Virus record (IMG/VR): IMGVR_UViG_2609459804_000025
Source of the DNA: a virus
Lineage: Duplodnaviria; Heunggongvirae; Uroviricota; Caudoviricetes
Length of the DNA: 39,153 nt
Strand: one strand, 5' to 3'
In this document: positions 1-39,153 of the stretch, piece by piece
How positions within the stretch are numbered: the stretch's first letter is position 1
Layout of the letters: every line of letters starts with the position of its first letter
Made by a program: the position numbers and the translations under genes
The notes under the pieces: generated by a model
Databases searched by the model: none
Told to the model about the DNA's origin: nothing
Seen by the model: the letters and a program-made list of their open reading frames with translations, nothing else

Positions 1-1293
<1,293 letters not shown>

Positions 1294-1313
1294 TACCCAA
1301 TTTTTCTGAATCT

Positions 1314-1338
1314 AAAAAGCGCCTGCGGGCGGTTTTTG
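1314..1338 (+). terminator. putative intrinsic terminator directly after serS (short GC stem flanked by A5 and T5)
   Basis: aaaaagcgcctgcgggcggttttt: 4-5 bp GC stem with A-run before and T-run after; symmetric so could act in both directions. Confidence 0.4.
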
Positions 1339-1412
1339 CATGAGATTAATTAACTGAAAATAAAAGGGATTTATTTTCAGGTGTCCATATAATGTCCATC
1401 TTTGAAACAAAA

Positions 1413-1448
1413 AAGCCCGCAGTTTTTACGCTACGGGCTTTGTTTTTC
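1413..1448 (+). terminator. hairpin plus T-run, terminator-like
   Basis: aagcccg...cgggctt 7-bp perfect stem (loop 14 nt) followed by tgtttttc. Confidence 0.4.
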
Positions 1449-1803
1449 TTTGTGATTTGCGTGTGAGGGTGCTACTTTCGACCGAACCTTTGGCAACCGG
1501 ATAGCGGGGGCTTTCACCCCCGCTGCGGTTTCTTACGGTTTACACTGCAAGAACGCCGCAAATTCTGACCACATGATGTTAAGTCTGAACTCACACGGCG
1601 AACGGTGTATCATCCAGACTGTCAACAACATGGTTAAGCATAAAATGCTCACGATGATCGTTTTTTGCGGCATAGCGCTTGCTCCTTTTTCAAAGAGGCG
1701 CTAACCTTCCACTTGCGAAGGTTAGATGGTTAGGGCCTCGGGTTAAACAAATGTTTGACTCGGGGCCTTTTCACATCCGGCCTTCAGGTAATCCTTCCAG
1801 CCG

Positions 1804-2106
1804 TCAGCCGAAAGGCACCCGCGCGTAATGTACAGTTTTTGACTGGGAGGCGCAATCGCCCAGGGGGAGGCTGAGTTGATCCCTTCCCCGGTGGCATGAT
1901 TTGAAAGCGTCTGCGGGGACGACTCCCCGTTCTTCGGTGGGTTGCGGACGGCATACGGTTCTCACGACAAACTCGTGCGTCACAAAGGTGGCGCTGCATT
2001 CAATGTTGTTGCACTGGTAATATTTCTCCCTGATTGTTCCTGTATCGTTGGCGTCGCGGCTTGTTCTGGTGCGGGTACTTGCTCCGCAGTATGGGCAAGG
2101 ATGCAT
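1804..2106 (-). CDS. ogr: Ogr-type zinc-finger late transcription activator
   Basis: N-terminus MHPCPYCG...TSR...KYYQCNNIECSATF resembles P2 Ogr (Cys-x2-Cys ... Cys-x4-Cys); located just downstream of D on the same strand as in P2. The C-terminal third is longer than in P2 Ogr and not recognisable. Confidence 0.8.
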   Translation of the reverse strand: MHPCPYCGASTRTRTSRDANDTGTIREKYYQCNNIECSATFVTHEFVVRTVCRPQPTEERGVVPADAFKSCHRGRDQLSLPLGDCASQSKTVHYARVPFG

Positions 2107-2147
2107 GATGGTCCCCCTGGCTGAAACGGGGTGGGCTCGCGCTCATT

Positions 2148-3293
2148 CTAGCCAGTCGTGGCGCGCTCTGCTATCCAGTCTGCGATTTTTGCTTCCAGCT
2201 CCAGTCTGGTGGTGAAGCCGCTGTCGTCGATGACGTGCTCAATGCGCGAAATAATCCAGTCCTGATTGTCAATGTCGCTCTTGAACCCGGATACCGTGCC
2301 GTGCATCTCCGGATACAGGTCGGCGCGTCCGCGCGCCAGCGTGATGCTGAATTCTGCTGCACCCCGCTGAAGTTGCTGCCAGCGTGCGGCAGCTGCGCGA
2401 CGCGCGGCTTCTTCGTTCGGGTAGGTTTTTCTCAGCACATACACATTGCCTTCTGCGCCTTCCATGTATCCACCCTCCCGTGAACTGCTTTTCTCCGGCT
2501 TCTGTGTGGTTTTCGCGTTTCGCTTTTTCACGTTCACGGCCTTCTTCTGGCCGAACTTTAAATCCAGCCAGTAAGCTTTCACTCCGGTATAGGCTTTTCT
2601 GTCAGCAATGCGAAAGCGATGACTGTCGCCATCCGAGCGGGTCAGGGCGAATGAGGGGAGGGCGCGCCCGCTGGCTGTCACACCGCCACCCGGCAGAATG
2701 AACAGCAGGCACCCGTTTTTTACGGTGGTTATTGCACCCAGCATGTCAGCCATACGCGTGAGGAACGAGATGTCGCTTTCCTCTGTCTGGTCTGCATGGT
2801 CGATTTCGATATTCATCAGCATTTCGCTGATTTGTGCTTTCAGTCCGTAACGGTGCGCGATGGCAGATACCACACGCTCAACGGTCACGTCATGCCAGGA
2901 GACTTCGCGTTTCACGTTAAACTCTTCGCGAAAATCCGCACTGTTCGCGGATATGGTCAGCTTATCCGGCGGACCTTCGTGGCTCACTTCGTCCACCACA
3001 AACGCCCCCTTGCGAGTGAGGCTTTCACCTTTCCATCCCATCGCCAGCGATAATCGTGTTCCGCGCTCCGGAAGTACCACCCCGCCGTCGGCGTCGTCGA
3101 TTTCCAGTGTCACCCTGTCAGCCTCAAAACCCCTGTTGTCTGTCATGGTCAGGCTCATGATGCGCTGCGTGATGTTCTTCAGGCTGGCATCTTTCCCTTC
3201 CAGTGTGATAGTGAAGTCTGGCACCCTAACGGTATCTTCCGCTGCATCCAGTGCGCTGTTGATGTGATGTGTTACTGATTCAGTGATGCTCAT
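2148..3293 (-). CDS. D: phage tail protein D (late control gene D)
   Basis: 381 aa; strong similarity along the whole length to P2 gpD as recalled (LTDNRGFEAD, SWHD, FLTR, KLLF, ITRSDGD, GEYMAGE, RGxAEFSI, SGFK, DQDW, FTT.LELE). Confidence 0.93.
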   Translation of the reverse strand: MSITESVTHHINSALDAAEDTVRVPDFTITLEGKDASLKNITQRIMSLTMTDNRGFEADRVTLEIDDADGGVVLPERGTRLSLAMGWKGESLTRKGAFVVDEVSHEGPPDKLTISANSADFREEFNVKREVSWHDVTVERVVSAIAHRYGLKAQISEMLMNIEIDHADQTEESDISFLTRMADMLGAITTVKNGCLLFILPGGGVTASGRALPSFALTRSDGDSHRFRIADRKAYTGVKAYWLDLKFGQKKAVNVKKRNAKTTQKPEKSSSREGGYMEGAEGNVYVLRKTYPNEEAARRAAAARWQQLQRGAAEFSITLARGRADLYPEMHGTVSGFKSDIDNQDWIISRIEHVIDDSGFTTRLELEAKIADWIAERATTG

Positions 3294-3353
3294 GATATCC
3301 CTCCCGTGTGCGTATCATCCCACGCGTACCTTGTCGTTTCTGTCCGGCTCTGT

Positions 3354-3371
3354 TGTAAAAAAATCCCCACA
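3354..3371. promoter_or_regulatory. TGT-N12-ACA dyad (Ogr/Delta-type late-promoter activator site) between D and FI
   Basis: tgt aaaaaaatcccc aca read directly; centre is about 55 bp upstream of a plausible FI transcription start near 3417, matching the P2 late-promoter architecture. The site is palindromic and also lies about 70 bp upstream of the D start codon on the opposite strand. Confidence 0.45.
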
Positions 3372-3434
3372 GCCCGCATCAGGTGAGGGCTGTGCGCCAA
3401 TGGTGGATTATTCAGGCGAGCATAAACACAACTG

Positions 3435-4640
3435 ATGGTGAATCGTATGGCTGAAAAACGATTTCACGGTGTGCGCGTCACGGAGAATACCGACCTTGTG
3501 ACGGCCATTAATGACGTTGATTCCAGCGTCATTGGTATTGTTGCCGTTGCAGATGATGCGGATACCGGGCAGTTCCCCCTTAACAAGCCTGTGCTGATTA
3601 CCCGTGTATCTTCTGTTCTGGGGAAGGCCGGGAAAGCGGGCACGCTTTATAAGGCCCTTAAAGCGATATCTGACCAGGTCAGTACACGGGTGATTGTCGT
3701 TCGCGTGGAGGCGGCAAAAGAGGGGGCTGAGAATAAAACACAGGATCAACTGGTCATTGGTACCACGGAAGAAGACGGAAGCTACAGCGGTATGCAGGCG
3801 CTTCTGGTTGCCGAACAGATGGAAGGTATTGGTTACCGACCCCGCATTCTTGCCGCTCCGGGCCTTGAATCGGATGCTGTCACGGCTGCACTGGTGACTG
3901 TTGCCGGAAAAATGCGCGCATTTGCGTATTCCGGCTGCCCTGGCTGCACAAAACCGTCCGATGCTATTGCGTTCCGTAAAAAGATTTCCGGTCGCGAAAT
4001 CATGCTTCTGTGGCCTGATTTCATTGCGTTCAACCCGGTGTCCGGTAAAAACGAAACCTTCCCGGCTGCGGCGTATGCGTGCGGTCTTCGTGCCCGACTC
4101 GACCATGAACAGGGCTGGCATCGCTCCCTTTCTAACATGCCTGTGAAAAATGTTCTTGGGGTGTCAGCGTCTGTTTCCTGGTCACTTCAGGATGAAAACA
4201 GCGATGCCAACACGCTGAACAATAGCGAGGTGACCACTCTTATTCACCAGGGCGACGGCTCCTTCCGTTTCTGGGGTAACCGTACGCCGGAAACTGCGGA
4301 GTACATCTTTGAGGTGTACACACGTACGGCGCAGCAACTGGCTGACACCATTGCGGAGGCGCAACTTCAGATAGTGGATTCACCGCTTACGCCTGCCAAT
4401 GCTAAGGATGCCGTGAGCGCTATCAAGGCAAAGCTGGATGCACTGGTGACAGCCGGAAAACTCATCGGGGCTGAGTGCTGGTTCGATATCATCGACAACG
4501 GCACAACCAGTCTTCGTCAGGGCATTGTGCGTATTCGCTACAAATACACGCCTGTTCCGCCGATGGAGTGTATGGAACTCTATCAGACGTTTACCGACGA
4601 GTTCTTTGGCTCTGCTTTTGCATCTCTTGGAGGTAGCTAA
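3435..4640 (+). CDS. FI: contractile tail sheath protein FI
   Basis: 401 aa; close match to P2 gpFI as recalled (FPLNKPVLIT, GTTEEDG.Y.G, ILAAPGL, KMRAF, WPDF, DHEQGWH, WGNRT, YTRTAQ, YTPVPP). Alternative start ATG at 3447. Confidence 0.93.
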   Translation: MVNRMAEKRFHGVRVTENTDLVTAINDVDSSVIGIVAVADDADTGQFPLNKPVLITRVSSVLGKAGKAGTLYKALKAISDQVSTRVIVVRVEAAKEGAENKTQDQLVIGTTEEDGSYSGMQALLVAEQMEGIGYRPRILAAPGLESDAVTAALVTVAGKMRAFAYSGCPGCTKPSDAIAFRKKISGREIMLLWPDFIAFNPVSGKNETFPAAAYACGLRARLDHEQGWHRSLSNMPVKNVLGVSASVSWSLQDENSDANTLNNSEVTTLIHQGDGSFRFWGNRTPETAEYIFEVYTRTAQQLADTIAEAQLQIVDSPLTPANAKDAVSAIKAKLDALVTAGKLIGAECWFDIIDNGTTSLRQGIVRIRYKYTPVPPMECMELYQTFTDEFFGSAFASLGGS

Positions 4641-5152
4641 TGGCCGTACCAAAAAAACTTCGTGTGTTTACCGTCTTTGTGGACGGTGACAACAAGCTGG
4701 GCAAGGTGGCGTCTTTTACCCCGCCAAAACTGACCCGTAAAACAGAGTCGTATCGCGGGGCGGGGATGCCAGGCTCTGCGTCGGTGGATCTCGGTCTTGA
4801 TGATGGTGCACTGGATCTCTCCTTTGCGGTTGGTGGCGTCGATCGTCACATCTTTGCCAAATACGCCGCCGGTATTGATGCCGTGCGTGTTCGCTTCTCG
4901 GGTGAATACTATTCCGAAGAAGGGATTGAGTACGTCGATATTGAAGCCCGTGGTCGCATTGTCGAAATCGACAAGGGCGAGGCCAAACAGGGTGAAGATA
5001 CCGAACATACCTATGCGATGAAATGCACCTGGTACAAGCTCAGCGTTGATAACAGCGATGTTATTGAAATCGACGTGCTGAACTTCATCTGGCGCATTGA
5101 TGGTAAGGATGTTCTTCCTGACCGCACCCGCTCCATGCTGGGGCTTGGCTGA
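4640..5152 (+). CDS. FII: tail tube protein FII
   Basis: 170 aa; P2 gpFII-like (PPKLTRK.E.YRGAGM.GSA.VDLGLDD, GEAKQGEDTE); start overlaps FI stop (TAATG) with ggagg SD upstream. Confidence 0.93.
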   Translation: MAVPKKLRVFTVFVDGDNKLGKVASFTPPKLTRKTESYRGAGMPGSASVDLGLDDGALDLSFAVGGVDRHIFAKYAAGIDAVRVRFSGEYYSEEGIEYVDIEARGRIVEIDKGEAKQGEDTEHTYAMKCTWYKLSVDNSDVIEIDVLNFIWRIDGKDVLPDRTRSMLGLG

Positions 5153-5203
5153 TAGTTAAATCTGATAACAGGGGCGGCGTCCTGTTGCCCCGGGAGAAAA
5201 ATA

Positions 5204-5584
5204 ATGGATCAGACTGAAGAAAATATCGTGACGAATGACACAGATGCTGTGACGAATGGCGACACGGAAAACGCAGAGGCGATCGCAAATGACACGGTTA
5301 ATCTCAGGGTTCCTGTTGTCTGCGGTAATAAGACGGTTTCCAGCGTGAAGATTGGGGCGCTTGCGCGTCAGGTGGGCTCGCTTCGAGGGATCCGCATGAC
5401 GGACCTGTTCAACACCGATGTTGATGCTGCCGCCATTTTTCTGGAACGCGTAACTGAACCTCACCTCAGCCGCGCGGCACTTATGTCAATGTGCCCGGAA
5501 GACTTCTTTAAACTGTACGAGGTGGCAGTCGGTTTTTTGCTTCCCTCGTCAGCGAAGAAGGCGCAGGAGGCGGGCGGCGCGTAA
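5204..5584 (+). CDS. E: tail assembly chaperone E
   Basis: 126-aa ORF between FII and T, the conserved position of P2 gpE; contains the T6G slippery site near its 3' end. Confidence 0.8.
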   Translation: MDQTEENIVTNDTDAVTNGDTENAEAIANDTVNLRVPVVCGNKTVSSVKIGALARQVGSLRGIRMTDLFNTDVDAAAIFLERVTEPHLSRAALMSMCPEDFFKLYEVAVGFLLPSSAKKAQEAGGA

Positions 5585-5739
5585 CGCTTCTTGCTTTTGA
5601 TTACGTTGAAGATATTGTCGCTGATATAGCCGTTGTATTTCACTGGTCGCCCTCTGAAATCTTTGTGATGACTCCCGGTGAACTGGTTGCCTGGCGAGAA
5701 CGGGCGGCCGTCAGAACCGGGAATCATAACGATGAGTAA
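5204..5739 (+). CDS. E+E' extended chaperone made by programmed -1 ribosomal frameshift (slip at T6G, 5533-5539)
   Basis: Slippery heptamer ggTTTTTTG read at 5531-5539; the -1 frame downstream is open for 67 codons to TAA at 5737-5739 with no start codon of its own, encodes ...DYVEDIVADIAVVFHWSPSEIFVMTPGELVAWRERAAVRTGNHNDE, and ends 5 nt inside the T start codon region, as for P2 E'. Confidence 0.6.
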
Positions 5740-8563
5740 TAATCTCCAGATACGTGTAGCCCTTACTGCGGTCGACCGTCTCACTCAACCCGTCAGGCGC
5801 GCCCGGGAAATGACCGGCGCGCTTTCCGAATCTCTTTCCTCCACGCAGAACGCTCTTAAGTCACTCCAGCGAAGCAGTGATGCGTTTTCCCGTGCCCGCC
5901 AGCAGGTGACCTCGACTGAAAACAGTCTGAACGAGGCGCGTGCGCGACTTCAGCGCCTCCAGGAGGCCCAGCGTACAGGCACAACACTAACGGAAAAACA
6001 GCAGGAAGCTATACGCTCGCTGACTGTGAAGATTGATCGCCTTAATACGGTTTATTCCCTCCACAAATCCCGACTTAGCGAAGCCAGTCGCGAACTGGAA
6101 TCTCACGGTATACGGGCGGACGGAAGTAACCGTGCGGTCGAGAGGGCAATCAGGCGGACGCAGGAATACAACGATCAGCTCGAACGCCAGCGGGGCCAGC
6201 TTGCACGCGTCACGCAGGCGCAGCAACGCTATGACCGTGTTCAGGATATTGCCGGTAAGCTCAGTCAGCGCGGTGCTGTTGCCATGGCGGCTGGCAGTGC
6301 CGGTCTGTATGCTGCCGGTCGCGCGGTTGCACCTGTTGTTGAAGAGCAACGGCAGGGTGCGCTCATTGCGGCACAGAGTGGCGGCAGCGCAGAAGACGGC
6401 CAGCGCTACAGCCGTATGATTCAGAGCATCCGTGCGTCAGGTGCGGCCACGGATATCGCGATGATTTCGGAAGCAGCAGCTGCGGCGCAAAGCACGCTTG
6501 GCGCACTGGGTACCGTAGGGACTGAAGAACTGGAAAGGGTGACACGGCAGGCAATCGATCTTGCTCAGGTCACCGGCGGTAATGTGGCTGAACAGGTTCA
6601 GGCTGCTGGCATTATGCTGAAAAACGGGCTTGCCGCAAATGCAGGTGAGGCCGTCGACCTGATGGCGGCAGGGATGCAGAAAATGTCTGCCGAAATGCGC
6701 GGCGAACTTCCTGAAATTCTGCATGAGTATTCCACGCATTTCCGCAATATGGGGCTATCCGGCTCTGAAACCATGACGCTGCTTGTCAGCATGGCGCAGC
6801 AGGGGAAATTCGCCCTGGATAAAACCGGCGATGCTGTCAAAGAATTCAGTATTCGCGGCTCGGATATGTCCAAATCCAGCGTTGAAGCCTATGAGCTGAT
6901 TGGCCTTAACGCTGAAAGAATGTCGTCAGCGATCGCCAGTGGCGGCGCGGCCGCGCGTGAAGCGATGCGTCGCACCGCGTCAGGTCTGTTACAGATTCAG
7001 GATCCTGCAGAACGGGCCAATGCGGCGATAGCGCTGTTCGGCACACCCATTGAAGATCTGGCTGTTGACCAGATCCCGGATTTTCTCCGGTCGCTTGCAA
7101 CGGTATCTGACCGTATGGGGCTGGTTCAGGGAACCGCCCGGCGAATGGGGGATGTTCTGCGTGACAACCTCGGCGGCGACACCGATCGTCTGTCCGGCAT
7201 TTTCTCCGGTATTCGCAGTGATGTTGTGTCGCTGGTTACTGATGATATCCGCGAGCTTGTACAGGCTGTTGCTTCTGTGGGTGAACGCTTCAGGTCGTGG
7301 GTTCAGGAAAACCCGCAGCTTGTACGCACGCTGACCCTTACCGTGGGTGGCGTGCTTGCGGCCACAACGGCCATTGGTGCGTTGTCTGTCGGAGGTGGGT
7401 TACTGACGGGGATTTTTGCAAAACTTCAGCTTGGCTCTGCGCTTCTTGGTGGCGGGCTATCCTCGCTTACAAACGGTGTTGGTGGTCTTGCTCTTCGCCT
7501 GTCCGGCCTTCCGGCACTGTGGGGGATGGTCTCCGGTGCGGTTTCTGTGCTGGGCGGGGTGCTTTCCGGTCTTCTCAGTCCTGTTGGTCTCGTGATTGCT
7601 GCTCTTGCCGGTGGGGCGCTGCTCATATGGCGTCACTGGGAACAGGTTAAGGCGTTCATGCTCGGCACATTCCGGTCGCTGTGGGCTGGCCTTGCGCCTG
7701 TTCGTGAAAGTATTGCTCAGTTTGCGCCGTTGTTTGATCTGGTGTCGGGTGCGGTGTCCACGGTGTTTGACTGGTTTACCCGGTTACTCACGCCTGTTCA
7801 GGCCAGCAACGAATCTCTTGAACGGTGTACGTCTGCGGGAGAAAGCTTCGGTCGTGTACTTAGTGGGGCGATATCGCTTGCGCTTACGCCGCTGAAGGCG
7901 CTGATGGATGGACTTGCCTGGGTACTGGAAAAGCTTGGCGTGCTGCCTGATGAAGCTGAAAGGGCGCGCCGGAAACTGGAGGATGCACAGCGGGCTTCGC
8001 TTCTTCAGGGCAAGCTCTCCCTGCTTCAGGGGGATGTTAATGCCATTATCTCGCCCGCTAAGCCAGTTGATGGCAATGATAAAGGTAATAATGGTGGCAA
8101 GCCTTCTGTCATAAACGACGGCACCAGTGGCGTTCTTCGCAGGCTCAAAGGTATCGAGGGTAATACGTCGGGTATGCTTCAGGAAGCCCGCAAGCGTATC
8201 GGTCCTGGCGATATCGTGTTTAAAAATCTCCCCCGTGCGCTGGCTGTTCGCGGGCAGTGGAATGAACCGACTGTTGCACCCGGGCTTCCGCTTATGCCAG
8301 CGTTTTCGCCTGTGTCTCCGGCGGTTTCCCCGGATTCTTCCCGTCCTGTGGAGGTTAAGCGGTGGGATCCGGTGTCCCCGACACCCCGGGGGCCTTCGCG
8401 CTCTCCTGAACCGCCGCCTGTGTACGGTGGTGATATTCATGTTCACCTTCACAACGTGGTTACGCAGAACCCTCGCGACCTTGCCAGAATGGTGGGGGAG
8501 GCGGTACGGGAAGAAATTCGCAGACAATCCGGCGGTATGAACAGTTTCCGCGATCGTGATTAG
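5732..8563 (+). CDS. T: tail tape measure protein T
   Basis: About 943 aa from ATG 5732 (the track start at 5678 is GTG); coiled-coil N-terminus, Gly/Ala-rich hydrophobic middle, position between E/E' and U; typical tape-measure composition. Confidence 0.9.
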   Translation: MSNNLQIRVALTAVDRLTQPVRRAREMTGALSESLSSTQNALKSLQRSSDAFSRARQQVTSTENSLNEARARLQRLQEAQRTGTTLTEKQQEAIRSLTVKIDRLNTVYSLHKSRLSEASRELESHGIRADGSNRAVERAIRRTQEYNDQLERQRGQLARVTQAQQRYDRVQDIAGKLSQRGAVAMAAGSAGLYAAGRAVAPVVEEQRQGALIAAQSGGSAEDGQRYSRMIQSIRASGAATDIAMISEAAAAAQSTLGALGTVGTEELERVTRQAIDLAQVTGGNVAEQVQAAGIMLKNGLAANAGEAVDLMAAGMQKMSAEMRGELPEILHEYSTHFRNMGLSGSETMTLLVSMAQQGKFALDKTGDAVKEFSIRGSDMSKSSVEAYELIGLNAERMSSAIASGGAAAREAMRRTASGLLQIQDPAERANAAIALFGTPIEDLAVDQIPDFLRSLATVSDRMGLVQGTARRMGDVLRDNLGGDTDRLSGIFSGIRSDVVSLVTDDIRELVQAVASVGERFRSWVQENPQLVRTLTLTVGGVLAATTAIGALSVGGGLLTGIFAKLQLGSALLGGGLSSLTNGVGGLALRLSGLPALWGMVSGAVSVLGGVLSGLLSPVGLVIAALAGGALLIWRHWEQVKAFMLGTFRSLWAGLAPVRESIAQFAPLFDLVSGAVSTVFDWFTRLLTPVQASNESLERCTSAGESFGRVLSGAISLALTPLKALMDGLAWVLEKLGVLPDEAERARRKLEDAQRASLLQGKLSLLQGDVNAIISPAKPVDGNDKGNNGGKPSVINDGTSGVLRRLKGIEGNTSGMLQEARKRIGPGDIVFKNLPRALAVRGQWNEPTVAPGLPLMPAFSPVSPAVSPDSSRPVEVKRWDPVSPTPRGPSRSPEPPPVYGGDIHVHLHNVVTQNPRDLARMVGEAVREEIRRQSGGMNSFRDRD

Positions 8564-8574
8564 GAGTGATGGTT

Positions 8575-9039
8575 ATGATGATGATTTACGGCATGTTTGT
8601 TTTTCAGTTAAGCACACTGCCACACCAACAAATACAACAGTCCCGTAACTGGAGGCATGTAAAGAACGAGCGAATCAACCGCTCAGCCAGCTGGCAGTAT
8701 ATCGGCGCGGGTGACGATACCATCACGCTTTCGGGTTTGCTCTACCCGGAAATTACGGGCGGTGAAGTCTCCCTGACCGCACTGACCAGCCAGGCTTACG
8801 TCGGGCGACCATGGCCGCTGATTGATGGGGTAGGGCAGATTTACGGGATGTATGTCATTACCGGGCTTAACACCACCCGCTCTGAACTTGATCGCTATGG
8901 TCGGGCAAGAAAGATTGAGTTTACTGTCACTTTTGAGCGTGTGGATGAAGATCTGCGTGAACGTCTTCAGTCCTCGTCGCTTGGTGATCTTGCGAATAAC
9001 GTCAAAGGTGCCCTGAATAATCTGTCCATTCCGGTTTAA
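8575..9039 (+). CDS. U: tail protein U
   Basis: P2 gpU-like (WQY.G.GDD.ITL.G.LYP..TGG..SL, GRPWPLI.G.G.IYGM.VITGL, RHGRAR.IEF.VT..RVDE); SD aggag at 8562-8566. The track start 8566 is GTG; ATGs at 8569-8581. Confidence 0.88.
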   Translation: MMMIYGMFVFQLSTLPHQQIQQSRNWRHVKNERINRSASWQYIGAGDDTITLSGLLYPEITGGEVSLTALTSQAYVGRPWPLIDGVGQIYGMYVITGLNTTRSELDRYGRARKIEFTVTFERVDEDLRERLQSSSLGDLANNVKGALNNLSIPV

Positions 9040-9044
9040 ATAAT

Positions 9045-9070
9045 AACGCCCTGGTGTCAGGGCGTTTTTG
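9045..9070. terminator. bidirectional intrinsic terminator between convergent U and tail-fibre-assembly genes
   Basis: aacgccctg-gtgt-cagggcgtt 9-bp perfect stem followed by tttttg on + strand and an A/T-rich tract on the other side. Confidence 0.6.
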
Positions 9071-9074
9071 CTGT

Positions 9075-9683
9075 TCATCTTTCGGTGGCGGGTTCTTCCG
9101 TTGTGGGCCAGCCCACAACGTAACGCTGAATGGCCTCCGCATCCTGAAGTTCTGCAATCTCTTTTTTCATGTTGCGCTGGCGCACATGAATTTCCATTCC
9201 CTTCGCGAACATTGCCTGTTGCGCGGCTTCACTCAGCGCAATCAGTTCTTCCGCAGTCATGGGGACGTCGTTGTTGTCTGCGTCTGTCCAGAAAAACTTC
9301 TCCGGGAGATTGCCTTCTTTTGCTGCGATAACTGATGGGCCAAGGCGATCCTGTGTTTCCTTTCCATAATCCCAGTTACGGCCATTAAAGCTGAAAATAT
9401 AACTGGCTGATTCCATTCTGTTCCGCCAGGCGTTGATCCCGGCGGTTTTGAGTTCTCTGGCTTTTTCCGGGCTGATGGATGGCTGTACATGTTCTGCAAT
9501 TTCACCGGCCTCTCCTTTCTGACAAGCGGCATAAATATCCCGCCCGTATGCTTCGGTATCGCTGGCTGTTGCAGTGAAAGGAACCGCCTGCTCAATGTGC
9601 TCAAACTTCACCATGCAATTGACAGCAGTGTGCTCTTTATCTGCCCATTGCGGATTGCTTATTTTTTCCACATTCATGTTCAT
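9075..9683 (-). CDS. G: tail fibre assembly protein (gpG-like chaperone)
   Basis: About 202 aa from MNMNVEKISNPQW (ATG at 9683-9681, SD aggag 5-6 nt upstream); sits immediately downstream of tail fibre H; typical tail-fibre-assembly-protein size and N-terminal motif. Confidence 0.82.
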   Translation of the reverse strand: MNMNVEKISNPQWADKEHTAVNCMVKFEHIEQAVPFTATASDTEAYGRDIYAACQKGEAGEIAEHVQPSISPEKARELKTAGINAWRNRMESASYIFSFNGRNWDYGKETQDRLGPSVIAAKEGNLPEKFFWTDADNNDVPMTAEELIALSEAAQQAMFAKGMEIHVRQRNMKKEIAELQDAEAIQRYVVGWPTTEEPATER

Positions 9684-9693
9684 CTCCTGTCTG

Positions 9694-11301
9694 TCAGTAT
9701 GCGCGCTGGAACAGCCCGATGCTTTCATTATCATTTGTCGACGTAATTTCATTACACACCATCCATGAGCCCGGAACTGAGGATAGTATGCCGTCAATGC
9801 CATCGGTGTTAGCTTTCATATAGTTTCCGTTTTCGTCTTTGATTAGGGCGCATCGCTTAAGGCGTGAACCCGATACAGTTTCTCCTGGCTGATAGGTTCT
9901 GCCGATGTCGGTTATATACGGGCCTAGTGCGGCAATAATGTATGTTCCGATGCTGTAAATTTCCCCGGGTACCAGCCTTCCGGTTGGCCCTTGTGGTCCG
10001 GTTTCACCTGTCGGGCCCTGTGGACCTGTCGGGCCCTGTCTTCCTGTTTCTCCCTGCAAACCTCGTGGTCCGGTGTTCCCCTGCGGCCCCGTCGGTCCCG
10101 TCGGCCCCGTCGGCCCGGCAGGTCCTTGTCGACCCGCTGGCCCCTCGGCCCCCAGTTCCTTCCAGTCCGTCCATGGACCATTTCCGGTGAAATTACCGTT
10201 GACAGCCCTGACAAACTTCCTGATGGGGTTCCATGTAGTGTATTCCTGTTGACAGAAACCCCAGGCTCCCATTTTCACGGACAGGTATCCCGCCTGTTCA
10301 ACGGGGTAGTGCATGGCGGTGGTTGCATCTTTATTGGCCGACTGATAGTAATCCCCGTGGTGTTCTGGTTTTCCCAGTGTATTGAGATCAACGGTCAGCG
10401 CGGTATATTTCGCCTTCTGTGCTCCGCTTTGTGTTGACTGTTGAAGTTGTTGTACGGTCTGGTTTGTGGCATTGATTTGTTGCTCCAGTGTTGAGGCTTT
10501 CTCACTTGCTGCCTGTGCACTCTGTTTAGCCTGTTCAGCCAGTTTTTCGGCTTCAGTGGCTTTCTGCATGGTGAGCTGGACTGCCTTTGGTGTTGCAGCG
10601 GCGTTTTCGGCGGCGCTGCCCGTTTCGCTGCTCAGCCGGACGATGCCTTTCTGGCTGGTCGTGGCGTCAGTGACTGAAGATTTTTCATTAATCATTCCTT
10701 TCAGCGTTTTGATGGCCTTAGAGGTTGCGGCTGTTTCTTCGCTGTCACTGTCGGTGGCACTGCTCAGTTGCACAAATCCCTTTGTGCTTGTGGATGCAGA
10801 CTGGTGGGTGCCGCTTTTTTCATGTTCTTTGATGGCCTGATCCAGAGCGGCTTTTGTGACCATGACAACTGACTGATCCAGTTTAATATTCAGCGCAGAA
10901 ATATTACTCAGGAGAATAACCATCCTGAATACCTGCTCCCGACCTGAACCTTCCTCCAGCTTCGGTTTGTAACCTTCTGCTACGTTGCCAACAGCAATCA
11001 GGGCACCTTCATCATCGAATAACCCAATCTCCCTCACCCAGAAGCCGCCCTGGTCAGCAGGAATAACCAGCTCTGCGGTGACAAAGCTTTCATTCTCCGC
11101 ATCCTGTGTGATGCTGGAGATATTCCCTTCCCAGACTTTTTTCACCAGTTGTTTTTGCCCTTCTGATGGCTCCACTTCCTGGCCGTTGCCGTCGCCCACC
11201 TGCATCTTTGCCAGGGTGACTTTTTTTCCACCGGGCTTCAGGGCTTCGGCCAGCTTCCGGCGGCCCTCAGTGGTGATAATGGTTTTGTATTTCTGTGTCA
11301 T
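9694..11301 (-). CDS. H: tail fibre protein H with collagen-like GXY repeats
   Basis: 535 aa from [18 protein letters not shown] (ATGA overlap with I stop); conserved P2 gpH-like N-terminus, Ser/Thr/Ala-rich repeats ([12 protein letters not shown]), then about 60 aa of uninterrupted Gly-X-Y triplets ([22 protein letters not shown]...). Confidence 0.88.
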
Positions 11302-12017
11302 GGTTCCTCCGGTGCCGGTTTTACGATGGTCGTTGTGCCGTCGTATGTTGTTCCGGCTATACAGATAGCGGCTTGTGCGGCGCACGGGGACGGTATCTCC
11401 GTATCCGGTTTAACCCGGGTTATGTCACTGTCGTAAATCGCGCCAGCACAATAAATTTCTCCTCCGGTAATGCAGGGGTTCGGCAGTGTTGCGTCCGGAT
11501 ATACCTGTATGATGTCTCCGCTATGACTCACTGCCCCGGTAAAGACTTCCCCTTTTGCAATGTATGTCAGCCTCAGTGCTTTCAGGTGACGGCTTACCGG
11601 CTTCGCCAGCGCAATCATGCGCTCCATTTCCTGATAGGTCGCCTCTGTCAGGGCTGCATGTGTAACATCGATGTTGAGACGAAAACTGCCTGGAGGGTCG
11701 CCGTTTTCCCACCACTCTGTAATGCTCAGCAGCGCGCCGAACGGGGCAATAGCTCTTCTCATGGCGCTGATGGTCCCCTTATGACGGTGAACCATCCACG
11801 ACTCGCGTATAACGTCCCGGCGAGTCTCTTCCGTCCATGCCTTATCCCATCTGTCCACTGAAAGCGTCCATGCGAGCCATGGCAGCAGTACTTCAGGGCA
11901 TTCGTCCGCATTCCACAGGGTGTTAAGTTTCACCGGCAGCTGGCTGATTTTTTCCCCGGAGCGATCAACGGTTTTCAGAAAAACACTGGCAGACGGCGGA
12001 AGCACCGTTTTACTCAT
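11298..12017 (-). CDS. I: baseplate assembly protein I
   Basis: 239 aa; N-terminal 170 aa P2 gpI-like ([22 protein letters not shown]); a C-terminal extension with CxxG repeats is not present in P2 gpI. Confidence 0.85.
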
Positions 12018-12906
12018 CGGTCCCCCCGGCGCGAATCTCTGTGGCGGAGCATCGCGCCGCCTGTGTTTCGCTGATCACCAGATCCTTCGCTGGTTGTGTT
12101 AACTCCACCCGCTGAACTCCGGGCACATGCAGGGCCGCCATGATGGCTGAACGGGCAACGTCACGACCAATTCTTCGCTGCTCTGCCAGCCACGCCTCCA
12201 GTTGTGCCCGTGCGGCCTGAAGTATGGGTTCTGATTCCGGCCCCGGGTAAAAATAGAGTGTCGCATCAATCTTGTAGCTGATGATTTCCGCGCTTTTCAC
12301 CGTCAGTCTGTCCGCCACGGGGCGAACTGTTTCGTCGTTCAGTACGGCTTTCACTTCGTTAATCAGTGCTTCGTTCGCCGTTCCGTCTCCGTCGGCTGAA
12401 AGGAGCGCAACCACAACTTCCGCCGGTGCCGGGCTGGTTGCTCTGGCATCTGCCACTTTTCCGCTTGCGCTGCGTGCAAAATACTCATATGAGCCGGAAG
12501 GCCCGGCAACACTCATCCCTTCAAAGGCGCTCTGTATGCGCATCCGGAACGCGGCGTCACTTTCCATTACCGCCGGTGTGGTCTCCGTTGCTTCGGTGAT
12601 AACCAGGCGCTGCACATTCATGTTTGCACCCAGATTGTCAAGATCGCTTCCTGATGAATGACTCAGCATACAGGCCGCTGCGCCATCATTGATTCGCTGC
12701 CGCAGTAACAGCTCCCGCCATGCCATAGCCTGAGCGATGATGTTCAGTGGTTCTGACTCCAGTTCAAGGGCTGCCGCCACTTCATCGCGCATGGCTTCCG
12801 GAAAGACGCTAATCATGAATGTCTTTGTCTGTGCCAGAATCACTTCATAATCCAGCGATTCAATGATCGCCGGTTGCGGCAGCTGGGATAAATCAATTGT
12901 CGGCAT
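12010..12906 (-). CDS. J: baseplate assembly protein J
   Basis: About 298 aa from MPTIDLSQLP, matching the P2 gpJ N-terminus (MPIIDLNQLP); baseplate_J family features. Confidence 0.9.
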   Translation of the reverse strand: MPTIDLSQLPQPAIIESLDYEVILAQTKTFMISVFPEAMRDEVAAALELESEPLNIIAQAMAWRELLLRQRINDGAAACMLSHSSGSDLDNLGANMNVQRLVITEATETTPAVMESDAAFRMRIQSAFEGMSVAGPSGSYEYFARSASGKVADARATSPAPAEVVVALLSADGDGTANEALINEVKAVLNDETVRPVADRLTVKSAEIISYKIDATLYFYPGPESEPILQAARAQLEAWLAEQRRIGRDVARSAIMAALHVPGVQRVELTQPAKDLVISETQAARCSATEIRAGGTDE

Positions 12907-13261
12907 CCTTCCCTCCCTGTATATCAACGGAAATACTGGCGCTCTGCATGGTGCTTACAATCAGATAGCTCATGGATAACACTGCGCTGCCATTGTTTCT
13001 CCACGTCAGGTCCACGCTGTTTATGGCAACGCGTGGCTCCCATCGTGTAATGGCGATCACGGCGGCACTCATACAGCGCAGTCTGGTTATTTCATTTGCC
13101 GGACTGTCAAGAAGAACGGGCAGGTTGCTGCCATACTCGCGCCGCATAACACGCGAACCTTCCGGTGTCAGGATAATATCCGTGATTGACTGGTTCAGAT
13201 GGTCGATGTCTGTCAGCGTTCCGTAGCCTGCGTGATTCATGCCTGTGTAGCCGGTACTCAT
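12893..13261 (-). CDS. W: baseplate wedge protein W (GPW/gp25 family)
   Basis: 122 aa; MSTGYTGMN...I.DIL.TP.GSRVMRR.YGS resembles P2 gpW; ATGA overlap with V stop. Confidence 0.9.
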   Translation of the reverse strand: MSTGYTGMNHAGYGTLTDIDHLNQSITDIILTPEGSRVMRREYGSNLPVLLDSPANEITRLRCMSAAVIAITRWEPRVAINSVDLTWRNNGSAVLSMSYLIVSTMQSASISVDIQGGKDADN

Positions 13262-13839
13262 TGTGGGCCTCCGCTCGTATCGCTACCGCTCTTCACTCCG
13301 CTGTGTACGTGGGTGTGTACGGTGATGCCGTTTGATTCGAGGCTGCCGCCACTGTGTTTCACGTTGCCTTTCATTGTTCCGCCGCTGGTCAGCTCGAATG
13401 TCTTTGTCTTCAGCAACTGCGTACATTCCACCTTTGGCGCGTCCAGCGTGATACTGGTTTCAGCCGTAATGGTTGCGGTTTTTATACCTCTGGCCGTCAG
13501 GCTGCTTTCCTGTGCGTTATAGCGAAATTCCGCACCGTCCGGCGCGGTAATGACCATTTCGTTTTCCAGCGATCCCGGTGGCGGGTTGTCGTTGCTGTAC
13601 AGACTTCCTGCGCTGACTGCGGTTTCCGGATTGCCGCCCGGGCATAGGAGAAACACCTGTTCGTCCGGTGATGGGGGGATCCAGATTTTAAATTTTCCGG
13701 CCCGCCCGCTGTTCCATCGGATCCAGTTTGTGGTCAGGCCGCCGGTCTGCACACGCACCTCCCAGGTGTCGGTGTTGATTTCCGTAACCACACCAATCCG
13801 CACAATGTTTTCCAGCAGACGCATAAGCTCGATGTTCAT
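13258..13839 (-). CDS. V: baseplate spike/assembly protein V
   Basis: 193 aa; P2 gpV-like (VQTGG..T.W..W...RAG, TLD.P.VECT, GG.L.SNG...HTH.H). Confidence 0.9.
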   Translation of the reverse strand: MNIELMRLLENIVRIGVVTEINTDTWEVRVQTGGLTTNWIRWNSGRAGKFKIWIPPSPDEQVFLLCPGGNPETAVSAGSLYSNDNPPPGSLENEMVITAPDGAEFRYNAQESSLTARGIKTATITAETSITLDAPKVECTQLLKTKTFELTSGGTMKGNVKHSGGSLESNGITVHTHVHSGVKSGSDTSGGPQ

Positions 13840-14471
13840 TTCGCTGCTTTCCCCAGTCCGGCAATCACGGTTTCTGTGATTTGCTGTTTGTCTTTTTCGT
13901 TCAGGCCCAGCAGCTCGCGCACGGGGTATTTCGTGGCGTTCCCGGGTGATACCAGGCCCACCTCACCGAACTGGTGCACTCTGGCAATACGCGCGGCCCG
14001 GCCCTGAAAGCCGACACTTACGCCGTTTGTGTCGGGGATGATTCTCAGAAAGCGTGCTGTTCTCAGCTTTTCGAACATAGGTGAGCGACGTGATGCTCTT
14101 GCTGCGACGCGCTGTGTGTTAATTTCCAGGTAGTCCCCGATGTCTGCCTTGTAAAACGTCCTGATCCCCCCGGCGTCTGTATCGTAGCCGGTGATTTTCT
14201 GCCCGAAACATCCCTGTGACGTGCTCCAGTTTTTCAGGTTTCTTACCTGGCCGTCCTTCCAGATAAACTTCACGCCTTTTTGTATGCGCATGATGCGGCG
14301 TTTTCGTTTCTCCCATGGCTGGCCTTCCGGGGATACCTGGCTTCTGATGCGTTTTGTCTGTAGCTGTCGGACGACCTTACCCACGCTCATTGCCGTGCGC
14401 TGAATTCCGGCTGCCGACAGGCCGGAAAGAATATCCTGAAAGATGACATCCAGTTCGCGGTCCGCTCTCAT
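13836..14471 (-). CDS. S: tail completion / virion morphogenesis protein S
   Basis: C-terminal RIARVHQFGEVGLVSP...YPVRELLGLN matches the phage virion-morphogenesis family (P2 gpS); start at 14471 gives an ATGA overlap with the R stop; the track start is 14498. Confidence 0.82.
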   Translation of the reverse strand: MRADRELDVIFQDILSGLSAAGIQRTAMSVGKVVRQLQTKRIRSQVSPEGQPWEKRKRRIMRIQKGVKFIWKDGQVRNLKNWSTSQGCFGQKITGYDTDAGGIRTFYKADIGDYLEINTQRVAARASRRSPMFEKLRTARFLRIIPDTNGVSVGFQGRAARIARVHQFGEVGLVSPGNATKYPVRELLGLNEKDKQQITETVIAGLGKAAK

Positions 14472-14938
14472 GTGCTGGTCTCCGTTCCGGTTCGCCACGT
14501 CATGTCTTCAAACACTACGCGCCATGCTTCCAGTGCCCGGCTTATCGGGGGCTCACCGATGTGCTCTGCCGTCACCGTGCCGTCGTCATTACGGCGCACA
14601 ATCACGCGCTCCCATACCGGGATTTCCAGCAGGATATCGGCACTGTCGTCATCGTTGATGGCCGTCGAAAATTTGATGCTTTTGTTCTTCTCCGGATTGA
14701 GAAGAAGATCCGGCTGATTCCTGTACAGCCACGCCATGACCGGCAGCATGATGTTGTCGATACTTTCTGTGAAGTCCATGACGAACAACACCAGGTTGTA
14801 GCGGTACAGGAATGAGGGGGATTCACCGGTGGTTTCAATGCCACCCGATTCAATGAATACCGTGAATTTTTCCGGGCTGGCCTTACACCACCGGCAGTTG
14901 CTGGTCAGAGCTTCGCGTAATGAATTCAGTTTCAGCAT
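14468..14938 (-). CDS. R: tail completion protein R
   Basis: 156 aa, P2 gpR-like size and position directly upstream of S with coupled stop/start. Confidence 0.85.
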   Translation of the reverse strand: MLKLNSLREALTSNCRWCKASPEKFTVFIESGGIETTGESPSFLYRYNLVLFVMDFTESIDNIMLPVMAWLYRNQPDLLLNPEKNKSIKFSTAINDDDSADILLEIPVWERVIVRRNDDGTVTAEHIGEPPISRALEAWRVVFEDMTWRTGTETST

Positions 14939-15035
14939 AAAACACCGTAGAACGTGTTGCGTGTGGCAATTAAAAATCTCAAAATTAAATGGCTTTTAAT
15001 TCGGGTTCTTTCTTGCTCACCTTTCCCCTCTTGCA

Positions 15036-15062
15036 CCCTCCGTATACCGGAGGGTTTTTTGT
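15036..15062 (+). terminator. strong intrinsic terminator oriented for + strand transcription, located between - strand genes
   Basis: ccctccg-tatac-cggaggg perfect 7-bp GC-rich stem followed by tttttt; on the - strand it is preceded, not followed, by the U-tract. Confidence 0.5.
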
Positions 15063-15110
15063 TTCTTTTGCTGTGGACAGTGGTGCCGTTCTGATGCGCT
15101 GTGCCTGTTG

Positions 15111-15275
15111 TTATGGCAATACCCCGTTGACCGCTCCGCCAGCTGATTTCCTGGCGGCTGCTTCATCTATCTTTTTGTTCCAGAAATTGCGGACGGCTTT
15201 ATATCCCCCTGAGATCAGATACAGAAGGGATACGGCGGTACTGAAATACAACATTATCTGATGAATAAATCCCAT
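15111..15275 (-). CDS. small hydrophobic protein (54 aa, one predicted TM helix), below ORF-track size cutoff
   Basis: ATG at 15275 preceded by aaggag SD at 7-nt spacing; translation MGFIHQIMLYFSTAVSLLYLISGGYKAVRNFWNKK...; immediately downstream of the esterase gene. Confidence 0.4.
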   Translation of the reverse strand: MGFIHQIMLYFSTAVSLLYLISGGYKAVRNFWNKKIDEAAARKSAGGAVNGVLP

Positions 15276-15339
15276 GGCTTGCTCCTTTTATTTTCCCGGT
15301 TGTCAGCGAGCTTCCCCGCCGGATGGCTGGGAAGCATTG

Positions 15340-17310
15340 TTATGCCGGTGGCTGATTTACGACAACGCTCAGGCTGTCAATCAGTACGGTATAGGTCGGC
15401 CGATACGTGATATCGGTCACGCGTAACGTGTCGTTGGTAACATCGGCTTTTGATGTGGAAAGCATGAACGGTTTTCCGTCCACGCCATCCAGAACCGGTG
15501 TTACCTGGGTGCTGTTGTTTCCCGCAAAACGAAACGCTATGGTGTGCCAGTTGTTATTGAACTGACCAAAGGTTCCCAGTTGTTCGTTTGGCGTTTTGTG
15601 ATACATCAGATTCAGGTTTGCGCTGTCTGTCTGAAGAAAGAATGAGAGCAATAAATTATTTGGATCTGCCCCCAGTAATTTCACATCCTGCGGTAATGCT
15701 GATGTTTTCCAGTACATCGCCATTGCGTACTGGTCTTTTTTCAGCTCACCCTCGATTTTGAATCGGCAACTTACAGTCCCGCCATTTTTCAGAAGGTCAG
15801 CACCATTACCGGCCTTATGCTCCAGATACCAGGTATTGCCTTCCTGTTTGGTCAGTTTCAGGGCTTTTTTCCCTGTTGCTTCCTCATCACCGATCAGCAT
15901 GTCTTTCAGTTGTTTTGGTGTGTTGGCCCCGTTTTTGCCTTCGCTCAGCGTCCAGCCCTGGCTTTCCCGTTCAGGAGATGATGCCAGCAGACTCATGAGC
16001 GTGACCGGCCCCGGTCTGACTGCCGGTTGTTCTGCTTCCGGTGAAGATGGCTTACTGATGCCGCCCGGTGCATCCTGTGATGGTTTTGCCACGCGTTCCG
16101 GCTCTGTACCCGCAATAAATGGCAGCGTGCGGCCGACGTTAAGCAGGATTGCTGACGCCATGCGATCGGCAATAATGCCCCGGCGGGCCCATGAGCTGAA
16201 GTGCGTTCCACGCAGATGGCTTACCCAGTTTCCGCTACTGCGGGATGCGGCACCGTAATAACCCGCTTCCGCAATATCCGGATCTTCTGTCGGCTCGTTT
16301 GTTGGGGTGTTTTTCCCGTACTCATCCGTAACAAAAGGCACAAAAACAATATTCTTCTCAGTGCTGTTTTTGTATCCGCCATACACGGTTGCGTACTGTG
16401 CTTCGTAGGTTTTTTTCCAGTGGTAGGTGGTATCTCCACAAATCCACGGCACGCTTTCAGGGTTGCCCTGGTTGCACTGCTTCGCAACATCGGCCAGGTC
16501 AGCCCGGAACTGCTTCACCATGGCTGTGAAAAGATCTTTATGCTGTGCGGCGTTTTGTTCTTTCTCAAGATCTGCCTCGCCCTGTGTCCAGCAGACGGCC
16601 AGCAGGACGTTTTTCGGATTTTTCGCCAGCGCTGCTTTTGTGCGGCTGATTAAATCCTTGTACAGCGGCGTGTTCGTTCCCCAGCGGCAGGATTTTTCAG
16701 TTGCGCCGCCGATCTCGCTGAATTGCCCCGCATCACCGGTTGTAAAGCCGGAACCGCCACGGCTGCATGGGACCAGAAGGATCCCCGCATTTGCCGGGAT
16801 AAATGGCAGCAGGCGCTTCGCAATGTGCAATCCCTGACTCACACAGCCATGCTGACCTTTGTTCAGGTCGGCTTTCGGGTGGTTGTACTGGCTCATATCC
16901 TGCACGTCATGCAGGCAGTGATCCGCCAGAATGATGTCGTTATAGGCACAAGCTTTTCCGCCCGGGGTTACGGTGCTGCGGCGTGCCAGCTGGCGAATGC
17001 GCGAATCGGGTTTATCGTAACTTTCCGGGAGAGGTAACCCCTCACCGTATGCCATAGAGTTGGACTGACCAGCGCTCACCACAACGTAATACCACTCCGG
17101 TTCGCTGTCGGATGTCGGGGTGATAATGGTGCCTCCCTGGTCATCACTGCCTGAAACCATAGCCTGCATGAGATACCAGGGGACTCCCGGCTCTGATGCA
17201 ATACCGGCATTACCGAGAAGTTCCCAGCCTTCCTGTAACCGCTTGTTAACTTTTTCAGCGAATTCTGCGCGGTTGGTGGCAGTAATCAGTTCAAAGTGTT
17301 TTTTGCTCAT
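15340..17310 (-). CDS. sialate O-acetylesterase-like protein (N-terminal DUF1737-like domain + SASA/SGNH esterase domain with GQSN motif; NanS-p-like prophage cargo)
   Basis: 656 aa; VVVSAGQSNSMAYGEG contains the GQSN catalytic-serine motif of sialate O-acetylesterase (SASA) domains; domain order resembles prophage NanS-p esterases of enterohaemorrhagic E. coli; SD aggag 6 nt upstream of ATG, 3 nt after the lysC stop. Confidence 0.75.
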   Translation of the reverse strand: MSKKHFELITATNRAEFAEKVNKRLQEGWELLGNAGIASEPGVPWYLMQAMVSGSDDQGGTIITPTSDSEPEWYYVVVSAGQSNSMAYGEGLPLPESYDKPDSRIRQLARRSTVTPGGKACAYNDIILADHCLHDVQDMSQYNHPKADLNKGQHGCVSQGLHIAKRLLPFIPANAGILLVPCSRGGSGFTTGDAGQFSEIGGATEKSCRWGTNTPLYKDLISRTKAALAKNPKNVLLAVCWTQGEADLEKEQNAAQHKDLFTAMVKQFRADLADVAKQCNQGNPESVPWICGDTTYHWKKTYEAQYATVYGGYKNSTEKNIVFVPFVTDEYGKNTPTNEPTEDPDIAEAGYYGAASRSSGNWVSHLRGTHFSSWARRGIIADRMASAILLNVGRTLPFIAGTEPERVAKPSQDAPGGISKPSSPEAEQPAVRPGPVTLMSLLASSPERESQGWTLSEGKNGANTPKQLKDMLIGDEEATGKKALKLTKQEGNTWYLEHKAGNGADLLKNGGTVSCRFKIEGELKKDQYAMAMYWKTSALPQDVKLLGADPNNLLLSFFLQTDSANLNLMYHKTPNEQLGTFGQFNNNWHTIAFRFAGNNSTQVTPVLDGVDGKPFMLSTSKADVTNDTLRVTDITYRPTYTVLIDSLSVVVNQPPA

Positions 17311-17313
17311 CGT

Positions 17314-17625
17314 TTACTCCTGATGGGGCGCATCTTGCGCCCGTTCTGCTCTTTGTTTATCCAGCCAGGCGATCGCAGCCTTGTCTGCGTTGCATGTGTC
17401 GAGTGCTTCCAGTAGCCGATCGCTCCATTCAGTCACCCTGTACCATGTCACGGGTATTTCCAGTGCCGGAACCGGGGTCTGCCTTGTCAGAACTGTCGGC
17501 ACCGGCTCGTAAACGAGTCTGGTTTTCAACGTGTGCGGCGTGTTGCTGCAACCGCTCAGTAACAGCAGCGGGAGGATAAGCGCTGGCACACGTGTCGCCC
17601 TGCACGGCTTTTTGCATTTCTTCAC
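17314..17625 (-). CDS. lysC: o-spanin lipoprotein (LysC / Rz1-like), embedded out of frame in the lysB 3' region
   Basis: Lipobox LLLSGC after a basic N-terminus; Pro-rich; overlaps lysB in another frame, the classic Rz/Rz1 arrangement. Confidence 0.75.
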   Translation of the reverse strand: MKKCKKPCRATRVPALILPLLLLSGCSNTPHTLKTRLVYEPVPTVLTRQTPVPALEIPVTWYRVTEWSDRLLEALDTCNADKAAIAWLDKQRAERAQDAPHQE

Positions 17626-17863
17626 GTCGTTGCTCTCCTTCTGTGATCCGTTGCTGGTCCAGAATGCGGATCACGTTTATCACCCTGGAAAAGTCTGTGT
17701 ATGCATGGCGAACTTCCTGCATGGCGGCGCGGTTGTCCTCTATGATGTCCATCATCTGTTCCCGTCCGAGACTTTCCTTCCCTTTGCGGTATGCTTCCCA
17801 GCCTGTCAGGCCACAAAGCAACAGGGTGGCAAGAAACCAGAGCAACACGGCAGGTGTTTTCAT
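17429..17863 (-). CDS. lysB: i-spanin (LysB / Rz-like)
   Basis: About 144 aa from MKTPAVLLWFLATLLLCGL (N-terminal TM anchor, then coiled-coil); ATGA overlap with endolysin stop. Confidence 0.75.
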   Translation of the reverse strand: MKTPAVLLWFLATLLLCGLTGWEAYRKGKESLGREQMMDIIEDNRAAMQEVRHAYTDFSRVINVIRILDQQRITEGEQRREEMQKAVQGDTCASAYPPAAVTERLQQHAAHVENQTRLRAGADSSDKADPGSGTGNTRDMVQGD

Positions 17864-18417
17864 TGCTTCACTCCGTTCATACACCAGTTCCTGAAGTCAT
17901 TGCGCCGGTTAAACAGCCCCTGTGAATAGCGTCCGCCGCTGTTCACAAAATCCGTCAGCCTGCCGCACATTGCGCTCCAGTTCTTTCCCTGAGCGAACTT
18001 CCAGATGGTTGTTCTGTGCATCCTCCCGTCACGCCCCTTAAACCACATCAGGCCTTTGCACCCCAGATTAAAGGCAGCATCCGTCATTGCCTCAAAGTGG
18101 CGTTGTGGCATGTCGCGGCCATTGAAATTCTGATTGATGCAGTTCTCCGCCCGTCGTAAATCGTTCACCCATCGACCGGCAACTTCCTGTTTGGTATGGT
18201 GGCGGTCGGGGACGTTTCCCGTTGAGCCACAACCCACGGTTTTCACGCCAGCGATATCCCTGTACGGGAATGCCCGACACTCTTCCCAGGTGGCAATTTT
18301 TTCCTGTGCCTCCTGTGAGGTTCTCAGCTCCCCGGGGGCCAGCGAAAAACCCAGCGCCACGATGGCGGCAACGGCATAGCGTTTAATCTGTCCTGGCATG
18401 TGATTCCCCGTCTGCAT
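17860..18417 (-). CDS. K: SAR-type endolysin (GH24 phage lysozyme)
   Basis: N-terminal weakly hydrophobic Gly/Ala-rich segment (YAVAAIVALGFSLAPG) then E...FPYRDIAGVKTVGCGSTG lysozyme catalytic region resembling P21 R-type SAR endolysins; alternative start at 18399. Confidence 0.85.
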   Translation of the reverse strand: MQTGNHMPGQIKRYAVAAIVALGFSLAPGELRTSQEAQEKIATWEECRAFPYRDIAGVKTVGCGSTGNVPDRHHTKQEVAGRWVNDLRRAENCINQNFNGRDMPQRHFEAMTDAAFNLGCKGLMWFKGRDGRMHRTTIWKFAQGKNWSAMCGRLTDFVNSGGRYSQGLFNRRNDFRNWCMNGVKQ

Positions 18418-18685
18418 TCAGGGCTTCCAGAGCGCGCTTCTCGCTGCCTTTTAGTGGTCGGTGCTGCATCTGGTCGGCAATGCGTGCAATAAGCTCATTG
18501 CGCCGCTCCTGTGCCTGCTCCATACGTGTTCTGTGCATCCATCCGCGCAGCAGTGAAAGCGCCCCCAGAATCAGTCCTGCCAGCGCCATCTTCTCGCTCA
18601 GCGTCATAACCCCTATACCGGTGACCATGACGGATGTGAAAAACGTAATGTGGTCGTAAATTCTCTGAAACATAATCAATCCCAC
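18383..18685 (-). CDS. Y: holin (two predicted TM segments; probably pinholin partner of the SAR endolysin)
   Basis: 100 aa, two hydrophobic helices then charged C-terminus; position between X and the endolysin as for P2 Y. Confidence 0.65.
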   Translation of the reverse strand: MGLIMFQRIYDHITFFTSVMVTGIGVMTLSEKMALAGLILGALSLLRGWMHRTRMEQAQERRNELIARIADQMQHRPLKGSEKRALEALNADGESHARTD

Positions 18686-18876
18686 AACTGAACGGTTTCG
18701 CGCTGTTTTTCCTGTGTGATTTCCGGTAATTCAACTTCCTGCCCGGCAGTGAGGAATACCGTGTTACTCAGCCCCGGATTGGCAGCCAGAACGCGCTCTG
18801 TCACGCCCTTTGTCATGCCGTAATGACGCTGGCAGAGTAAGTCAACGGTGTCGCCGTCATGCGCGGTTACCTTCAT
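18676..18876 (-). CDS. X: tail protein X
   Basis: 66 aa from MKVTAHDGDTVDLLCQRHYG...VLAANPGL, matching the P2 gpX pattern (MKTFALQGDTLDAICVRYYG...VLAANPGL). Confidence 0.8.
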   Translation of the reverse strand: MKVTAHDGDTVDLLCQRHYGMTKGVTERVLAANPGLSNTVFLTAGQEVELPEITQEKQRETVQLWD

Positions 18877-19370
18877 TAAATCAGCTCCGCATAAATCCGT
18901 CTGACGCCGCGAATATCGGATATTGCCCAGCGTGCATCGCGCCACATATCTTCAATCTGCATGTCCAGCGCATCGGCCCGGCGATCACCTTTGTCGGTGG
19001 TGTCCACATCCCGCGAACGCTCAAGAACGCCCGCGCGGGTCAGTGCATACACCGCGCGTCGATACCGGTGCACGTTCACGCTCTCACCGTTGATGTGTGC
19101 TGCCGGAACGTCCGCCAGTGTCGACCGTCCCGCCGCCTCCTGTTTCTGTTTCCAGGCGTCAAGCTCTGCCGTTACATGTGCCACAGCTTCGGTGGCCGAA
19201 TGCAGCAGACGTGAGGTGGTGGTGCGCCCGGGAATGCGCATGGCAAGGCGCAGCTCTTTCAGCACGATATCCGGCCAGAACGCGTCTGTACTGATGCGCG
19301 CTTCTCCGTCGTCGGTGTCTGTCGTGTCATCCGTGGCGTCGTTCACACGGGGTCTGGCTACCATGCTCAT
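18876..19370 (-). CDS. L: head completion/stabilisation protein L
   Basis: 164 aa; P2 gpL-like (LADVPA..I.GES..V..Y.RAV, D.WRD.RWA). Confidence 0.88.
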   Translation of the reverse strand: MSMVARPRVNDATDDTTDTDDGEARISTDAFWPDIVLKELRLAMRIPGRTTTSRLLHSATEAVAHVTAELDAWKQKQEAAGRSTLADVPAAHINGESVNVHRYRRAVYALTRAGVLERSRDVDTTDKGDRRADALDMQIEDMWRDARWAISDIRGVRRIYAELI

Positions 19371-19478
19371 GATGTCTTCTCCTGTAGATCAGGCGGTGGG
19401 CGACCGGTGAAAATGACCGGGAGTCAGCGATCAGATCACCGGTCGCGCCGCCTGCCGACGAGGTCGGGTCCGGTGTTA

Positions 19479-20288
19479 TCAGGTCGCCTTGCGCGCCGGT
19501 TTTGCGGCGGTTTTTTTCGTGGCTTTTCTGGCCGTCGCTTTTGTAGTCGGCTTTTTGCGCCCTGATGTTGCTTTCGATTTACTTTTCTCTTCTGCTGGTT
19601 TTTCCGGTTCCGGCTGAACCTTTGATACCTTTCTGGCCAGCGTGGCGATTTCACGCTTCACGCCCGCTGCCGGATTGATGCGCATGGCTTCACGCAGCAG
19701 ACCAAGTGACACAGTCATGTCTTCCGTACTGCCTGATGCGCGCCGTGAAAATGCCCGCGCCTTATGTAGTTTTGCACGAACCTGATCCGGCATGTCCTGG
19801 TCGTGAACCAGTGCATCCAGCTCGTCCAGCATACGGATATAGCCGGATAAGTCGGTTTCGCTGTTGGTGGCGGCTTCTGTCAGCACAACTTCGGCAATTT
19901 CTTCGGTGAGCACGGTCGCCGAATCGCGCCCGAAGTTGTCCGGCAGTGCCAGCCGGTGACGAATGACGTACTCACCGATACGCAGTGCCAGCGGATAATC
20001 CCGGCAGTCAATTGCCCACACCATCATGGTGGTAATGACTTCGTCCTGGCGTCCGCTGTCGCCTGCCAGCGTGCCGTCTATCCAGCCTTCAAAATTCGGT
20101 ATCAGGTGCTTCTTCAGCTCCGCTTTCGCGATGTTCGACTGCACGCCCTTCAGCTGCAACTGGGCGAGGCGTAACTGGTGAAGAACCTGTTCATGTGCCG
20201 TTCGTGTTCGCTGCTCTTCGCGACTGAATGGATCAGCCCGATGATGCGCCATCACGCGCTGAAGGTATCGTTGTGCCGGTGTCAGCAT
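19479..20288 (-). CDS. M: terminase endonuclease (small) subunit M
   Basis: 269 aa; position between N and L; Lys/Ala/Thr-rich basic C-terminal tail typical of gpM-family small terminase subunits. Confidence 0.85.
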   Translation of the reverse strand: MLTPAQRYLQRVMAHHRADPFSREEQRTRTAHEQVLHQLRLAQLQLKGVQSNIAKAELKKHLIPNFEGWIDGTLAGDSGRQDEVITTMMVWAIDCRDYPLALRIGEYVIRHRLALPDNFGRDSATVLTEEIAEVVLTEAATNSETDLSGYIRMLDELDALVHDQDMPDQVRAKLHKARAFSRRASGSTEDMTVSLGLLREAMRINPAAGVKREIATLARKVSKVQPEPEKPAEEKSKSKATSGRKKPTTKATARKATKKTAAKPARKAT

Positions 20289-20337
20289 GTATTCGACTCC
20301 TGATTAACCGGCGGGCACATGTGCCCGCCATAATGCG

Positions 20338-21432
20338 TTACGCCTGTGCTTCTGCCTCTTTCTTGTCTTCCGGATCTTCACCGGCGAAAGAAATGCCCTC
20401 AATCAGTGCGCACTTGCCGTAGTCTTCCACCACGTAGCAGTCGTTCATGGACTGGTAGGTGGCGATACGGTTGTACTCCGGCTCTTCACGGATGAAGCGA
20501 CGCAGTGACCCTTTCTGGAAGTAGACCGAAAGGTTGCTGAACGACGTGATCAGCATGGCATCGTCCGGGAAGTACGGCGCAAAGAAGGTTGGCAGCGCGC
20601 CAATGGTGCGGGAGGCTGTAATCAGCTGTCCGGCGACCAGCTCCGTGTTCGGGTTGGTGGTGCTGATGGCGTTAATCATAGGCAGACGCAGCGTGTTGAA
20701 CAGGTTGCGGCCCATGACAACAACCAGATCCGGGGCGTCCTTGTGCCACTCATCCAGTATGGAAGAGCGAATGTCGTTAACCATCGCGTCAGCGTTGCCG
20801 TAGTCGCCTTTTGCAACCAGTTTGTTTTCATGATCGCGACGGGTCAGCGTCATTGCCTTCACGATACGCGTCGTGGCGTGTTCACGGATGTGTTTCAGCC
20901 ACCCGGTGTTAACGTCCTGAAGTTTCGGGTTGGCAGAACGATCGGAGATGATGGCGTGCGACTCACCGTTAAAGCCAATCATGATACGGTCCAGTGCAAT
21001 CTGTCGGGTGATTTGTGCACTCAGCAGTTGCTGGAAGTTTTTCTGGCTGCTCCACGCGTCAATCTGTGCGTAGCTGATGAAGGTGTCGTAGTTCACCTGT
21101 TCGCAGCGATAACGACGTGATGCCAGATCAGAGACGTCAGCGGGATTGCGTCGCTTCACGCCGTCACTGGTTGAGTTGGTGCTGGCGATGGGGCCGCTGG
21201 TATTCACCAGGACTTTTTCACCCTCCTGATCGTCAACGCCGATGCTGTTGATTCTTTTCAGCAGCTCGTCGCTCTCTTTGATGGCGTTTTCCATCTTCTG
21301 ATGAACAGCCGGATCAACGCTGAAGGTTTTCCCCAGTCGTTCTACGGTGGTTTCGGCCAGTTCAGCCTGGCGTGCAAGATAGGCCTCAAGATTGCTGCGG
21401 CCTTCGCGAGAAAGCGTTAAGCGGTTTCCCAT
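20338..21432 (-). CDS. N: major capsid protein N
   Basis: 364 aa; extensive similarity to P2 gpN as recalled (GFNG, SDRS.NP.LQDV..GWL, DPDLVV..GR.L, PYFP.DAMLIT, NLS.Y, YVVEDY). Confidence 0.93.
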   Translation of the reverse strand: MGNRLTLSREGRSNLEAYLARQAELAETTVERLGKTFSVDPAVHQKMENAIKESDELLKRINSIGVDDQEGEKVLVNTSGPIASTNSTSDGVKRRNPADVSDLASRRYRCEQVNYDTFISYAQIDAWSSQKNFQQLLSAQITRQIALDRIMIGFNGESHAIISDRSANPKLQDVNTGWLKHIREHATTRIVKAMTLTRRDHENKLVAKGDYGNADAMVNDIRSSILDEWHKDAPDLVVVMGRNLFNTLRLPMINAISTTNPNTELVAGQLITASRTIGALPTFFAPYFPDDAMLITSFSNLSVYFQKGSLRRFIREEPEYNRIATYQSMNDCYVVEDYGKCALIEGISFAGEDPEDKKEAEAQA

Positions 21433-21447
21433 GATTTTGTTCCTCAG

Positions 21448-22284
21448 TTAAAAATCAGCCAGGGCGTGGCTGTTGCCACCGGTTGAAGCAAAGCGCTGTT
21501 CCTTGTCTGCATCTTCGGTTTTCAGCTGCGCCTTCAGTTCAGTCAGTTCGCGGGTCAGGGTTTCCAGTGATGCCTTATCACTGCGCTGTTGCTCTTCCAT
21601 CGCATGGAAGCGATCCAGAAGGCCGGCCTGTTCCGTGGCAATGCTCTCGACGGCTTCGCGCACGTGAGCGAACTGCTCGCTGTCCGTGTCACGGGTTTTG
21701 CTGATGAGCGCCATGACGCGCGAAAACCATTTCTGGCTTTCTTCGGTGCTGTCCTGTACGGAGGCCGCGAGTTCCGCTTCCATACATTCGGTGAACATGA
21801 CTGGCTCACCGTTGCGGCTGTTGAACTGCATGATGCTGGCGCGCTGCTGGGCGGCAAACTTCAGTCGTTCAGTGCCGAGACTTGCCGGGGTATCGGTCAT
21901 TGCCAGGCCAATTACGTAAGGGCCGCCAACGGCATCAATGTTGGGTTCAAGCTCAATGCTTGAGTAGATTTTCTTGCCATCATTCAGCATCTGCGTCATG
22001 CGGTCGGTGGGCTCAATTTCGGCATACAGTGCGGTGCGGCCGGCCAGTTTGCCTTCCCTGATTTCTTCGGTGGACAGTGAAATCACATCGCCCACGGCAC
22101 TGAATTCACTGGATGGCATACGTGAAAGCATGTGCTCCACGTTCACCCGTGACCCCCACACTTCCGGGTCGTAATTCTCAGCGGCCTGACGCAACATCAG
22201 CCCCGAAATCTCACGCCCGTCGATGGTGGTGCCCGAGACGGCGACGCGGAATTTTTTCCGTACTGGCGCGTTTTTACTTGCCAT
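21448..22284 (-). CDS. O: capsid scaffolding protein O
   Basis: 278 aa; KFRV.V.G.T.DGR.IS N-terminus like P2 gpO; acidic coiled-coil C-terminus. Confidence 0.9.
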   Translation of the reverse strand: MASKNAPVRKKFRVAVSGTTIDGREISGLMLRQAAENYDPEVWGSRVNVEHMLSRMPSSEFSAVGDVISLSTEEIREGKLAGRTALYAEIEPTDRMTQMLNDGKKIYSSIELEPNIDAVGGPYVIGLAMTDTPASLGTERLKFAAQQRASIMQFNSRNGEPVMFTECMEAELAASVQDSTEESQKWFSRVMALISKTRDTDSEQFAHVREAVESIATEQAGLLDRFHAMEEQQRSDKASLETLTRELTELKAQLKTEDADKEQRFASTGGNSHALADF

Positions 22285-22357
22285 GTAAATCCCCTTTCTG
22301 TGGGTTGCTTTTCTTCATGATGATAAGGGGATGGCTGCGCCTCAAGGCGGCGATGTT

Positions 22358-22375
22358 GTAAGAGCGTGGCGACAA
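22358..22375. promoter_or_regulatory. TGT-N12-ACA dyad in the divergent O/P late-promoter region
   Basis: tgt aagagcgtggcg aca read directly; centred about 55 bp upstream of a TSS expected near 22421 (P start codon 22442) and also about 55 bp from a possible leftward TSS near 22311 (O start 22284). Confidence 0.45.
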
Positions 22376-22441
22376 TGGCACCGGATACCTGGATGAATGC
22401 GCGGGCGTTTACTCTTGAGATCAAACAGCAAGGGGGCGTCA

Positions 22442-24175
22442 ATGATTCAGGATGCATTTGTCCGCATAAGGGCAAGACAACTTTACTGGCAAGGGTACAC
22501 ACCTGCGGAAATCTCGCAACTGATGGGGATCAGCCAGAACACGATTTACTCATGGAAAAAACGCGATGAGTGGGATGCCACACCTCCGATCCAGCGGGTC
22601 ACCCAGTCCATTGATGCGCGCCTGATCCAGCTCACCACAAAAACAGAGAAAAGCGGCAGCGATTTTAAGGAAATTGACCTTCTCACGCGCCAGCTGAAAA
22701 AACTGAATGACGGTCAGGGAGAACAGGCCGTTTCCGGTAAAAAGCCCCGTAAACGCAGACTGAAAAATCACTTCACCGAAGAACAGATTGTCGCGCTTCG
22801 TGAAAAAATCCTCCCGACGCTGGCGTGGCATCAACGTGAATGGTACGAAAACCGTCACCACCGCAACCGTATGATCCTGAAGTCGCGTCAGATTGGTGCG
22901 ACCTGGTATTTTGCGCGCGAGGCGCTCCTTGATGCACTGCGTGATGACGTCTCCGCCGGGTATCAGCGCAACCAGATATTTTTGTCCGCCTCCCGTCGTC
23001 AGGCGTATCAGTTCAAGCATTTTATTCAGCAGGCGGCGCTGGAAGTGGATGTTGAGCTGAAAGGGGGCGACAAGATCGTGCTGTCCAACGGCGCGGAGCT
23101 GCACTTCCTCGGTACGTCAGCTGCCACCGCGCAGTCCTATACCGGTCATCTTAAATTCGACGAATTTTTCTGGGTCAGTAACTTTGTGAACCTCAGGAAG
23201 GTTGCCGGGGCAATGGCGACCCTGGAAGGGCTTACGCGCACTTACTTCTCGACGCCGTCGGGGGAAATGCATGAGGCGTATCAGTTCTGGACGGGGGGCC
23301 GCTGGAACAGCGAACAGCCACGCTCAAAACGCAGTGAGTTTGATGTTTCACATGCTCACCTGAAGAGGGGCGTGCTCTTTCCCGACAAAACGTGGCGGCA
23401 GATTGTCACCATTGAGGATGCTGTCGCTAACGGATGGCAGTTCACCAGTATTGATGATATTCGCGGCGAAAATACAGAAAGTGAATTTCGCAATCTGTAC
23501 ATGTGCGAATTTGTCCGTGATGGTGAGGCAGCCTTCAGTCTGAATACGCTCGTCGGGTGCGGTGTTGATGGCTATGACGAATGGCCGGACTGGAAGCCTT
23601 TTGCTGTCCGCCCTATGGGGGTGAGGGAAGTCTGGCTCGGGTATGACGCCAACGGCAGCAGCGGGAAGGGGGACTGCGGGGCGCTGTCGGTGTGCGTGCC
23701 ACCCCTTGTTGCCGGTGGGCGTTTTCGTACGGTGGAAACCGTCAGGGTTCAGGGCATGGAGTTTGAACAGCAGGCCGCCCTGATTGAGGAGTACACCCAA
23801 AAATACAATGTGAAGCATATCGGGATTGATGTCACCGGCGGGAACGGGGAAGGGGTTTATCAGATAGTGAAAAAATTCTTCCCCCTGGCTGTTCCGTATA
23901 ACTTTAATATCGCTTCAAAGCGGGCGCTGGTCATGAAGATGCTTCAGGTGGTCCGTGCCGGACGCTGGGAGTATGACCGCAGCGAGCGCGACCTGGTACA
24001 GGCCTTTGCATCGGTGCGAAAAATACAGACGCCCGGCGGCTATATCACCTATGACACTGACCGCTCACGCGGTGTCAGTCATGGTGATCTCGCCTGGGCA
24101 ACCATGCTTGCTGTTATCAATGAGCCAATCGGCGCAGAGCGTGAGGATAATCGTGGCTTTGCAATGGAGTTCTGA
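22442..24175 (+). CDS. P: terminase ATPase (large) subunit P
   Basis: About 577 aa from MIQDAF (SD aggggg upstream); P2 gpP-type terminase large subunit by size, divergent position opposite O and adjacency to portal Q. The track start at 22397 would lie upstream of the predicted late-promoter TSS. Confidence 0.9.
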   Translation: MIQDAFVRIRARQLYWQGYTPAEISQLMGISQNTIYSWKKRDEWDATPPIQRVTQSIDARLIQLTTKTEKSGSDFKEIDLLTRQLKKLNDGQGEQAVSGKKPRKRRLKNHFTEEQIVALREKILPTLAWHQREWYENRHHRNRMILKSRQIGATWYFAREALLDALRDDVSAGYQRNQIFLSASRRQAYQFKHFIQQAALEVDVELKGGDKIVLSNGAELHFLGTSAATAQSYTGHLKFDEFFWVSNFVNLRKVAGAMATLEGLTRTYFSTPSGEMHEAYQFWTGGRWNSEQPRSKRSEFDVSHAHLKRGVLFPDKTWRQIVTIEDAVANGWQFTSIDDIRGENTESEFRNLYMCEFVRDGEAAFSLNTLVGCGVDGYDEWPDWKPFAVRPMGVREVWLGYDANGSSGKGDCGALSVCVPPLVAGGRFRTVETVRVQGMEFEQQAALIEEYTQKYNVKHIGIDVTGGNGEGVYQIVKKFFPLAVPYNFNIASKRALVMKMLQVVRAGRWEYDRSERDLVQAFASVRKIQTPGGYITYDTDRSRGVSHGDLAWATMLAVINEPIGAEREDNRGFAMEF

Positions 24176-24180
24176 ACACA

Positions 24181-25224
24181 ATGAGTAAACGTAAAAAATA
24201 CACCGGAAAGCGCGGCACGGGCTCACTGGCTGATGCACTGAAATCAGCGCCGTCACTCAGTGCTTTCACGTTTGACGGTCCTTATGAAGCAAGCCGTCTT
24301 GATCTGCTTGATAACATGTCGTGCGCCGATAATGGCCGCTACTATGACACCCCCATGGACTGGAATGCCATTGCTCGCGCCTCGCGTCGTGCATCATGGC
24401 ACCAGTCGGCCCTGTATTTTAAGCGTAATGCCCTGAACGGCTGCTTTGTTCCTCATCCGCTACTGTCCCGCCAGGCGTTTTCCGCGTTTGCGCTGGACTG
24501 GTTCGTGTTCGGTAATGCCTATCTTGAAGTCCGCCGCAACAAGTTCGGTGAACCCATTGCGCTTCGTCCTGCGCTGGCGAAATACACGCGGCGGGGCAGT
24601 GATCTCGATACGTACTGGTACCTCAATGATGATGGTTCTGAATTTGCTTTCCGTAAGGGGGCTGTGTGCCACGTTCTGAACCCCGATATCAACCAGGAAA
24701 TCTACGGGATGCCGGAGTATATCGGTGGGTTGCTGTCGGTGAGTCTGTCGAACTCAGCGGATACGTTCCGCAAGCTCTACTATGACAACGGTTCACATGC
24801 CGGGTGCATTGTCTATGTTGGTGCCGCCCAGGCAAACGCTGAAAGCGTGGAAGCCATCAAGAAAACACTCACGGAATCCCGTGGCAAGGGGGCGTTCCGC
24901 AATATCCTTCTGCACGCGCCAGGTGGCGGCAAGGATGGTGTGCAAATACTGCCGTTCCAGCAAATCACCGCGAAGGACGAATTCCTTAACATCAAGGGGA
25001 GTGCCCGCGACGATATCCTTGCGGCTCACCGTGTACCGCCTCAGCTGATGGGGGCAATGCCTGACGGGAACGCGGCGTTCGGTGACGTTGAGAAGGCGGC
25101 GAGGGTATTTTTCATCAACGAGTTGCAACCGGTCATGGAAGCGATGAAGCATGTCAATGAATGGCTTGGGGTTGAAGTGATGCGCTTTAATCCCTATTCG
25201 CTGCTTCAGGATGGCGCCAGCTGA
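24181..25224 (+). CDS. Q: portal (capsid vertex) protein Q
   Basis: 347 aa; P2 gpQ-type portal by size and position immediately after P and before the cos region. Confidence 0.9.
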   Translation: MSKRKKYTGKRGTGSLADALKSAPSLSAFTFDGPYEASRLDLLDNMSCADNGRYYDTPMDWNAIARASRRASWHQSALYFKRNALNGCFVPHPLLSRQAFSAFALDWFVFGNAYLEVRRNKFGEPIALRPALAKYTRRGSDLDTYWYLNDDGSEFAFRKGAVCHVLNPDINQEIYGMPEYIGGLLSVSLSNSADTFRKLYYDNGSHAGCIVYVGAAQANAESVEAIKKTLTESRGKGAFRNILLHAPGGGKDGVQILPFQQITAKDEFLNIKGSARDDILAAHRVPPQLMGAMPDGNAAFGDVEKAARVFFINELQPVMEAMKHVNEWLGVEVMRFNPYSLLQDGAS

Positions 25225-25557
25225 CGCGCTTCGCTTGTCGGCTGCTTCGCCGGGGCATAAAAAATTTATGCCCCGACTCTCCAGCTCTGTCAACGCAATA
25301 CACCTTTCGCTTCTCAACTCATCAATAACATTTAACATTATGTTTTGCTGTGGTTTTTCTCTTTTTCGCGTCATGCCTGCGGTGTGATGTTTCCGCATTT
25401 AATCCCGACCCCGTAAAACTCAACCAGACGCATTCTGGCGGCCTGTTTTTCTGACTCTGTTTCGGTGTGGTTTTTTCAGAACCGGCTTCACTGCGTGCGT
25501 ATCACGCGCAATACGACCCCAAATAAAGCAACCTGCCTTCCACCCCTCAATTCGGGC

Positions 25558-25580
25558 GCCCTTCCCTCGTCGCCTGCGCG
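25558..25580. other. candidate cos (cohesive-end) site
   Basis: Reverse complement GGCGACGAGGGAAGGGCGC resembles the 19-nt P2/186 cohesive end (GGCGAGGCGGGGAAAGCAC) at 13 of 19 positions and lies where cos is expected, between Q and the accessory island. Recalled from memory, not searched. Confidence 0.3.
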
Positions 25581-25660
25581 CAGAAAAAACGCGTTTTTTG
25601 TGCACGCACGGATCCTTGACGGATCCAGCCGCCATGCGGGCCGAAAGGGCAAAAAGTCGT

Positions 25661-25690
25661 TCAAAAAAATTGTGCAAATTTGTGCACTAT
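25661..25690. repeat. three direct repeats of (a/t)TTGTGCA(a/c) at exact 10-bp spacing
   Basis: attgtgcaaa / tttgtgcact / attgtgcaaa read directly at 25661, 25671, 25681; helical phasing suggests a protein-binding array about 100 bp from the candidate cos. Confidence 0.55.
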
Positions 25691-25935
25691 TGTGCAAACC
25701 GAACGGAGTGCTTATTTATAGAAAAATTGAGCCTATGTATACGACGTTGCTTATAAATACATCCCTGACTGTTATGTGAAAATATGCAAAGAAAATTACA
25801 TGCTATGGAGATGAGAGTTATAACGACCTTTTCTACTTATTTGTAAAAGAGGTCGTTATGTAAAAGTTAAATTATTTTTTACTCTTGATATGTGTAAAAA
25901 ATATAGCTTTGATGTTTATATTCTATTAGAATACA

Positions 25936-27633
25936 TTATTTATCCTCTTTAATGATTTTGTTATAGTCAAAATCCCAAATTTTTCTGTCAATGCCGTTTG
26001 TTGGTGTAACCCGGTAGAATAAGGATCGTAATCCATTGTAAAAATACTGGAGAGATTTCTGATTTTCTGGTTTGTTTAACCAGTTTCTTGTAATCATTCT
26101 AAAGAATTCAATATGCTGATTGAATATTTTCTTATTTAATTTTCTGCTTAAACCGGATGTAGACTCATGGTTGTCTTTTCTTTTCTGAATTTCAGTTTCA
26201 ATTGATTGTAATTGAGGACGTATCTTGAGTAAGTATAACTCTTTCGAAAAACCATTGTTAATTATATCCTGATTTTCCCAGAAGGAAGAGTCGTCGGTAT
26301 TATAAAGGTGCTCACAATGCTCAAATATCAATTGTTCTGGAGCTTTTTCACCCGGCAGTGATATAATTCCTCTCTGATCCTCAGGGCTGTGATCTCCATC
26401 AAGAATACAAATTGATTTTAACGAGGTTTCCTTAAGATGAGAATCATTAAAAATAGTTTTTAAATTGTCTGCACCAATGAAACAATCAATTAAGTGAAAT
26501 GAATTACTAACTATAGCAAAATTTGGATATTTGCTTATCCAATAACCAAGTATTTCATTAAATAAAAAGCGAGCTTCTTCATCTTCCGTGAAAACTGGTA
26601 TCTTGTTCCTTGTGTATATCTCATCCTTTGTTTGTGTTTTCAGATACATTGTTATTTTTAATATATCAGGATTATCCAAAAGCAGAGCCTTTGTAATATT
26701 GTTAATTAGATAGACAACATGGTATTTTTTATGAAAAGCATATTCTAGCAATGTCAGACTGTGCGTTGTGAAAAATACTTGAATCTTATAATCTTTTGCG
26801 TATTGATAAATTTTATCTAATAATCTTATCTGTAAAGAAGGATGTAAAGTGGCATCAAATTCATCTATTAACAGAATGCTTTCTTTTTGATCAGTGGATT
26901 GAATAAGTGATTCAAAATAATACCTAAGGCTAACTAATGCCTTGATTATAATGAATATATTGTCTTCCCCGGATGATATGGTATTAGAATCAATTGCTGG
27001 GTTATCGGTATCAAATAATGGGCCAGCTTTAAAATCTCCGATATTGTTTGATTCTATATTTATAATATTAATGCCCAAAAGTTCATTATATATTTTCGAT
27101 ATATAACCAACATACTCTTCTGGTAGGTTTAACGGAATTTTTGTAAGGGCGTCGTCTTTAGTTTCACCAATCGGGAATAGTCGCGATAATCCAAGATATA
27201 AAACTGGTTTAGCTGGAAGTGATTGTTTTTCTTTTCCGCGTGGGTATACTGGTTTGATAGCATACCGTTGCGCTTCGTCTGGATTTTTTGAGTTGTGCTT
27301 TCTGAAGTCTAGTGTGCTATGATCCAAATAGTTAATAGAAAATAACACACCTTTTGTTCCCTCTGCCGGATCGGTGTAATTTTTTGATTCCCTAACAATT
27401 GCTTCCATTTTTGGGTTGGCTATTTTGTTTATAGATTTTATAACTCTAACACAATTACTATTTGAATAATTTTGTGATCTAGATGGTGGTATTTGGAAAC
27501 CATTGCTAATTAAATGAAGCAATGTTGTCTTACATGTCCCATTGGTTCCTGATATTATATTGATGTCTTCATTGAATGAGAAGTCAATATCTATCAGTTT
27601 CTTAAATTTTTTAAAACTAATTTCTTTAATCAT
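25936..27633 (-). CDS. ABC-type ATPase with C-terminal TOPRIM-like nuclease domain (OLD-family-like ATP-dependent nuclease)
   Basis: 565 aa; Walker A ISGTNGTCKTTLL, signature-like ISSGEDN, Walker B/D-loop ILLIDEFDATLHP, H-loop FFTTHS; C-terminal FTEDEE and ILDGDH fit TOPRIM E and DxD motifs. Very AT-rich coding sequence; SD aaggatg. Confidence 0.8.
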   Translation of the reverse strand: MIKEISFKKFKKLIDIDFSFNEDINIISGTNGTCKTTLLHLISNGFQIPPSRSQNYSNSNCVRVIKSINKIANPKMEAIVRESKNYTDPAEGTKGVLFSINYLDHSTLDFRKHNSKNPDEAQRYAIKPVYPRGKEKQSLPAKPVLYLGLSRLFPIGETKDDALTKIPLNLPEEYVGYISKIYNELLGINIINIESNNIGDFKAGPLFDTDNPAIDSNTISSGEDNIFIIIKALVSLRYYFESLIQSTDQKESILLIDEFDATLHPSLQIRLLDKIYQYAKDYKIQVFFTTHSLTLLEYAFHKKYHVVYLINNITKALLLDNPDILKITMYLKTQTKDEIYTRNKIPVFTEDEEARFLFNEILGYWISKYPNFAIVSNSFHLIDCFIGADNLKTIFNDSHLKETSLKSICILDGDHSPEDQRGIISLPGEKAPEQLIFEHCEHLYNTDDSSFWENQDIINNGFSKELYLLKIRPQLQSIETEIQKRKDNHESTSGLSRKLNKKIFNQHIEFFRMITRNWLNKPENQKSLQYFYNGLRSLFYRVTPTNGIDRKIWDFDYNKIIKEDK

Positions 27634-27650
27634 CTATATCATCCTTAAAT

Positions 27651-28496
27651 TTAAATGTCAGGGATTTTTATACCATGATTATAAATGATAATTTCTAGAC
27701 CTTTTTTCTTATCTTGTGCAGTATAATTAAGCGTATAATCAGTCATGTTGAATTCATGATATATGCTTTTTATTTCAGGCACATTGTCATAAGACACAAC
27801 CCAAGGTAGTTGAATTTCACGTAGTGTATTAGCGATTTTTACATGATCATCATGTTTATAAAAATTTCTATATAACTCTGCTCCTTTAACATAATAAGGT
27901 GGATCAAGATATATTAGACTATTTTGGGGTAGTAATGCTTTTTGGTGTAGCAGAAAATCTGCAGCATCAAAATTCGATACGTAAATTTTCTCCTTATATG
28001 CACCAATTAGTTCAATCCTTTTAATTAACTCTTTTTTGTTGAATCTTGCATCTAACTTCCATGGTCCTTTTTGTTCTTTCCCTCCAATAACGCCAGCCTT
28101 AAGTATTCCTGAACGGTTTGTTCTATTTAAAAAGAAAGTAGATAATGCGACTTCAAGCATACTATATTTATCATTGTTTAGGAGTATCTCCTTTTGAGTA
28201 TGCCAATTTTCAATAGTCACAGGAACTTCATCAATCATTTCACATAACAGATCGTTATGATTAACCACTGCAAACCAAAAAGAATAAAGGGCAGGATCAA
28301 TATCATTTATGAAGATATTTTCAACAAGACCGTTAAGGAGCAAACCTAATGCTACACCGGCTCCACCTGCATAAGGTTCAGCATAACATCCACCAATGAG
28401 ATCATTGTTGCGGAGTATTTGTTCAATATGTGGCAAGAATTTTGCCTTACCTCCCGGATAACGAAGAGGGGTTCTAAAATGAGAAGGCTTTGTCAT
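27651..28496 (-). CDS. N6-adenine DNA methyltransferase, D12 (Dam-like) class
   Basis: 281 aa; N-terminal RYPGGK...EPYAGGAGV (AdoMet-binding, Dam motif order) and catalytic DPPY (IYLDPPYY); AT-rich like the downstream nuclease gene, 17 bp apart on the same strand. Confidence 0.85.
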   Translation of the reverse strand: MTKPSHFRTPLRYPGGKAKFLPHIEQILRNNDLIGGCYAEPYAGGAGVALGLLLNGLVENIFINDIDPALYSFWFAVVNHNDLLCEMIDEVPVTIENWHTQKEILLNNDKYSMLEVALSTFFLNRTNRSGILKAGVIGGKEQKGPWKLDARFNKKELIKRIELIGAYKEKIYVSNFDAADFLLHQKALLPQNSLIYLDPPYYVKGAELYRNFYKHDDHVKIANTLREIQLPWVVSYDNVPEIKSIYHEFNMTDYTLNYTAQDKKKGLEIIIYNHGIKIPDI

Positions 28497-28756
28497 CCAC
28501 GATTTTCTCAGTAAAAAATAAACATAATCTTAACATGGCACTTGAGTTTTCCCGATAAAAAACATCGTCGCCGTCCATAGATATTTGCATAGTTATGCAA
28601 AAAATCCAGTTTTCAATGAATTAAGGGGAATTATATCAATTGCATTCTATTCAACACAATATTCGGTTAGCGATTCACATCTCATCCCTCATGATGGAAA
28701 AGGCATATCCAACTTTGTAATTGTTTTTTCTCATCATCATTTTGATTACTAAAGTG

Positions 28757-31540
28757 CTATTTGCCTCTCTTTTGGAGCAAAGTAGCCTTGCGGCGGGCGC
28801 GTTCAGTGGTTTCATTGATTCTTTGTGCGTGCTCTGTGTCACGGATGGCGCGCAGCATGTCAGAAAGCACGGTAACGGGAGTTTTCATGCTGTTCTGGTC
28901 CTGCTGAATTGTGGATGCCAGGCGTGCGGCGGCTTCGGGGTCTGATGCCCCGAGCTGCTCCAGATAGCTGGCGACCGGGTTATGGCGGATCTCCGTGCTG
29001 CTTACGCCGTGATTACGGCTCAGGCGCTGCCAGAGCTGCGTGATTCGGCTGTCCGGGCGGGTATCCGGTTTGCGTACAATTTCAAATCCCTGCGGTGCAA
29101 TGATGCTGCCGTCAACGTACAGAGTGCCGCCCCGTAACAGGTACTGCATCTGCTGTTCACCGATATGCAGGCCGAGAGATTCGGCAGACTCCCGCCATTC
29201 TTTAGCGAGTAACTCGTGGTTATCAGGCAAAGGCCGTGGCTGTTTGCGGCTCTGTGTCCAGTTCTGCATTTCATCACTGCTGTTTTTTGCCTGTTTGTCA
29301 CGCAGCGAACGCATCAGCGCCCGGCGTTCGTGCCGTTTCAGTGAGCGCATCCACTCATCCACATCAACGCCGTCAGGGATCTGCGTCCACGGTGTTGGTT
29401 GCTCTTCCGACTGTTCTGTCCCGCTGTTGCCTGTTTCCTGTACACGGGGACAGTTATTGCCACGAGTCCAAGGTGCGGCGAAGCCGCCCCCAACGTCAAA
29501 ACCCTCGTCCGTGCTGTTGTCGGATTTCGCTTCTTTTCTGACCAGTTTCCATTCGTCCGGATGGGTACAGATGGTGTAGCGCTCGCCGAGCGACGGGGCA
29601 CAAATTCCGTAGATGCGCTGCGGGAATTCGCCGTAGTCGTTGGCCTCATCTGCGGTTTCGTATGCGGTGCGGATCAGGTACAGGTTGCGTGGAATGAGCA
29701 CGCCGCCCTGACGGTTGATGTAGGTGGCAAAACACCCCACGTCAGCGGCGGCCAGAATGGCGTCAATGTCGTCATGGTCCAGGCGCTTCGGTGATGCGGG
29801 GTTACGCTCCATTTGTCCGGCAAGGCGGCGGAGTTCACGCCATACCTGTCGGGGCGGGATACCGAAGAACTGGAACTGCCGGATGCGGTGGAGACTCGCC
29901 CAGGCAATGGCGTTTTCCACGGTTTCCGCCATGGTTTTTCCCGATTCTTTATCGGCGTAAGGTTTGCCGGTTTTCGGGTCATTGTCGTGAAAGGTGCTGG
30001 CGTCCAGGTTCTTGCCAATATAGGTTGCGATGTAGCTTGCCGGTGTGCCTTTTGCCGGGTCGATTTTTTCGCACTTGAAGCGCGGAGAAATATCATTCCC
30101 CAGTTCTGCGCGATCTGATTTGATTGCTGCGTCACGCATGATTTCAATGATGCGTTCTTCATTGTCCGGGGCGGTGAATACCAGCATGTGCCAGTGCGGT
30201 GTGCCGTCATGGTGTGGCTCAACGGTGCGCACCCCGTACCAGCTCAGGCCTTCTTTGTTGAGTTTTTTTCTTGCAGCTGCAAAGACGTCGTAAACCAGAT
30301 AATCACTGGCATCGCGCACGGTGGCACCGTTGTATTTCGGGTTCAGGCTGCCGTCCTCGTTCACGCTGTGAAAGCGGGAAGGGCAGGTTACTGTCACGAA
30401 GAACGCGGAGTCACCACGCGATTCGGCGACCTGTTCCATCCCTCTGACGCAGGCCATCATCTCGTTGCGGCGGTTGCGCGGATTCCCCAGCCCTGACCAG
30501 TACACGTCCTCCAGACTCAAGCGTTCACCGTCTTCGTTTTCAATGTCCCAGCTTTTGAGAAAATCACGGGTGCGCTGGCGTTTCTCCCGGAATTCCTGGA
30601 GTGACTCATGGCTGATGTAGGGGGATGCCTTGCGCGATACTCTTCCGGCGGCACGCAGTAATTCCTCCCGCCAGAGATCAGCGAGGTGGCGCAGCTGGTT
30701 GTTCCACCAGGTGGCGCAGGTGATACGCATTACCGCACCCGGTACCAGTTCAGGGTCTGGTGCCGTGCGGCGGTCACGTCTGATCTCGAGTGACGGCCAG
30801 TATGGTGGGTTCACGCCCAGTTTTATTGCCATGCGCGCCAGCTGCTGGTAAGTCAGCAACCAGGTAAACAGGTTATCGTCGCCTTTTCCTGTCCGCTCAG
30901 TAACTTCATCACATATGCGTTCCAGTTCGGTGGAAAATGCCGCCGCCGTTAGTGTGGCAAGGCGCTGAATTTGATTACGGTTGAGTTGTGGCAGCATGAG
31001 TAATTCATCAAGGCGATGGCGTGCTGCGGTGGCTTTGAATGCTGTCGTGGCGAAGCATTCATTCACCTGTTCGATGCGTTTCAGGCGTGTGCGCAGTCCA
31101 CGGCGAACGAAGTTATCGGCCACGTGAGTGTTGTTGTTTTTCACGCCTTCATTGCGGGCGCTTTGTTGTTTGCGGTTTAAACGCGCCAGATCACGAATGA
31201 GCGCGTTACCAAGAAACGAGGGCAGGGCGCGAAGTTCTGCCATGGCTTCAGATACCAGCGTTGGCGGATTTTCGCGTTTGTGCCGCGCCAGTTTTTCCAG
31301 TCTGATCCGACGCTCTTCGTCGTGGTGAAGGTGCGAATTAATTCGCTTGCCTTCGTCTGTGTTTGTCAGGAAGTCGACGGTTTCTTCATCCAGTCTGGCG
31401 TCAGTGCGAATATCCTCGTTGATGTAGCTCTGAATGGCCTGGCGTAATGCGGTTGGCTGTGCTCTGCCGAACGTTTCAGGATCGATAACCGGTAGCGGGG
31501 CGTTCCACGGGTACGCCAGTTGTGCGTTATGGTCGCTCAT
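28757..31540 (-). CDS. A: replication initiation endonuclease A (rolling-circle Rep, P2 gpA family) with long C-terminal extension
   Basis: About 927 aa from MSDHN (ATGA overlap with upstream ORF stop); contains VEPHHDGTPHWHMLVF (HUH metal-binding motif) and ASYIATYIGKNLD (catalytic tyrosine motif), both as in P2 gpA. Confidence 0.88.
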   Translation of the reverse strand: MSDHNAQLAYPWNAPLPVIDPETFGRAQPTALRQAIQSYINEDIRTDARLDEETVDFLTNTDEGKRINSHLHHDEERRIRLEKLARHKRENPPTLVSEAMAELRALPSFLGNALIRDLARLNRKQQSARNEGVKNNNTHVADNFVRRGLRTRLKRIEQVNECFATTAFKATAARHRLDELLMLPQLNRNQIQRLATLTAAAFSTELERICDEVTERTGKGDDNLFTWLLTYQQLARMAIKLGVNPPYWPSLEIRRDRRTAPDPELVPGAVMRITCATWWNNQLRHLADLWREELLRAAGRVSRKASPYISHESLQEFREKRQRTRDFLKSWDIENEDGERLSLEDVYWSGLGNPRNRRNEMMACVRGMEQVAESRGDSAFFVTVTCPSRFHSVNEDGSLNPKYNGATVRDASDYLVYDVFAAARKKLNKEGLSWYGVRTVEPHHDGTPHWHMLVFTAPDNEERIIEIMRDAAIKSDRAELGNDISPRFKCEKIDPAKGTPASYIATYIGKNLDASTFHDNDPKTGKPYADKESGKTMAETVENAIAWASLHRIRQFQFFGIPPRQVWRELRRLAGQMERNPASPKRLDHDDIDAILAAADVGCFATYINRQGGVLIPRNLYLIRTAYETADEANDYGEFPQRIYGICAPSLGERYTICTHPDEWKLVRKEAKSDNSTDEGFDVGGGFAAPWTRGNNCPRVQETGNSGTEQSEEQPTPWTQIPDGVDVDEWMRSLKRHERRALMRSLRDKQAKNSSDEMQNWTQSRKQPRPLPDNHELLAKEWRESAESLGLHIGEQQMQYLLRGGTLYVDGSIIAPQGFEIVRKPDTRPDSRITQLWQRLSRNHGVSSTEIRHNPVASYLEQLGASDPEAAARLASTIQQDQNSMKTPVTVLSDMLRAIRDTEHAQRINETTERARRKATLLQKRGK

Positions 31541-31953
31541 GCGTCGCACTCCCCGGCAGTTGCCACCTGAAACGCCGCGCGGTACAGCACGAGAAGGCGC
31601 TGGTATTCGCCGATAAAACCTTCTGCGGTGTATATACCTTTCACGGCCACGCTGTGGGTTGTCATTTCCAGAACCAGCGCCATCTCTGATGACGACCAGC
31701 TGATGGCGGTACTGTCGGTGCCGTTGATGTGAAATAAACCCAGTCCATCACCATCACCTTTCACGTCCACGCGGTAACGACCGTCCACGGTGAAGGAGAA
31801 ATCCCCGTATGTGGTGACGCTGCGGGCAGCCTGTTTACAGGCGCGGCGGTAATAGTCGTGCCAGTTGTTCAGGCGGGAAGCCAGCAGGGGATCCACCGCC
31901 CACATCCAGTTAAAGAAGTCCTGAATATCTGAAAGTCCCTTAACGCTCTTCAT
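31537..31953 (-). CDS. hypothetical early protein (138 aa) immediately upstream of A
   Basis: ORF with stop/start coupling to A; no recognised motif. Confidence 0.55.
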   Translation of the reverse strand: MKSVKGLSDIQDFFNWMWAVDPLLASRLNNWHDYYRRACKQAARSVTTYGDFSFTVDGRYRVDVKGDGDGLGLFHINGTDSTAISWSSSEMALVLEMTTHSVAVKGIYTAEGFIGEYQRLLVLYRAAFQVATAGECDA

Positions 31954-32021
31954 GAGAACCTCCGGTAACAGACGTGCGGAAGCCTCCCGCGTGCAGGTGT
32001 GGGATAGCTTCCGGATGTGGT

Positions 32022-32243
32022 TTATCGGTGCTGGTTGATGAGGCTTTGCAGTTCTGCCAGGTCTTCGGCCAGATAGCTGAAGACGGCAGCGCAGTAACGG
32101 TTTGATAGTGCGTGCGTGCGCTCATGCAGCATGTTGATATGCATGATTTGCGCGACGCGTGTTGCGCGGAAAAGTCTGCGGTTGATTTCGCTTCGGATGT
32201 GAAGACGCTCAGCGCGGGCGCGCTGTTGCTTGCGGTTTGCCAT
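32022..32243 (-). CDS. hypothetical small basic protein (73 aa)
   Basis: ATG preceded by agagg SD at about 8 nt; Arg-rich N-terminus (MANRKQQRARAERLHIRSEINRR) suggests nucleic-acid binding; no recognised family. Confidence 0.45.
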   Translation of the reverse strand: MANRKQQRARAERLHIRSEINRRLFRATRVAQIMHINMLHERTHALSNRYCAAVFSYLAEDLAELQSLINQHR

Positions 32244-32288
32244 GGTGTGGCCTCTTTGCTCGGTGATAGAAATAACTCACCATCCAGA

Positions 32289-32478
32289 GTTGAGAATCTC
32301 GGGGTGGCGAGACGTACAGGGTTCTCAACACCGGAGAGCAAAGAATCCGGCCCGACCGAAGTCGGCCCCGTACGCCCCGCCATAATTCTGACGCGAAAAA
32401 GACGTGGCAATACAGTACGCACAAAAAAACCGCTGGCGCGGTTATGCGCTTTGCTCTGTATCGGGTTGAGAATCCCGG
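32289..32478. promoter_or_regulatory. repeat-rich structured divergent intergenic region (three copies of GTTGAGAA(T/C)C motif, nested inverted repeats)
   Basis: GTTGAGAATCTCGGGG at 32289, its inverted copy at 32317-32334, GTTGAGAATCCCGG at 32465; 8-bp long-range inverted repeat gagcaaag/ctttgctc (32336-32343 / 32449-32456) enclosing hairpins ggccgaccgaagtcggcc and accgctggcgcggt. Confidence 0.45.
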
Positions 32479-32626
32479 CACCCGTTTTATGAGGTGCAGC
32501 GGAAATGTAACCCGACACGACGAGCGCTGGCAAGCGGTTTTTGTGTTGCGTGCTGATGTGGTTAGAATGTTGCGAATTAATATCACCTGGCAACTGGTGA
32601 TTGTCTGCATACGCGGGGTGTTTCTG

Positions 32627-33091
32627 ATGAGTGATAAGCTCCCTTCTGATTACGAAATTCTTTTTGACCTGTGGTACAGCTACTGGCTTGAACACATGAC
32701 AAGCCTTCTCCACCGTCGCGCTTCCTTGGTTCTGAGGATTAGCGCTTTCCTTGCGATTGTTGCCGCATTCATTTTTTGCGACAGCGCAACGTTTGTTTTC
32801 GCCAGTGTGGTGCTCTTTCTGGTGTGGCAGGTCATGGCTGCCTCTCTTTCTATCAGAGCTGAAAAGGCTGAATGGCAGGCGCTTAGCTATCAAAGACTGA
32901 TTAGCCAGCGCCACGTGCTCACCCCGGAATGCATGATTGCGCGCCTCTCCTTTGTTGAGGAAAGTGACAGCCCCGTGATGGAGTGCATGATCAACCTTGC
33001 CTGGAATAAAGCCTGTGAGACGGTTGGTAGCTCTGCGCGCAATCATGTTTCGATCTCCGGTCGGTTACTCAGTCGCCTGTGCGGCTTTTGA
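32627..33091 (+). CDS. hypothetical inner-membrane protein (about 154 aa, two predicted TM helices), transcribed opposite to the early operon
   Basis: ATG 32627 with gggg SD-like sequence upstream; MSDKLPSDYEILFDLWYSYWLEH then two hydrophobic helices (ISAFLAIVAAFIF, FVFASVVLFLVWQVMAA); 3' end overlaps the convergent DUF4406-like gene. Confidence 0.5.
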   Translation: MSDKLPSDYEILFDLWYSYWLEHMTSLLHRRASLVLRISAFLAIVAAFIFCDSATFVFASVVLFLVWQVMAASLSIRAEKAEWQALSYQRLISQRHVLTPECMIARLSFVEESDSPVMECMINLAWNKACETVGSSARNHVSISGRLLSRLCGF

Positions 33092-33415
33092 TTTGTGAAG
33101 CAGCTGCGCGACGGTTTCGCCGGCTGCCCGGTTTTCCGGGAATGACACTGGCATGTTCAGTTTGAGTGCCATTACGTACTCCGCCCGCGCGCCAGCTGAA
33201 TCCACCCAGCCTTCCAGTAAGTAAATGGCATCGGCACACATGAGCATCGGAATACAAATGCTCATGTACTGCTGCTGGCTTAATCCTTCCGGCAACGTGG
33301 CAGGGTTCAGCACAACGTGCCCGTCTGCCGCGAGCCTCATCGCCTCTGTGAAAAACGCCGTCCTGTTGTGGTCTTTGCATCCGGTCATGGGACCGGCGAT
33401 ATAAATCACTGCCAT
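33065..33415 (-). CDS. DUF4406-like protein (nucleoside 2-deoxyribosyltransferase-like fold)
   Basis: 116 aa; N-terminal IYIAGPMTG and later LLEGW/SAGA pattern typical of DUF4406 prophage proteins as I recall them. Confidence 0.65.
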   Translation of the reverse strand: MAVIYIAGPMTGCKDHNRTAFFTEAMRLAADGHVVLNPATLPEGLSQQQYMSICIPMLMCADAIYLLEGWVDSAGARAEYVMALKLNMPVSFPENRAAGETVAQLLHKSKAAQATE

Positions 33416-33624
33416 GCTTTACCTCCCGTATTGCGTGTTGCTGTCAGCACGCGTACTTCTTCCATGTTCGTGGCGCAGAAGTGCGAACCGTTGATAAGGC
33501 GGATGTGATGCATCTCAGAATTGCGTGAGTCCTGGCGTGTCATGCCCTGGTCAATCAGGCTTTCGTCTACCTCGTACTGACGGCCGTTGGCTGTGAACCG
33601 GATAACGGTTGATTCCTGGATCAT
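33406..33624 (-). CDS. hypothetical protein (72 aa)
   Basis: ORF in early operon with ATGA coupling to the upstream gene. Confidence 0.5.
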   Translation of the reverse strand: MIQESTVIRFTANGRQYEVDESLIDQGMTRQDSRNSEMHHIRLINGSHFCATNMEEVRVLTATRNTGGKAWQ

Positions 33625-33857
33625 TGCTGACTCCTTTGCCCGGCAGATTTCTCGTTGAGCTGCTTTTTAAGGGTGGCGATTTCACTTTCCTGATCCTGAA
33701 TCACCCGGATTGCTTCCATGGTGATCCTCAGTGAGATTGCTGAAGCGATAACGAGCTCTGGTCTTCCAGCAGCTGCGATAACTTTTGCTGCTTCCTCATG
33801 TGCACGGGCGATGAGACGCAATTCCCGCAAAAGCTCTTTGTTGTTTTCGCTATTCAT
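33621..33857 (-). CDS. hypothetical protein (78 aa, predicted coiled-coil)
   Basis: ORF in early operon, coupled to downstream ORF. Confidence 0.5.
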   Translation of the reverse strand: MNSENNKELLRELRLIARAHEEAAKVIAAAGRPELVIASAISLRITMEAIRVIQDQESEIATLKKQLNEKSAGQRSQQ

Positions 33858-33892
33858 TTCCTGACTCCGGTGTTACTGATTCATCTGTTTAT

Positions 33893-34873
33893 TCACGTAC
33901 TGGCAGGGGTAAACATCACGCTGTAAGTTGCATCTCCCGTTACAGGTCCGCAGTCCGGGCAGTAGCCACCGCCATGGTGACCGCAGGCGTCGCACTGTCT
34001 CAGGGTGGCGATAACCTCCGGTGCTGATTCCCGGGTTCTTGCGCCAACGCTTCGTGGTGCCTGTATGCAGTTCATCCGGTAACCCCGATAAATGCGTCGT
34101 GTTTCCGGTGTGTCGGAATTGGAGATGGTGATGCTGGTCATGCCGCCCGTTTCCTGTGAAAGGCGGTCAAGCGCTGCCCTCAGACGAACGTGCTCGTCTT
34201 CATCGAATGGTTTTCCGTAGGCGGTAAAATTGTCCCGGCCACTGAATTGCAGGTAAGGGGGATCGCAGTACACGCAAAGCGTGTTGCCCATGCCGAACAG
34301 GTGACTGGCAGAGTTCAGCGTATCCTTAAAATCTGCGTGGATAAGCAGCGTTCGGGTGCTGTTTGCCTTGTCTGCAAATGCGCGGATTTCACGCTCAGGG
34401 AAGTAGGGCTTGCGGTAGCAGCCGAAAGGCACGTTAAAATCGCCTTTTCCGTTCACGCGGAACAAACCGTTAAAGCTGTGTCGGTTCAGGTACAAAAACA
34501 TGGCGGCCAGTCGCAGTTCACGGCGGTCGCTTATTCCCGTTCTGCTGTTCAGGAAGGCATGATTCTCTGCGTTAAAGGTTTCGCGAATGATGAGATAGTT
34601 ACCCCTGTTGTTGTGGTTCAGGAACAGGGTTTTCGCCTCGTCGATCAGGTTGTCGGTGTTGTCCCTGGCTTGCCGGTAGAAATTAATCAGCGCACCATTG
34701 GAATCACCCAGGATGTAACGCTTGTAACTGGTGTTCATGAATACCGATGCGCCACCCACAAACGGCTCAACCAGGCAGTCTGCTTCTGGCAGATGCGCCT
34801 TCAGTGTGTTCATGATGCGACTTTTTCCGCCCACCCATTTAAGCGGCGTGCCGGATAACAGTTCTTTGCTCAT
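33893..34873 (-). CDS. dam: DNA adenine methyltransferase (Dam, D12 class) with C-terminal Cys-rich zinc-ribbon-like extension
   Basis: 326 aa; KWVGGK...VEPFVGGASVF and catalytic DPPY (VYCDPPYLQF); C-terminus CDACGHHGGGYCPDCG. Confidence 0.85.
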   Translation of the reverse strand: MSKELLSGTPLKWVGGKSRIMNTLKAHLPEADCLVEPFVGGASVFMNTSYKRYILGDSNGALINFYRQARDNTDNLIDEAKTLFLNHNNRGNYLIIRETFNAENHAFLNSRTGISDRRELRLAAMFLYLNRHSFNGLFRVNGKGDFNVPFGCYRKPYFPEREIRAFADKANSTRTLLIHADFKDTLNSASHLFGMGNTLCVYCDPPYLQFSGRDNFTAYGKPFDEDEHVRLRAALDRLSQETGGMTSITISNSDTPETRRIYRGYRMNCIQAPRSVGARTRESAPEVIATLRQCDACGHHGGGYCPDCGPVTGDATYSVMFTPAST

Positions 34874-35097
34874 AACGCGGCCTCTTTGTTATAGGTTTCG
34901 TGCGTTAATAAATCCCATGACGCCCCGTTGTTTTTGCTCAGCAATCGCCAGCGAAAACCGATTCTTATTACCAGGTAGTCGTGGGGTTTTATGCGTGAAA
35001 AATTCCGCACGCCGTCGCGGAATAAACGCAGCGATGCGCGGGCTTTTCTTTCCACGTTCAGGGGGGGGCAGCAACACACATTCAGGATGGCGACCAT
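34870..35097 (-). CDS. hypothetical protein (75 aa)
   Basis: ORF with ATGA coupling to dam. Confidence 0.45.
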   Translation of the reverse strand: MVAILNVCCCPPLNVERKARASLRLFRDGVRNFSRIKPHDYLVIRIGFRWRLLSKNNGASWDLLTHETYNKEAAL

Positions 35098-35106
35098 GGC
35101 TTCACC

Positions 35107-35697
35107 TCATATGTTCAGGAATGGTGTTGTGAAGCGCTGCCAGATTTCTGACACGACCTTTGCCTGGTAAACGGCGTCGCCCAGCGCGGTGTGAGCAATG
35201 GTCTCTTTGCCTGATCTGCCTGGCATTTTCCATCCAGTTGATTCAGCCATGGCGATAAGCGGGCGCATACAGCGCTCGTTCCAGTAGCACCAGGGGATGC
35301 TTTTTTCTCCGGCTGTGCGTGTTATGGCGGATTTCAGGATCGGGAAATCGAAGGATGCGCCTTTGCACCATATGGTCAGTGAATTGCCCGGGCTTTCGTC
35401 ATGCATATTGCGTGAAATGAACGCCAGAAATTCGGTTACTGCCGCAAGCTCTGTTCCCTCTGCGTTGCGCAGGCAGGATCTGGCCTCCACGGATTGTCCG
35501 GCCCACCATACAGCGGTGGCTGCATTGACGGTTCCGCCGTTGCGTTCTGAATCCACCGGGTCGATGAATTTCTCAAACTGCTTGCCCAGCTTTCCGGTGA
35601 ACGGGTCGAAAAACACCGCCCCAATCGCGAATATGGCTGCGTCCGGTCCGTTACCCAGTGTTTCGGTGTCAATCATGAGATGGTTCATTATGCGCAC
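35107..35697 (-). CDS. DEDD-family 3'-5' exonuclease (DnaQ/RNase T-like)
   Basis: 196 aa; Exo I motif LMIDTETLG (D-x-E), Exo III motif HTALGDAV (H-x4-D). Confidence 0.8.
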   Translation of the reverse strand: MRIMNHLMIDTETLGNGPDAAIFAIGAVFFDPFTGKLGKQFEKFIDPVDSERNGGTVNAATAVWWAGQSVEARSCLRNAEGTELAAVTEFLAFISRNMHDESPGNSLTIWCKGASFDFPILKSAITRTAGEKSIPWCYWNERCMRPLIAMAESTGWKMPGRSGKETIAHTALGDAVYQAKVVSEIWQRFTTPFLNI

Positions 35698-35942
35698 CCC
35701 TTCAGTTCGTCTGGGTTGGCGAGTATTGCAATCAGTCGTTCAATGGCTGCGCAGGTTTCCTGTGGACAGGTGTGTGTCTCTTTCGCTGTCTCAGTCAGCT
35801 CGCGCAGTAATTCGCAGATATGTGCACGCTCGGCTTTTCTTGCGGCCATGCTGATATGCGCATGATGGTTAGCTGGTCTGGCGGTTATTTCTCTGCCGGG
35901 TGATTCGGCTGTTCTCATTTGTTGACTCCTGAAAAAAGACAA
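35688..35942 (-). CDS. hypothetical protein (84 aa)
   Basis: ORF in early operon overlapping the exonuclease start by 10 nt. Confidence 0.5.
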   Translation of the reverse strand: MSFFRSQQMRTAESPGREITARPANHHAHISMAARKAERAHICELLRELTETAKETHTCPQETCAAIERLIAILANPDELKGCA

Positions 35943-36023
35943 AGGGAACCCGAAGGCATGAATGCCTTAATTAATTGCTCGTGTGTTTTCTGGTGTTATT
36001 CCGCGCCTGCTTTCGGCTTCAGG

Positions 36024-36119
36024 TTATTCCCAGATCTTCAGGGCTAACCAGATAAGCGCACTCACCTGAAATATCACCCATACAGTGGCGATGGTGAGTA
36101 TTGCTTTTACATTCTTCAT
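36024..36119 (-). CDS. small hydrophobic peptide (31 aa), below ORF-track cutoff
   Basis: MKNVKAILTIATVWVIFQVSALIWLALKIWE; single TM helix; no strong SD. Confidence 0.3.
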   Translation of the reverse strand: MKNVKAILTIATVWVIFQVSALIWLALKIWE

Positions 36120-36131
36120 AAGGTTTTCGCT

Positions 36132-36257
36132 TTATTTACGGCGTTTATCGCCGGTAAAGAATAATTCGATATCCTTCAGTGTGTAGATAATTCGCATAAT
36201 GCCGATTGCCATAAGCACGGAGATAATCAGAATTACCCATGAAAGAAATATGCTCAT
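36132..36257 (-). CDS. small hydrophobic peptide (41 aa), below ORF-track cutoff
   Basis: MSIFLSWVILIISVLMAIGIMRIIYTLKDIELFFTGDKRRK; ATGA overlap with the upstream ORF stop (translational coupling). Confidence 0.35.
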   Translation of the reverse strand: MSIFLSWVILIISVLMAIGIMRIIYTLKDIELFFTGDKRRK

Positions 36258-36496
36258 GCGGCTACCCCTGTGAAGTAAGGCTCAACAATTTCACCTTCAA
36301 ACAGTTCTGTCATAATCGACTTTAATTCTTCCAGCGCTTCACGGTCATCGCTGCCCAGTGCGCAGTTGTATAGCCCCATAATTGCGCCGCGCAGTGAGTT
36401 ACGAAGGCTTTCATCCTTAGTTACGCCCCGGTTTGCGAGTTCAAAGTGATAACGTTGCAACGCGTTATTGATAAGTATTTTGTAGGCTTCGATCAT
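36254..36496 (-). CDS. hypothetical protein (80 aa)
   Basis: ORF in early operon. Confidence 0.5.
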   Translation of the reverse strand: MIEAYKILINNALQRYHFELANRGVTKDESLRNSLRGAIMGLYNCALGSDDREALEELKSIMTELFEGEIVEPYFTGVAA

Positions 36497-36514
36497 GGCT
36501 GAATCCTTTATTTA

Positions 36515-36850
36515 TCAGTGCTTGCTTCCCGGATATTGAAAACGCAGGCCGCTGATTAATCTGTCTGCCGTTCTTAAGGCTTCAAAAAATGTGAAGTCCT
36601 GTCCGAAGTAATCATCCCCGCGAGTCAGGGTGAAATTAAATCTGCCAGTAACAGGGCTGCGAAAACTTTTGTGAATAACGATGCCAGTGTCGCCAATCGT
36701 CCAGGTGTGCTTGCCGGTTTGTTTTACCGGGTGACCGTCTGGTGTGGCATGGATTTCAGTGGTTGTGGTCGCACTATTTTTACGGAAGTGCTGGCGTGCA
36801 ACGTGGCGTTCTGCGTTGTTATTAATGCGTGTATTTCGTTGTTGCCTCAT
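36515..36850 (-). CDS. hypothetical protein (111 aa)
   Basis: ORF in early operon; no recognised motif. Confidence 0.5.
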   Translation of the reverse strand: MRQQRNTRINNNAERHVARQHFRKNSATTTTEIHATPDGHPVKQTGKHTWTIGDTGIVIHKSFRSPVTGRFNFTLTRGDDYFGQDFTFFEALRTADRLISGLRFQYPGSKH

Positions 36851-36875
36851 TCTTCACTCGGTCCTTATGTGATAA

Positions 36876-37070
36876 TTACAGTGATTCGCTTCTTGTCAGC
36901 CTAAAAATCACTTCAGCCATGACTTCGCTAATTACATCGATCCCCTGATCGGTAAGGGCTTCTTTCCAGGCCTTGCTTGCACGTGTTGGATCCATCCTGC
37001 CTGATTGCTGTTGTATGATGATGAAGCGTAAATCGCTGTATAAGTCTTTTGTTTGAGTGGAGTCAGTCAT
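36876..37070 (-). CDS. hypothetical protein (64 aa)
   Basis: ORF in early operon. Confidence 0.45.
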   Translation of the reverse strand: MTDSTQTKDLYSDLRFIIIQQQSGRMDPTRASKAWKEALTDQGIDVISEVMAEVIFRLTRSESL

Positions 37071-37121
37071 GTCAACACCTTCAAATCCTGATGTTCTTAA
37101 TGATCCAGGTTTGTTTTGATA

Positions 37122-37646
37122 TCACTGGTTGCCTCCGCTGTATTGGTGTTGCTCCAGTTTTGACTTTCTTCCTGTGTAAACCCGCTTTCCATTGATGGTC
37201 TGGCAGTCTTCTTTGTTTGCCGGGGAAAACTTTCTTTTCTGTCGGTCGTACGTCCAGTAGCTTTTCCAGTTGTGCCATTCTGGCGGCTCGCATTCTGGTA
37301 GTTCGTCAGCCAGCTTGTCCCACTCTCTGGCGTTAAACCACCATACGCCATCCGAATTTTCATCTTCAGGGTTTGAACGGGTCTTGTGTCCAGGCATCTG
37401 ATTTCGCTGAAGCGCCACGCGCAATGCAGCTTTTGTCAACCCGATATAGGCTGCCCCTTTTTCAAGTGAGCAAAGTCCGGCTACCGGGCCATCCAGTCGC
37501 AAGGTTGCCCCTTTTTTGTAGGTGCGTTTTTTCTTTTCCTCTTGGTGTTCATCGTCGTTTGCCGCACCAACGGATTCGGTGATGCTGTCGTTTTCCTGAA
37601 GGGCTTGTGTGTCAGATAACTCTTTATCGGCAATGAAGTCCCGCAT
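37122..37646 (-). CDS. first early-operon gene; putative Cox/Apl-type excisionase-regulator (atypically long, start uncertain)
   Basis: Occupies the cox/apl position divergent from C; contains an HTH-like segment (AAYIGLTKAALRVALQRNQMPG); the acidic N-terminal 40 aa may not be translated if a downstream non-ATG start is used. Confidence 0.45.
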   Translation of the reverse strand: MRDFIADKELSDTQALQENDSITESVGAANDDEHQEEKKKRTYKKGATLRLDGPVAGLCSLEKGAAYIGLTKAALRVALQRNQMPGHKTRSNPEDENSDGVWWFNAREWDKLADELPECEPPEWHNWKSYWTYDRQKRKFSPANKEDCQTINGKRVYTGRKSKLEQHQYSGGNQ

Positions 37647-37708
37647 TTGTTATCCTCTTGCGTTGGTGCGCTTGCCGCGCCTTATGAAGGTTTGTTCTGG
37701 TTTGTTTA

Positions 37709-37726
37709 CTTCACCTTGTGGTGAAG
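37709..37726. promoter_or_regulatory. perfect palindrome cttcacc-ttgt-ggtgaag in the C/early divergent switch region (candidate operator)
   Basis: Read directly; 7-bp half-sites with 4-bp spacer, 24 bp upstream of the C start codon. Confidence 0.4.
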
Positions 37727-37749
37727 AGTGAAAAGAGGATACTCATCGT

Positions 37750-38091
37750 ATGGTGAACATGTCAAGAGATTACGCCAAAAAACTGAAGGCGATCAGAAAT
37801 GCGGAAAAACTTACGCAAGCTCAGTTCTCGCAAGTAACGGGGGTTTCTGTAGGAACTATAGGAAATTATGAGTCTGGATATAAACCTGCGCGAATTGAGG
37901 TTGTAGAAAAAGTAATCCAAGTCGAGCGATTCGAAAAATACACTATGTGGATACTTCACGACAAAACATTTCCCGCTGCCGGGCAGGTTGCCCCGGCTCT
38001 CTCTCTTGATGGCTCCATTCAGTCGGAGGGCGATCAGGTTTCAATCGGCATTACCCAAAAATCACCCCGATCTCGTCGCAATGCTGGCTAA
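37750..38091 (+). CDS. C: immunity repressor C (HTH_XRE)
   Basis: 113 aa; HTH LTQAQFSQVTGVSVGTIGNYESG; FEKYTMWIL and PALSLDGS segments resemble P2 C (FTKYTLWFM, PALAHFGQ). Confidence 0.8.
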   Translation: MVNMSRDYAKKLKAIRNAEKLTQAQFSQVTGVSVGTIGNYESGYKPARIEVVEKVIQVERFEKYTMWILHDKTFPAAGQVAPALSLDGSIQSEGDQVSIGITQKSPRSRRNAG

Positions 38092-38160
38092 CGCTGTACA
38101 TCGAGCGGGTTTCATCCCGTAGAGAGTGTACGGCTGATTCATCCGTTGGAGGGGCTAATC

Positions 38161-39153
38161 ATGTCTATTAAGCAACTCAAAGACGGGCGTTATAAGGTTG
38201 ATGTAAGGCCGCAAGGGGCGGAAGGAAAGCGGATCCGTAAGATTTTTACCCTGAAGTCAAAGGCACAGGAGTTTGAAAGGTATGTTTTGCAGAATTTCCA
38301 CGATAAACCGTGGCAGGCCAAGCCAGCTGATCAGCGTCGGTTATCCGAACTGATAGATGCCTGGTGGGTGCTTGATGGCCGGAATCAGCCTTACGGTGAT
38401 ACTTACAGGGTCAGGCTGGAAAAAATAAACCGTGAGATGAGGGACCCCCGCGCCAGTGAGATGACGCGAAAGTTTATGCTCGGGTATCGTTCAGACAAAT
38501 TACAGGCCGGATTAATGCCCTCCAGTGTTAATCGTGATTTGTGCGCCTTGTCTGCAATGTTTACTGCGTTGATTGATGCGGAGGTTTTCCATAACGAAAA
38601 CCCGGTGCGTGGAATACGTAAGCTCAAGGTCAGGAATACAGAAATGGCCTTTCTTTCAGATGATGAGATTGATCGGCTGCTTGAACGACTCGAGGGGGAT
38701 GCGCGTCGTGTTGCTGTTCTGTGTCTTTCCACTGGCGCAAGGTGGGGGGAAGCAGCTGGCTTACGTGGTGAGCATATCGTTGGTAACCGCGTAATGTTCT
38801 TTAACACAAAGAATGGAAAATCCCGCGCGGTTCCTGTTTCTGATACGGTGCTTTCGTTGATAAAAACCCGAAAAACCGGGCTATTGTACCAGGCTGATTA
38901 CATCCGTTTTCGGGATATCCTTCAGGAGGTGAAACCGGATTTACCCAAAGGTCAGGCGACTCACGTTATGCGTCACACGTTCGCCACGCATTTCATGATG
39001 AACGGCGGAAATATCGTTACGTTACAGCGAATCCTTGGGCACGCCACGATTCAACAAACGATGACGTATGCGCATTTTTCACCGGACTTTTTACAGGATG
39101 CGATTAGCTTTAATCCGCTGGCTGATAGTGTCCATAAACTGTCCATTGACTAG
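38161..39153 (+). CDS. int: tyrosine integrase, P2 Int family
   Basis: 330 aa from MSIKQLKDGRY (SD ggagggg at 6 nt); extensive similarity to P2 Int as recalled, including the catalytic region LSTGARWGEAAGL, HVMRHTFATHFMMNGG, LQRILGH, TMTYAHF. Stop TAG is the last codon of the window. Confidence 0.92.
   Translation: MSIKQLKDGRYKVDVRPQGAEGKRIRKIFTLKSKAQEFERYVLQNFHDKPWQAKPADQRRLSELIDAWWVLDGRNQPYGDTYRVRLEKINREMRDPRASEMTRKFMLGYRSDKLQAGLMPSSVNRDLCALSAMFTALIDAEVFHNENPVRGIRKLKVRNTEMAFLSDDEIDRLLERLEGDARRVAVLCLSTGARWGEAAGLRGEHIVGNRVMFFNTKNGKSRAVPVSDTVLSLIKTRKTGLLYQADYIRFRDILQEVKPDLPKGQATHVMRHTFATHFMMNGGNIVTLQRILGHATIQQTMTYAHFSPDFLQDAISFNPLADSVHKLSID

Follow-up and report, generated by a model that had tools for sequence, protein, structure and literature searches.

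A P2-like prophage of Escherichia coli carries the inverted FI-U tail block of the P88-type Peduoviridae branch, with a predicted late promoter for gene D at a shared activator site

In phage P2, the genes V-W-J-I-H-G and FI-FII-E-T-U-D-ogr lie on one strand, and FI to D is annotated as one operon (pF-FI-FII-E-E'-T-U-D, then ogr). As the last gene of that operon, D has a start codon that overlaps with the stop of U (22791). Ogr/Delta-dependent late promoters share a consensus of three parts: a partial dyad, TGT-N12-ACA, whose centre lies about 55 bp before the start, a recognisable -10 and a poor -35 (PMC3931495). The P2 record assigns a single activator site (3057-3087) to the divergent promoters pP (start 3016) and pO (start 3127). 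The dyad of this site reads TGT-N12-(A/C)CA, the two -10 elements lie 34 bp away from it on opposite strands, and the starts lie 55-56 bp from its centre.

A different order is found in the P88-type relatives, comprising P88 itself (Xuanwuvirus), Reipivirus members such as Klebsiella phage ST16-OXA48phi5.4, and also Klebsiella 3LV2017, Enterobacter phiT5282H, Serratia KSP20 and Citrobacter Shae_phiSM. Here ogr and D occupy one strand, FI-FII-E-T-U the other, and the fibre and baseplate genes are back on the first. P88 and pro147 have been induced as host-lysing phages, according to the P88 paper (PMC5285337).

The stretch of DNA analysed here, 39,153 nt in length and referred to as the window, contains a P2-like E. 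coli prophage inserted next to serS. Gene strands were read from the open reading frames, from PHROG and Pfam matches, and from an E. coli locus of 99.7% identity that is annotated in RefSeq. The minus-strand gene ogr (1804-2106) encodes the 100-aa late-gene activator, an Ogr/Delta zinc finger protein (Pfam PF04606 Ogr_Delta, E = 9.9e-16) whose translation contains CX2C...CX4C and whose RefSeq homologue is annotated as ogr/Delta-like. An overlapping 71-aa reading frame (1784-1999) was rejected as ogr, as it is the 100-aa frame that matches Ogr_Delta. D, the baseplate hub or late control D protein of 381 aa, follows at 2148-3293 on the same strand (phrog_52, E = 1.7e-153). The D protein is 49% identical to that of P2 and 68-74% identical to the D proteins of P88, ST16-OXA48phi5.4 and KSP20.

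The next five genes all lie on the plus strand. They are FI, the tail sheath (3447(3435)-4640, start at 3447 per the RefSeq homologue; phrog_23, E = 2.8e-113); FII, the tail tube (4640-5152; phrog_55, E = 1.5e-56; homologue annotated as 'phage major tail tube protein'); the tail assembly chaperone gene E (5204-5584; E+E' 5204-5739; phrog_103 and a weak match to Pfam Phage_TAC_7); T, the tape measure protein (5732-8563, start per the RefSeq homologue; phrog_28, E = 2.8e-120); and U, the tail tube initiator (8566-9039; Pfam Phage_P2_GpU, E = 5.6e-40; phrog_76). A putative -1 frameshift site, TTTTTTG, lies at 5533-5539, and the -1 frame is open to 5739, overlapping the T start at 5732. The minus strand then resumes with a DUF4376 tail fibre assembly gene in the position of G (9075-9677; phrog_1141 and Pfam DUF4376, coordinates from the RefSeq homologue) and with H, the tail fibre (9694-11301; phrog_988 and phrog_381, RefSeq homologue), followed by I, J, W, V, S and R.

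The Peduoviridae set of contractile tail genes is thus complete, with sheath, tube, E/E', T, U, D and the Ogr/Delta activator, and tblastn searches with P2 proteins recovered all P2-like tail-module homologues. The window shares with the P2 F operon its gene set, the -1 frameshift feature of E/E', the geometry of pF and the position of ogr after D. Whereas FI-FII-E-T-U-D run co-directionally after G in P2, here FI-U run on the plus strand, opposite to D and G, so the block between 3294 and 9074 is inverted relative to P2. The earlier note on this DNA had placed FI-U opposite D, ogr and G-H-I-J-W-V-S-R, and the reading frames, PHROG and Pfam matches and the RefSeq homologue all bear this out. 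It had also described both junctions as clean, and so they are: the D start faces the late-promoter dyad of FI, and the U stop faces the G stop across a bidirectional terminator. Whereas the D of P2 begins within the end of U, D in the window has a ribosome-binding site and a 5' region of its own.

The inverted order is widespread. Sixteen complete E. coli chromosomes contain the same 8.3 kb in colinear form, and in 14 the identity is ≥99%. The annotations of P88, ST16-OXA48phi5.4 and KSP20 put D on the strand opposite to FI and the genes after it, and the divergent D|FI junction is covered by about 45 GenBank phage records. Among 80 D-bearing loci from other species, 57 have the inverted order, and D identity separates the two types, with all 57 inverted loci at ≥58% and all 23 P2-type loci at ≤53%. 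In IMG/VR, every one of 80 loci is inverted. Of 40 records evenly sampled from 1,525 matching E. coli records, 31 (roughly three quarters) span the junction. An estimated 1,100 complete E. coli genomes, about one fifth of the total, carry the inverted order. In the window and in 141 loci, D and FI are adjacent and divergent while U and the fibre assembly gene converge. The inverted order is therefore the ordinary, fixed and inherited gene order of a very large P88-type branch of the Peduoviridae.

This distribution bears directly on the suggestion that the 5.8-kb block was wrongly oriented by an assembly misjoin, one of the two explanations offered in the earlier note. The difference from P2 is the sole point in its favour. 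The identical arrangement is found in 16 complete chromosomes, which come from projects unrelated to one another and include the NCTC9112 record LR134079, in published genomes of isolated phages and in 137 further loci, both the other-species and the IMG/VR ones contributing, and the junctions contain no repeats that could mislead an assembler. An artefact confined to one assembly was rejected, as the arrangement recurs in independent genomes, and we give the misjoin practically no credence. P2 is simply not representative of gene order in the commonest P2-like prophages of E. coli and other Enterobacterales, and a departure from it is therefore no sign of rearrangement or assembly error. Comparison with related prophages shows a standard lineage variant, the outcome that the note had itself named as refuting its observation.

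Within this branch, the window stands somewhat apart. Across D-FI it is only about 70-74% identical in nucleotides to the P88 group, coverage of the region stays below 80% in every phage record, and a search for a near-identical phage genome returned none, with matches limited to tail-fibre and hok fragments. Given this identity and coverage, the prophage represents a distinct species or a genus-level relative. Taking the evidence as a whole, we place the window, with a probability of roughly 0.9, in the P88-type branch, with an ancestral FI-U inversion, a fixed gene order, a D gene that is likely to be transcribed from a promoter P_D sharing the dyad of the FI promoter P_F, and a terminator between U and G.

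U and G are separated by 35 bp and converge on one bidirectional intrinsic terminator (9045-9066, both strands), a hairpin with a 9-bp stem and U-rich tails on both strands. Either strand folds at -16.1 kcal/mol, with z-scores of -4.2 and -6.4. Whereas the window has only this terminator at the U|G junction, the position is taken by a DUF262 gene in ST16-OXA48phi5.4 and by an invertase with alternative fibre cassettes in P88. The presence of a DNA invertase beside U in some relatives, such as P88, raises the question of whether FI-U was flipped recently in this strain or is flipped by a programmed switch of the Gin/Cin/Hin type. The segments controlled in this way in Mu (G) and P1 (C) likewise consist of phage tail genes whose orientation differs between genomes. 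However, they are small, are bounded by inverted repeats, adjoin a serine invertase and flip within a population, and for the window we found neither such repeats, nor an invertase, nor orientation polymorphism. The best pairs of inverted repeats flanking the block are at chance level (72-84% over 15-33 nt), no repeat pairs 3294-3434 with 9040-9074, and the annotation of the homologous E. coli locus lists no invertase. The P88 invertase itself adjoins the alternative tail-fibre cassettes and not the FI-U block. Not one of the 141 inverted-type relatives has the block in the opposite orientation (0/141), and orientation follows protein phylogeny. With repeats at chance level only, a switch or a recent homologous inversion is rejected, and we regard either as next to impossible.

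In each of the four trees built, for D, FI, FII and U, the inverted loci separate cleanly from the P2-type ones, and the window protein falls on the inverted side. The inverted group is monophyletic when colinear phiCTX is used as the outgroup. These observations are most parsimoniously read as one old inversion that would define the lineage; as the trees are neighbour-joining trees and the sample was chosen by similarity to the D of the window, a single event is parsimonious rather than proven. The reverse polarity, with the inverted order ancestral and the P2 order derived, draws on the fact that the colinear and inverted groups sampled come out as sister clades in the rooted trees, so that the trees alone give no polarity. 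However, the distant Peduoviridae are colinear, including Pseudomonas phiCTX and Burkholderia KS5 (in which D and U are adjacent on one strand), and in HP1 the tail genes all share one strand. The organism-named inverted loci, sampled as those most similar to the D of the window, are all from Enterobacterales except for one contig labelled Vagococcus. We therefore consider an ancestral inverted order improbable. The other explanation in the earlier note, a true inversion by which D is uncoupled from its operon, accordingly stands in part: the block is inverted relative to P2 and D lies apart from FI-U. It is no event of this genome, and D has probably kept its late control.

The grounds for the latter statement lie in the 153-bp D|FI spacer. 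This contains a TGT-N12-ACA late-promoter dyad (TGTAAAAAAATCCCCACA, 3354-3371, an exact match), which is better conserved across 141 loci than anything else in the spacer. The FI ATG is 84.5 bp downstream of the dyad centre, compared with about 83 bp for pF of P2. In the layout of Ogr/Delta-dependent late promoters, -10 hexamers lie 34 bp from the dyad on both strands. We calibrated this geometry on mapped P2 starts, as the experimentally mapped starts of P2 obey a 34-bp dyad-to--10 rule. On the plus strand, the P_F -10 GATTAT (3406-3411), 34 bp from the dyad, has a predicted start near 3418; 39 of the 41 inverted-type representatives have a -10 at this distance, and so do 16 of the 18 P2-type ones. 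On the minus strand, the proposed extended -10 of P_D (5'-TGgGATGAT-3', 3314-3322) has a predicted start near 3307. Of 41 non-redundant inverted loci, 34 have a D-side hexamer with A2/T6 at exactly 34 bp from the dyad, as does only 1 of 18 P2-type loci, and the background at other offsets is 4.3%; the remaining 7 of the 41 inverted representatives are without a clear A2/T6 hexamer at that exact position. Whereas P2 limits the shared-site layout to head genes, the predicted reuse of the pF dyad towards D appears specific to the inverted clade.

The dyad motif alone is no evidence, since exact TGT-N12-ACA occurs in the whole window at chance level (9 found, 8.9 expected). Weight is carried only by the position of the dyad, the two-sided -10 geometry and conservation across genomes. 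Perfect dyads with -10-like hexamers 34-35 bp away on both sides are found in the window only in the D|FI spacer and in the O|P spacer (dyad at 22357-22374), and both spacers match the pP/pO layout of P2. The spacers of the P88 group likewise have a dyad with two -10 elements. No P_V-type promoter was recognisable upstream of R/S/V in the window.

We infer the following promoter model from this conservation. An ancestral inversion of the segment comprising P_F and FI-FII-E/E'-T-U would have severed D, together with ogr, from the F operon and brought the D start next to the P_F activator site, on the upstream side of the latter. D would then most likely be transcribed from its own late promoter, P_D, which would use the palindromic TGT-N12-ACA Ogr dyad of P_F, proposed as the common Ogr-binding site, in the opposite direction. 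From left to right, the arrangement would comprise the minus-strand extended -10 (3314-3322), the dyad (3354-3371) and the P_F -10 (3406-3411), the dyad being separated from the -10 hexamer on either side by 34 bp, with predicted starts at about 3307 (minus) and about 3418 (plus), each 55.5 bp from the dyad centre. Such a geometry would equal that of the divergent pP/pO pair of P2 with its one common activator site. In line with this model, we somewhat favour the view that D returned to late control after the inversion by co-opting the P_F Ogr site in reverse, which would give these phages a second bidirectional late promoter, P_D/P_F, alongside pP/pO. Because the conserved second -10 would use the activator site of FI, D was probably not left without late control.

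An extended -10 can function without an activator. P_D might therefore be partly or wholly Ogr-independent, and D might be expressed independently of the shared dyad, constitutively, under some other control or from another start; the inversion would then truly have uncoupled D from late control. The TG extension (TGn) before the D-side -10 in most loci fits such a promoter, as does a G+C-rich tract conserved in the D-side spacer and lacking a mirror counterpart on the FI side. However, the D-side -10 is locked at 34 bp from the dyad, as in the mapped Ogr-dependent promoters of P2, whereas its distance to the D ATG drifts by 14 nt (17-31 nt). An activator-independent promoter would have no reason to preserve the 34-bp spacing, and pP of P2 has a similar G+C-rich spacer. 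For these distances, D start codons were set by reading frame and Shine-Dalgarno criteria, as extrapolation from tblastn gave misleading dyad-to-D distances. We consider expression independent of the dyad unlikely and retain the shared-site P_D as the preferred reading. Separately, the conserved CGCGCGCG tract on the D side is unaccounted for by the promoter model.

Neither the inversion nor a D promoter is mentioned in the P88 paper (PMC5285337), a 2026 survey of P2-like viruses (PMC13100340), a study of P2/P4 defence hotspots (PMC13586616), work on Burkholderia P2-like phages (PMC3091744) or a Xenorhabdus tailocin paper (PMC13280938). The inversions discussed in the tailocin paper concern tail-fibre cassettes (PMC13280938). 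As far as we found, the P_D/P_F reading is undescribed in the literature searched; specialists may already have noted the inversion or the promoter. The mirror-symmetric, conserved spacer provides a testable prediction of a second bidirectional late promoter with a shared activator. The positions of the D start, promoter and terminator may aid the annotation of P2-like prophages and possibly of tail-like (tailocin) loci. If the model is true, it would be a clean natural example of a symmetric activator site that allows a gene block to flip while regulation is retained.

If the model holds, D would also change from the final cistron of a long operon to a short late transcript that optionally reads into ogr. 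A putative -10 of ogr's own promoter, TAGAAT (2145-2150, minus strand), overlaps the D stop codon. In most inverted-type relatives a near-consensus -10 (TAGAAT, TAAAAT, CATAAT or TATAAT) directly follows the D stop, and where cargo separates D from ogr in such relatives, this -10 remains beside ogr.

The block at 3294–9074, which holds the tail genes FI, FII, E, T and U, was compared with the P2 reference record, using a gene layout drawn from a six-frame ORF list, PHROG and Pfam assignments, and the way RefSeq annotates an E. coli chromosome segment of 99.7% identity. These sources agree. On the minus strand lie ogr (1804–2106) and D (2148–3293). Ogr is the 100-aa ORF at 1804–2106 (Pfam Ogr_Delta); a 71-aa minus-strand ORF that overlaps it in another frame (1784–1999), also downstream of D, has no Pfam family match. 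FI (3447–4640), FII (4640–5152), E/E' (5204–5739, with a slippery TTTTTTG at 5533–5539), T (5732–8563) and U (8566–9039) follow on the plus strand. G (9075–9677) returns to the minus strand, as do H, I, J, W, V, S and R, which precede the lysis and head genes. In P2, V-W-J-I-H-G and FI-FII-E-E'-T-U-D-ogr all share a single strand, with FI to D annotated as one operon from pF. Compared with P2 the block is thus inverted, in agreement with the earlier note, and the junctions are as clean as it described. D and FI are separated by 153 bp, U and G by 35 bp containing a hairpin with terminator-like scores on either strand (–16.1 kcal/mol; z = –4.2 and –6.4).

The inverted block is neither an artefact nor a private event. 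In a megablast search of complete E. coli genomes with 1700–10000, the entire 8.3 kb is colinear with the window in 16 chromosomes, 14 at 99.0–99.7% identity and two at 88%, all from unrelated projects. The assembly misjoin that had been offered as an alternative is excluded by the same order in these independent chromosomes and in phage records. With a 1-kb junction probe, 1,525 complete E. coli records gave a match; 31 of 40 rows spread evenly over this ranking span D and the sheath gene in the window orientation. This sampling estimate suggests that about 1,100 genomes, roughly a fifth of the complete E. coli collection, carry the arrangement. A distant search of phage records recovered the same D|FI junction in Escherichia phages P88, 500465-2, 520873, 503458, PhiR44_2 and Chuche, Xuanwuvirus P884B11, Citrobacter phage Shae_phiSM, Enterobacter phage phiT5282H, Serratia phage KSP20 and many Klebsiella phages. 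In their deposited annotations, D (together with any annotated ogr) is on the strand opposite to FI-FII-E-T and, where the record extends that far, U. Deposited phage genomes include no close relative (identity across D–FI about 70–74%), and near-identical copies are present in E. coli chromosomes. The prophage belongs to the P88-type branch of P2-like prophages; its arrangement is ordinary and could be seen in public databases ever since KSP20 and P88. No inverted repeats flank the block in a search of both its ends, and no invertase is annotated in the homologous E. coli RefSeq locus.

Among 80 loci retrieved by D-protein alignment from one-genome-per-species contigs and classed by tblastn with the window and P2 tail proteins, 57 are inverted and 23 colinear like P2; the best 80 IMG/VR loci are all inverted. 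The order is thus a standard lineage variant, and the interest that the earlier note saw in the inversion lapses on its own terms. Hosts of inverted loci include Citrobacter, Edwardsiella, Serratia, Symbiopectobacterium, Enterobacter, Pantoea, Kosakonia, Salmonella, Brenneria, Erwinia, Pectobacterium, Klebsiella, Raoultella, Providencia, Xenorhabdus, Photorhabdus, Yersinia, Morganella and Hafnia, among others. Across the 80 loci, D identity to the window is at least 58% in every inverted locus and at most 53% in every colinear one. Exactly this split is recovered in all four neighbour-joining trees (D, FI, FII, U), and the inverted group is monophyletic for D and FI with Pseudomonas phage phiCTX as outgroup. 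phiCTX has the colinear order, U and D are same-strand neighbours in Burkholderia KS5, and the tail genes of HP1 all share one strand. The parsimonious reading is that one old inversion took place on the stem of an Enterobacterales-associated Peduoviridae branch. One contig labelled as a Firmicute (NZ_JBQPOM010000071.1, 'Vagococcus sp. WN89Y') holds a typical enterobacterial P88-type prophage whose D is 71–72% identical to the window D; it is probably contamination or a mislabelled assembly.

In a P2 structure preprint, gpD is described as the trimeric baseplate hub and gpU as the tube initiator sitting on it (bioRxiv 10.64898/2026.09.14.750843), and the U stop and D start of P2 share position 22791. 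The inversion thus split the genes of two directly contacting proteins, a separation that is evidently harmless. The tail genes of the window are intact, as judged by ORFs, PHROG matches and the E/E' reading, and P88 and pro147 were induced as host-lysing phages (PMC5285337).

The D|FI spacer holds a perfect TGT-N12-ACA dyad (3354–3371), the consensus summarised for the Ogr-dependent P2 late promoters in PMC3931495. The FI-side –10, GATTAT (3406–3411, plus), lies 34 bp to its right; on its left, at the same distance, is a putative D-side –10, GATGAT preceded by TG (3314–3322, minus). Measured from the dyad centre, the predicted starts (3418 and 3307) are both 55.5 bp away. P2 has a single 'activator binding site; pO, pP promoters' (3057–3087), with mapped starts at 3016 (minus) and 3127 (plus), 55–56 bp either side of its centre, and –10 hexamers TAGCCT and GAAACT exactly 34 bp from both edges of a TGT-N12-CCA dyad.

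We aligned 141 inverted-type spacers gap-free on the dyad and thinned them to a set of 41 representatives that share less than 80% identity. Conserved columns extend the palindrome to GTTGT...ACAAC. The pattern xAnnAT occurs at +34 on the top strand in 39 of 41, and at –34 on the bottom strand in 34 of 41 (background at other offsets 4.3%, next-best offset 20%). Of 18 P2-type representatives, 16 have the FI-side –10 and only one the opposite-strand –10, that flank usually carrying a terminator instead. With its preceding TG, the D-side hexamer could also belong to an activator-independent extended –10 promoter expressing D, which we consider unlikely. The hexamer lies a constant 34 bp from the dyad but anywhere from 17 to 31 nt from the D start codon, and so appears tied to the activator site, not to translation signals. 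Taken together, spacer geometry, conservation and the P2 pP/pO layout lead us to propose a bidirectional Ogr-dependent promoter, P_D/P_F, with one common activator site, which would transcribe D (probability about 0.6). This element would be only mildly new; our literature search found no paper commenting on the inverted arrangement or a D promoter.

A conserved alternating C/G tract (3320–3329; consensus tCAcGCGCGCG at the same position in the relatives' loci L006–L165) separates the dyad from the proposed D-side –10. The TG of the extended –10 accounts for its first bases only, and nothing on the FI side mirrors the rest. In P2 pP a G+C-rich stretch occupies the corresponding position.

Scanning the whole window for a dyad plus a –10 at 33–35 bp gave just two perfect dyads that have a –10 on each side, in the D|FI spacer and in the O|P spacer (22310–22422). 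The latter has a similarly symmetric layout, its dyad (22357–22374) flanked by CATCAT (minus, 34 bp away) and TACTCT (plus, 35 bp away). For P, the start codon at 22442 fits both this layout and the RefSeq homologue, unlike the longest-ORF start at 22397. The S stop overlaps the V start (13836–13839), so there is no P2-style intergenic pV, and the scan found no dyad-plus-–10 candidate upstream of R (14939–15340). R through G may be transcribed by read-through from pO past an insert at 15340–17310.

The D–ogr gap measures 41 bp in the window and 36–61 bp in most relatives, with a near-consensus –10 (TAGAAT in the window, overlapping the D stop). This short gap is an insertion hotspot in relatives (loci L012, L048, L097, L107 and L111, for example). 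About 17 of the 141 inverted-type loci carry 0.4–4 kb of AT-rich cargo between D and ogr, and the –10 stays with ogr. As in P2, then, ogr probably retains a promoter of its own, with D–ogr co-transcription optional.

In relatives, the U|G junction, which corresponds in position to the Z/fun site of P2, holds cargo. P88 carries a DNA invertase and alternative tail-fibre cassettes there (L002 8251–10955) and Klebsiella phage ST16-OXA48phi5.4 a DUF262 protein (L003 7809–9712), whereas the window has the terminator only. The insert at 15340–17310 (minus), between the lysis genes and R and adjoining a small DUF1378 ORF, encodes a 656-aa protein with DUF1737, SASA (sialate O-acetylesterase-like) and DUF6645 domains and no PADLOC match. 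An AT-rich island at 25936–28496 (GC about 31% against 54% in its surroundings), between the portal and replication genes, encodes a 565-aa AAA_15/AAA_21 ATPase and a 281-aa D12 adenine methyltransferase (PADLOC PD-Lambda-5_B, E = 1e-121). It is likely defence cargo at the position of the P2 old/tin hotspot, where a near-identical E. coli prophage (L001) has different genes. serS (1–1293) is followed by a Hok/Gef-family toxin gene at the prophage end beside ogr (about 1533–1673, minus; per the L001 annotation), where P88 carries a MokW-like gene. This short region accounts for the many Stx-phage matches in the search for near-identical phage genomes.

Follow-up and report, generated by a model that had tools for sequence, protein, structure and literature searches.

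The locus studied here raises the question of why a P2-type prophage should carry a gene for a sialate O-acetylesterase between its lysis and tail genes, and of when, and to whose benefit, such an enzyme would be made. The window, i.e. the whole stretch of DNA that was analysed, comprises 39,153 nucleotides of an IMG/VR viral record (IMGVR_UViG_2609459804_000025). So far, NanS-p has been regarded as typical of EHEC and of lambdoid prophages, Stx prophages among them, and a preliminary description of this locus had presented the gene as cargo grafted onto a lysis cassette, an arrangement it called unusual for a P2-like phage.

The locus consists of an intact NanS-p-family gene lying between lysis and tail genes within a P2-type (Peduoviridae) prophage of E. 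coli (Table 1). Both open reading frames were found where the preliminary description had placed them, on the minus strand, which it had left unsaid. The gene does lie between lysC and R, at a junction that is normally contiguous, since without an insert lysC overlaps R by 38 nt in P2 itself and by 14 nt in P88. Behind R come S, V, W and J, where start codons overlap the preceding stops. The gaps lysC/nanS-p, nanS-p/DUF1378 and DUF1378/R measure 3, 64 and 172 nt, and all neighbouring genes overlap. The AGGAG ribosome-binding site had been placed 3 nt after the lysC stop codon; it lies instead inside the last two sense codons of lysC and is followed by TAAACG, of which TAA is the lysC stop, and then by ATG, and it is for this ATG that the distance of 3 nt past the stop holds. 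PADLOC models of known anti-phage defence systems gave no match for NanS-p or DUF1378.

Table 1. Features of the nanS-p locus, with positions in the window.
Feature	Position	Strand	Details
lysC (Rz1-like o-spanin), upstream neighbour	17314..17625 (longest ORF)	minus	PF23793, 1.1e-12; start at 17529 in the RefSeq annotation of a 99.9% identical prophage
AGGAG, ribosome-binding site of nanS-p	17317..17321	minus	read off the sequence
nanS-p-like gene	15340..17310	minus	656 aa; DUF1737 - SGNH/SASA esterase - DUF6645 architecture
N-terminal DUF1737 domain, P2-family subtype	17146..17310	minus	aa 1-55
Catalytic SGNH esterase domain	16135..17103	minus	aa 70-392
GQSN motif	17059-17070		aa 81-84
Ser83 codon	17062-17064		in GQSN
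RGGSGF block	16744-16761		aa 184-189
QGE block	16576-16584		aa 243-245
His370 codon	16201-16203		in THFS
Lectin-like jelly-roll domain DUF6645	15343..16008	minus	aa 435-656; PF20350, 6YP6
AAGGAG ahead of the DUF1378 gene	15282-15287		6 nt ahead of the ATG
DUF1378 gene	15111..15275	minus	54 aa; PF07125, E 6e-21; phrog_494
Spacer ahead of R	14939..15110	minus	172 nt; G+C-rich hairpin at 15035-15055
Tail completion gene R, downstream neighbour	14468..14938	minus	PF06891, 9e-41

The 656-aa product is predicted to be a sialate O-acetylesterase of the NanS-p type; it has the complete set of three domains as well as the catalytic residues of this family. Its Pfam and PHROGs matches are far beyond chance: both DUF1737 (PF08410; 34.7 bits against a cut-off of 24, 1.6e-8, aa 3-52) and SASA (PF03629; 50.1 bits against a cut-off of 24.8) scored above their cut-offs, in agreement with the SASA-type esterase first suggested, and further matches were obtained to DUF6645 (PF20350; 151 bits, 1.6e-44) and to phrog_143 (E 2e-295). 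The protein is 99% identical to cluster P0001 (“sialate O-acetylesterase [E. coli]”, 277 members) and ~55% identical to 340+ NanS-p genes of Stx phages. In phmmer comparisons, the NanS structure (PDB 3PT5) matched aa 70-389 at E 6e-114; the C-terminal domain was matched by PDB 6YP6 (E 3e-63). The GQSN motif from which the esterase had been recognized is present as reported, and its Ser83, together with His370 and with the RGGSGF and QGE blocks, which are both oxyanion-region blocks of NanS, aligns with the blocks given for 3PT5 in a secondary analysis, from which the reference catalytic blocks were taken (PMC10792757); conservation of the Ser-His pair is thereby confirmed.

Structural modelling pointed in the same direction. 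In a Foldseek search with the AF2 model, the C-terminal domain reached a TM of 0.89 to 6YP6, followed by sialoglycan-binding lectin domains, while the catalytic domain reached 0.71 to 3PT5 in a region where the model is of low confidence. As pLDDT lies below 50 across much of aa 82-208 and 328-377, the model was relied on for the N- and C-terminal domains only, and the active-site geometry is taken from the sequence alignment alone. In all three domains dN/dS was 0.10-0.25, which fits purifying selection on nanS-p. Several EHEC NanS-p enzymes and five O104:H4 alleles have been reported as active esterases (PMC8065619).

The second gene of the insert had been described as a 54-aa membrane protein with a strong Shine-Dalgarno sequence. 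This proved correct, as the hydropathy profile shows one N-terminal hydrophobic segment, indicative of a small single-pass membrane protein, and an AAGGAG precedes the ATG; what had been missed is its role as a partner. The protein is DUF1378, whose gene comes immediately after nanS-p in Mu-like loci and in the majority of lambdoid ones, and it is thus the standard nanS-p partner and not an incidental neighbour. Because DUF1378 is the usual downstream neighbour in lambdoid phages, nanS-p and DUF1378 can be regarded as a two-gene module. In a related prophage (L002) DUF1378 was found to be decayed.

As to how unusual the arrangement is, the preliminary description overstated its case. In ~393 (~7%) of 5426 complete E. 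coli genomes, a P2-family prophage has nanS-p between lysC and R; the same holds for three deposited Peduoviridae records, including one from an ST131 strain. A P88-like prophage accounts for ~375 of these genomes and three other lineages for the remaining 18, and an O104:H4 genome carries a P2-family allele at the same junction. The present nanS-p gene itself occurs in fourteen genomes at an identity of at least 99.7%, and the present prophage was found in extraintestinal and commensal human isolates. In E. coli EC2 and NCTC9112, the 4.3 kb from the lysis genes to R are matched at an identity of at least 99.9%. Closely related P88-like phages, for example P88, lack nanS-p entirely. Relatives of the locus were recovered by protein-level searches only: a megablast search with the 4.3-kb region gave no match among 50,697 phage records, this lineage being absent from that collection, and in the literature we found no paper describing nanS-p at the lysC–R junction of P2-family prophages. 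Internal deletions were observed in the nanS-p alleles L100, L102 and L103, and possibly in L125.

The expression of the gene pair was considered on the basis of the signals within the locus. A consensus scan found no sigma-70-like promoter, Ogr box or sense-strand terminator between lysC and R, although a weak or non-sigma-70 promoter could escape such a crude search. TGT-N12-ACA boxes are confined to two expected sites of late promoters, the intergenic regions O/P and D/FI, and none lies ahead of nanS-p, R or V. An independent promoter for nanS-p or R was considered and rejected, as the insert contains neither such a box nor a sigma-70-like promoter. The spacer hairpin is preceded by an A-run on the coding strand and followed by no U-run, which gives it the look of a terminator on the opposite (+) strand only; Rfam gave no match in the spacer region. 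Together with the position of the nanS-p ATG directly behind the lysC stop, the scan agrees with the placement in the late/lysis operon proposed earlier, and suggests that nanS-p and DUF1378 should be transcribed with the late operon and the enzyme released at lysis. A review lists nanS-p among the most induced late genes after norfloxacin treatment (PMC8065619).

We therefore favour, with a probability of roughly 0.75, the reading that nanS-p and DUF1378 form a lysis-adjacent module of the lambdoid kind, set within the one long late operon of a P2-family prophage, and that the enzyme is released at lysis. The pair would be transcribed only once the late activator switches on the promoter of the O operon, together with head, lysis and tail genes. 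The N-terminus of NanS-p is hydrophilic, with no signal-peptide-like hydrophobic stretch in the hydropathy profile, and the enzyme would build up in the cytoplasm and reach its substrate only upon cell lysis. There it would remove 9(7,8)-O-acetyl groups from the sialic acids of mucus glycans, targeted by its lectin-like C-terminal domain, as measured for lambdoid NanS-p enzymes.

The same data bear on the view of the gene as a classical lysogenic-conversion moron, expressed from its own promoter in the lysogen so that each cell could use O-acetylated sialic acid. Against this stand the lack of a promoter-like site upstream, the start codon only 3 nt past the lysC stop, the lack of a sense-strand terminator and the lack of a signal peptide, in contrast to the periplasmic chromosomal NanS; moreover, in P88-like prophages the start of nanS-p overlaps the end of lysC (ATGA), and 23 nt separate its own end from R. 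Although the 3′ part of the module is lower in G+C than the backbone and NanS-p has been described as a lysogen fitness factor (PMC8065619 among other sources), we consider this view improbable.

If the enzyme is released with the late gene products, the beneficiaries would be surviving sibling lysogens, through access to Neu5Ac, and/or the released phage particles. P2-type prophages are classically hard to induce, so that a public good released by lysis would be produced rarely. In a review table a P2-like prophage is listed as non-inducible. The deletion alleles (L100, L102, L103) and the decayed DUF1378 of L002 further imply that the module is dispensable. Such variants in related prophages, and the lack of the gene in close relatives such as P88, could also be expected of an inactive passenger, kept only as part of an operon that must be read through. 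Since the 656-codon reading frame is intact with all catalytic blocks conserved, dN/dS is 0.1-0.25, and fourteen genomes carry the gene at an identity of at least 99.7%, we regard this as very improbable indeed, the least probable of the explanations considered.

Another possibility concerns the target: the enzyme could act on the bacterial surface, de-O-acetylating sialylated capsule or O-antigen such as K1 polysialic acid, and so aid adsorption or free progeny from debris. The occurrence of the prophage in extraintestinal and commensal human isolates would be compatible with this, but to our knowledge most hosts of nanS-p phages, for instance O157, lack surface sialic acid. The K1 capsule of E. 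coli does carry O-acetylated sialic acid (table in PMC8319020) and LPS de-O-acetylation has been raised as a possible role of NanS-p (PMC8065619), yet the activity of the family has been measured on sialic acids that are free or bound to mucin (PMC8065619, PMC8319020). A surface enzyme thus appears quite improbable as well, and release at lysis onto mucus glycans is retained as the preferred reading.

The image of cargo grafted onto a lysis cassette was only partly upheld. The lectin domain, DUF1378 and the spacer have 48-49% G+C and are the only parts that look foreign; the 5′ two-thirds of nanS-p are backbone-like in G+C and include a P2-specific N-terminal domain. Judged by its alignments, nanS-p is a mosaic, in which this N-domain is combined with a lectin domain that, like DUF1378, more closely resembles lambdoid and Mu-type alleles. 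We considered and rejected a clean insertion flanked by target duplications, because filled and empty P88-type sites differ in the end of lysC and the N-terminus of R as well; this points to modular recombination.

Within the mosaic, the N-domain type tracks the phage family in ~108 informative loci with zero exceptions: the P2 type was found in P2 context in 38 of 38 cases, the lambdoid type in lambdoid context in 55 cases and never in P2, and the Mu type in 15 cases with Mu markers. Two blind predictions of N-domain type, for P0002 and P0004, were confirmed. Across families, catalytic domains are 64-89% identical and N-domains 21-31% identical or unrelated, and the P0004-type allele is homologous to lambdoid alleles at the DNA level from about codon 63 onwards, i.e. 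from the domain boundary. Catalytic and lectin domains are shuffled between phage families, and the DUF1737 of the present protein is, across these loci, a subtype seen only in P2-type phages. It shares 49-73% identity with other P2-family alleles and ~30% with the Stx2a-phage allele, and an alignment of five P2-type N-domains revealed an invariant loop/strand motif (A38, E40-P41-G42, P44, Y46-L47-M48-Q49). The AF2 model of the domain comprises a strand at 4-11, a helix at 14-26 and strands at 30-40 and 43-54 (pLDDT 75-88). With regard to relatives outside nanS-p, a scan of species-representative genomes with the P2-type alignment confirmed none, a word-index protein search with the N-domain alone returned two fragments only, and an exhaustive search of the representatives gave 10 weak or fragmentary matches and no stand-alone P2-type DUF1737 protein; the small stand-alone PHROGs family phrog_2036 matches the N-domain at 3.5e-7.

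These observations acquire another meaning in the light of a 2026 preprint, according to which the DUF1737 of gp84, the NanS-p homologue of phage phi24B, sits as a hexamer on capsid hexons and decorates the capsid, with a Tyr42 anchor loop inserted between helices of the major capsid protein (10.64898/2026.04.10.717836). By analogy, this questions the cargo label itself: NanS-p may here be virion-attached, with DUF1737 anchoring it to the P2-type capsid and lectin and esterase acting as a bind-and-release device for mucus. Such attachment would overlap with the late-operon explanation and does not exclude it. Besides the phi24B precedent, it gains from the modelled fold of one helix and three strands, as described for the gp84 DUF1737, from the exceptionless tracking of phage family and the two confirmed predictions, from the contrast between alike catalytic and unlike N-terminal domains and the onset of homology at about codon 63, from purifying selection on the N-domain, and from the presence of nanS-p in the same operon as the head genes. 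The major capsid protein of the prophage is encoded at 20338-21432 on the minus strand.

Several points weigh against it. The “tooth” residue of phi24B, Tyr42, is not conserved here, as the aligned residue is Val43 in the hairpin tip E40-P41-G42-V43; this EPGVP turn belongs to a loop that does not vary among members of the P2 subtype and is unlike the loop of the Stx type. Behind the N-domain, the SISSP motif proposed as a cleavage site is lacking; of the two linkers, only the second contains an SSP motif (PSSP, 421-424). In phi24B, whose shell is T=9, NanS-p occupies only the hexons located at three-fold axes, a kind of hexon that the T=7 capsids of P2 do not have. Physical linkage explains part of the association between N-domain and family, because the N-domain is encoded at the 5′ end and a crossover in the conserved catalytic domain leaves it joined to the upstream backbone. 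In addition, near-identical capsids (98%) are paired with N-domains only 73% identical, and close P88-like relatives lack nanS-p. On balance, attachment to the virion seems possible but doubtful, and the broader proposal that the NanS-p N-domain is an exchangeable virion anchor, with one version per phage family (lambdoid DUF1737, P2-type DUF1737, Mu non-DUF1737), is put forward as tentative. If true, NanS-p would here decorate a P2-type T=7 capsid, and no decoration protein of such a capsid is known to us.

NanS-p thus emerges as a regular component of P2-family prophages, present in ~7% of complete E. coli genomes, and since urinary and commensal strains as well as ST131 and O104:H4 are among its P2-family carriers, its role in ecology extends beyond EHEC virulence. 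The late-operon wiring and the match between N-domain and phage family provide an independent genomic argument for NanS-p as a part of the virion, and make the cargo label testable.

The closest known systems are the NanS-p genes of Stx and other lambdoid phages (L0105/z1466 of 933W; vb_24B_21, i.e. gp84, of phi24B). They share with the present gene the three domains, the catalytic blocks, DUF1378 directly downstream, a place in the late operon near the lysis cassette and the lack of a signal peptide, at an identity of ~55% overall, 68% in the catalytic and 54% in the C-terminal domain. They differ in the position of the module, which lies between Q/stx and the holin in lambdoid phages and after the spanins, before tail gene R, in the present prophage; in phage family, as the present one belongs to the Peduoviridae and has no stx gene near the locus; and in DUF1737, which here is ~30% identical, lacks Tyr42 and has another loop.

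The P88-like carriers (vB_EcoM-705R2, vB_EcoM-569R5, the ST131 prophage record, O104:H4 2009EL-2071 and strain 4/1-1) have the lysC–R junction, the P2-type DUF1737 subtype (56% identity) and tight operon packing in common with the present locus. Unlike it, they lack DUF1378, and their nanS-p shares an ATGA overlap with lysC and leaves 23 nt to R; their C-terminal domain is only 36-38% and their capsid 62% identical, and an M15 endolysin takes the place of the lysozyme.

Chromosomal NanS (YjhS, 3PT5) has a homologous SGNH/SASA domain (56% identity), with the Ser-His pair and the QGE block in common, but neither DUF1737 nor DUF6645, and it is an exported, periplasmic enzyme of the sialic-acid regulon. 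The NanS-like esterase of Mu-like prophages (P0068, 689 aa) is 73% identical in the catalytic and 57% in the C-terminal domain and is followed by DUF1378 and DUF826, although its first ~115 residues are not DUF1737 and have no Pfam match, and its gene lies after the tail-fibre and Gin invertase region. With the accessory genes of P2-like phages (old, tin, Z/fun, orf30 and cdt-V), which are non-essential and absent in close relatives, nanS-p shares its pattern of presence and absence; these genes are found at different variable sites, usually with expression signals of their own, whereas nanS-p lies deep within the late operon, among structural and lysis genes.

The haemagglutinin-esterases of influenza C virus and betacoronaviruses likewise combine an SGNH sialate O-acetylesterase with a lectin domain, on the virus particle. 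They are envelope glycoproteins for entry into animal cells, whereas here the host is a bacterium and the glycan comes from the surrounding animal mucus, and the likeness is a functional analogy, conditional on the N-domain being a capsid anchor. If it is, temperate E. coli phages of unrelated body plans would each have fixed the same esterase-plus-lectin unit to their particles and thereby gained a device that binds as well as destroys receptors in host mucus, by analogy with the animal viruses.

The preliminary description placed a 656-aa gene with a GQSN motif between lysC and tail gene R, followed by a 54-aa membrane protein. This arrangement was recovered, with Ser83 in a GQSNS block and the small ORF identified as DUF1378 (E 6e-21), carrying a single hydrophobic segment at its N-terminus. 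The junction is contiguous in P2, as had been stated: lysC and R overlap by 38 nt there and by 14 nt in phage P88, so the 2375 nt separating them in the window are extra. An AGGAG ribosome-binding site does exist, but it does not lie 3 nt after the lysC stop, as had been claimed: it precedes that stop and is followed by TAAACG (TAA being the lysC stop) and then by the nanS-p ATG. Genes S and V share a 4-nt overlap and, unlike in P2, there is no orf30 or separate intergenic promoter region before V. The window prophage also lacks lysA, unlike P2, and its endolysin is of the Phage_lysozyme type, compared with an M15 peptidase in P88-like relatives.

Features of the prophage and of compared IMG/VR loci (window positions unless a locus is named)
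Feature	Position	Strand	Remark
Left end of window	1-1293		starts within serS
Hok/Gef-family toxin ORF	1533-1673	minus	PF01848
S/V overlap	13836-13839
S, V, W, J		minus	3' of R
R, tail completion	start 14938	minus	PF06891, E 9e-41
Hairpin	15035-15055		3' of nanS-p module
DUF1378 ORF, 54 codons	15275 down to 15111	minus
nanS-p ORF, 656 codons	17310 down to 15340	minus
lysC stop codon	17314-17316	minus	PF23793 match
AGGAG, nanS-p ribosome-binding site	17317-17321	minus	inside last two sense codons of lysC
Tail gene X, holin-like ORF, lysozyme, lysB, lysC		minus	5' of nanS-p
Region without lysA	17860-18685
ATPase/methyltransferase pair	25936-28496	minus	between portal gene and replication gene A
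Right end of window	37104-39153		integrase gene runs off it
L002 DUF1378 remnant	6600-6722	minus
L002 hairpin	~6810-6835		3' of nanS-p module
L003 hairpin	~5945-5985		3' of nanS-p module
L104 joint	9866-9965		P88-like/lambdoid
L093 NanS-like esterase gene	6001-8070		Mu-like prophage

The earlier assignment of the product as a SASA esterase of the NanS-p type is correct. The HMM search proposed for DUF1737 and SASA matched both domains (aa 3-52 and 148-274), together with DUF6645 (aa 507-620), all above the curated Pfam cut-offs; the whole protein was assigned to phrog_143 in PHROGs (E 2e-295), and among solved structures aa 70-389 matched E. coli NanS/YjhS (3PT5, E 6e-114) and the lectin-like C-domain matched 6YP6 (E 3e-63). 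Foldseek with the AlphaFold model, which is weak over the catalytic domain, returned the same two structure entries on top (3PT5 and 6YP6), followed by sialoglycan- and ganglioside-binding lectin domains. The active-site blocks of 3PT5, namely GQSNA with Ser19, RGGSAF, MQGEFD and R-x-SHFS with His301 (PMC10792757), align with GQSNS (Ser83), RGGSGF, TQGEAD and RGTHFS (His370) in the window protein, the catalytic residues being kept rather than lost. In all three domains dN/dS between alleles was 0.10-0.25, counted only where synonymous sites were unsaturated, and a PADLOC search gave no defence-system match for the protein. Every sequence-level feature defining the NanS-p family is present, and the gene is an intact member.

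In Stx phages the gene order is stxAB, nanS-p, DUF1378, DUF826, holin and lysozyme; DUF1378 directly follows nanS-p in most of the 77 non-P2 IMG/VR loci retrieved with NanS-p, and DUF1378 and DUF826 also follow the NanS-like gene of Mu-like prophages. The window therefore holds a two-gene unit of nanS-p and DUF1378. DUF1378 is dispensable; the P88-like lineage has none, and in L002, an SCU-172-type prophage, decay has left a truncated gene, in which an ATG, 20 codons and two stop codons precede recognisable C-terminal remnants.

Gaps of 3, 64 and 172 nt separate lysC from nanS-p, nanS-p from DUF1378 and DUF1378 from R, respectively, and R, S, V, W and J overlap one another. The P2-type activator box TGT-N12-ACA was found between O and P and between D and FI, the expected places for late promoters, and not before nanS-p, R or V. 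Consensus scans detected no promoter 5' of nanS-p and no coding-strand terminator, the sole strong hairpin having its T-run on the opposite strand; when nanS-p was compared with a classical moron, no promoter or terminator of its own was found. Given the tight spacing and the lack of an internal promoter box or terminator, the tail and baseplate genes further 3' seem to depend on readthrough of nanS-p and DUF1378, and these two genes should be made in the late lytic phase only. In lambdoid phages nanS-p is among the late genes induced most strongly (review PMC8065619). The N-terminus of the window protein is hydrophilic and therefore no signal peptide is predicted, so the enzyme would be released only at lysis. 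A sialate O-acetylesterase with a lectin domain, expressed late and freed at lysis, a scheme already described in lambdoid phages, would be the ordinary part of the mechanism, and this part is well supported. A G+C-rich hairpin preceded by an A-run, with no coding-strand U-run, follows the nanS-p module in three phage types; its shape is that of a terminator for the antisense strand only, and it may serve to block antisense transcription or to stabilise an RNA 3' end.

Such a gene had been called unusual in a P2-like phage, a view that does not hold: nanS-p occupies the P2-family junction in about 393 of 5426 complete E. coli genomes (7%), counted by DNA similarity per lineage, a total from which further lineages may be missing. 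The P88-like lysB-lysC-nanS-p junction accounts for 375 genomes, an O104:H4 strain among them, and the same region as in the window (at least 99.7% identical) for 14; two have a different allele at the same junction in an 82% identical backbone, and two a fourth, P0004-like allele type. Three Peduoviridae records (vB_EcoM-705R2, vB_EcoM-569R5 and an ST131-strain prophage) matched the N-terminal 69 residues best, and in each of them nanS-p comes straight after lysC. Identical sequences are already deposited and annotated; in the literature searched no paper mentioning NanS-p in a P2-like phage was found, and its presence in this family is apparently unnoted in print. Among P88-like prophages, the middle of nanS-p is missing from L102 and L103 and its 5' part from L100; L125 gave a split match that may reflect an insertion or rearrangement. 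A prophage can thus lose nanS-p and still persist.

The gene pair between the portal gene and replication gene A is missing from the otherwise 99% identical prophage of E. coli strain EC2. It encodes a 565-aa AAA_15/AAA_21 ATPase that weakly matches models of AriA, PtuA, GajA and ATPase-Toprim, together with a D12-class adenine methyltransferase matching PADLOC PD-Lambda-5_B (E 1e-121), and is probably defence-system cargo at a variable prophage site. No tRNA gene was found in the window; the EC2 prophage adjoins tRNA-Leu (pgsA-glyW-cysT-leuZ) and its end sequence differs, so the same backbone seems to be associated with more than one integration module and site. The Hok/Gef-family ORF lies at the prophage end beside an ogr-like late activator, and annotations of the EC2 early region include a ParE-like toxin as well as a Dam-type methylase.

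Judged by domain identities, the nanS-p gene is a mosaic. Its N-domain is 49-73% identical to other P2-family alleles and 30% to the Stx2a-phage allele; the corresponding values are 66-78% and 68% for the catalytic domain, and 36-40% and 54% for the C-domain, which reaches 53-59% identity with the remaining lambdoid alleles in the comparison and with those of Mu type and P0004. Catalytic domains are 64-78% identical among nearly all alleles, and P0004, a P2-family allele, stands out with 89% identity to the Stx2a-phage allele in this domain. In P0004-type alleles 89% DNA homology to lambdoid alleles starts at the domain boundary, near codon 63, and stops about 50 nt beyond the stop codon. G+C is 48-49% in the C-domain, DUF1378 and spacer and 54-59% in the remaining gene and backbone.

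More interesting than the presence of the gene is that, across the loci compared, N-domain type is strictly paired with phage family. Two proteins with a P2-type N-domain, whose context was then unknown, were predicted to lie in P2-like prophages, and both (2/2) were found there, between lysB/lysC and R. Scanning IMG/VR with an alignment of the N-domain returned 34 loci, and at all 34 the capsid, X and lysB genes lying 5' are of the P2 family. In a cross-table of about 118 loci, P2-type N-domains were in P2 context in 38/38 cases, and lambdoid-type N-domains in lambdoid context in 55 and in P2 context in none. A non-DUF1737 N-terminus (MSDS[QK]WKM...) accompanied Mu-like genes at all 15 loci bearing any marker, two of which also have lambdoid genes 3'.

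In three contigs (L101, L104 and L120), head and lysis genes of the P88-like kind are joined by a complete P2-type nanS-p, and about 100 nt downstream a lambdoid holin and lysozyme stand where R is expected. In each the joint falls about 15 nt short of the nanS-p stop codon, and its identity in contigs from different sources suggests a real P2-family x lambdoid recombinant at the nanS-p module rather than an assembly error. L043 and L047 have an analogous joint, with Mu genes 5' and lambdoid genes 3'. Mu-like prophages (L093-L095) encode a 689-aa NanS-like esterase (P0068), whose first approximately 115 residues are not DUF1737 and gave no Pfam match; its gene follows a tail-fibre assembly gene and a Gin-type invertase and precedes DUF1378, DUF826 and a DNA methylase gene, with a Com-like zinc-ribbon ORF before the methylase in L095.

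In phage phi24B the NanS-p homologue gp84 is reported to be a major virion protein, whose DUF1737 occupies, as a hexamer, the central hexon of every face of the T=9 capsid, anchored by a loop bearing Tyr42, and whose catalytic and C-terminal parts are apparently cleaved off the capsid-bound N-domain (preprint 10.64898/2026.04.10.717836). By analogy, the window N-domain might be a capsid anchor that attaches NanS-p to the virion, which we consider unlikely, even though the modelled domain has the same one-helix, three-strand layout and occurs in family-specific versions while the remaining protein is exchanged, as expected of a domain that contacts a partner, for instance the capsid, specific to the phage family. 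Tyr42 has no conserved counterpart, the hairpin tip being EPGVP, invariant within the P2 subtype, and P2 capsids are T=7, without a three-fold hexon. Moreover, because the gene begins with the N-domain, linkage alone accounts for part of the association; capsids that are almost the same (98% identical) are accompanied by N-domains sharing just 73% identity, and close relatives such as P88 are entirely without nanS-p. With N-domain type paired to phage family, a simple P2-type system could be used to decide whether NanS-p is cargo or part of the virion. The window protein is not classed as a phi24B-type decoration protein: its modelled N-domain shares the fold, whereas the anchor residue Tyr42 is absent.

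Follow-up and report, generated by a model that had tools for sequence, protein, structure and literature searches.

An AT-rich island in the P2 old/tin hotspot of the P2-like E. coli prophage studied here is, on balance, probably a two-gene, methyltransferase-anchored defence cassette of restriction-modification-like character, carried as cargo and joining a D12-class adenine DNA methyltransferase (MTase) to an ABC ATPase whose C-terminal part is TOPRIM-like. We favour this reading because the two genes are strictly linked, their motifs are intact, the MTase belongs to the PD-λ-5_B family, one Pantoea locus is a hybrid with PD-λ-5, the pair decays asymmetrically, the location is the P2 hotspot and the same prophage has a separate orphan Dam. 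The gene pair is strictly conserved but unnamed.

Position and composition of the island

The window, that is, the whole stretch of 39,153 nucleotides that was analysed, contains two same-strand genes 17 bp apart, and their coordinates, strand and spacer are as the first-pass annotation had given them. The features of the island, from the upstream end, are as follows.

28497-28756, minus strand: AT-rich intergenic region from the end of gene A to the MTase start codon, presumed promoter region
27651-28496, minus strand: gene (281 aa) for a D12-class N6-adenine DNA MTase of the PD-λ-5_B family, assigned from profile matches and motifs
27634-27650, minus strand: intergenic spacer of 17 bp, read from the sequence, with an AAGGA Shine-Dalgarno site 7 nt 5' of the ATPase ATG
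25936-27633, minus strand: gene (565 aa) for the ATPase-nuclease
26674-27633, minus strand: N-terminal ABC ATPase domain, about residues 1-320 of the 565-aa protein
26344-26616, minus strand: TOPRIM-like nuclease core, about residues 340-430, with strand 1 ending at E350-D351 and D412-G413-D414 following strand 3
25939-26343, minus strand: C-terminal all-helical domain, about residues 431-565, with AF2 pLDDT >90 over most of its length and invariant K501 and F531
25672-25935, minus strand: 3' tail, again rich in AT; a hairpin lies at 25820-25860, and a terminator-like stem with a T-run after it at 25687-25672

The G+C content is 0.337 in the MTase gene and 0.316 in the ATPase gene, and that of the island as a whole (25690-28756) is 0.32 as against 0.539 in the remaining window, which bears out the striking AT-richness first ascribed to the two genes relative to their flanks; no other such trough occurs in the 39 kb. 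On one side of the island lie a P2-type terminase (22397-24175), the portal gene (24181-25224) and a cos-like sequence near 25556-25575, and on the other the GPA replication endonuclease, gene A (28757-31549). These flanking genes agree with the earlier placement of the pair at the P2 tin/old locus between replication gene A and cos, the slot from portal/cos to gene A being the old/tin position of P2. Of 5426 complete E. coli genomes, 15 have a near-identical island (98-99.6% identity) in the corresponding place of a prophage; lysogens include the strains AR_0013 and E110019.

The spacer and the AAGGA site between the MTase and ATPase genes fit co-transcription and coupled expression. In the region 5' of the MTase gene a perfect TATAAT can be read on the minus strand at 28635-28630, accompanied by a weak -35 element only; because a consensus promoter scan, which returned 13 sites against 15.7 expected from shuffles and hence no excess, listed none in 28497-28756, we treat this region as a candidate promoter. 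The terminator-like site in the 3' tail was found by a scan on the minus strand.

The methyltransferase

The 281-aa protein, accession WP_001581117, carries YPGGK at residue 13, the AdoMet-binding EPYAGGAGV at residue 40 and the catalytic DPPY at residue 198. Its original designation as a Dam-class enzyme holds for the D12 adenine MTase family, since it passes the Pfam model PF02086 (E 1.7e-20, 74.2 bits, cut-off 22), but not for the Dam family itself, where its 71.2 bits fall short of the TIGR00571 cut-off of 114.85. The PADLOC model PD-Lambda-5_B (PDLC04018) is matched over almost the full length (E 1.2e-121, 403.5 bits), and the second-best PADLOC match is to MTase_II, a Type II model (E 2e-107). 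MTases that have PD-λ-5_A or another ATPase-TOPRIM protein as their partner share 46-57% identity with the 281-aa protein. Its closest solved structure, 7m6b, is only a distant D12 relative.

A second MTase in the window (33893-34873), situated in the early region of the prophage, scores 226.8 bits against TIGR00571 and is a Dam-family orphan. The prophage therefore has a Dam of its own and does not depend on the cargo MTase for the general functions of a phage Dam.

The ABC ATPase with a TOPRIM-like domain

In the 565-aa protein an ABC ATPase belonging to the OLD/PtuA/AriA clade is followed by a C-terminal TOPRIM-like domain. Every motif quoted on first reading is present in the pair, namely, besides the YPGGK and DPPY of the MTase, GTNGTCKTT at residue 29, LLIDEFD at 254, TTHS at 289, FTEDEE at 348 and ILDGDH at 410. 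The ABC domain, which exceeds the Pfam cut-offs for both AAA_15 and AAA_21 and is by profile nearest to PtuA, AriA and OLD, comprises Walker A (G29-N31-K35), the signature (S220-G222-D224), Walker B (D257-E258) and the H-loop (H291), and over five ATPase clades K35, S220/G222/D224, D257/E258 and H291 are invariant. Likewise, E350/D351 and D412/D414 of the TOPRIM-like core are invariant over these five clades. Since these key residues are conserved and the DPPY and AdoMet motifs of the MTase are intact, both enzymes of the pair look active.

The relation to OLD nucleases is less straightforward. The first-pass annotation had read an OLD-like architecture and had proposed profile searches as a check; AAA_15/AAA_21 and D12 were matched, and an ABC ATPase with what looks like a TOPRIM domain in its C-terminal part is indeed present, but the curated OLD-like_TOPRIM model failed and no Pfam OLD TOPRIM match was obtained. 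Thus, neither the full protein nor its C-terminal fragment nor any of the 21 family members scanned gave a Pfam match to TOPRIM, OLD-like_TOPRIM or DUF4435, and PF20469 (OLD-like_TOPRIM) in particular matched none of the 565-aa protein, its C-terminal fragment and 20 relatives at E values up to 1-5; P2 Old, used as a control, passes this model with 64.6 bits against a cut-off of 23.2 (E 1e-17). Aligning the family profile with P2 Old by hhalign brought together the Walker B region alone (75% probability), and in PDB profile searches with A1 and A3 the matches were confined to the ATPase motifs. The best full-length structural matches are retron-Eco8 OLD, GajA and TsOLD, and ABC heads were also matched.

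The closest validated relative of the 565-aa protein is HEC-04. Among the PADLOC models it scores best against the entire protein (PDLC04149, E 1e-16), the alignment covering only residues 249-445 against model positions 230-409 of 494, and it is the sole one that the C-terminal domain matches by itself (E 2.7e-7), in the stretch containing E319/D375/D377 of HEC-04. Across PADLOC-DB v2.0.0, the ATPase has partial matches only, to generic ATPase models and to HEC-04. In full-length relatives, which are 545-615 aa long, the C-terminal domain always occupies about residues 315-560. The helical domain at the very C-terminus gave no match to any family and is specific to the ATPase-TOPRIM family of the island; it could serve in binding DNA or a partner protein.

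The two genes as a co-inherited unit

The MTase adjoins the ATPase gene in 44 of 46 viral loci and, as the other two stop at a contig edge, in 44/44 informative ones. It is likewise adjacent at all eight genomic look-ups (8/8: Pectobacterium, Citrobacter, Pantoea, Proteus, Desulfosporosinus, Sporomusa and metagenomes), and when the search starts from the MTase, the ATPase is present at 19/19 informative loci. The survey, which had been suggested as a check on the pair and which spans Proteobacteria, Firmicutes and metagenomes, therefore found the two genes co-occurring throughout, a linkage of the restriction-modification type with no nuclease lacking an MTase in the 44, 19 and 8 informative loci. 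The paired genes lie 13-120 bp apart, on the same strand in all loci except one, and the pairing is kept in both gene orders and down to ATPase identities of 19-26%. Such a pair occurs in about 107 of 5426 complete E. coli genomes (~2%), and most relatives of the pair reside in prophages or other mobile elements.

The pairing is thus not due to chance, and the two genes form a co-inherited unit, as had been supposed from their composition. An alternative entertained at the outset was that an orphan anti-restriction or epigenetic MTase merely happens to lie beside a standalone, Class-1-like OLD nuclease. Orphan D12 MTases are common in phages, Class 1 OLD genes do stand alone, and P2 has old at this very position; against this, however, the genes are adjacent at every informative locus and in both orders, their atypical G+C content is common to both, and the prophage already has a Dam-family orphan at 33893-34873. 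The linkage survey effectively refutes this explanation, to which we attach next to no credence.

The two partners evolve at different rates. Discordant pairs occur in which MTases 90-96% identical to each other stand beside ATPases of only 19-26% identity, and three ATPase clades about 20% identical accompany a single MTase clade of at least 80% identity. A conserved MTase beside a fast-diverging nuclease is what is expected for isospecific restriction-modification systems, and the pattern for this reason supports the restriction-modification-like reading.

Relation to known defence systems

A search of the literature by accession number and by several combinations of terms brought up no account of the pairing of ATPase-TOPRIM with the MTase, and the main text of Rousset 2022 mentions no methylase at the P2 hotspot. 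Comparative papers on phosphorothioate and BREX systems are not relevant to the MTase-ATPase pair. The proposal that the system is undescribed accordingly stands for the pair but not for its MTase half, which is already part of PD-λ-5, an experimentally validated, broad defence system termed by its authors a compacted RM+Abi (PMC9519451, Vassallo et al. 2022). PD-λ-5 could be cloned only in an mrr-deleted host (PMC9519451), which implies adenine methylation in vivo.

The two systems draw on one MTase family, the 281-aa MTase being 52% identical to that of L003, a bona fide PD-λ-5 locus. Each is an AT-rich cassette of two genes that prophages carry as cargo, and in E. coli each is found at the P2 hotspot. 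The effectors, in contrast, are unrelated: PD-λ-5_A is a ParB/HEPN-type protein of 467-501 aa, and its place is taken here by the 565-aa ABC ATPase-TOPRIM fusion, which has no BLASTP similarity to PD-λ-5_A proteins and no PD-Lambda-5_A model among its 25 best PADLOC matches. The window, including the region upstream of its MTase, contains no PD-Lambda-5_A gene or remnant. The locus itself was therefore rejected as PD-λ-5, component B being matched but component A absent, and with an effector unrelated to PD-λ-5_A it would not be called by the PADLOC definition of that system. Since its MTase half falls in the validated PD-λ-5 family, the cassette is a sister of PD-λ-5 with the effector replaced, and not wholly new. 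One MTase family thus pairs with a ParB/HEPN effector in PD-λ-5 proper and with ATPase-TOPRIM here, and one Pantoea locus, at 357287-363984 of CP171471.1 from Pantoea vagans, unites the two systems on a single MTase, with PD-λ-5_A, MTase and ATPase-TOPRIM genes in a row, so that two effectors share one MTase.

HEC-04 is a single-gene ABC ATPase-TOPRIM fusion nested in Hma (helicase-methylase-ATPase) systems, which defends alone, is toxic on induction and requires the Walker A lysine together with the E/DxD residues E319/D375/D377 (Payne et al. 2024 preprint). The window protein has the same architecture and an equivalent E...DxD spacing; however, HEC-04 is a lone gene in Hma loci, whereas the window protein is found in strict association with a D12 MTase at the P2 hotspot, a context in which no helicase or Hma genes are found.

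The protein resembles the OLD family in its N-terminal ABC ATPase and, further on, in a candidate TOPRIM that would carry the acidic metal site; its genomic slot is that of P2 old. The five OLD classes and their contexts are Class 1 (P2 Old/TsOLD), standing alone; Class 2 (GajA), with a UvrD-like helicase; Class 3 (retron-Eco8), with retron RT/ncRNA; Class 4 (PARIS), as split AriA/AriB; and Class 5 (Cran1), with a membrane protein (PMC10568477, PMC12796447). As previously noted, none of these classes has an MTase as its defining partner (PMC10568477, PMC12796447), and the D12 MTase context fits none of the five definitions. The 565-aa protein differs further in failing PF20469 and in its family-specific helical C-terminal domain. 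Class 1 was rejected on account of that failure and of the obligate MTase partner, and the locus has no DUF4435-type TOPRIM partner or fusion such as marks PARIS.

Finally, Type II restriction-modification systems with a D12/Dam-like MTase, for example the DpnII family, likewise couple a small stand-alone adenine MTase closely with a nuclease gene, the MTase being conserved, the nuclease fast-diverging and the cassette mobile and AT-rich. What sets the present pair apart from classical Type II systems is that its putative endonuclease would be ATP-dependent and TOPRIM-based. The established restriction-endonuclease folds are, to our knowledge, PD-(D/E)XK, HNH, GIY-YIG, PLD and half-pipe, and none of them is present in the 565-aa protein.

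These comparisons raise a serious, albeit in our judgement unlikely, alternative, in which the ATPase-TOPRIM protein acts as a sensor and effector of infection, like PARIS, HEC-04 and retron-Eco8 OLD, and is triggered by a phage protein or DNA structure and not by the absence of methylation. With comparably limited plausibility, the MTase might then provide an antitoxin-like restraint, regulate the operon or be itself the guarded component; in this last version, which we think no more probable, a phage anti-methylation or anti-restriction factor would inhibit the MTase and so release the nuclease. In its favour, HEC-04 acts by itself and its induction is toxic, the profile neighbours PtuA, AriA and OLD belong to sensor-type systems, the ~20%-identical ATPase clades beside an MTase clade of at least 80% identity resemble sensor diversification, and Vassallo et al. 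call PD-λ-5 RM+Abi. Yet an MTase unaccompanied by another restriction enzyme offers no defence activity that could be guarded, an MTase with a purely regulatory role should hardly stay linked in 44/44 and 19/19 loci, to two unrelated effector types and in both orders, and the three-gene Pantoea locus is more simply viewed as two readers of one mark.

A proposed mechanism

Direct support exists for what the domains are, for the invariance of their catalytic residues, for the strict linkage of the genes, for effectors being exchanged beside a conserved MTase and for the island's place as prophage cargo. Under the restriction-modification-like reading, the D12-class MTase would methylate adenines in a short motif throughout the DNA of the lysogen. 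Its ABC ATPase-TOPRIM partner would engage DNA by binding and hydrolysing ATP, and would then nick or cut unmarked DNA, such as that of an incoming phage, sparing the methylated self DNA. We infer from the genomic evidence both that the pair defends against phage and that methylation acts as the restraint on the nuclease.

A more far-reaching and more tentative proposal, which we put somewhat short of probable, is that the ATPase-TOPRIM protein is a new kind of restriction endonuclease, an ATP-driven ABC clamp that has its catalytic centre in TOPRIM and tells adenine-methylated from unmethylated DNA, and that the PD-λ-5-type MTase is a self-mark hub for swappable and stackable effectors. Those that could perhaps plug into such a hub are the ParB/HEPN type and at least five ATPase-TOPRIM clades.

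The logic could in principle be inverted, the nuclease being methylation-dependent (Type IV-like), or the MTase marking DNA for repair or replication control directed by ATPase-TOPRIM. An ABC ATPase together with an adenine MTase recalls Dam-directed mismatch repair (Dam/MutH), and Cran1, of OLD Class 5, has a non-defence role (PMC12796447). However, a nuclease that depends on methylation would turn against the host when its own MTase is encoded alongside it, and housekeeping poorly fits an accessory, AT-rich, mobile-element cassette that occurs sporadically (~2% of E. coli); we regard either form of inversion as very improbable.

The pair decays asymmetrically, in keeping with the restriction-modification-like reading. 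At two loci, L076 and L091, a broken ATPase gene accompanies an intact MTase, and the reverse, a broken MTase with an intact ATPase, was not found in about 90 loci. This asymmetry would also suit an addiction module stabilising the prophage, in which loss of the island dilutes methylation and a long-lived nuclease kills the cell, phage defence being a side effect. Selfish behaviour of restriction-modification systems is established and general, and the pair does sit in a mobile prophage cargo slot. Nevertheless, addiction needs the same methylation-gated nuclease and concerns the selective benefit more than the mechanism; moreover, PD-λ-5, the sister system, protects strongly and broadly against phages, and the P2 locus is a documented hotspot of defence genes (PMC9122126, PMC9519451). 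We thus consider addiction improbable as the main account of the cassette.

Implications for defence systems and their evolution

If the restriction-modification-like reading is true, about 2% of complete E. coli genomes carry an unannotated defence system that is also widespread in prophages of Enterobacterales and Firmicutes. The pair goes uncalled in PADLOC-DB v2.0.0, the MTase would pass for an orphan or for an incomplete PD-λ-5, and the nuclease is currently labelled just 'AAA family ATPase'. Such a system would extend OLD-like nucleases to a methylation-linked context outside every current OLD class, and would provide a tractable model for the choice of DNA targets by ABC ATPase-TOPRIM enzymes, including P2 Old, Gabija and the retron OLDs. 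Were the MTase in addition a self-mark hub, there would be an MTase-linked class of OLD-like nucleases, and TOPRIM would be added to the folds of restriction enzymes. Effector swapping on a constant MTase, together with the Pantoea hybrid, is a concrete example of modular defence evolution and may help to explain how PD-λ-5 acts. Cassettes of this kind would affect the host range of phage therapy and the transformability of clinical E. coli lineages.

Linkage and genomic setting

The decisive result concerns linkage, from which the two genes of the island emerge as a co-selected functional unit. Both ORFs lie where the first-pass annotation had placed them, on the minus strand and 17 bp apart, with an AAGGA ribosome-binding site inside the spacer; the prophage also carries a second D12 methyltransferase (MTase) gene.

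27651-28496, minus strand: hotspot MTase, 281 aa, GC 0.337
25936-27633, minus strand: ATPase-TOPRIM protein, 565 aa, GC 0.316
33893-34873, minus strand: second D12 MTase, 326 aa, GC 0.54, in the prophage early region

Full-length homologues of the ATPase, 45-83% identical, extend from the Enterobacterales through to Desulfosporosinus and Sporomusa, and at all those looked up (8/8) a D12 MTase adjoins the ATPase gene. A scan across viral contigs identified 46 ATPase loci (26-100% identity), of which 44 have the MTase alongside and two stop at a contig edge, while with the MTase as the starting point an upstream ATPase was present in 19 of 19 informative loci. Gene order varies, both orders being seen and a divergent orientation at one locus; a broken ATPase gene stands beside an intact MTase at two loci, and the reverse at none. 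The possibility that these are independent neighbours, which had been raised in the form of an MTase unrelated to a standalone OLD nuclease, is effectively excluded by this survey.

The island (25690-28756) is the sole trough of its kind, with a GC content of 0.32 against 0.539 in the remainder of the 39-kb window, and the AT-richness ascribed to both genes is thus borne out. It is flanked by a terminase and a portal gene of P2 type, by a cos-like sequence at ~25.56 kb and by the GPA replication endonuclease, and occupies, as first proposed, the slot holding tin and old in P2. Of 5426 complete E. coli genomes, 15 carry the island (98-99.6% identity) at an identical place in the prophage; it was not found in the deposited-phage collection. 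The prophage of E. coli AR_0013 (locus L001), otherwise 99.6% identical, is probably defective at its portal gene (4499-5545), which bears an internal stop and is annotated as a pseudogene; its cargo pair is intact. The replication endonuclease of the window (28757-31549, minus strand) is of 930 aa, compared with 761 aa for P2 gpA, the GPA domain occupying only residues 193-517 between long N- and C-terminal extensions. Elsewhere, amid morphogenesis and lysis genes, a stretch of slightly low GC (0.49) holds a 656-aa ORF (15340-17310, minus strand) that has DUF1737, SASA (sialate/carbohydrate acetylesterase) and DUF6645 domains and may be a further cargo or lysogenic-conversion gene.

The two proteins

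All the motifs quoted in the first-pass annotation were recovered, each at a defined residue, whereas its family assignments stood only in part. The hotspot MTase belongs to the D12 class (Pfam, 74.2 bits, cut-off 22) with intact AdoMet-binding and DPPY motifs, but with 71.2 bits it stays under the 114.85-bit threshold of the curated Dam-family model; its top match by a wide margin is PADLOC PD-Lambda-5_B (E 1.2e-121). The true Dam-family member is the product of 33893-34873 (TIGR00571, 226.8 bits, cut-off 114.85), best matched by PADLOC orphan-MTase models and only 23% identical to the cargo enzyme. This prophage thus has adenine MTases from two subfamilies and, since it already possesses a generic phage Dam, the hotspot MTase is something else. 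Two D12 MTases per prophage are also seen in Desulfosporosinus (L013 1002-1784 and L030 502-1263, minus strand), where the extra enzyme, of ~253-260 aa, is encoded on the other strand some 2 kb upstream of the pair.

The N-terminal half of the 565-aa protein is an ABC ATPase, with AAA_15 and AAA_21 over the Pfam cut-off and the PtuA, TsOLD and AriA ATPases nearest by profile. An AlphaFold model (40-sequence alignment, pLDDT 79.7) has as its best Foldseek matches full-length OLD proteins, namely retron-Eco8 OLD (E 5e-11), GajA and TsOLD, and a C-terminal fragment matches the TOPRIM portion only of the PADLOC HEC-04 model (E 2.7e-7). However, neither this protein nor 20 relatives from five clades matched any Pfam TOPRIM family, whereas P2 Old reaches E 1e-17 against OLD-like_TOPRIM, and the profile alignment with P2 Old is limited to the Walker B region. 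The protein is therefore OLD-like in its predicted architecture, while membership of the curated OLD family is not demonstrable. A census of the C-terminal domain yielded, from 1.84 billion proteins, 161 cluster representatives; where relatives are full-length (545-615 aa) the domain always falls at ~residues 315-560.

Relation to known systems

OLD classes have been defined by the absence of a partner or by a helicase, a retron, a split gene pair or a membrane protein, with eleven more clades uncharacterised, and an MTase linkage is described for none (PMC10568477, PMC12796447), in keeping with the original suggestion of an undescribed pairing. PD-λ-5, a validated two-gene system from ECOR7, is described as 'ParB/HEPN, methyltransferase' (PMC9519451). 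The MTase family is common to both, but the effector here is OLD-like, so that the pair is a sister of PD-λ-5, and one which we have not found described: literature searches returned no description of an ATPase-TOPRIM and MTase pair, PADLOC-DB v2.0.0 gave for the ATPase no more than partial matches, which were to HEC-04 and to generic ATPase models, and the public database names of the proteins are generic.

Exchange of effectors and possible mechanism

We read the pair as anchored on an MTase that would mark self DNA and with which different nuclease effectors can be combined. The MTase family was detected in 134 complete E. coli genomes, a number roughly covered by those in which its partner is the window-type ATPase (15), one of two further ATPase-TOPRIM types (85 and 7), PD-λ-5_A at the P2 hotspot (22) or, in lambdoid prophages, a ParB/Srx variant (9). 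Across 48 distinct pairs the divergence of MTase and ATPase is nearly uncorrelated (Spearman 0.15), ATPases of 19-26% identity adjoining MTases of 90-96% identity. There are five ATPase clades, all retaining Walker A/B, the signature motif, the H-loop, 'ED.EA' and 'DxD', and three pair with a single MTase clade (>= 80% identical). In the IMG/VR contigs L077-L094, ATPase-TOPRIM genes of three clades, ~20% identical between clades, stand before a near-constant 292-aa MTase (3480-4358, 89-96% identity between pairs), an arrangement that implies cassette replacement directly upstream of an MTase that stays in place. In Pantoea vagans (CP171471.1 357287-363984; L096/L097, locus coordinates 57-4198) an AT-rich locus (GC 0.32) has three genes in succession: PD-Lambda-5_A (486 aa, E 4e-150), a D12 MTase and an ATPase-TOPRIM sharing 68% identity with that of the window, one MTase being common to both effector types. 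Of 104 loci it alone is such a hybrid; a relaxase gene lies nearby. In three metagenomic contigs (L102 55-1431, minus strand, also L103 and L104) a 458-aa ParB_N-domain gene, matched by no PADLOC model, PD-Lambda-5_A included, is divergent beside the pair and may serve in partition or represent another type of effector.

A restriction-modification-like mechanism is the simplest, and we lean slightly towards it: methylation by the MTase would protect self DNA, while DNA devoid of the mark would be attacked by the ATP-driven TOPRIM nuclease. An addiction role would involve the same mechanism and be compatible with defence. The main rival, in which the nuclease would act by a sensor or Abi mechanism and not read methylation, appears rather unlikely; it has support in the fast diversification of the ATPase and in the autonomy of HEC-04, an ABC ATPase-TOPRIM fusion in which defence needs the Walker A lysine and E319/D375/D377 (Payne et al. 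2024 preprint). The interest of the pair is that it is widespread, unannotated and readily testable; should the restriction-modification-like reading be true, TOPRIM could become a restriction-enzyme fold.

Follow-up and report, generated by a model that had tools for sequence, protein, structure and literature searches.

What is a repeat-rich, folded spacer doing between two facing genes within the early operon of a P2-like prophage? The window, that is, the whole stretch of 39,153 nt analysed here, is a P2-like E. coli prophage, and an earlier note on it had described a plus-strand membrane-protein ORF ending at 33091 that faces an Arg-rich ORF of 73 aa across about 380 bp. Both ORFs are present, the second at 32243..32022 on the minus strand and the first with its gene start corrected to 32627, so that the spacer measures 383 bp from start codon to start codon. 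Among the functions suggested for it, the regulatory sRNA is the one that has held: the intergenic region (32244-32626) contains two RNA genes, both on the minus strand and both above the curated Rfam thresholds, which the covariance models place in the order isrK-type leader (62.8 bits, threshold 50) and then C4 (78.5 bits, threshold 45). That the RNA structure lies entirely on the minus strand had been missed at first reading. We propose that the 320 bp from 32563 to 32244, minus strand, are very probably an antisense-RNA immunity cassette of the P1 immI / P4-immunity type. Its layout is observed directly and its mechanism follows by homology, the promoter, the RNA ends, RNase P processing and the regulatory outcome all being predicted from related systems. 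The cassette belongs to the known P1/P4 C4/IsrK type, and its setting here is a P2-like prophage. Both RNAs belong with the downstream part of the early/replication operon, not with the plus-strand gene.

The RNA genes and their recognition sites

The elements of the cassette and the genes behind it, all on the minus strand, are as follows.

32530..32546, minus: upstream arm of a long-range helix, complementary to the terminator 3' strand plus U-tract (32437-32421)
32504..32533, minus: sigma-70-like internal promoter (promoter scan), -35 TTGCCA at 32533-32528, -10 TTACAT/TACATT at 32510-32504
32423..32497, minus: IsrK / P4-seqA / c4-a1b1-type leader RNA (Rfam RF01394)
32474-32465, minus: a1 = AUUCUCAAC, loop of leader hairpin 2
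32456-32449, minus: b1 = GAGCAAAG, leader linker
32443-32421, minus: leader intrinsic terminator, stem 32443-32428 plus U7 (terminator scan)
32300..32387, minus: C4 / P4-CI-type antisense RNA (Rfam RF01695, full-length match 1-87)
32343-32336, minus: b' = CUUUGCUC, loop of C4 hairpin 2
32329-32320, minus: a' = GUUGAGAAC, single-stranded segment after C4 hairpin 2
32289..32298, minus: target a2 = GAUUCUCAAC, directly 3' of C4, complementary to a'
32251..32261, minus: target b2 = GAGCAAAGAGG, overlapping the Shine-Dalgarno AGAGG of the 73-aa ORF
32022..32243, minus: 73-aa homologue of P4 epsilon (helper derepression / putative anti-repressor; Pfam, BLASTP, phrog)
31537..31953, minus: orf138 (phrog_3237)
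28757..31540, minus: P2-type replication initiator gpA, rolling-circle nickase (Pfam Phage_GPA, E = 2.7e-108)

The match to the C4 family (78.5 bits) compares with 68.8 bits for P1 and 74.9 bits for P4. The nested inverted repeats described earlier are confirmed. In the MFE fold of the 88 nt at 32387..32300, which equals the consensus, a closing stem of 17 bp encloses two hairpins (-47.6 kcal/mol; z = -4.9), and 0 of 200 shuffles proved equally stable. Covariance supports this structure. Of the 27 C4 pairs that RNAalifold gives for 17 sequences (P1, P4, P2-like phages and satellites among them), 12 are compensatory, and no pair of the closing stem is broken. Neither a' nor b' takes part in base pairs of the fold, and the closing stem is followed at the 3' end by GCCA, as in P1 and P4.

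What, then, are the repeats? Three copies of GTTGAGAA(T/C)C, one of them inverted, had been reported and are confirmed: GTTGAGAAYC occurs at 32289-32298 and 32465-32474 on the plus strand and inverted at 32320-32329, and nowhere else in the 39 kb (0.15 copies expected from shuffles, of which 0 of 100 reach three). These three repeats correspond to the C4 recognition segment a' and to a1 and a2, the sites that it targets. A second trio, GAGCAAAG/CTTTGCTC, unnoticed at first reading, is the b'/b1/b2 set (32254-61, 32336-43, 32449-56). Contiguous complementarity to a1/a2 and b1/b2 amounts to 8-9 bases, with 9 between b' and b2.

The leader matches the isrK model and not the c4-a1b1 model (RF03163; 15.9 bits, below the threshold of 46.7), and its MFE fold agrees with the former (z = -3.1). 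Its parts are, in order, hairpin 1, hairpin 2 with a1 in the loop, a linker with b1, and an intrinsic terminator that is kept across relatives. Transcription is predicted to begin with the G at 32497, to which position 1 of the isrK model corresponds, and TTGCCA-N17/18-TTACAT(T) ends 7 nt ahead of this G, as a consensus match only. Both hexamers and an A-tract upstream of the -35 are kept in 60 unique relatives with differing upstream genes, and the P4 PLE and P1 P1c4 promoters occupy the same place. A second promoter-like site is located just before C4 (TTGCCA 32410 / AATTAT 32382); the conserved 5' flank of C4 makes up its -10 and, in our reading of the alignment, its -35 is not strictly conserved, being TCGCCA in some relatives.

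The 8-bp long-range stem that had been noticed, CACAAAAA/TTTTTGTG (32420-32427 / 32538-32545), lies within a 17-nt inverted repeat (I1) whose arms are complementary at 15 of 17 positions in the window, a value reached by 1 of 300 dinucleotide shuffles of the region. Reading of the alignment gives 16/17 in most relatives, with an A7 run; in P4 and P1 the corresponding complementarity is only 10/17. Because the arm is upstream of the internal start, it would be found only in read-through transcripts from the early operon. With RNAfold, transcripts from +1 keep the terminator and longer ones swap it for the long helix, in the window and in four relatives. On a speculative reading, early-operon read-through transcripts of this lineage could use the 17-nt arm to get past the leader terminator.

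A protein-coding spacer was considered and rejected: a 133-aa minus-strand ORF (32610..32209) has no Pfam match, and the indels of relatives break its frame. In one relative PGAP places a partial 'ash family protein' over the spacer region, a call explained by the fact that Pfam Phage_ASH matches the translation of the old 'cI ORF' of P4, which spans the CI RNA gene.

Downstream genes and a model of the switch

After the RNA cassette come the 73-aa ORF, orf138 and, as last gene, a P2-type gpA, a layout that P4 and P1 share. The 73-aa protein aligns with P4 epsilon (BLASTP, 32% identity over 50 aa, E = 8e-8), matches phrog_3688 (E = 7e-39) and passes Pfam PF25738 'Derepression' marginally (28.2 bits, threshold 27; P4 epsilon itself 170 bits), which makes it a putative, epsilon-like anti-repressor. 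Its dN/dS is 0.17-0.35; a search of genome contigs with it returned only 2 loci, and a PDB sequence search gave no significant match. P4 epsilon inactivates the P2 C repressor. The repressor of the present prophage, at 37750-38091, is homologous to P2 C (36% identity, E = 5e-22), so that a target for the 73-aa protein exists, and their interaction is predicted. The stop codon of orf138 overlaps the gpA start (ATGA), and the two genes are therefore probably translationally coupled. In L001 the gpA counterpart, called 'replication endonuclease' by PGAP, has an identical start (window 31540) and a different 3' end. Two further identities were discarded: P1 Icd for the 73-aa ORF, which is of equal length (73 aa) but gives no BLASTP alignment at E <= 100, and P4 orf151 for orf138, to which no similarity was seen.

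How would such a switch work? The internal promoter would start the leader, whose hairpin loop would display a1 and whose linker would display b1, and which would stop at the intrinsic terminator. Read-through transcripts would carry C4/CI RNA, then a2, and then b2 over the ribosome-binding site of the 73-aa gene. C4 would probably be excised by RNase P, by analogy with P1 and P4, and its exposed segments b' (loop) and a' (single strand) would pair with b2 and a2, blocking translation of the epsilon-like anti-repressor gene; orf138 and replication gene A would also be lowered, through polarity or premature termination. Besides, C4 may pair with a1/b1 of the leader. Repression might be mainly translational, following the P1 model, or proceed by transcription termination, following that of P4. 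In P4, pairing of CI with seqA is reported to strengthen termination at the leader terminator, a negative control. In Gifsy-1 the free short leader IsrK acts oppositely and frees the message for translation (PMC4825925). From these two pairing effects, the balance between short leader and C4 would set the expression of the anti-repressor and replication genes.

A variant of this explanation, rather than an alternative to it, takes the leader as mainly a positive trans-acting sRNA, as IsrK is in Gifsy-1. The short RNA would bind the read-through transcript or C4, make the first ORF's ribosome-binding site accessible and so trigger anti-repressor synthesis and induction, C4 being merely an inhibitory element that the leader counteracts. 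Both the mechanism of IsrK and the IsrK-dependent induction of Gifsy-1 have been demonstrated experimentally (PMC4825925). Here, the leader has the same a/b sites as the mRNA target and can therefore compete for C4, and its strong intrinsic terminator implies that the short RNA form should be abundant. On the other hand, the homologous CI-seqA pairing of P4 is reported to raise termination, and the a1/b1 match is broken in two natural relatives, L010 (a chimera) and L023 (a 3-nt deletion), so that these upstream sites may be dispensable. This positive role is a real possibility, against which we lean slightly.

The same elements, in the same order and spacing (promoter, a1 b1, c4, a2 b2, first ORF), make up immI of P1/P7, and the P1 record annotates a1, b1, c4, a2 and b2 in this way. 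The likeness extends to the leader (two hairpins, a1 in the second loop, then b1 and a terminator-like hairpin), to C4 (b' in the hairpin 2 loop, a' single-stranded, a2 directly after C4) and to b2, which in P1 is at the ribosome-binding site of a 73-codon first ORF, 10 nt before icd, an equivalent position. In P1, C4 blocks ant translation around the ribosome-binding site, and P1/P7 heteroimmunity rests on differences in the a/b sequences (PMC12197685). Unlike the leader here, the region upstream of icd-ant in P1 reaches 51.0 bits with c4-a1b1 (threshold 46.7) and only 35.1 with isrK (threshold 50), next to its C4 match. Further differences are that the first ORF here is a P4-epsilon homologue and not Icd, that orf138 and P2 gpA stand instead of Ant1/2, that no C1-type operator was seen, and that the host phage is P2-like, not P1-like.

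In the case of P4, the immunity region (PLE - seqA - CI RNA/seqB - seqC - epsilon - orf151 - alpha) has the same Rfam pair in the same order upstream of epsilon (isrK 60.8 bits, followed by C4), the a/b sites match likewise, an epsilon-family gene is located downstream and the operon ends with a replication gene. P4 differs in having an additional small ORF between CI and epsilon, the alpha primase-helicase as replicase where gpA is found here, and no terminator-complementary long-range arm; moreover, P4 is a satellite whereas the element here is a full P2-like phage of the helper type. The P4 immunity/derepression module (leader, CI RNA, epsilon) has thus a homologue in helper-type phages, which bears on the origin of the hijacking tools of P4.

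The Salmonella Gifsy-1 locus isrK - STnc1160/orf45 - anrP has, as here, an IsrK-family leader with a Rho-independent terminator. IsrK is a structural homologue of P4 seqA that binds Hfq and trans-activates the downstream ORF; read-through yields STnc1160, a processed IsrK-complementary RNA located downstream, and the anti-repressor is controlled translationally (PMC4825925). Transcription of both IsrK and STnc1160 is high in lysogens of Gifsy-1 (PMC7067206). Gifsy-1 is lambdoid, however, and its downstream AnrP-type anti-repressor acts on the AntQ antiterminator cascade, unlike here. The stretch downstream of IsrK is there also a translated 45-codon ORF, the source of STnc1160, whereas no conserved ORF of this type is evident here, since indels break the frame among relatives. 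Tandems of isrK and C4 in lambdoid, Stx, N15 and ST64B phages are found upstream of Ant/Rha anti-repressors, with other backbones and downstream genes. Indeed, blastn with the RNA region identified 131 phage records at 60-80% identity, several adjoining annotated anti-repressors and one annotating 'isrK Hfq binding RNA' and 'C4 antisense RNA' together. Only about 10 of them (P88-like Xuanwuvirus, Citrobacter Shae_phiSM) cover at least 80% of the RNA region, and the P88-type records present a P2-like context with a derepression-protein gene.

Why has the cassette been missing from textbook P2 regulation? The explanation is that classical P2 is devoid of it, as we found on checking P2 itself; our literature searches on the cassette in P2-like phages found nothing specific. 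The cassette is present in 1181 of 5426 complete E. coli genomes, around a fifth, and the version found in O157:H7 is 93-94% identical to the present one. An unannotated 'hypothetical' spacer becomes an identifiable regulatory module of P2-like prophages, a predicted RNA lock on an anti-repressor-like gene and replication gene A, and this module could explain the C-repressor-independent induction, or the silence, of some of these prophages.

Co-variation and specificity classes

Across 55 parsed unique relatives the a and b trios each co-vary three ways, giving 20 a'/b' combinations. The inverted copy stays complementary to both direct copies, counting G-U pairs, and does so in a class with a 1-nt indel too; a2 co-varies with a' in all parsed relatives. 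In these 55 relatives, pairing with own targets amounts to about -9 to -13 kcal/mol and with non-own targets to about -3 to -6 kcal/mol. By site, with letters that follow the P1 site names, the duplex energies are the following.

a1: own -9.4, non-own -3.5 kcal/mol
a2: own -9.2, non-own -2.9 kcal/mol
b1: own -12.0, non-own -5.1 kcal/mol
b2: own -13.4, non-own -5.8 kcal/mol

These data decide against the operator array that the earlier note had also suggested, in which the 10-mers would be repressor-binding sites controlling divergent promoters. Three copies of a 10-mer, one inverted, within a divergent promoter region are what such an array would look like, but only the a1 copy is near the promoter, while the other two are inside and after the structured RNA, and the covariance models treat the repeat positions as unpaired RNA segments. 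Furthermore, the repeats and their targets within one transcript change together so as to stay RNA-complementary; the inverted copy keeps its complementarity across relatives and the second trio does likewise, so that the maintained complementarity in both trios is a signature of RNA-RNA pairing. We hold an operator array to be hardly credible.

By analogy with P1/P7, the a and b sequences would define a specificity, and the co-varying variants would be immunity types. At least 20 natural, co-varying two-site specificities offer both candidate orthogonal RNA-RNA pairs and a means of testing RNA-based heteroimmunity. P4-like satellites display a like combinatorial pattern (13 a'/b' combinations in 78 loci), and no combination is common to these satellites and the phages studied here. 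Of the three same-genome cassette pairs available, two have different specificity and one identical; the co-resident satellites L133 and L135 have identical specificity, and therefore specificity does not strictly bar co-residence. As single examples, a' of one P4-like satellite is AUUUCCAC and a' of one P2-like phage is GUGGAAA.

A more speculative idea is that the recognition segments of phages and P4-like satellites form mirror-image classes, in such a way that the immunity RNA of one element could pair with and titrate that of another in place of its target. Whether incoming or resident, an element of the mirror class would then derepress the anti-repressor and replication genes of the other. 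The arm-mediated bypass of the leader terminator would be a separate matter. We regard this reading as a long shot. If true, it would place an RNA-level cross-induction code on top of the protein-level cross-talk between P2 and P4.

The plus-strand two-TM gene

Is the plus-strand gene part of the switch? Its surroundings comprise the following elements.

32627..33091, plus: gene of a 154-aa two-TM protein (phrog_6315, E = 1.6e-65)
32564-32569, plus: putative -10 TAGAAT of this gene, a promoter-like match
33071-33086, plus: terminator-like hairpin of this gene, spanning the stop codon
33065..33415, minus: DUF4406 (nucleoside 2-deoxyribosyltransferase-like) gene (Pfam, E = 1.3e-33)

The ORF list starts the gene at 32444 (215 aa), and the phrog_6315 profile (152 positions) and the homologues start at MSDKLP, hence at 32627. 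The prediction of a two-TM membrane protein agrees with Kyte-Doolittle hydropathy, which gives one continuous hydrophobic stretch at about residues 33-78 that CDS splits into two TM helices; an AF2 model made with an alignment has a pLDDT of 88. The ORF is conserved and under purifying selection (dN/dS 0.20-0.21), and its family comprises 19 clusters at 50% identity, of about 155 aa save a few fragments. Its 3' end overlaps by 27 bp the convergent DUF4406 gene, which is the last early-operon gene ahead of the inserted gene and adjoins both two-TM alleles, the second of which, 39% identical, fills the same slot in 7 loci. The early regions of Fels-2 and Yersinia vB_YenM_42.18 contain homologues in antisense orientation, and neither of these loci has C4/isrK; literature searches on Fels-2 STM2734 found nothing specific. 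Because the family is also antisense in these phages that lack the RNA cassette, the gene is an independent moron or passenger, inserted just upstream of the cassette promoter and no part of the RNA switch.

This result bears on the RNA antitoxin that the earlier note had entertained, namely a type I/III toxin-antitoxin pair in which the plus-strand protein would be a membrane toxin and the minus-strand RNAs its antitoxin. The protein is indeed small with two TM helices, the RNAs are encoded divergently beside the gene start, and use of the 215-aa ORF from 32444 would place the IsrK-type RNA antisense to that ORF. However, only 25 of the 1181 E. coli genomes with the cassette have the plus-strand gene alongside, and the family occurs without C4/isrK in Fels-2 and the Yersinia phage. 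In addition, the start at 32627 given by profile and homologues falls outside the RNA genes, and the targets with which the recognition sites co-vary lie on the strand of the RNAs themselves and not in the plus-strand gene. A toxin-antitoxin pair is therefore very improbable.

Could the passenger be a lysogen-expressed defence or exclusion effector, a SLATT-like pore transcribed from its own promoter against the lytic operon? The part of the earlier proposal that made it an inserted and possibly lysogen-expressed gene fits its orientation, its own terminator-like hairpin, a dN/dS of about 0.2 and the recurrence of the antisense placement in four P2-like contexts; besides, the -10 box (TAGAAT/TATAAT) is conserved, in our reading of the alignment, between alleles only 39% identical. 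The other part, superinfection exclusion or abortive infection, found no backing, since PADLOC-DB 2.0 profiles matched the protein with 0 families. The best BFVD fold matches are SLATT-domain proteins (SMODS and SLOG-associating 2TM effectors), although with low TM-scores of 0.33-0.46, and the protein has, like these, a long helical hairpin, two TM segments and short C-terminal helices. Unlike SLATT, it has no sequence-profile match (the SLATT Pfam profile gave no family at E <= 0.1 in any of 14 family members), and no nucleotide-signalling or sensor gene was identified nearby. We consider such an effector doubtful, though still worth keeping in mind. In any case, the two-TM gene represents a small uncharacterised family that turns up repeatedly in antisense orientation within P2-like early operons, and reference phage records wrongly annotate it on the other strand.

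The RNA cassette ahead of the epsilon-like gene

Every feature that the earlier note had listed for this locus was found in the window, including the 73-aa ORF (32243..32022, minus strand) and, in the spacer 5′ of it, a repeat and nested inverted repeats. The repeat, GTTGAGAAYC, occurs exactly three times in the 39 kb (32289, 32465 and, inverted, 32320); 0.15 copies are expected from shuffling and none of 100 shuffles reached three. Folding gives a 17-bp stem around two hairpins (z = -4.9), and the reported 8-bp long-range stem is a piece of a 17-nt inverted repeat (32421-32437 / 32530-32546). The regulatory sRNA suggested in that note exists, but its strand and partner gene had been misassigned. 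When the whole window was scanned against Rfam at curated thresholds, as the note had proposed beforehand, exactly two matches were obtained, each lying in the spacer on the minus strand. The features of the cassette and of the genes that follow it are:

32533-32505, minus: promoter-like TTGCCA-N17-TTACAT, which stops 7 nt short of the isrK model's first base
32497..32423, minus: isrK Hfq-binding RNA (Rfam, 62.8 bits, threshold 50)
32443-32428 plus U7, minus: intrinsic terminator of the IsrK-type leader (terminator scan)
32387..32300, minus: C4 antisense RNA (Rfam, 78.5 bits, threshold 45)
between the 73-aa ORF and gpA, minus: orf138 (phrog_3237), whose stop overlaps the gpA start
31540..28757, minus: gpA replication nickase (Pfam Phage_GPA, E = 2.7e-108)

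Thus, the minus strand reads promoter-like site (alternatively N18-TACATT, ending at 32504, in the promoter scan), leader with terminator, 35-nt spacer, C4, 56 nt and the ATG of the 73-aa ORF. Leader and C4 fold as the Rfam consensus. The note had also called for covariance analysis, and RNAalifold on 17 sequences (window, P1, P4, P2-like relatives and P4-like satellites) found compensatory double changes in 12 of the 27 C4 pairs and no broken pair in the closing stem. A second promoter-like site, TTGCCA-N17-AATTAT (32382-32410, minus), lies directly 5′ of C4 with its -10 on the conserved AAUUAUGG flank; it may be non-functional, because its -35 is TCGCCA in some relatives.

The cassette belongs to a known module type, the C4/IsrK RNAs of P1 immI and P4 immunity, since P4, P1, Gifsy-1 and lambdoid-type phages share its RNA arrangement. 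Upstream of epsilon, P4 has the same pair of Rfam matches, likewise with isrK (60.8 bits) followed by C4 (74.9 bits); it scores 44.1 bits for c4-a1b1 and follows the same a/b logic. P1 scores 68.8 bits for C4, 51.0 for c4-a1b1 and a sub-threshold 35.1 for isrK, and its record annotates P1c4, a1, b1, c4, a2, b2, icd and ant in matching arrangement. Structurally, Gifsy-1 IsrK is homologous to P4 seqA, and STnc1160, 3′ of IsrK, is complementary to IsrK and processed from a read-through transcript (PMC4825925); expression of the two RNAs is high in lysogens (PMC7067206). By blastn, more than 130 records of lambdoid, Stx, N15 and ST64B phages contain the isrK and C4 tandem, several of them with it beside an annotated anti-repressor gene, and one phage record annotates the two RNAs together. 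P2 itself lacks the cassette context ahead of an epsilon-like gene and gpA, and we found no description in the literature of a C4/IsrK cassette in P2-like phages. The analysis also yielded, as by-products, a rich natural panel of specificities, a candidate helix for terminator bypass and an uncharacterised family of antisense two-TM genes.

The same RNAs touch on protein annotation. Pfam Phage_ASH (PF10554) matches the translated old P4 'cI ORF' over the CI/C4 RNA gene (59.7 bits, P4 locus 8330-8521), and the real epsilon protein is PF25738. The partial 'ash family protein' pseudogenes that PGAP calls over the RNA region (locus L003, 5266-5526) probably share this effect. A survey of P4-like satellites took PF10554 as its 'epsilon' marker (PMC8628076) and may therefore have detected the RNA locus.

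Recognition sites and their co-variation

The 10-mer repeat is a trio of a sites; a second repeat set, the b trio, had been missed in the earlier note. Named after the curated P1 record, the sites (all minus strand) are:

a′, GUUGAGAAC: single-stranded C4 segment after hairpin 2
a1, AUUCUCAAC: loop in the leader's second hairpin
a2, GAUUCUCAAC: directly 3′ of C4
b′, CUUUGCUC: loop of C4 hairpin 2
b1, GAGCAAAG: linker of the leader
b2, GAGCAAAGAGG: overlapping the 73-aa ORF's Shine-Dalgarno

Using the 73-aa protein, we gathered 84 related loci whose aligned upstream regions gave 60 unique sequences. Across these the flanks are nearly invariant, and the a and b sites vary in concert. There are at least six a classes (GUUGAGAA, GUGGAAA, CUGCGAA, GUUCCAA, GUUGCAA and GUCUCAA), each with matching a1 and a2, and 14 variants of the b′ loop, each with matching b1 and b2; the 55 parsed sequences hold 20 a′/b′ combinations. 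Mean duplex energies with own targets are -9.4 (a1), -9.2 (a2), -12.0 (b1) and -13.4 (b2) kcal/mol, against -3.5, -2.9, -5.1 and -5.8 kcal/mol with non-own ones. Such compensatory variation, three-way and at two sites, gives direct evidence for the repeats as RNA-RNA pairing sites, and it excludes the operator array that the earlier note had entertained. Two loci are exceptions. L010 (~110-521), a recombinant, joins leader a1/b1 from another class to C4, a2 and b2 of the window's class and has a weakened terminator stem, and L023 (~2688-3044) has lost 3 nt from the a1 loop by deletion. Both may be copies in decay; alternatively, they may indicate that a1/b1 is dispensable.

In the closing stem of C4, the 3′ strand (CUCGCCACCC) is also complementary to GGAUGGUGAG further downstream (32244-32299), in an alternative hairpin that would put a2 in its loop. 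The equivalent pairing in P4 (8366-8420) is GCUAUCGCC ... GGCGAUAGC, which suggests a precursor-specific alternative fold.

Three-way matching extends to P4-like satellites: the 78 collected using P4 epsilon show 13 a′/b′ combinations, none of them shared with the P2-like phages. Several a′ segments mirror each other (GUUGAGAA/GUCUCAA, GUGGAAA/GUUCCAA, and satellite AUUUCCAC with phage GUGGAAA), and the GUUGCAA class is self-complementary (palindromic UUGCAA). C4 RNAs of mirror classes could therefore pair with each other at -8.3 to -9.7 kcal/mol, as strongly as with own targets: phage GUGGAAA with satellite AUUUCCAC gives -8.6 kcal/mol, the own-target value, and the window a′ gives -8.3 with phage class GUCUCAA and -6.1 with the P4 a′. 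As a lead only, one immunity RNA could titrate another through mirror a′ segments; the mirror classes could equally follow from the palindromic site flanks (GUU...AAC). Two P4-like satellites of one genome (L133 and L135, IMG 2529293142) have identical a′/b′ specificity, whereas the other same-genome pairs, L103/L157 and L024/L077, differ (three pairs in all, a small sample).

Proposed regulation and the genes controlled

How might the cassette work? Its parts, their complementarities and co-variation, and the homology to P1, P4 and Gifsy-1 are established, and from these three systems we infer the regulatory steps. The internal promoter would be active in the lysogen, with most transcripts ending at the leader terminator to yield a short IsrK-type RNA. 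Read-through transcripts would be processed, probably by RNase P, releasing C4, whose b′ and a′ segments would pair with b2 and a2 and occlude the ribosome-binding site of the epsilon-like gene; orf138 and gpA would also be shut off, via polarity or premature termination. C4 would additionally pair with a1/b1 in the leader, and in P4 pairing of this type raises termination at the leader terminator. Free leader RNA acts oppositely in Gifsy-1, opening the message for translation (PMC4825925). Hence, expression of the anti-repressor and replication genes would be gated by how much leader RNA there is relative to C4, and the a/b sequence would define immunity specificity. Repression could be mainly translational, as in P1, or terminational, as in P4, the sequence being compatible with either.

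The 73-aa protein, which is under purifying selection, scores 28.2 bits, narrowly above the threshold of 27, with Pfam's 'Derepression protein' model, which centres on P4 epsilon, and is 32% identical to P4 epsilon over 50 residues (E = 8e-8). According to literature cited in PMC8628076, P4 epsilon inactivates helper phage P2's repressor. Because the repressor here (37750-38091) is a P2 C homologue (36% identity, E = 5e-22), the simplest reading would make the 73-aa protein this phage's own anti-repressor. P1 Icd was considered and rejected as its counterpart, the lengths being identical and the proteins unrelated. Likewise, orf138 is unrelated to P4 orf151.

Upstream of the predicted internal transcription start is the 17-nt arm (32546-32530), which complements the leader terminator's 3′ strand and U-tract at 15 of 17 positions in the window and, by reading the alignment, at 16 of 17 in most relatives. 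A match of 15/17 arose in one of 300 dinucleotide shuffles, and no equivalent arm exists in P4 or P1 (10/17 each). In RNAfold predictions for the window and four relatives, transcripts from 32497 keep the terminator hairpin and those started upstream swap in the long helix. We tentatively raise the possibility, on balance a doubtful one, that this swap carries transcripts reading through from the early promoter past the leader terminator. Both arms are invariant among relatives and hence offer no variation for a co-variation test. The overlap of the arm with the -35 and UP region could by itself account for this conservation, but it fails to account for the complementarity.

The plus-strand gene and the prophage setting

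The window is a P2-like prophage, with the integrase gene on the plus strand and the early genes as a run on the minus strand (PGAP annotation of the same DNA). Over 31900-33200 it is a 100% match to the E. coli S1-CAM-02-A chromosome. The nearest sequenced phages, P88-like Xuanwuviruses, match at ~84% and only over 32030-32565. Two genes directly 3′ of gpA (25936-28496, minus) have the look of a defence pair: a 281-aa D12 methyltransferase (PADLOC PD-Lambda-5_B, E = 1.2e-121) and, adjacent to it, an AAA/ABC-type ATPase of 565 aa that weakly matches many defence ATPases (AriA, PtuA, GajA, others). In P2 this position is occupied by tin/old. The E. coli genome that matches 100% over 31900-33200 has other genes after gpA; therefore, this end of the window is mosaic.

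The early operon is unbroken in most relatives. The ORF opposing it here ends at 33091 and encodes two adjacent TM helices (~residues 33-78), as the earlier note had described; for its start, 32627 (MSDKLP...) is the likeliest position, given that the PHROG profile and every homologue start at that point. That note had named poor conservation of this ORF as counting against its reading. The gene is real and conserved: it matches phrog_6315 (E = 1.6e-65), its family forms 19 clusters at 50% identity, ~155 aa save a few fragments, with invariant or near-invariant Y/E/R/Q/D-S positions, and dN/dS is 0.20-0.21 between alleles 80% identical in DNA. It is also independent of the RNA cassette, being present in 25 of 1181 cassette-bearing E. 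coli genomes. The slot just 5′ of the cassette promoter holds cargo that differs by lineage (~700 bp upstream in L004-L085, the loci related via the 73-aa protein): either the antisense two-TM gene, in one of two alleles, or a gene for a Dam-like methylase, for a lipoprotein-like protein of 276 aa (MKKFKLFQILPLFAAILLVGCDRVEPG...), or for a protein of 99 aa or of 184-212 aa. Homologues lie antisense inside the early regions of Fels-2 (3995-4453, plus) and Yersinia phage vB_YenM_42.18 (4001-4450, plus), in which C4 and isrK gave no match; the overlapping opposite-strand hypotheticals annotated there, STM2733.1 and vBYenM4218_008, are probably wrong-strand calls. At seven loci this slot, adjoining DUF4406, holds the second allele (39% identical), and reading the alignment places the -10 box of that allele (TATAAT) at the same position as that of the first (TAGAAT). 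A terminator-like hairpin spans the stop codon of the plus-strand gene.
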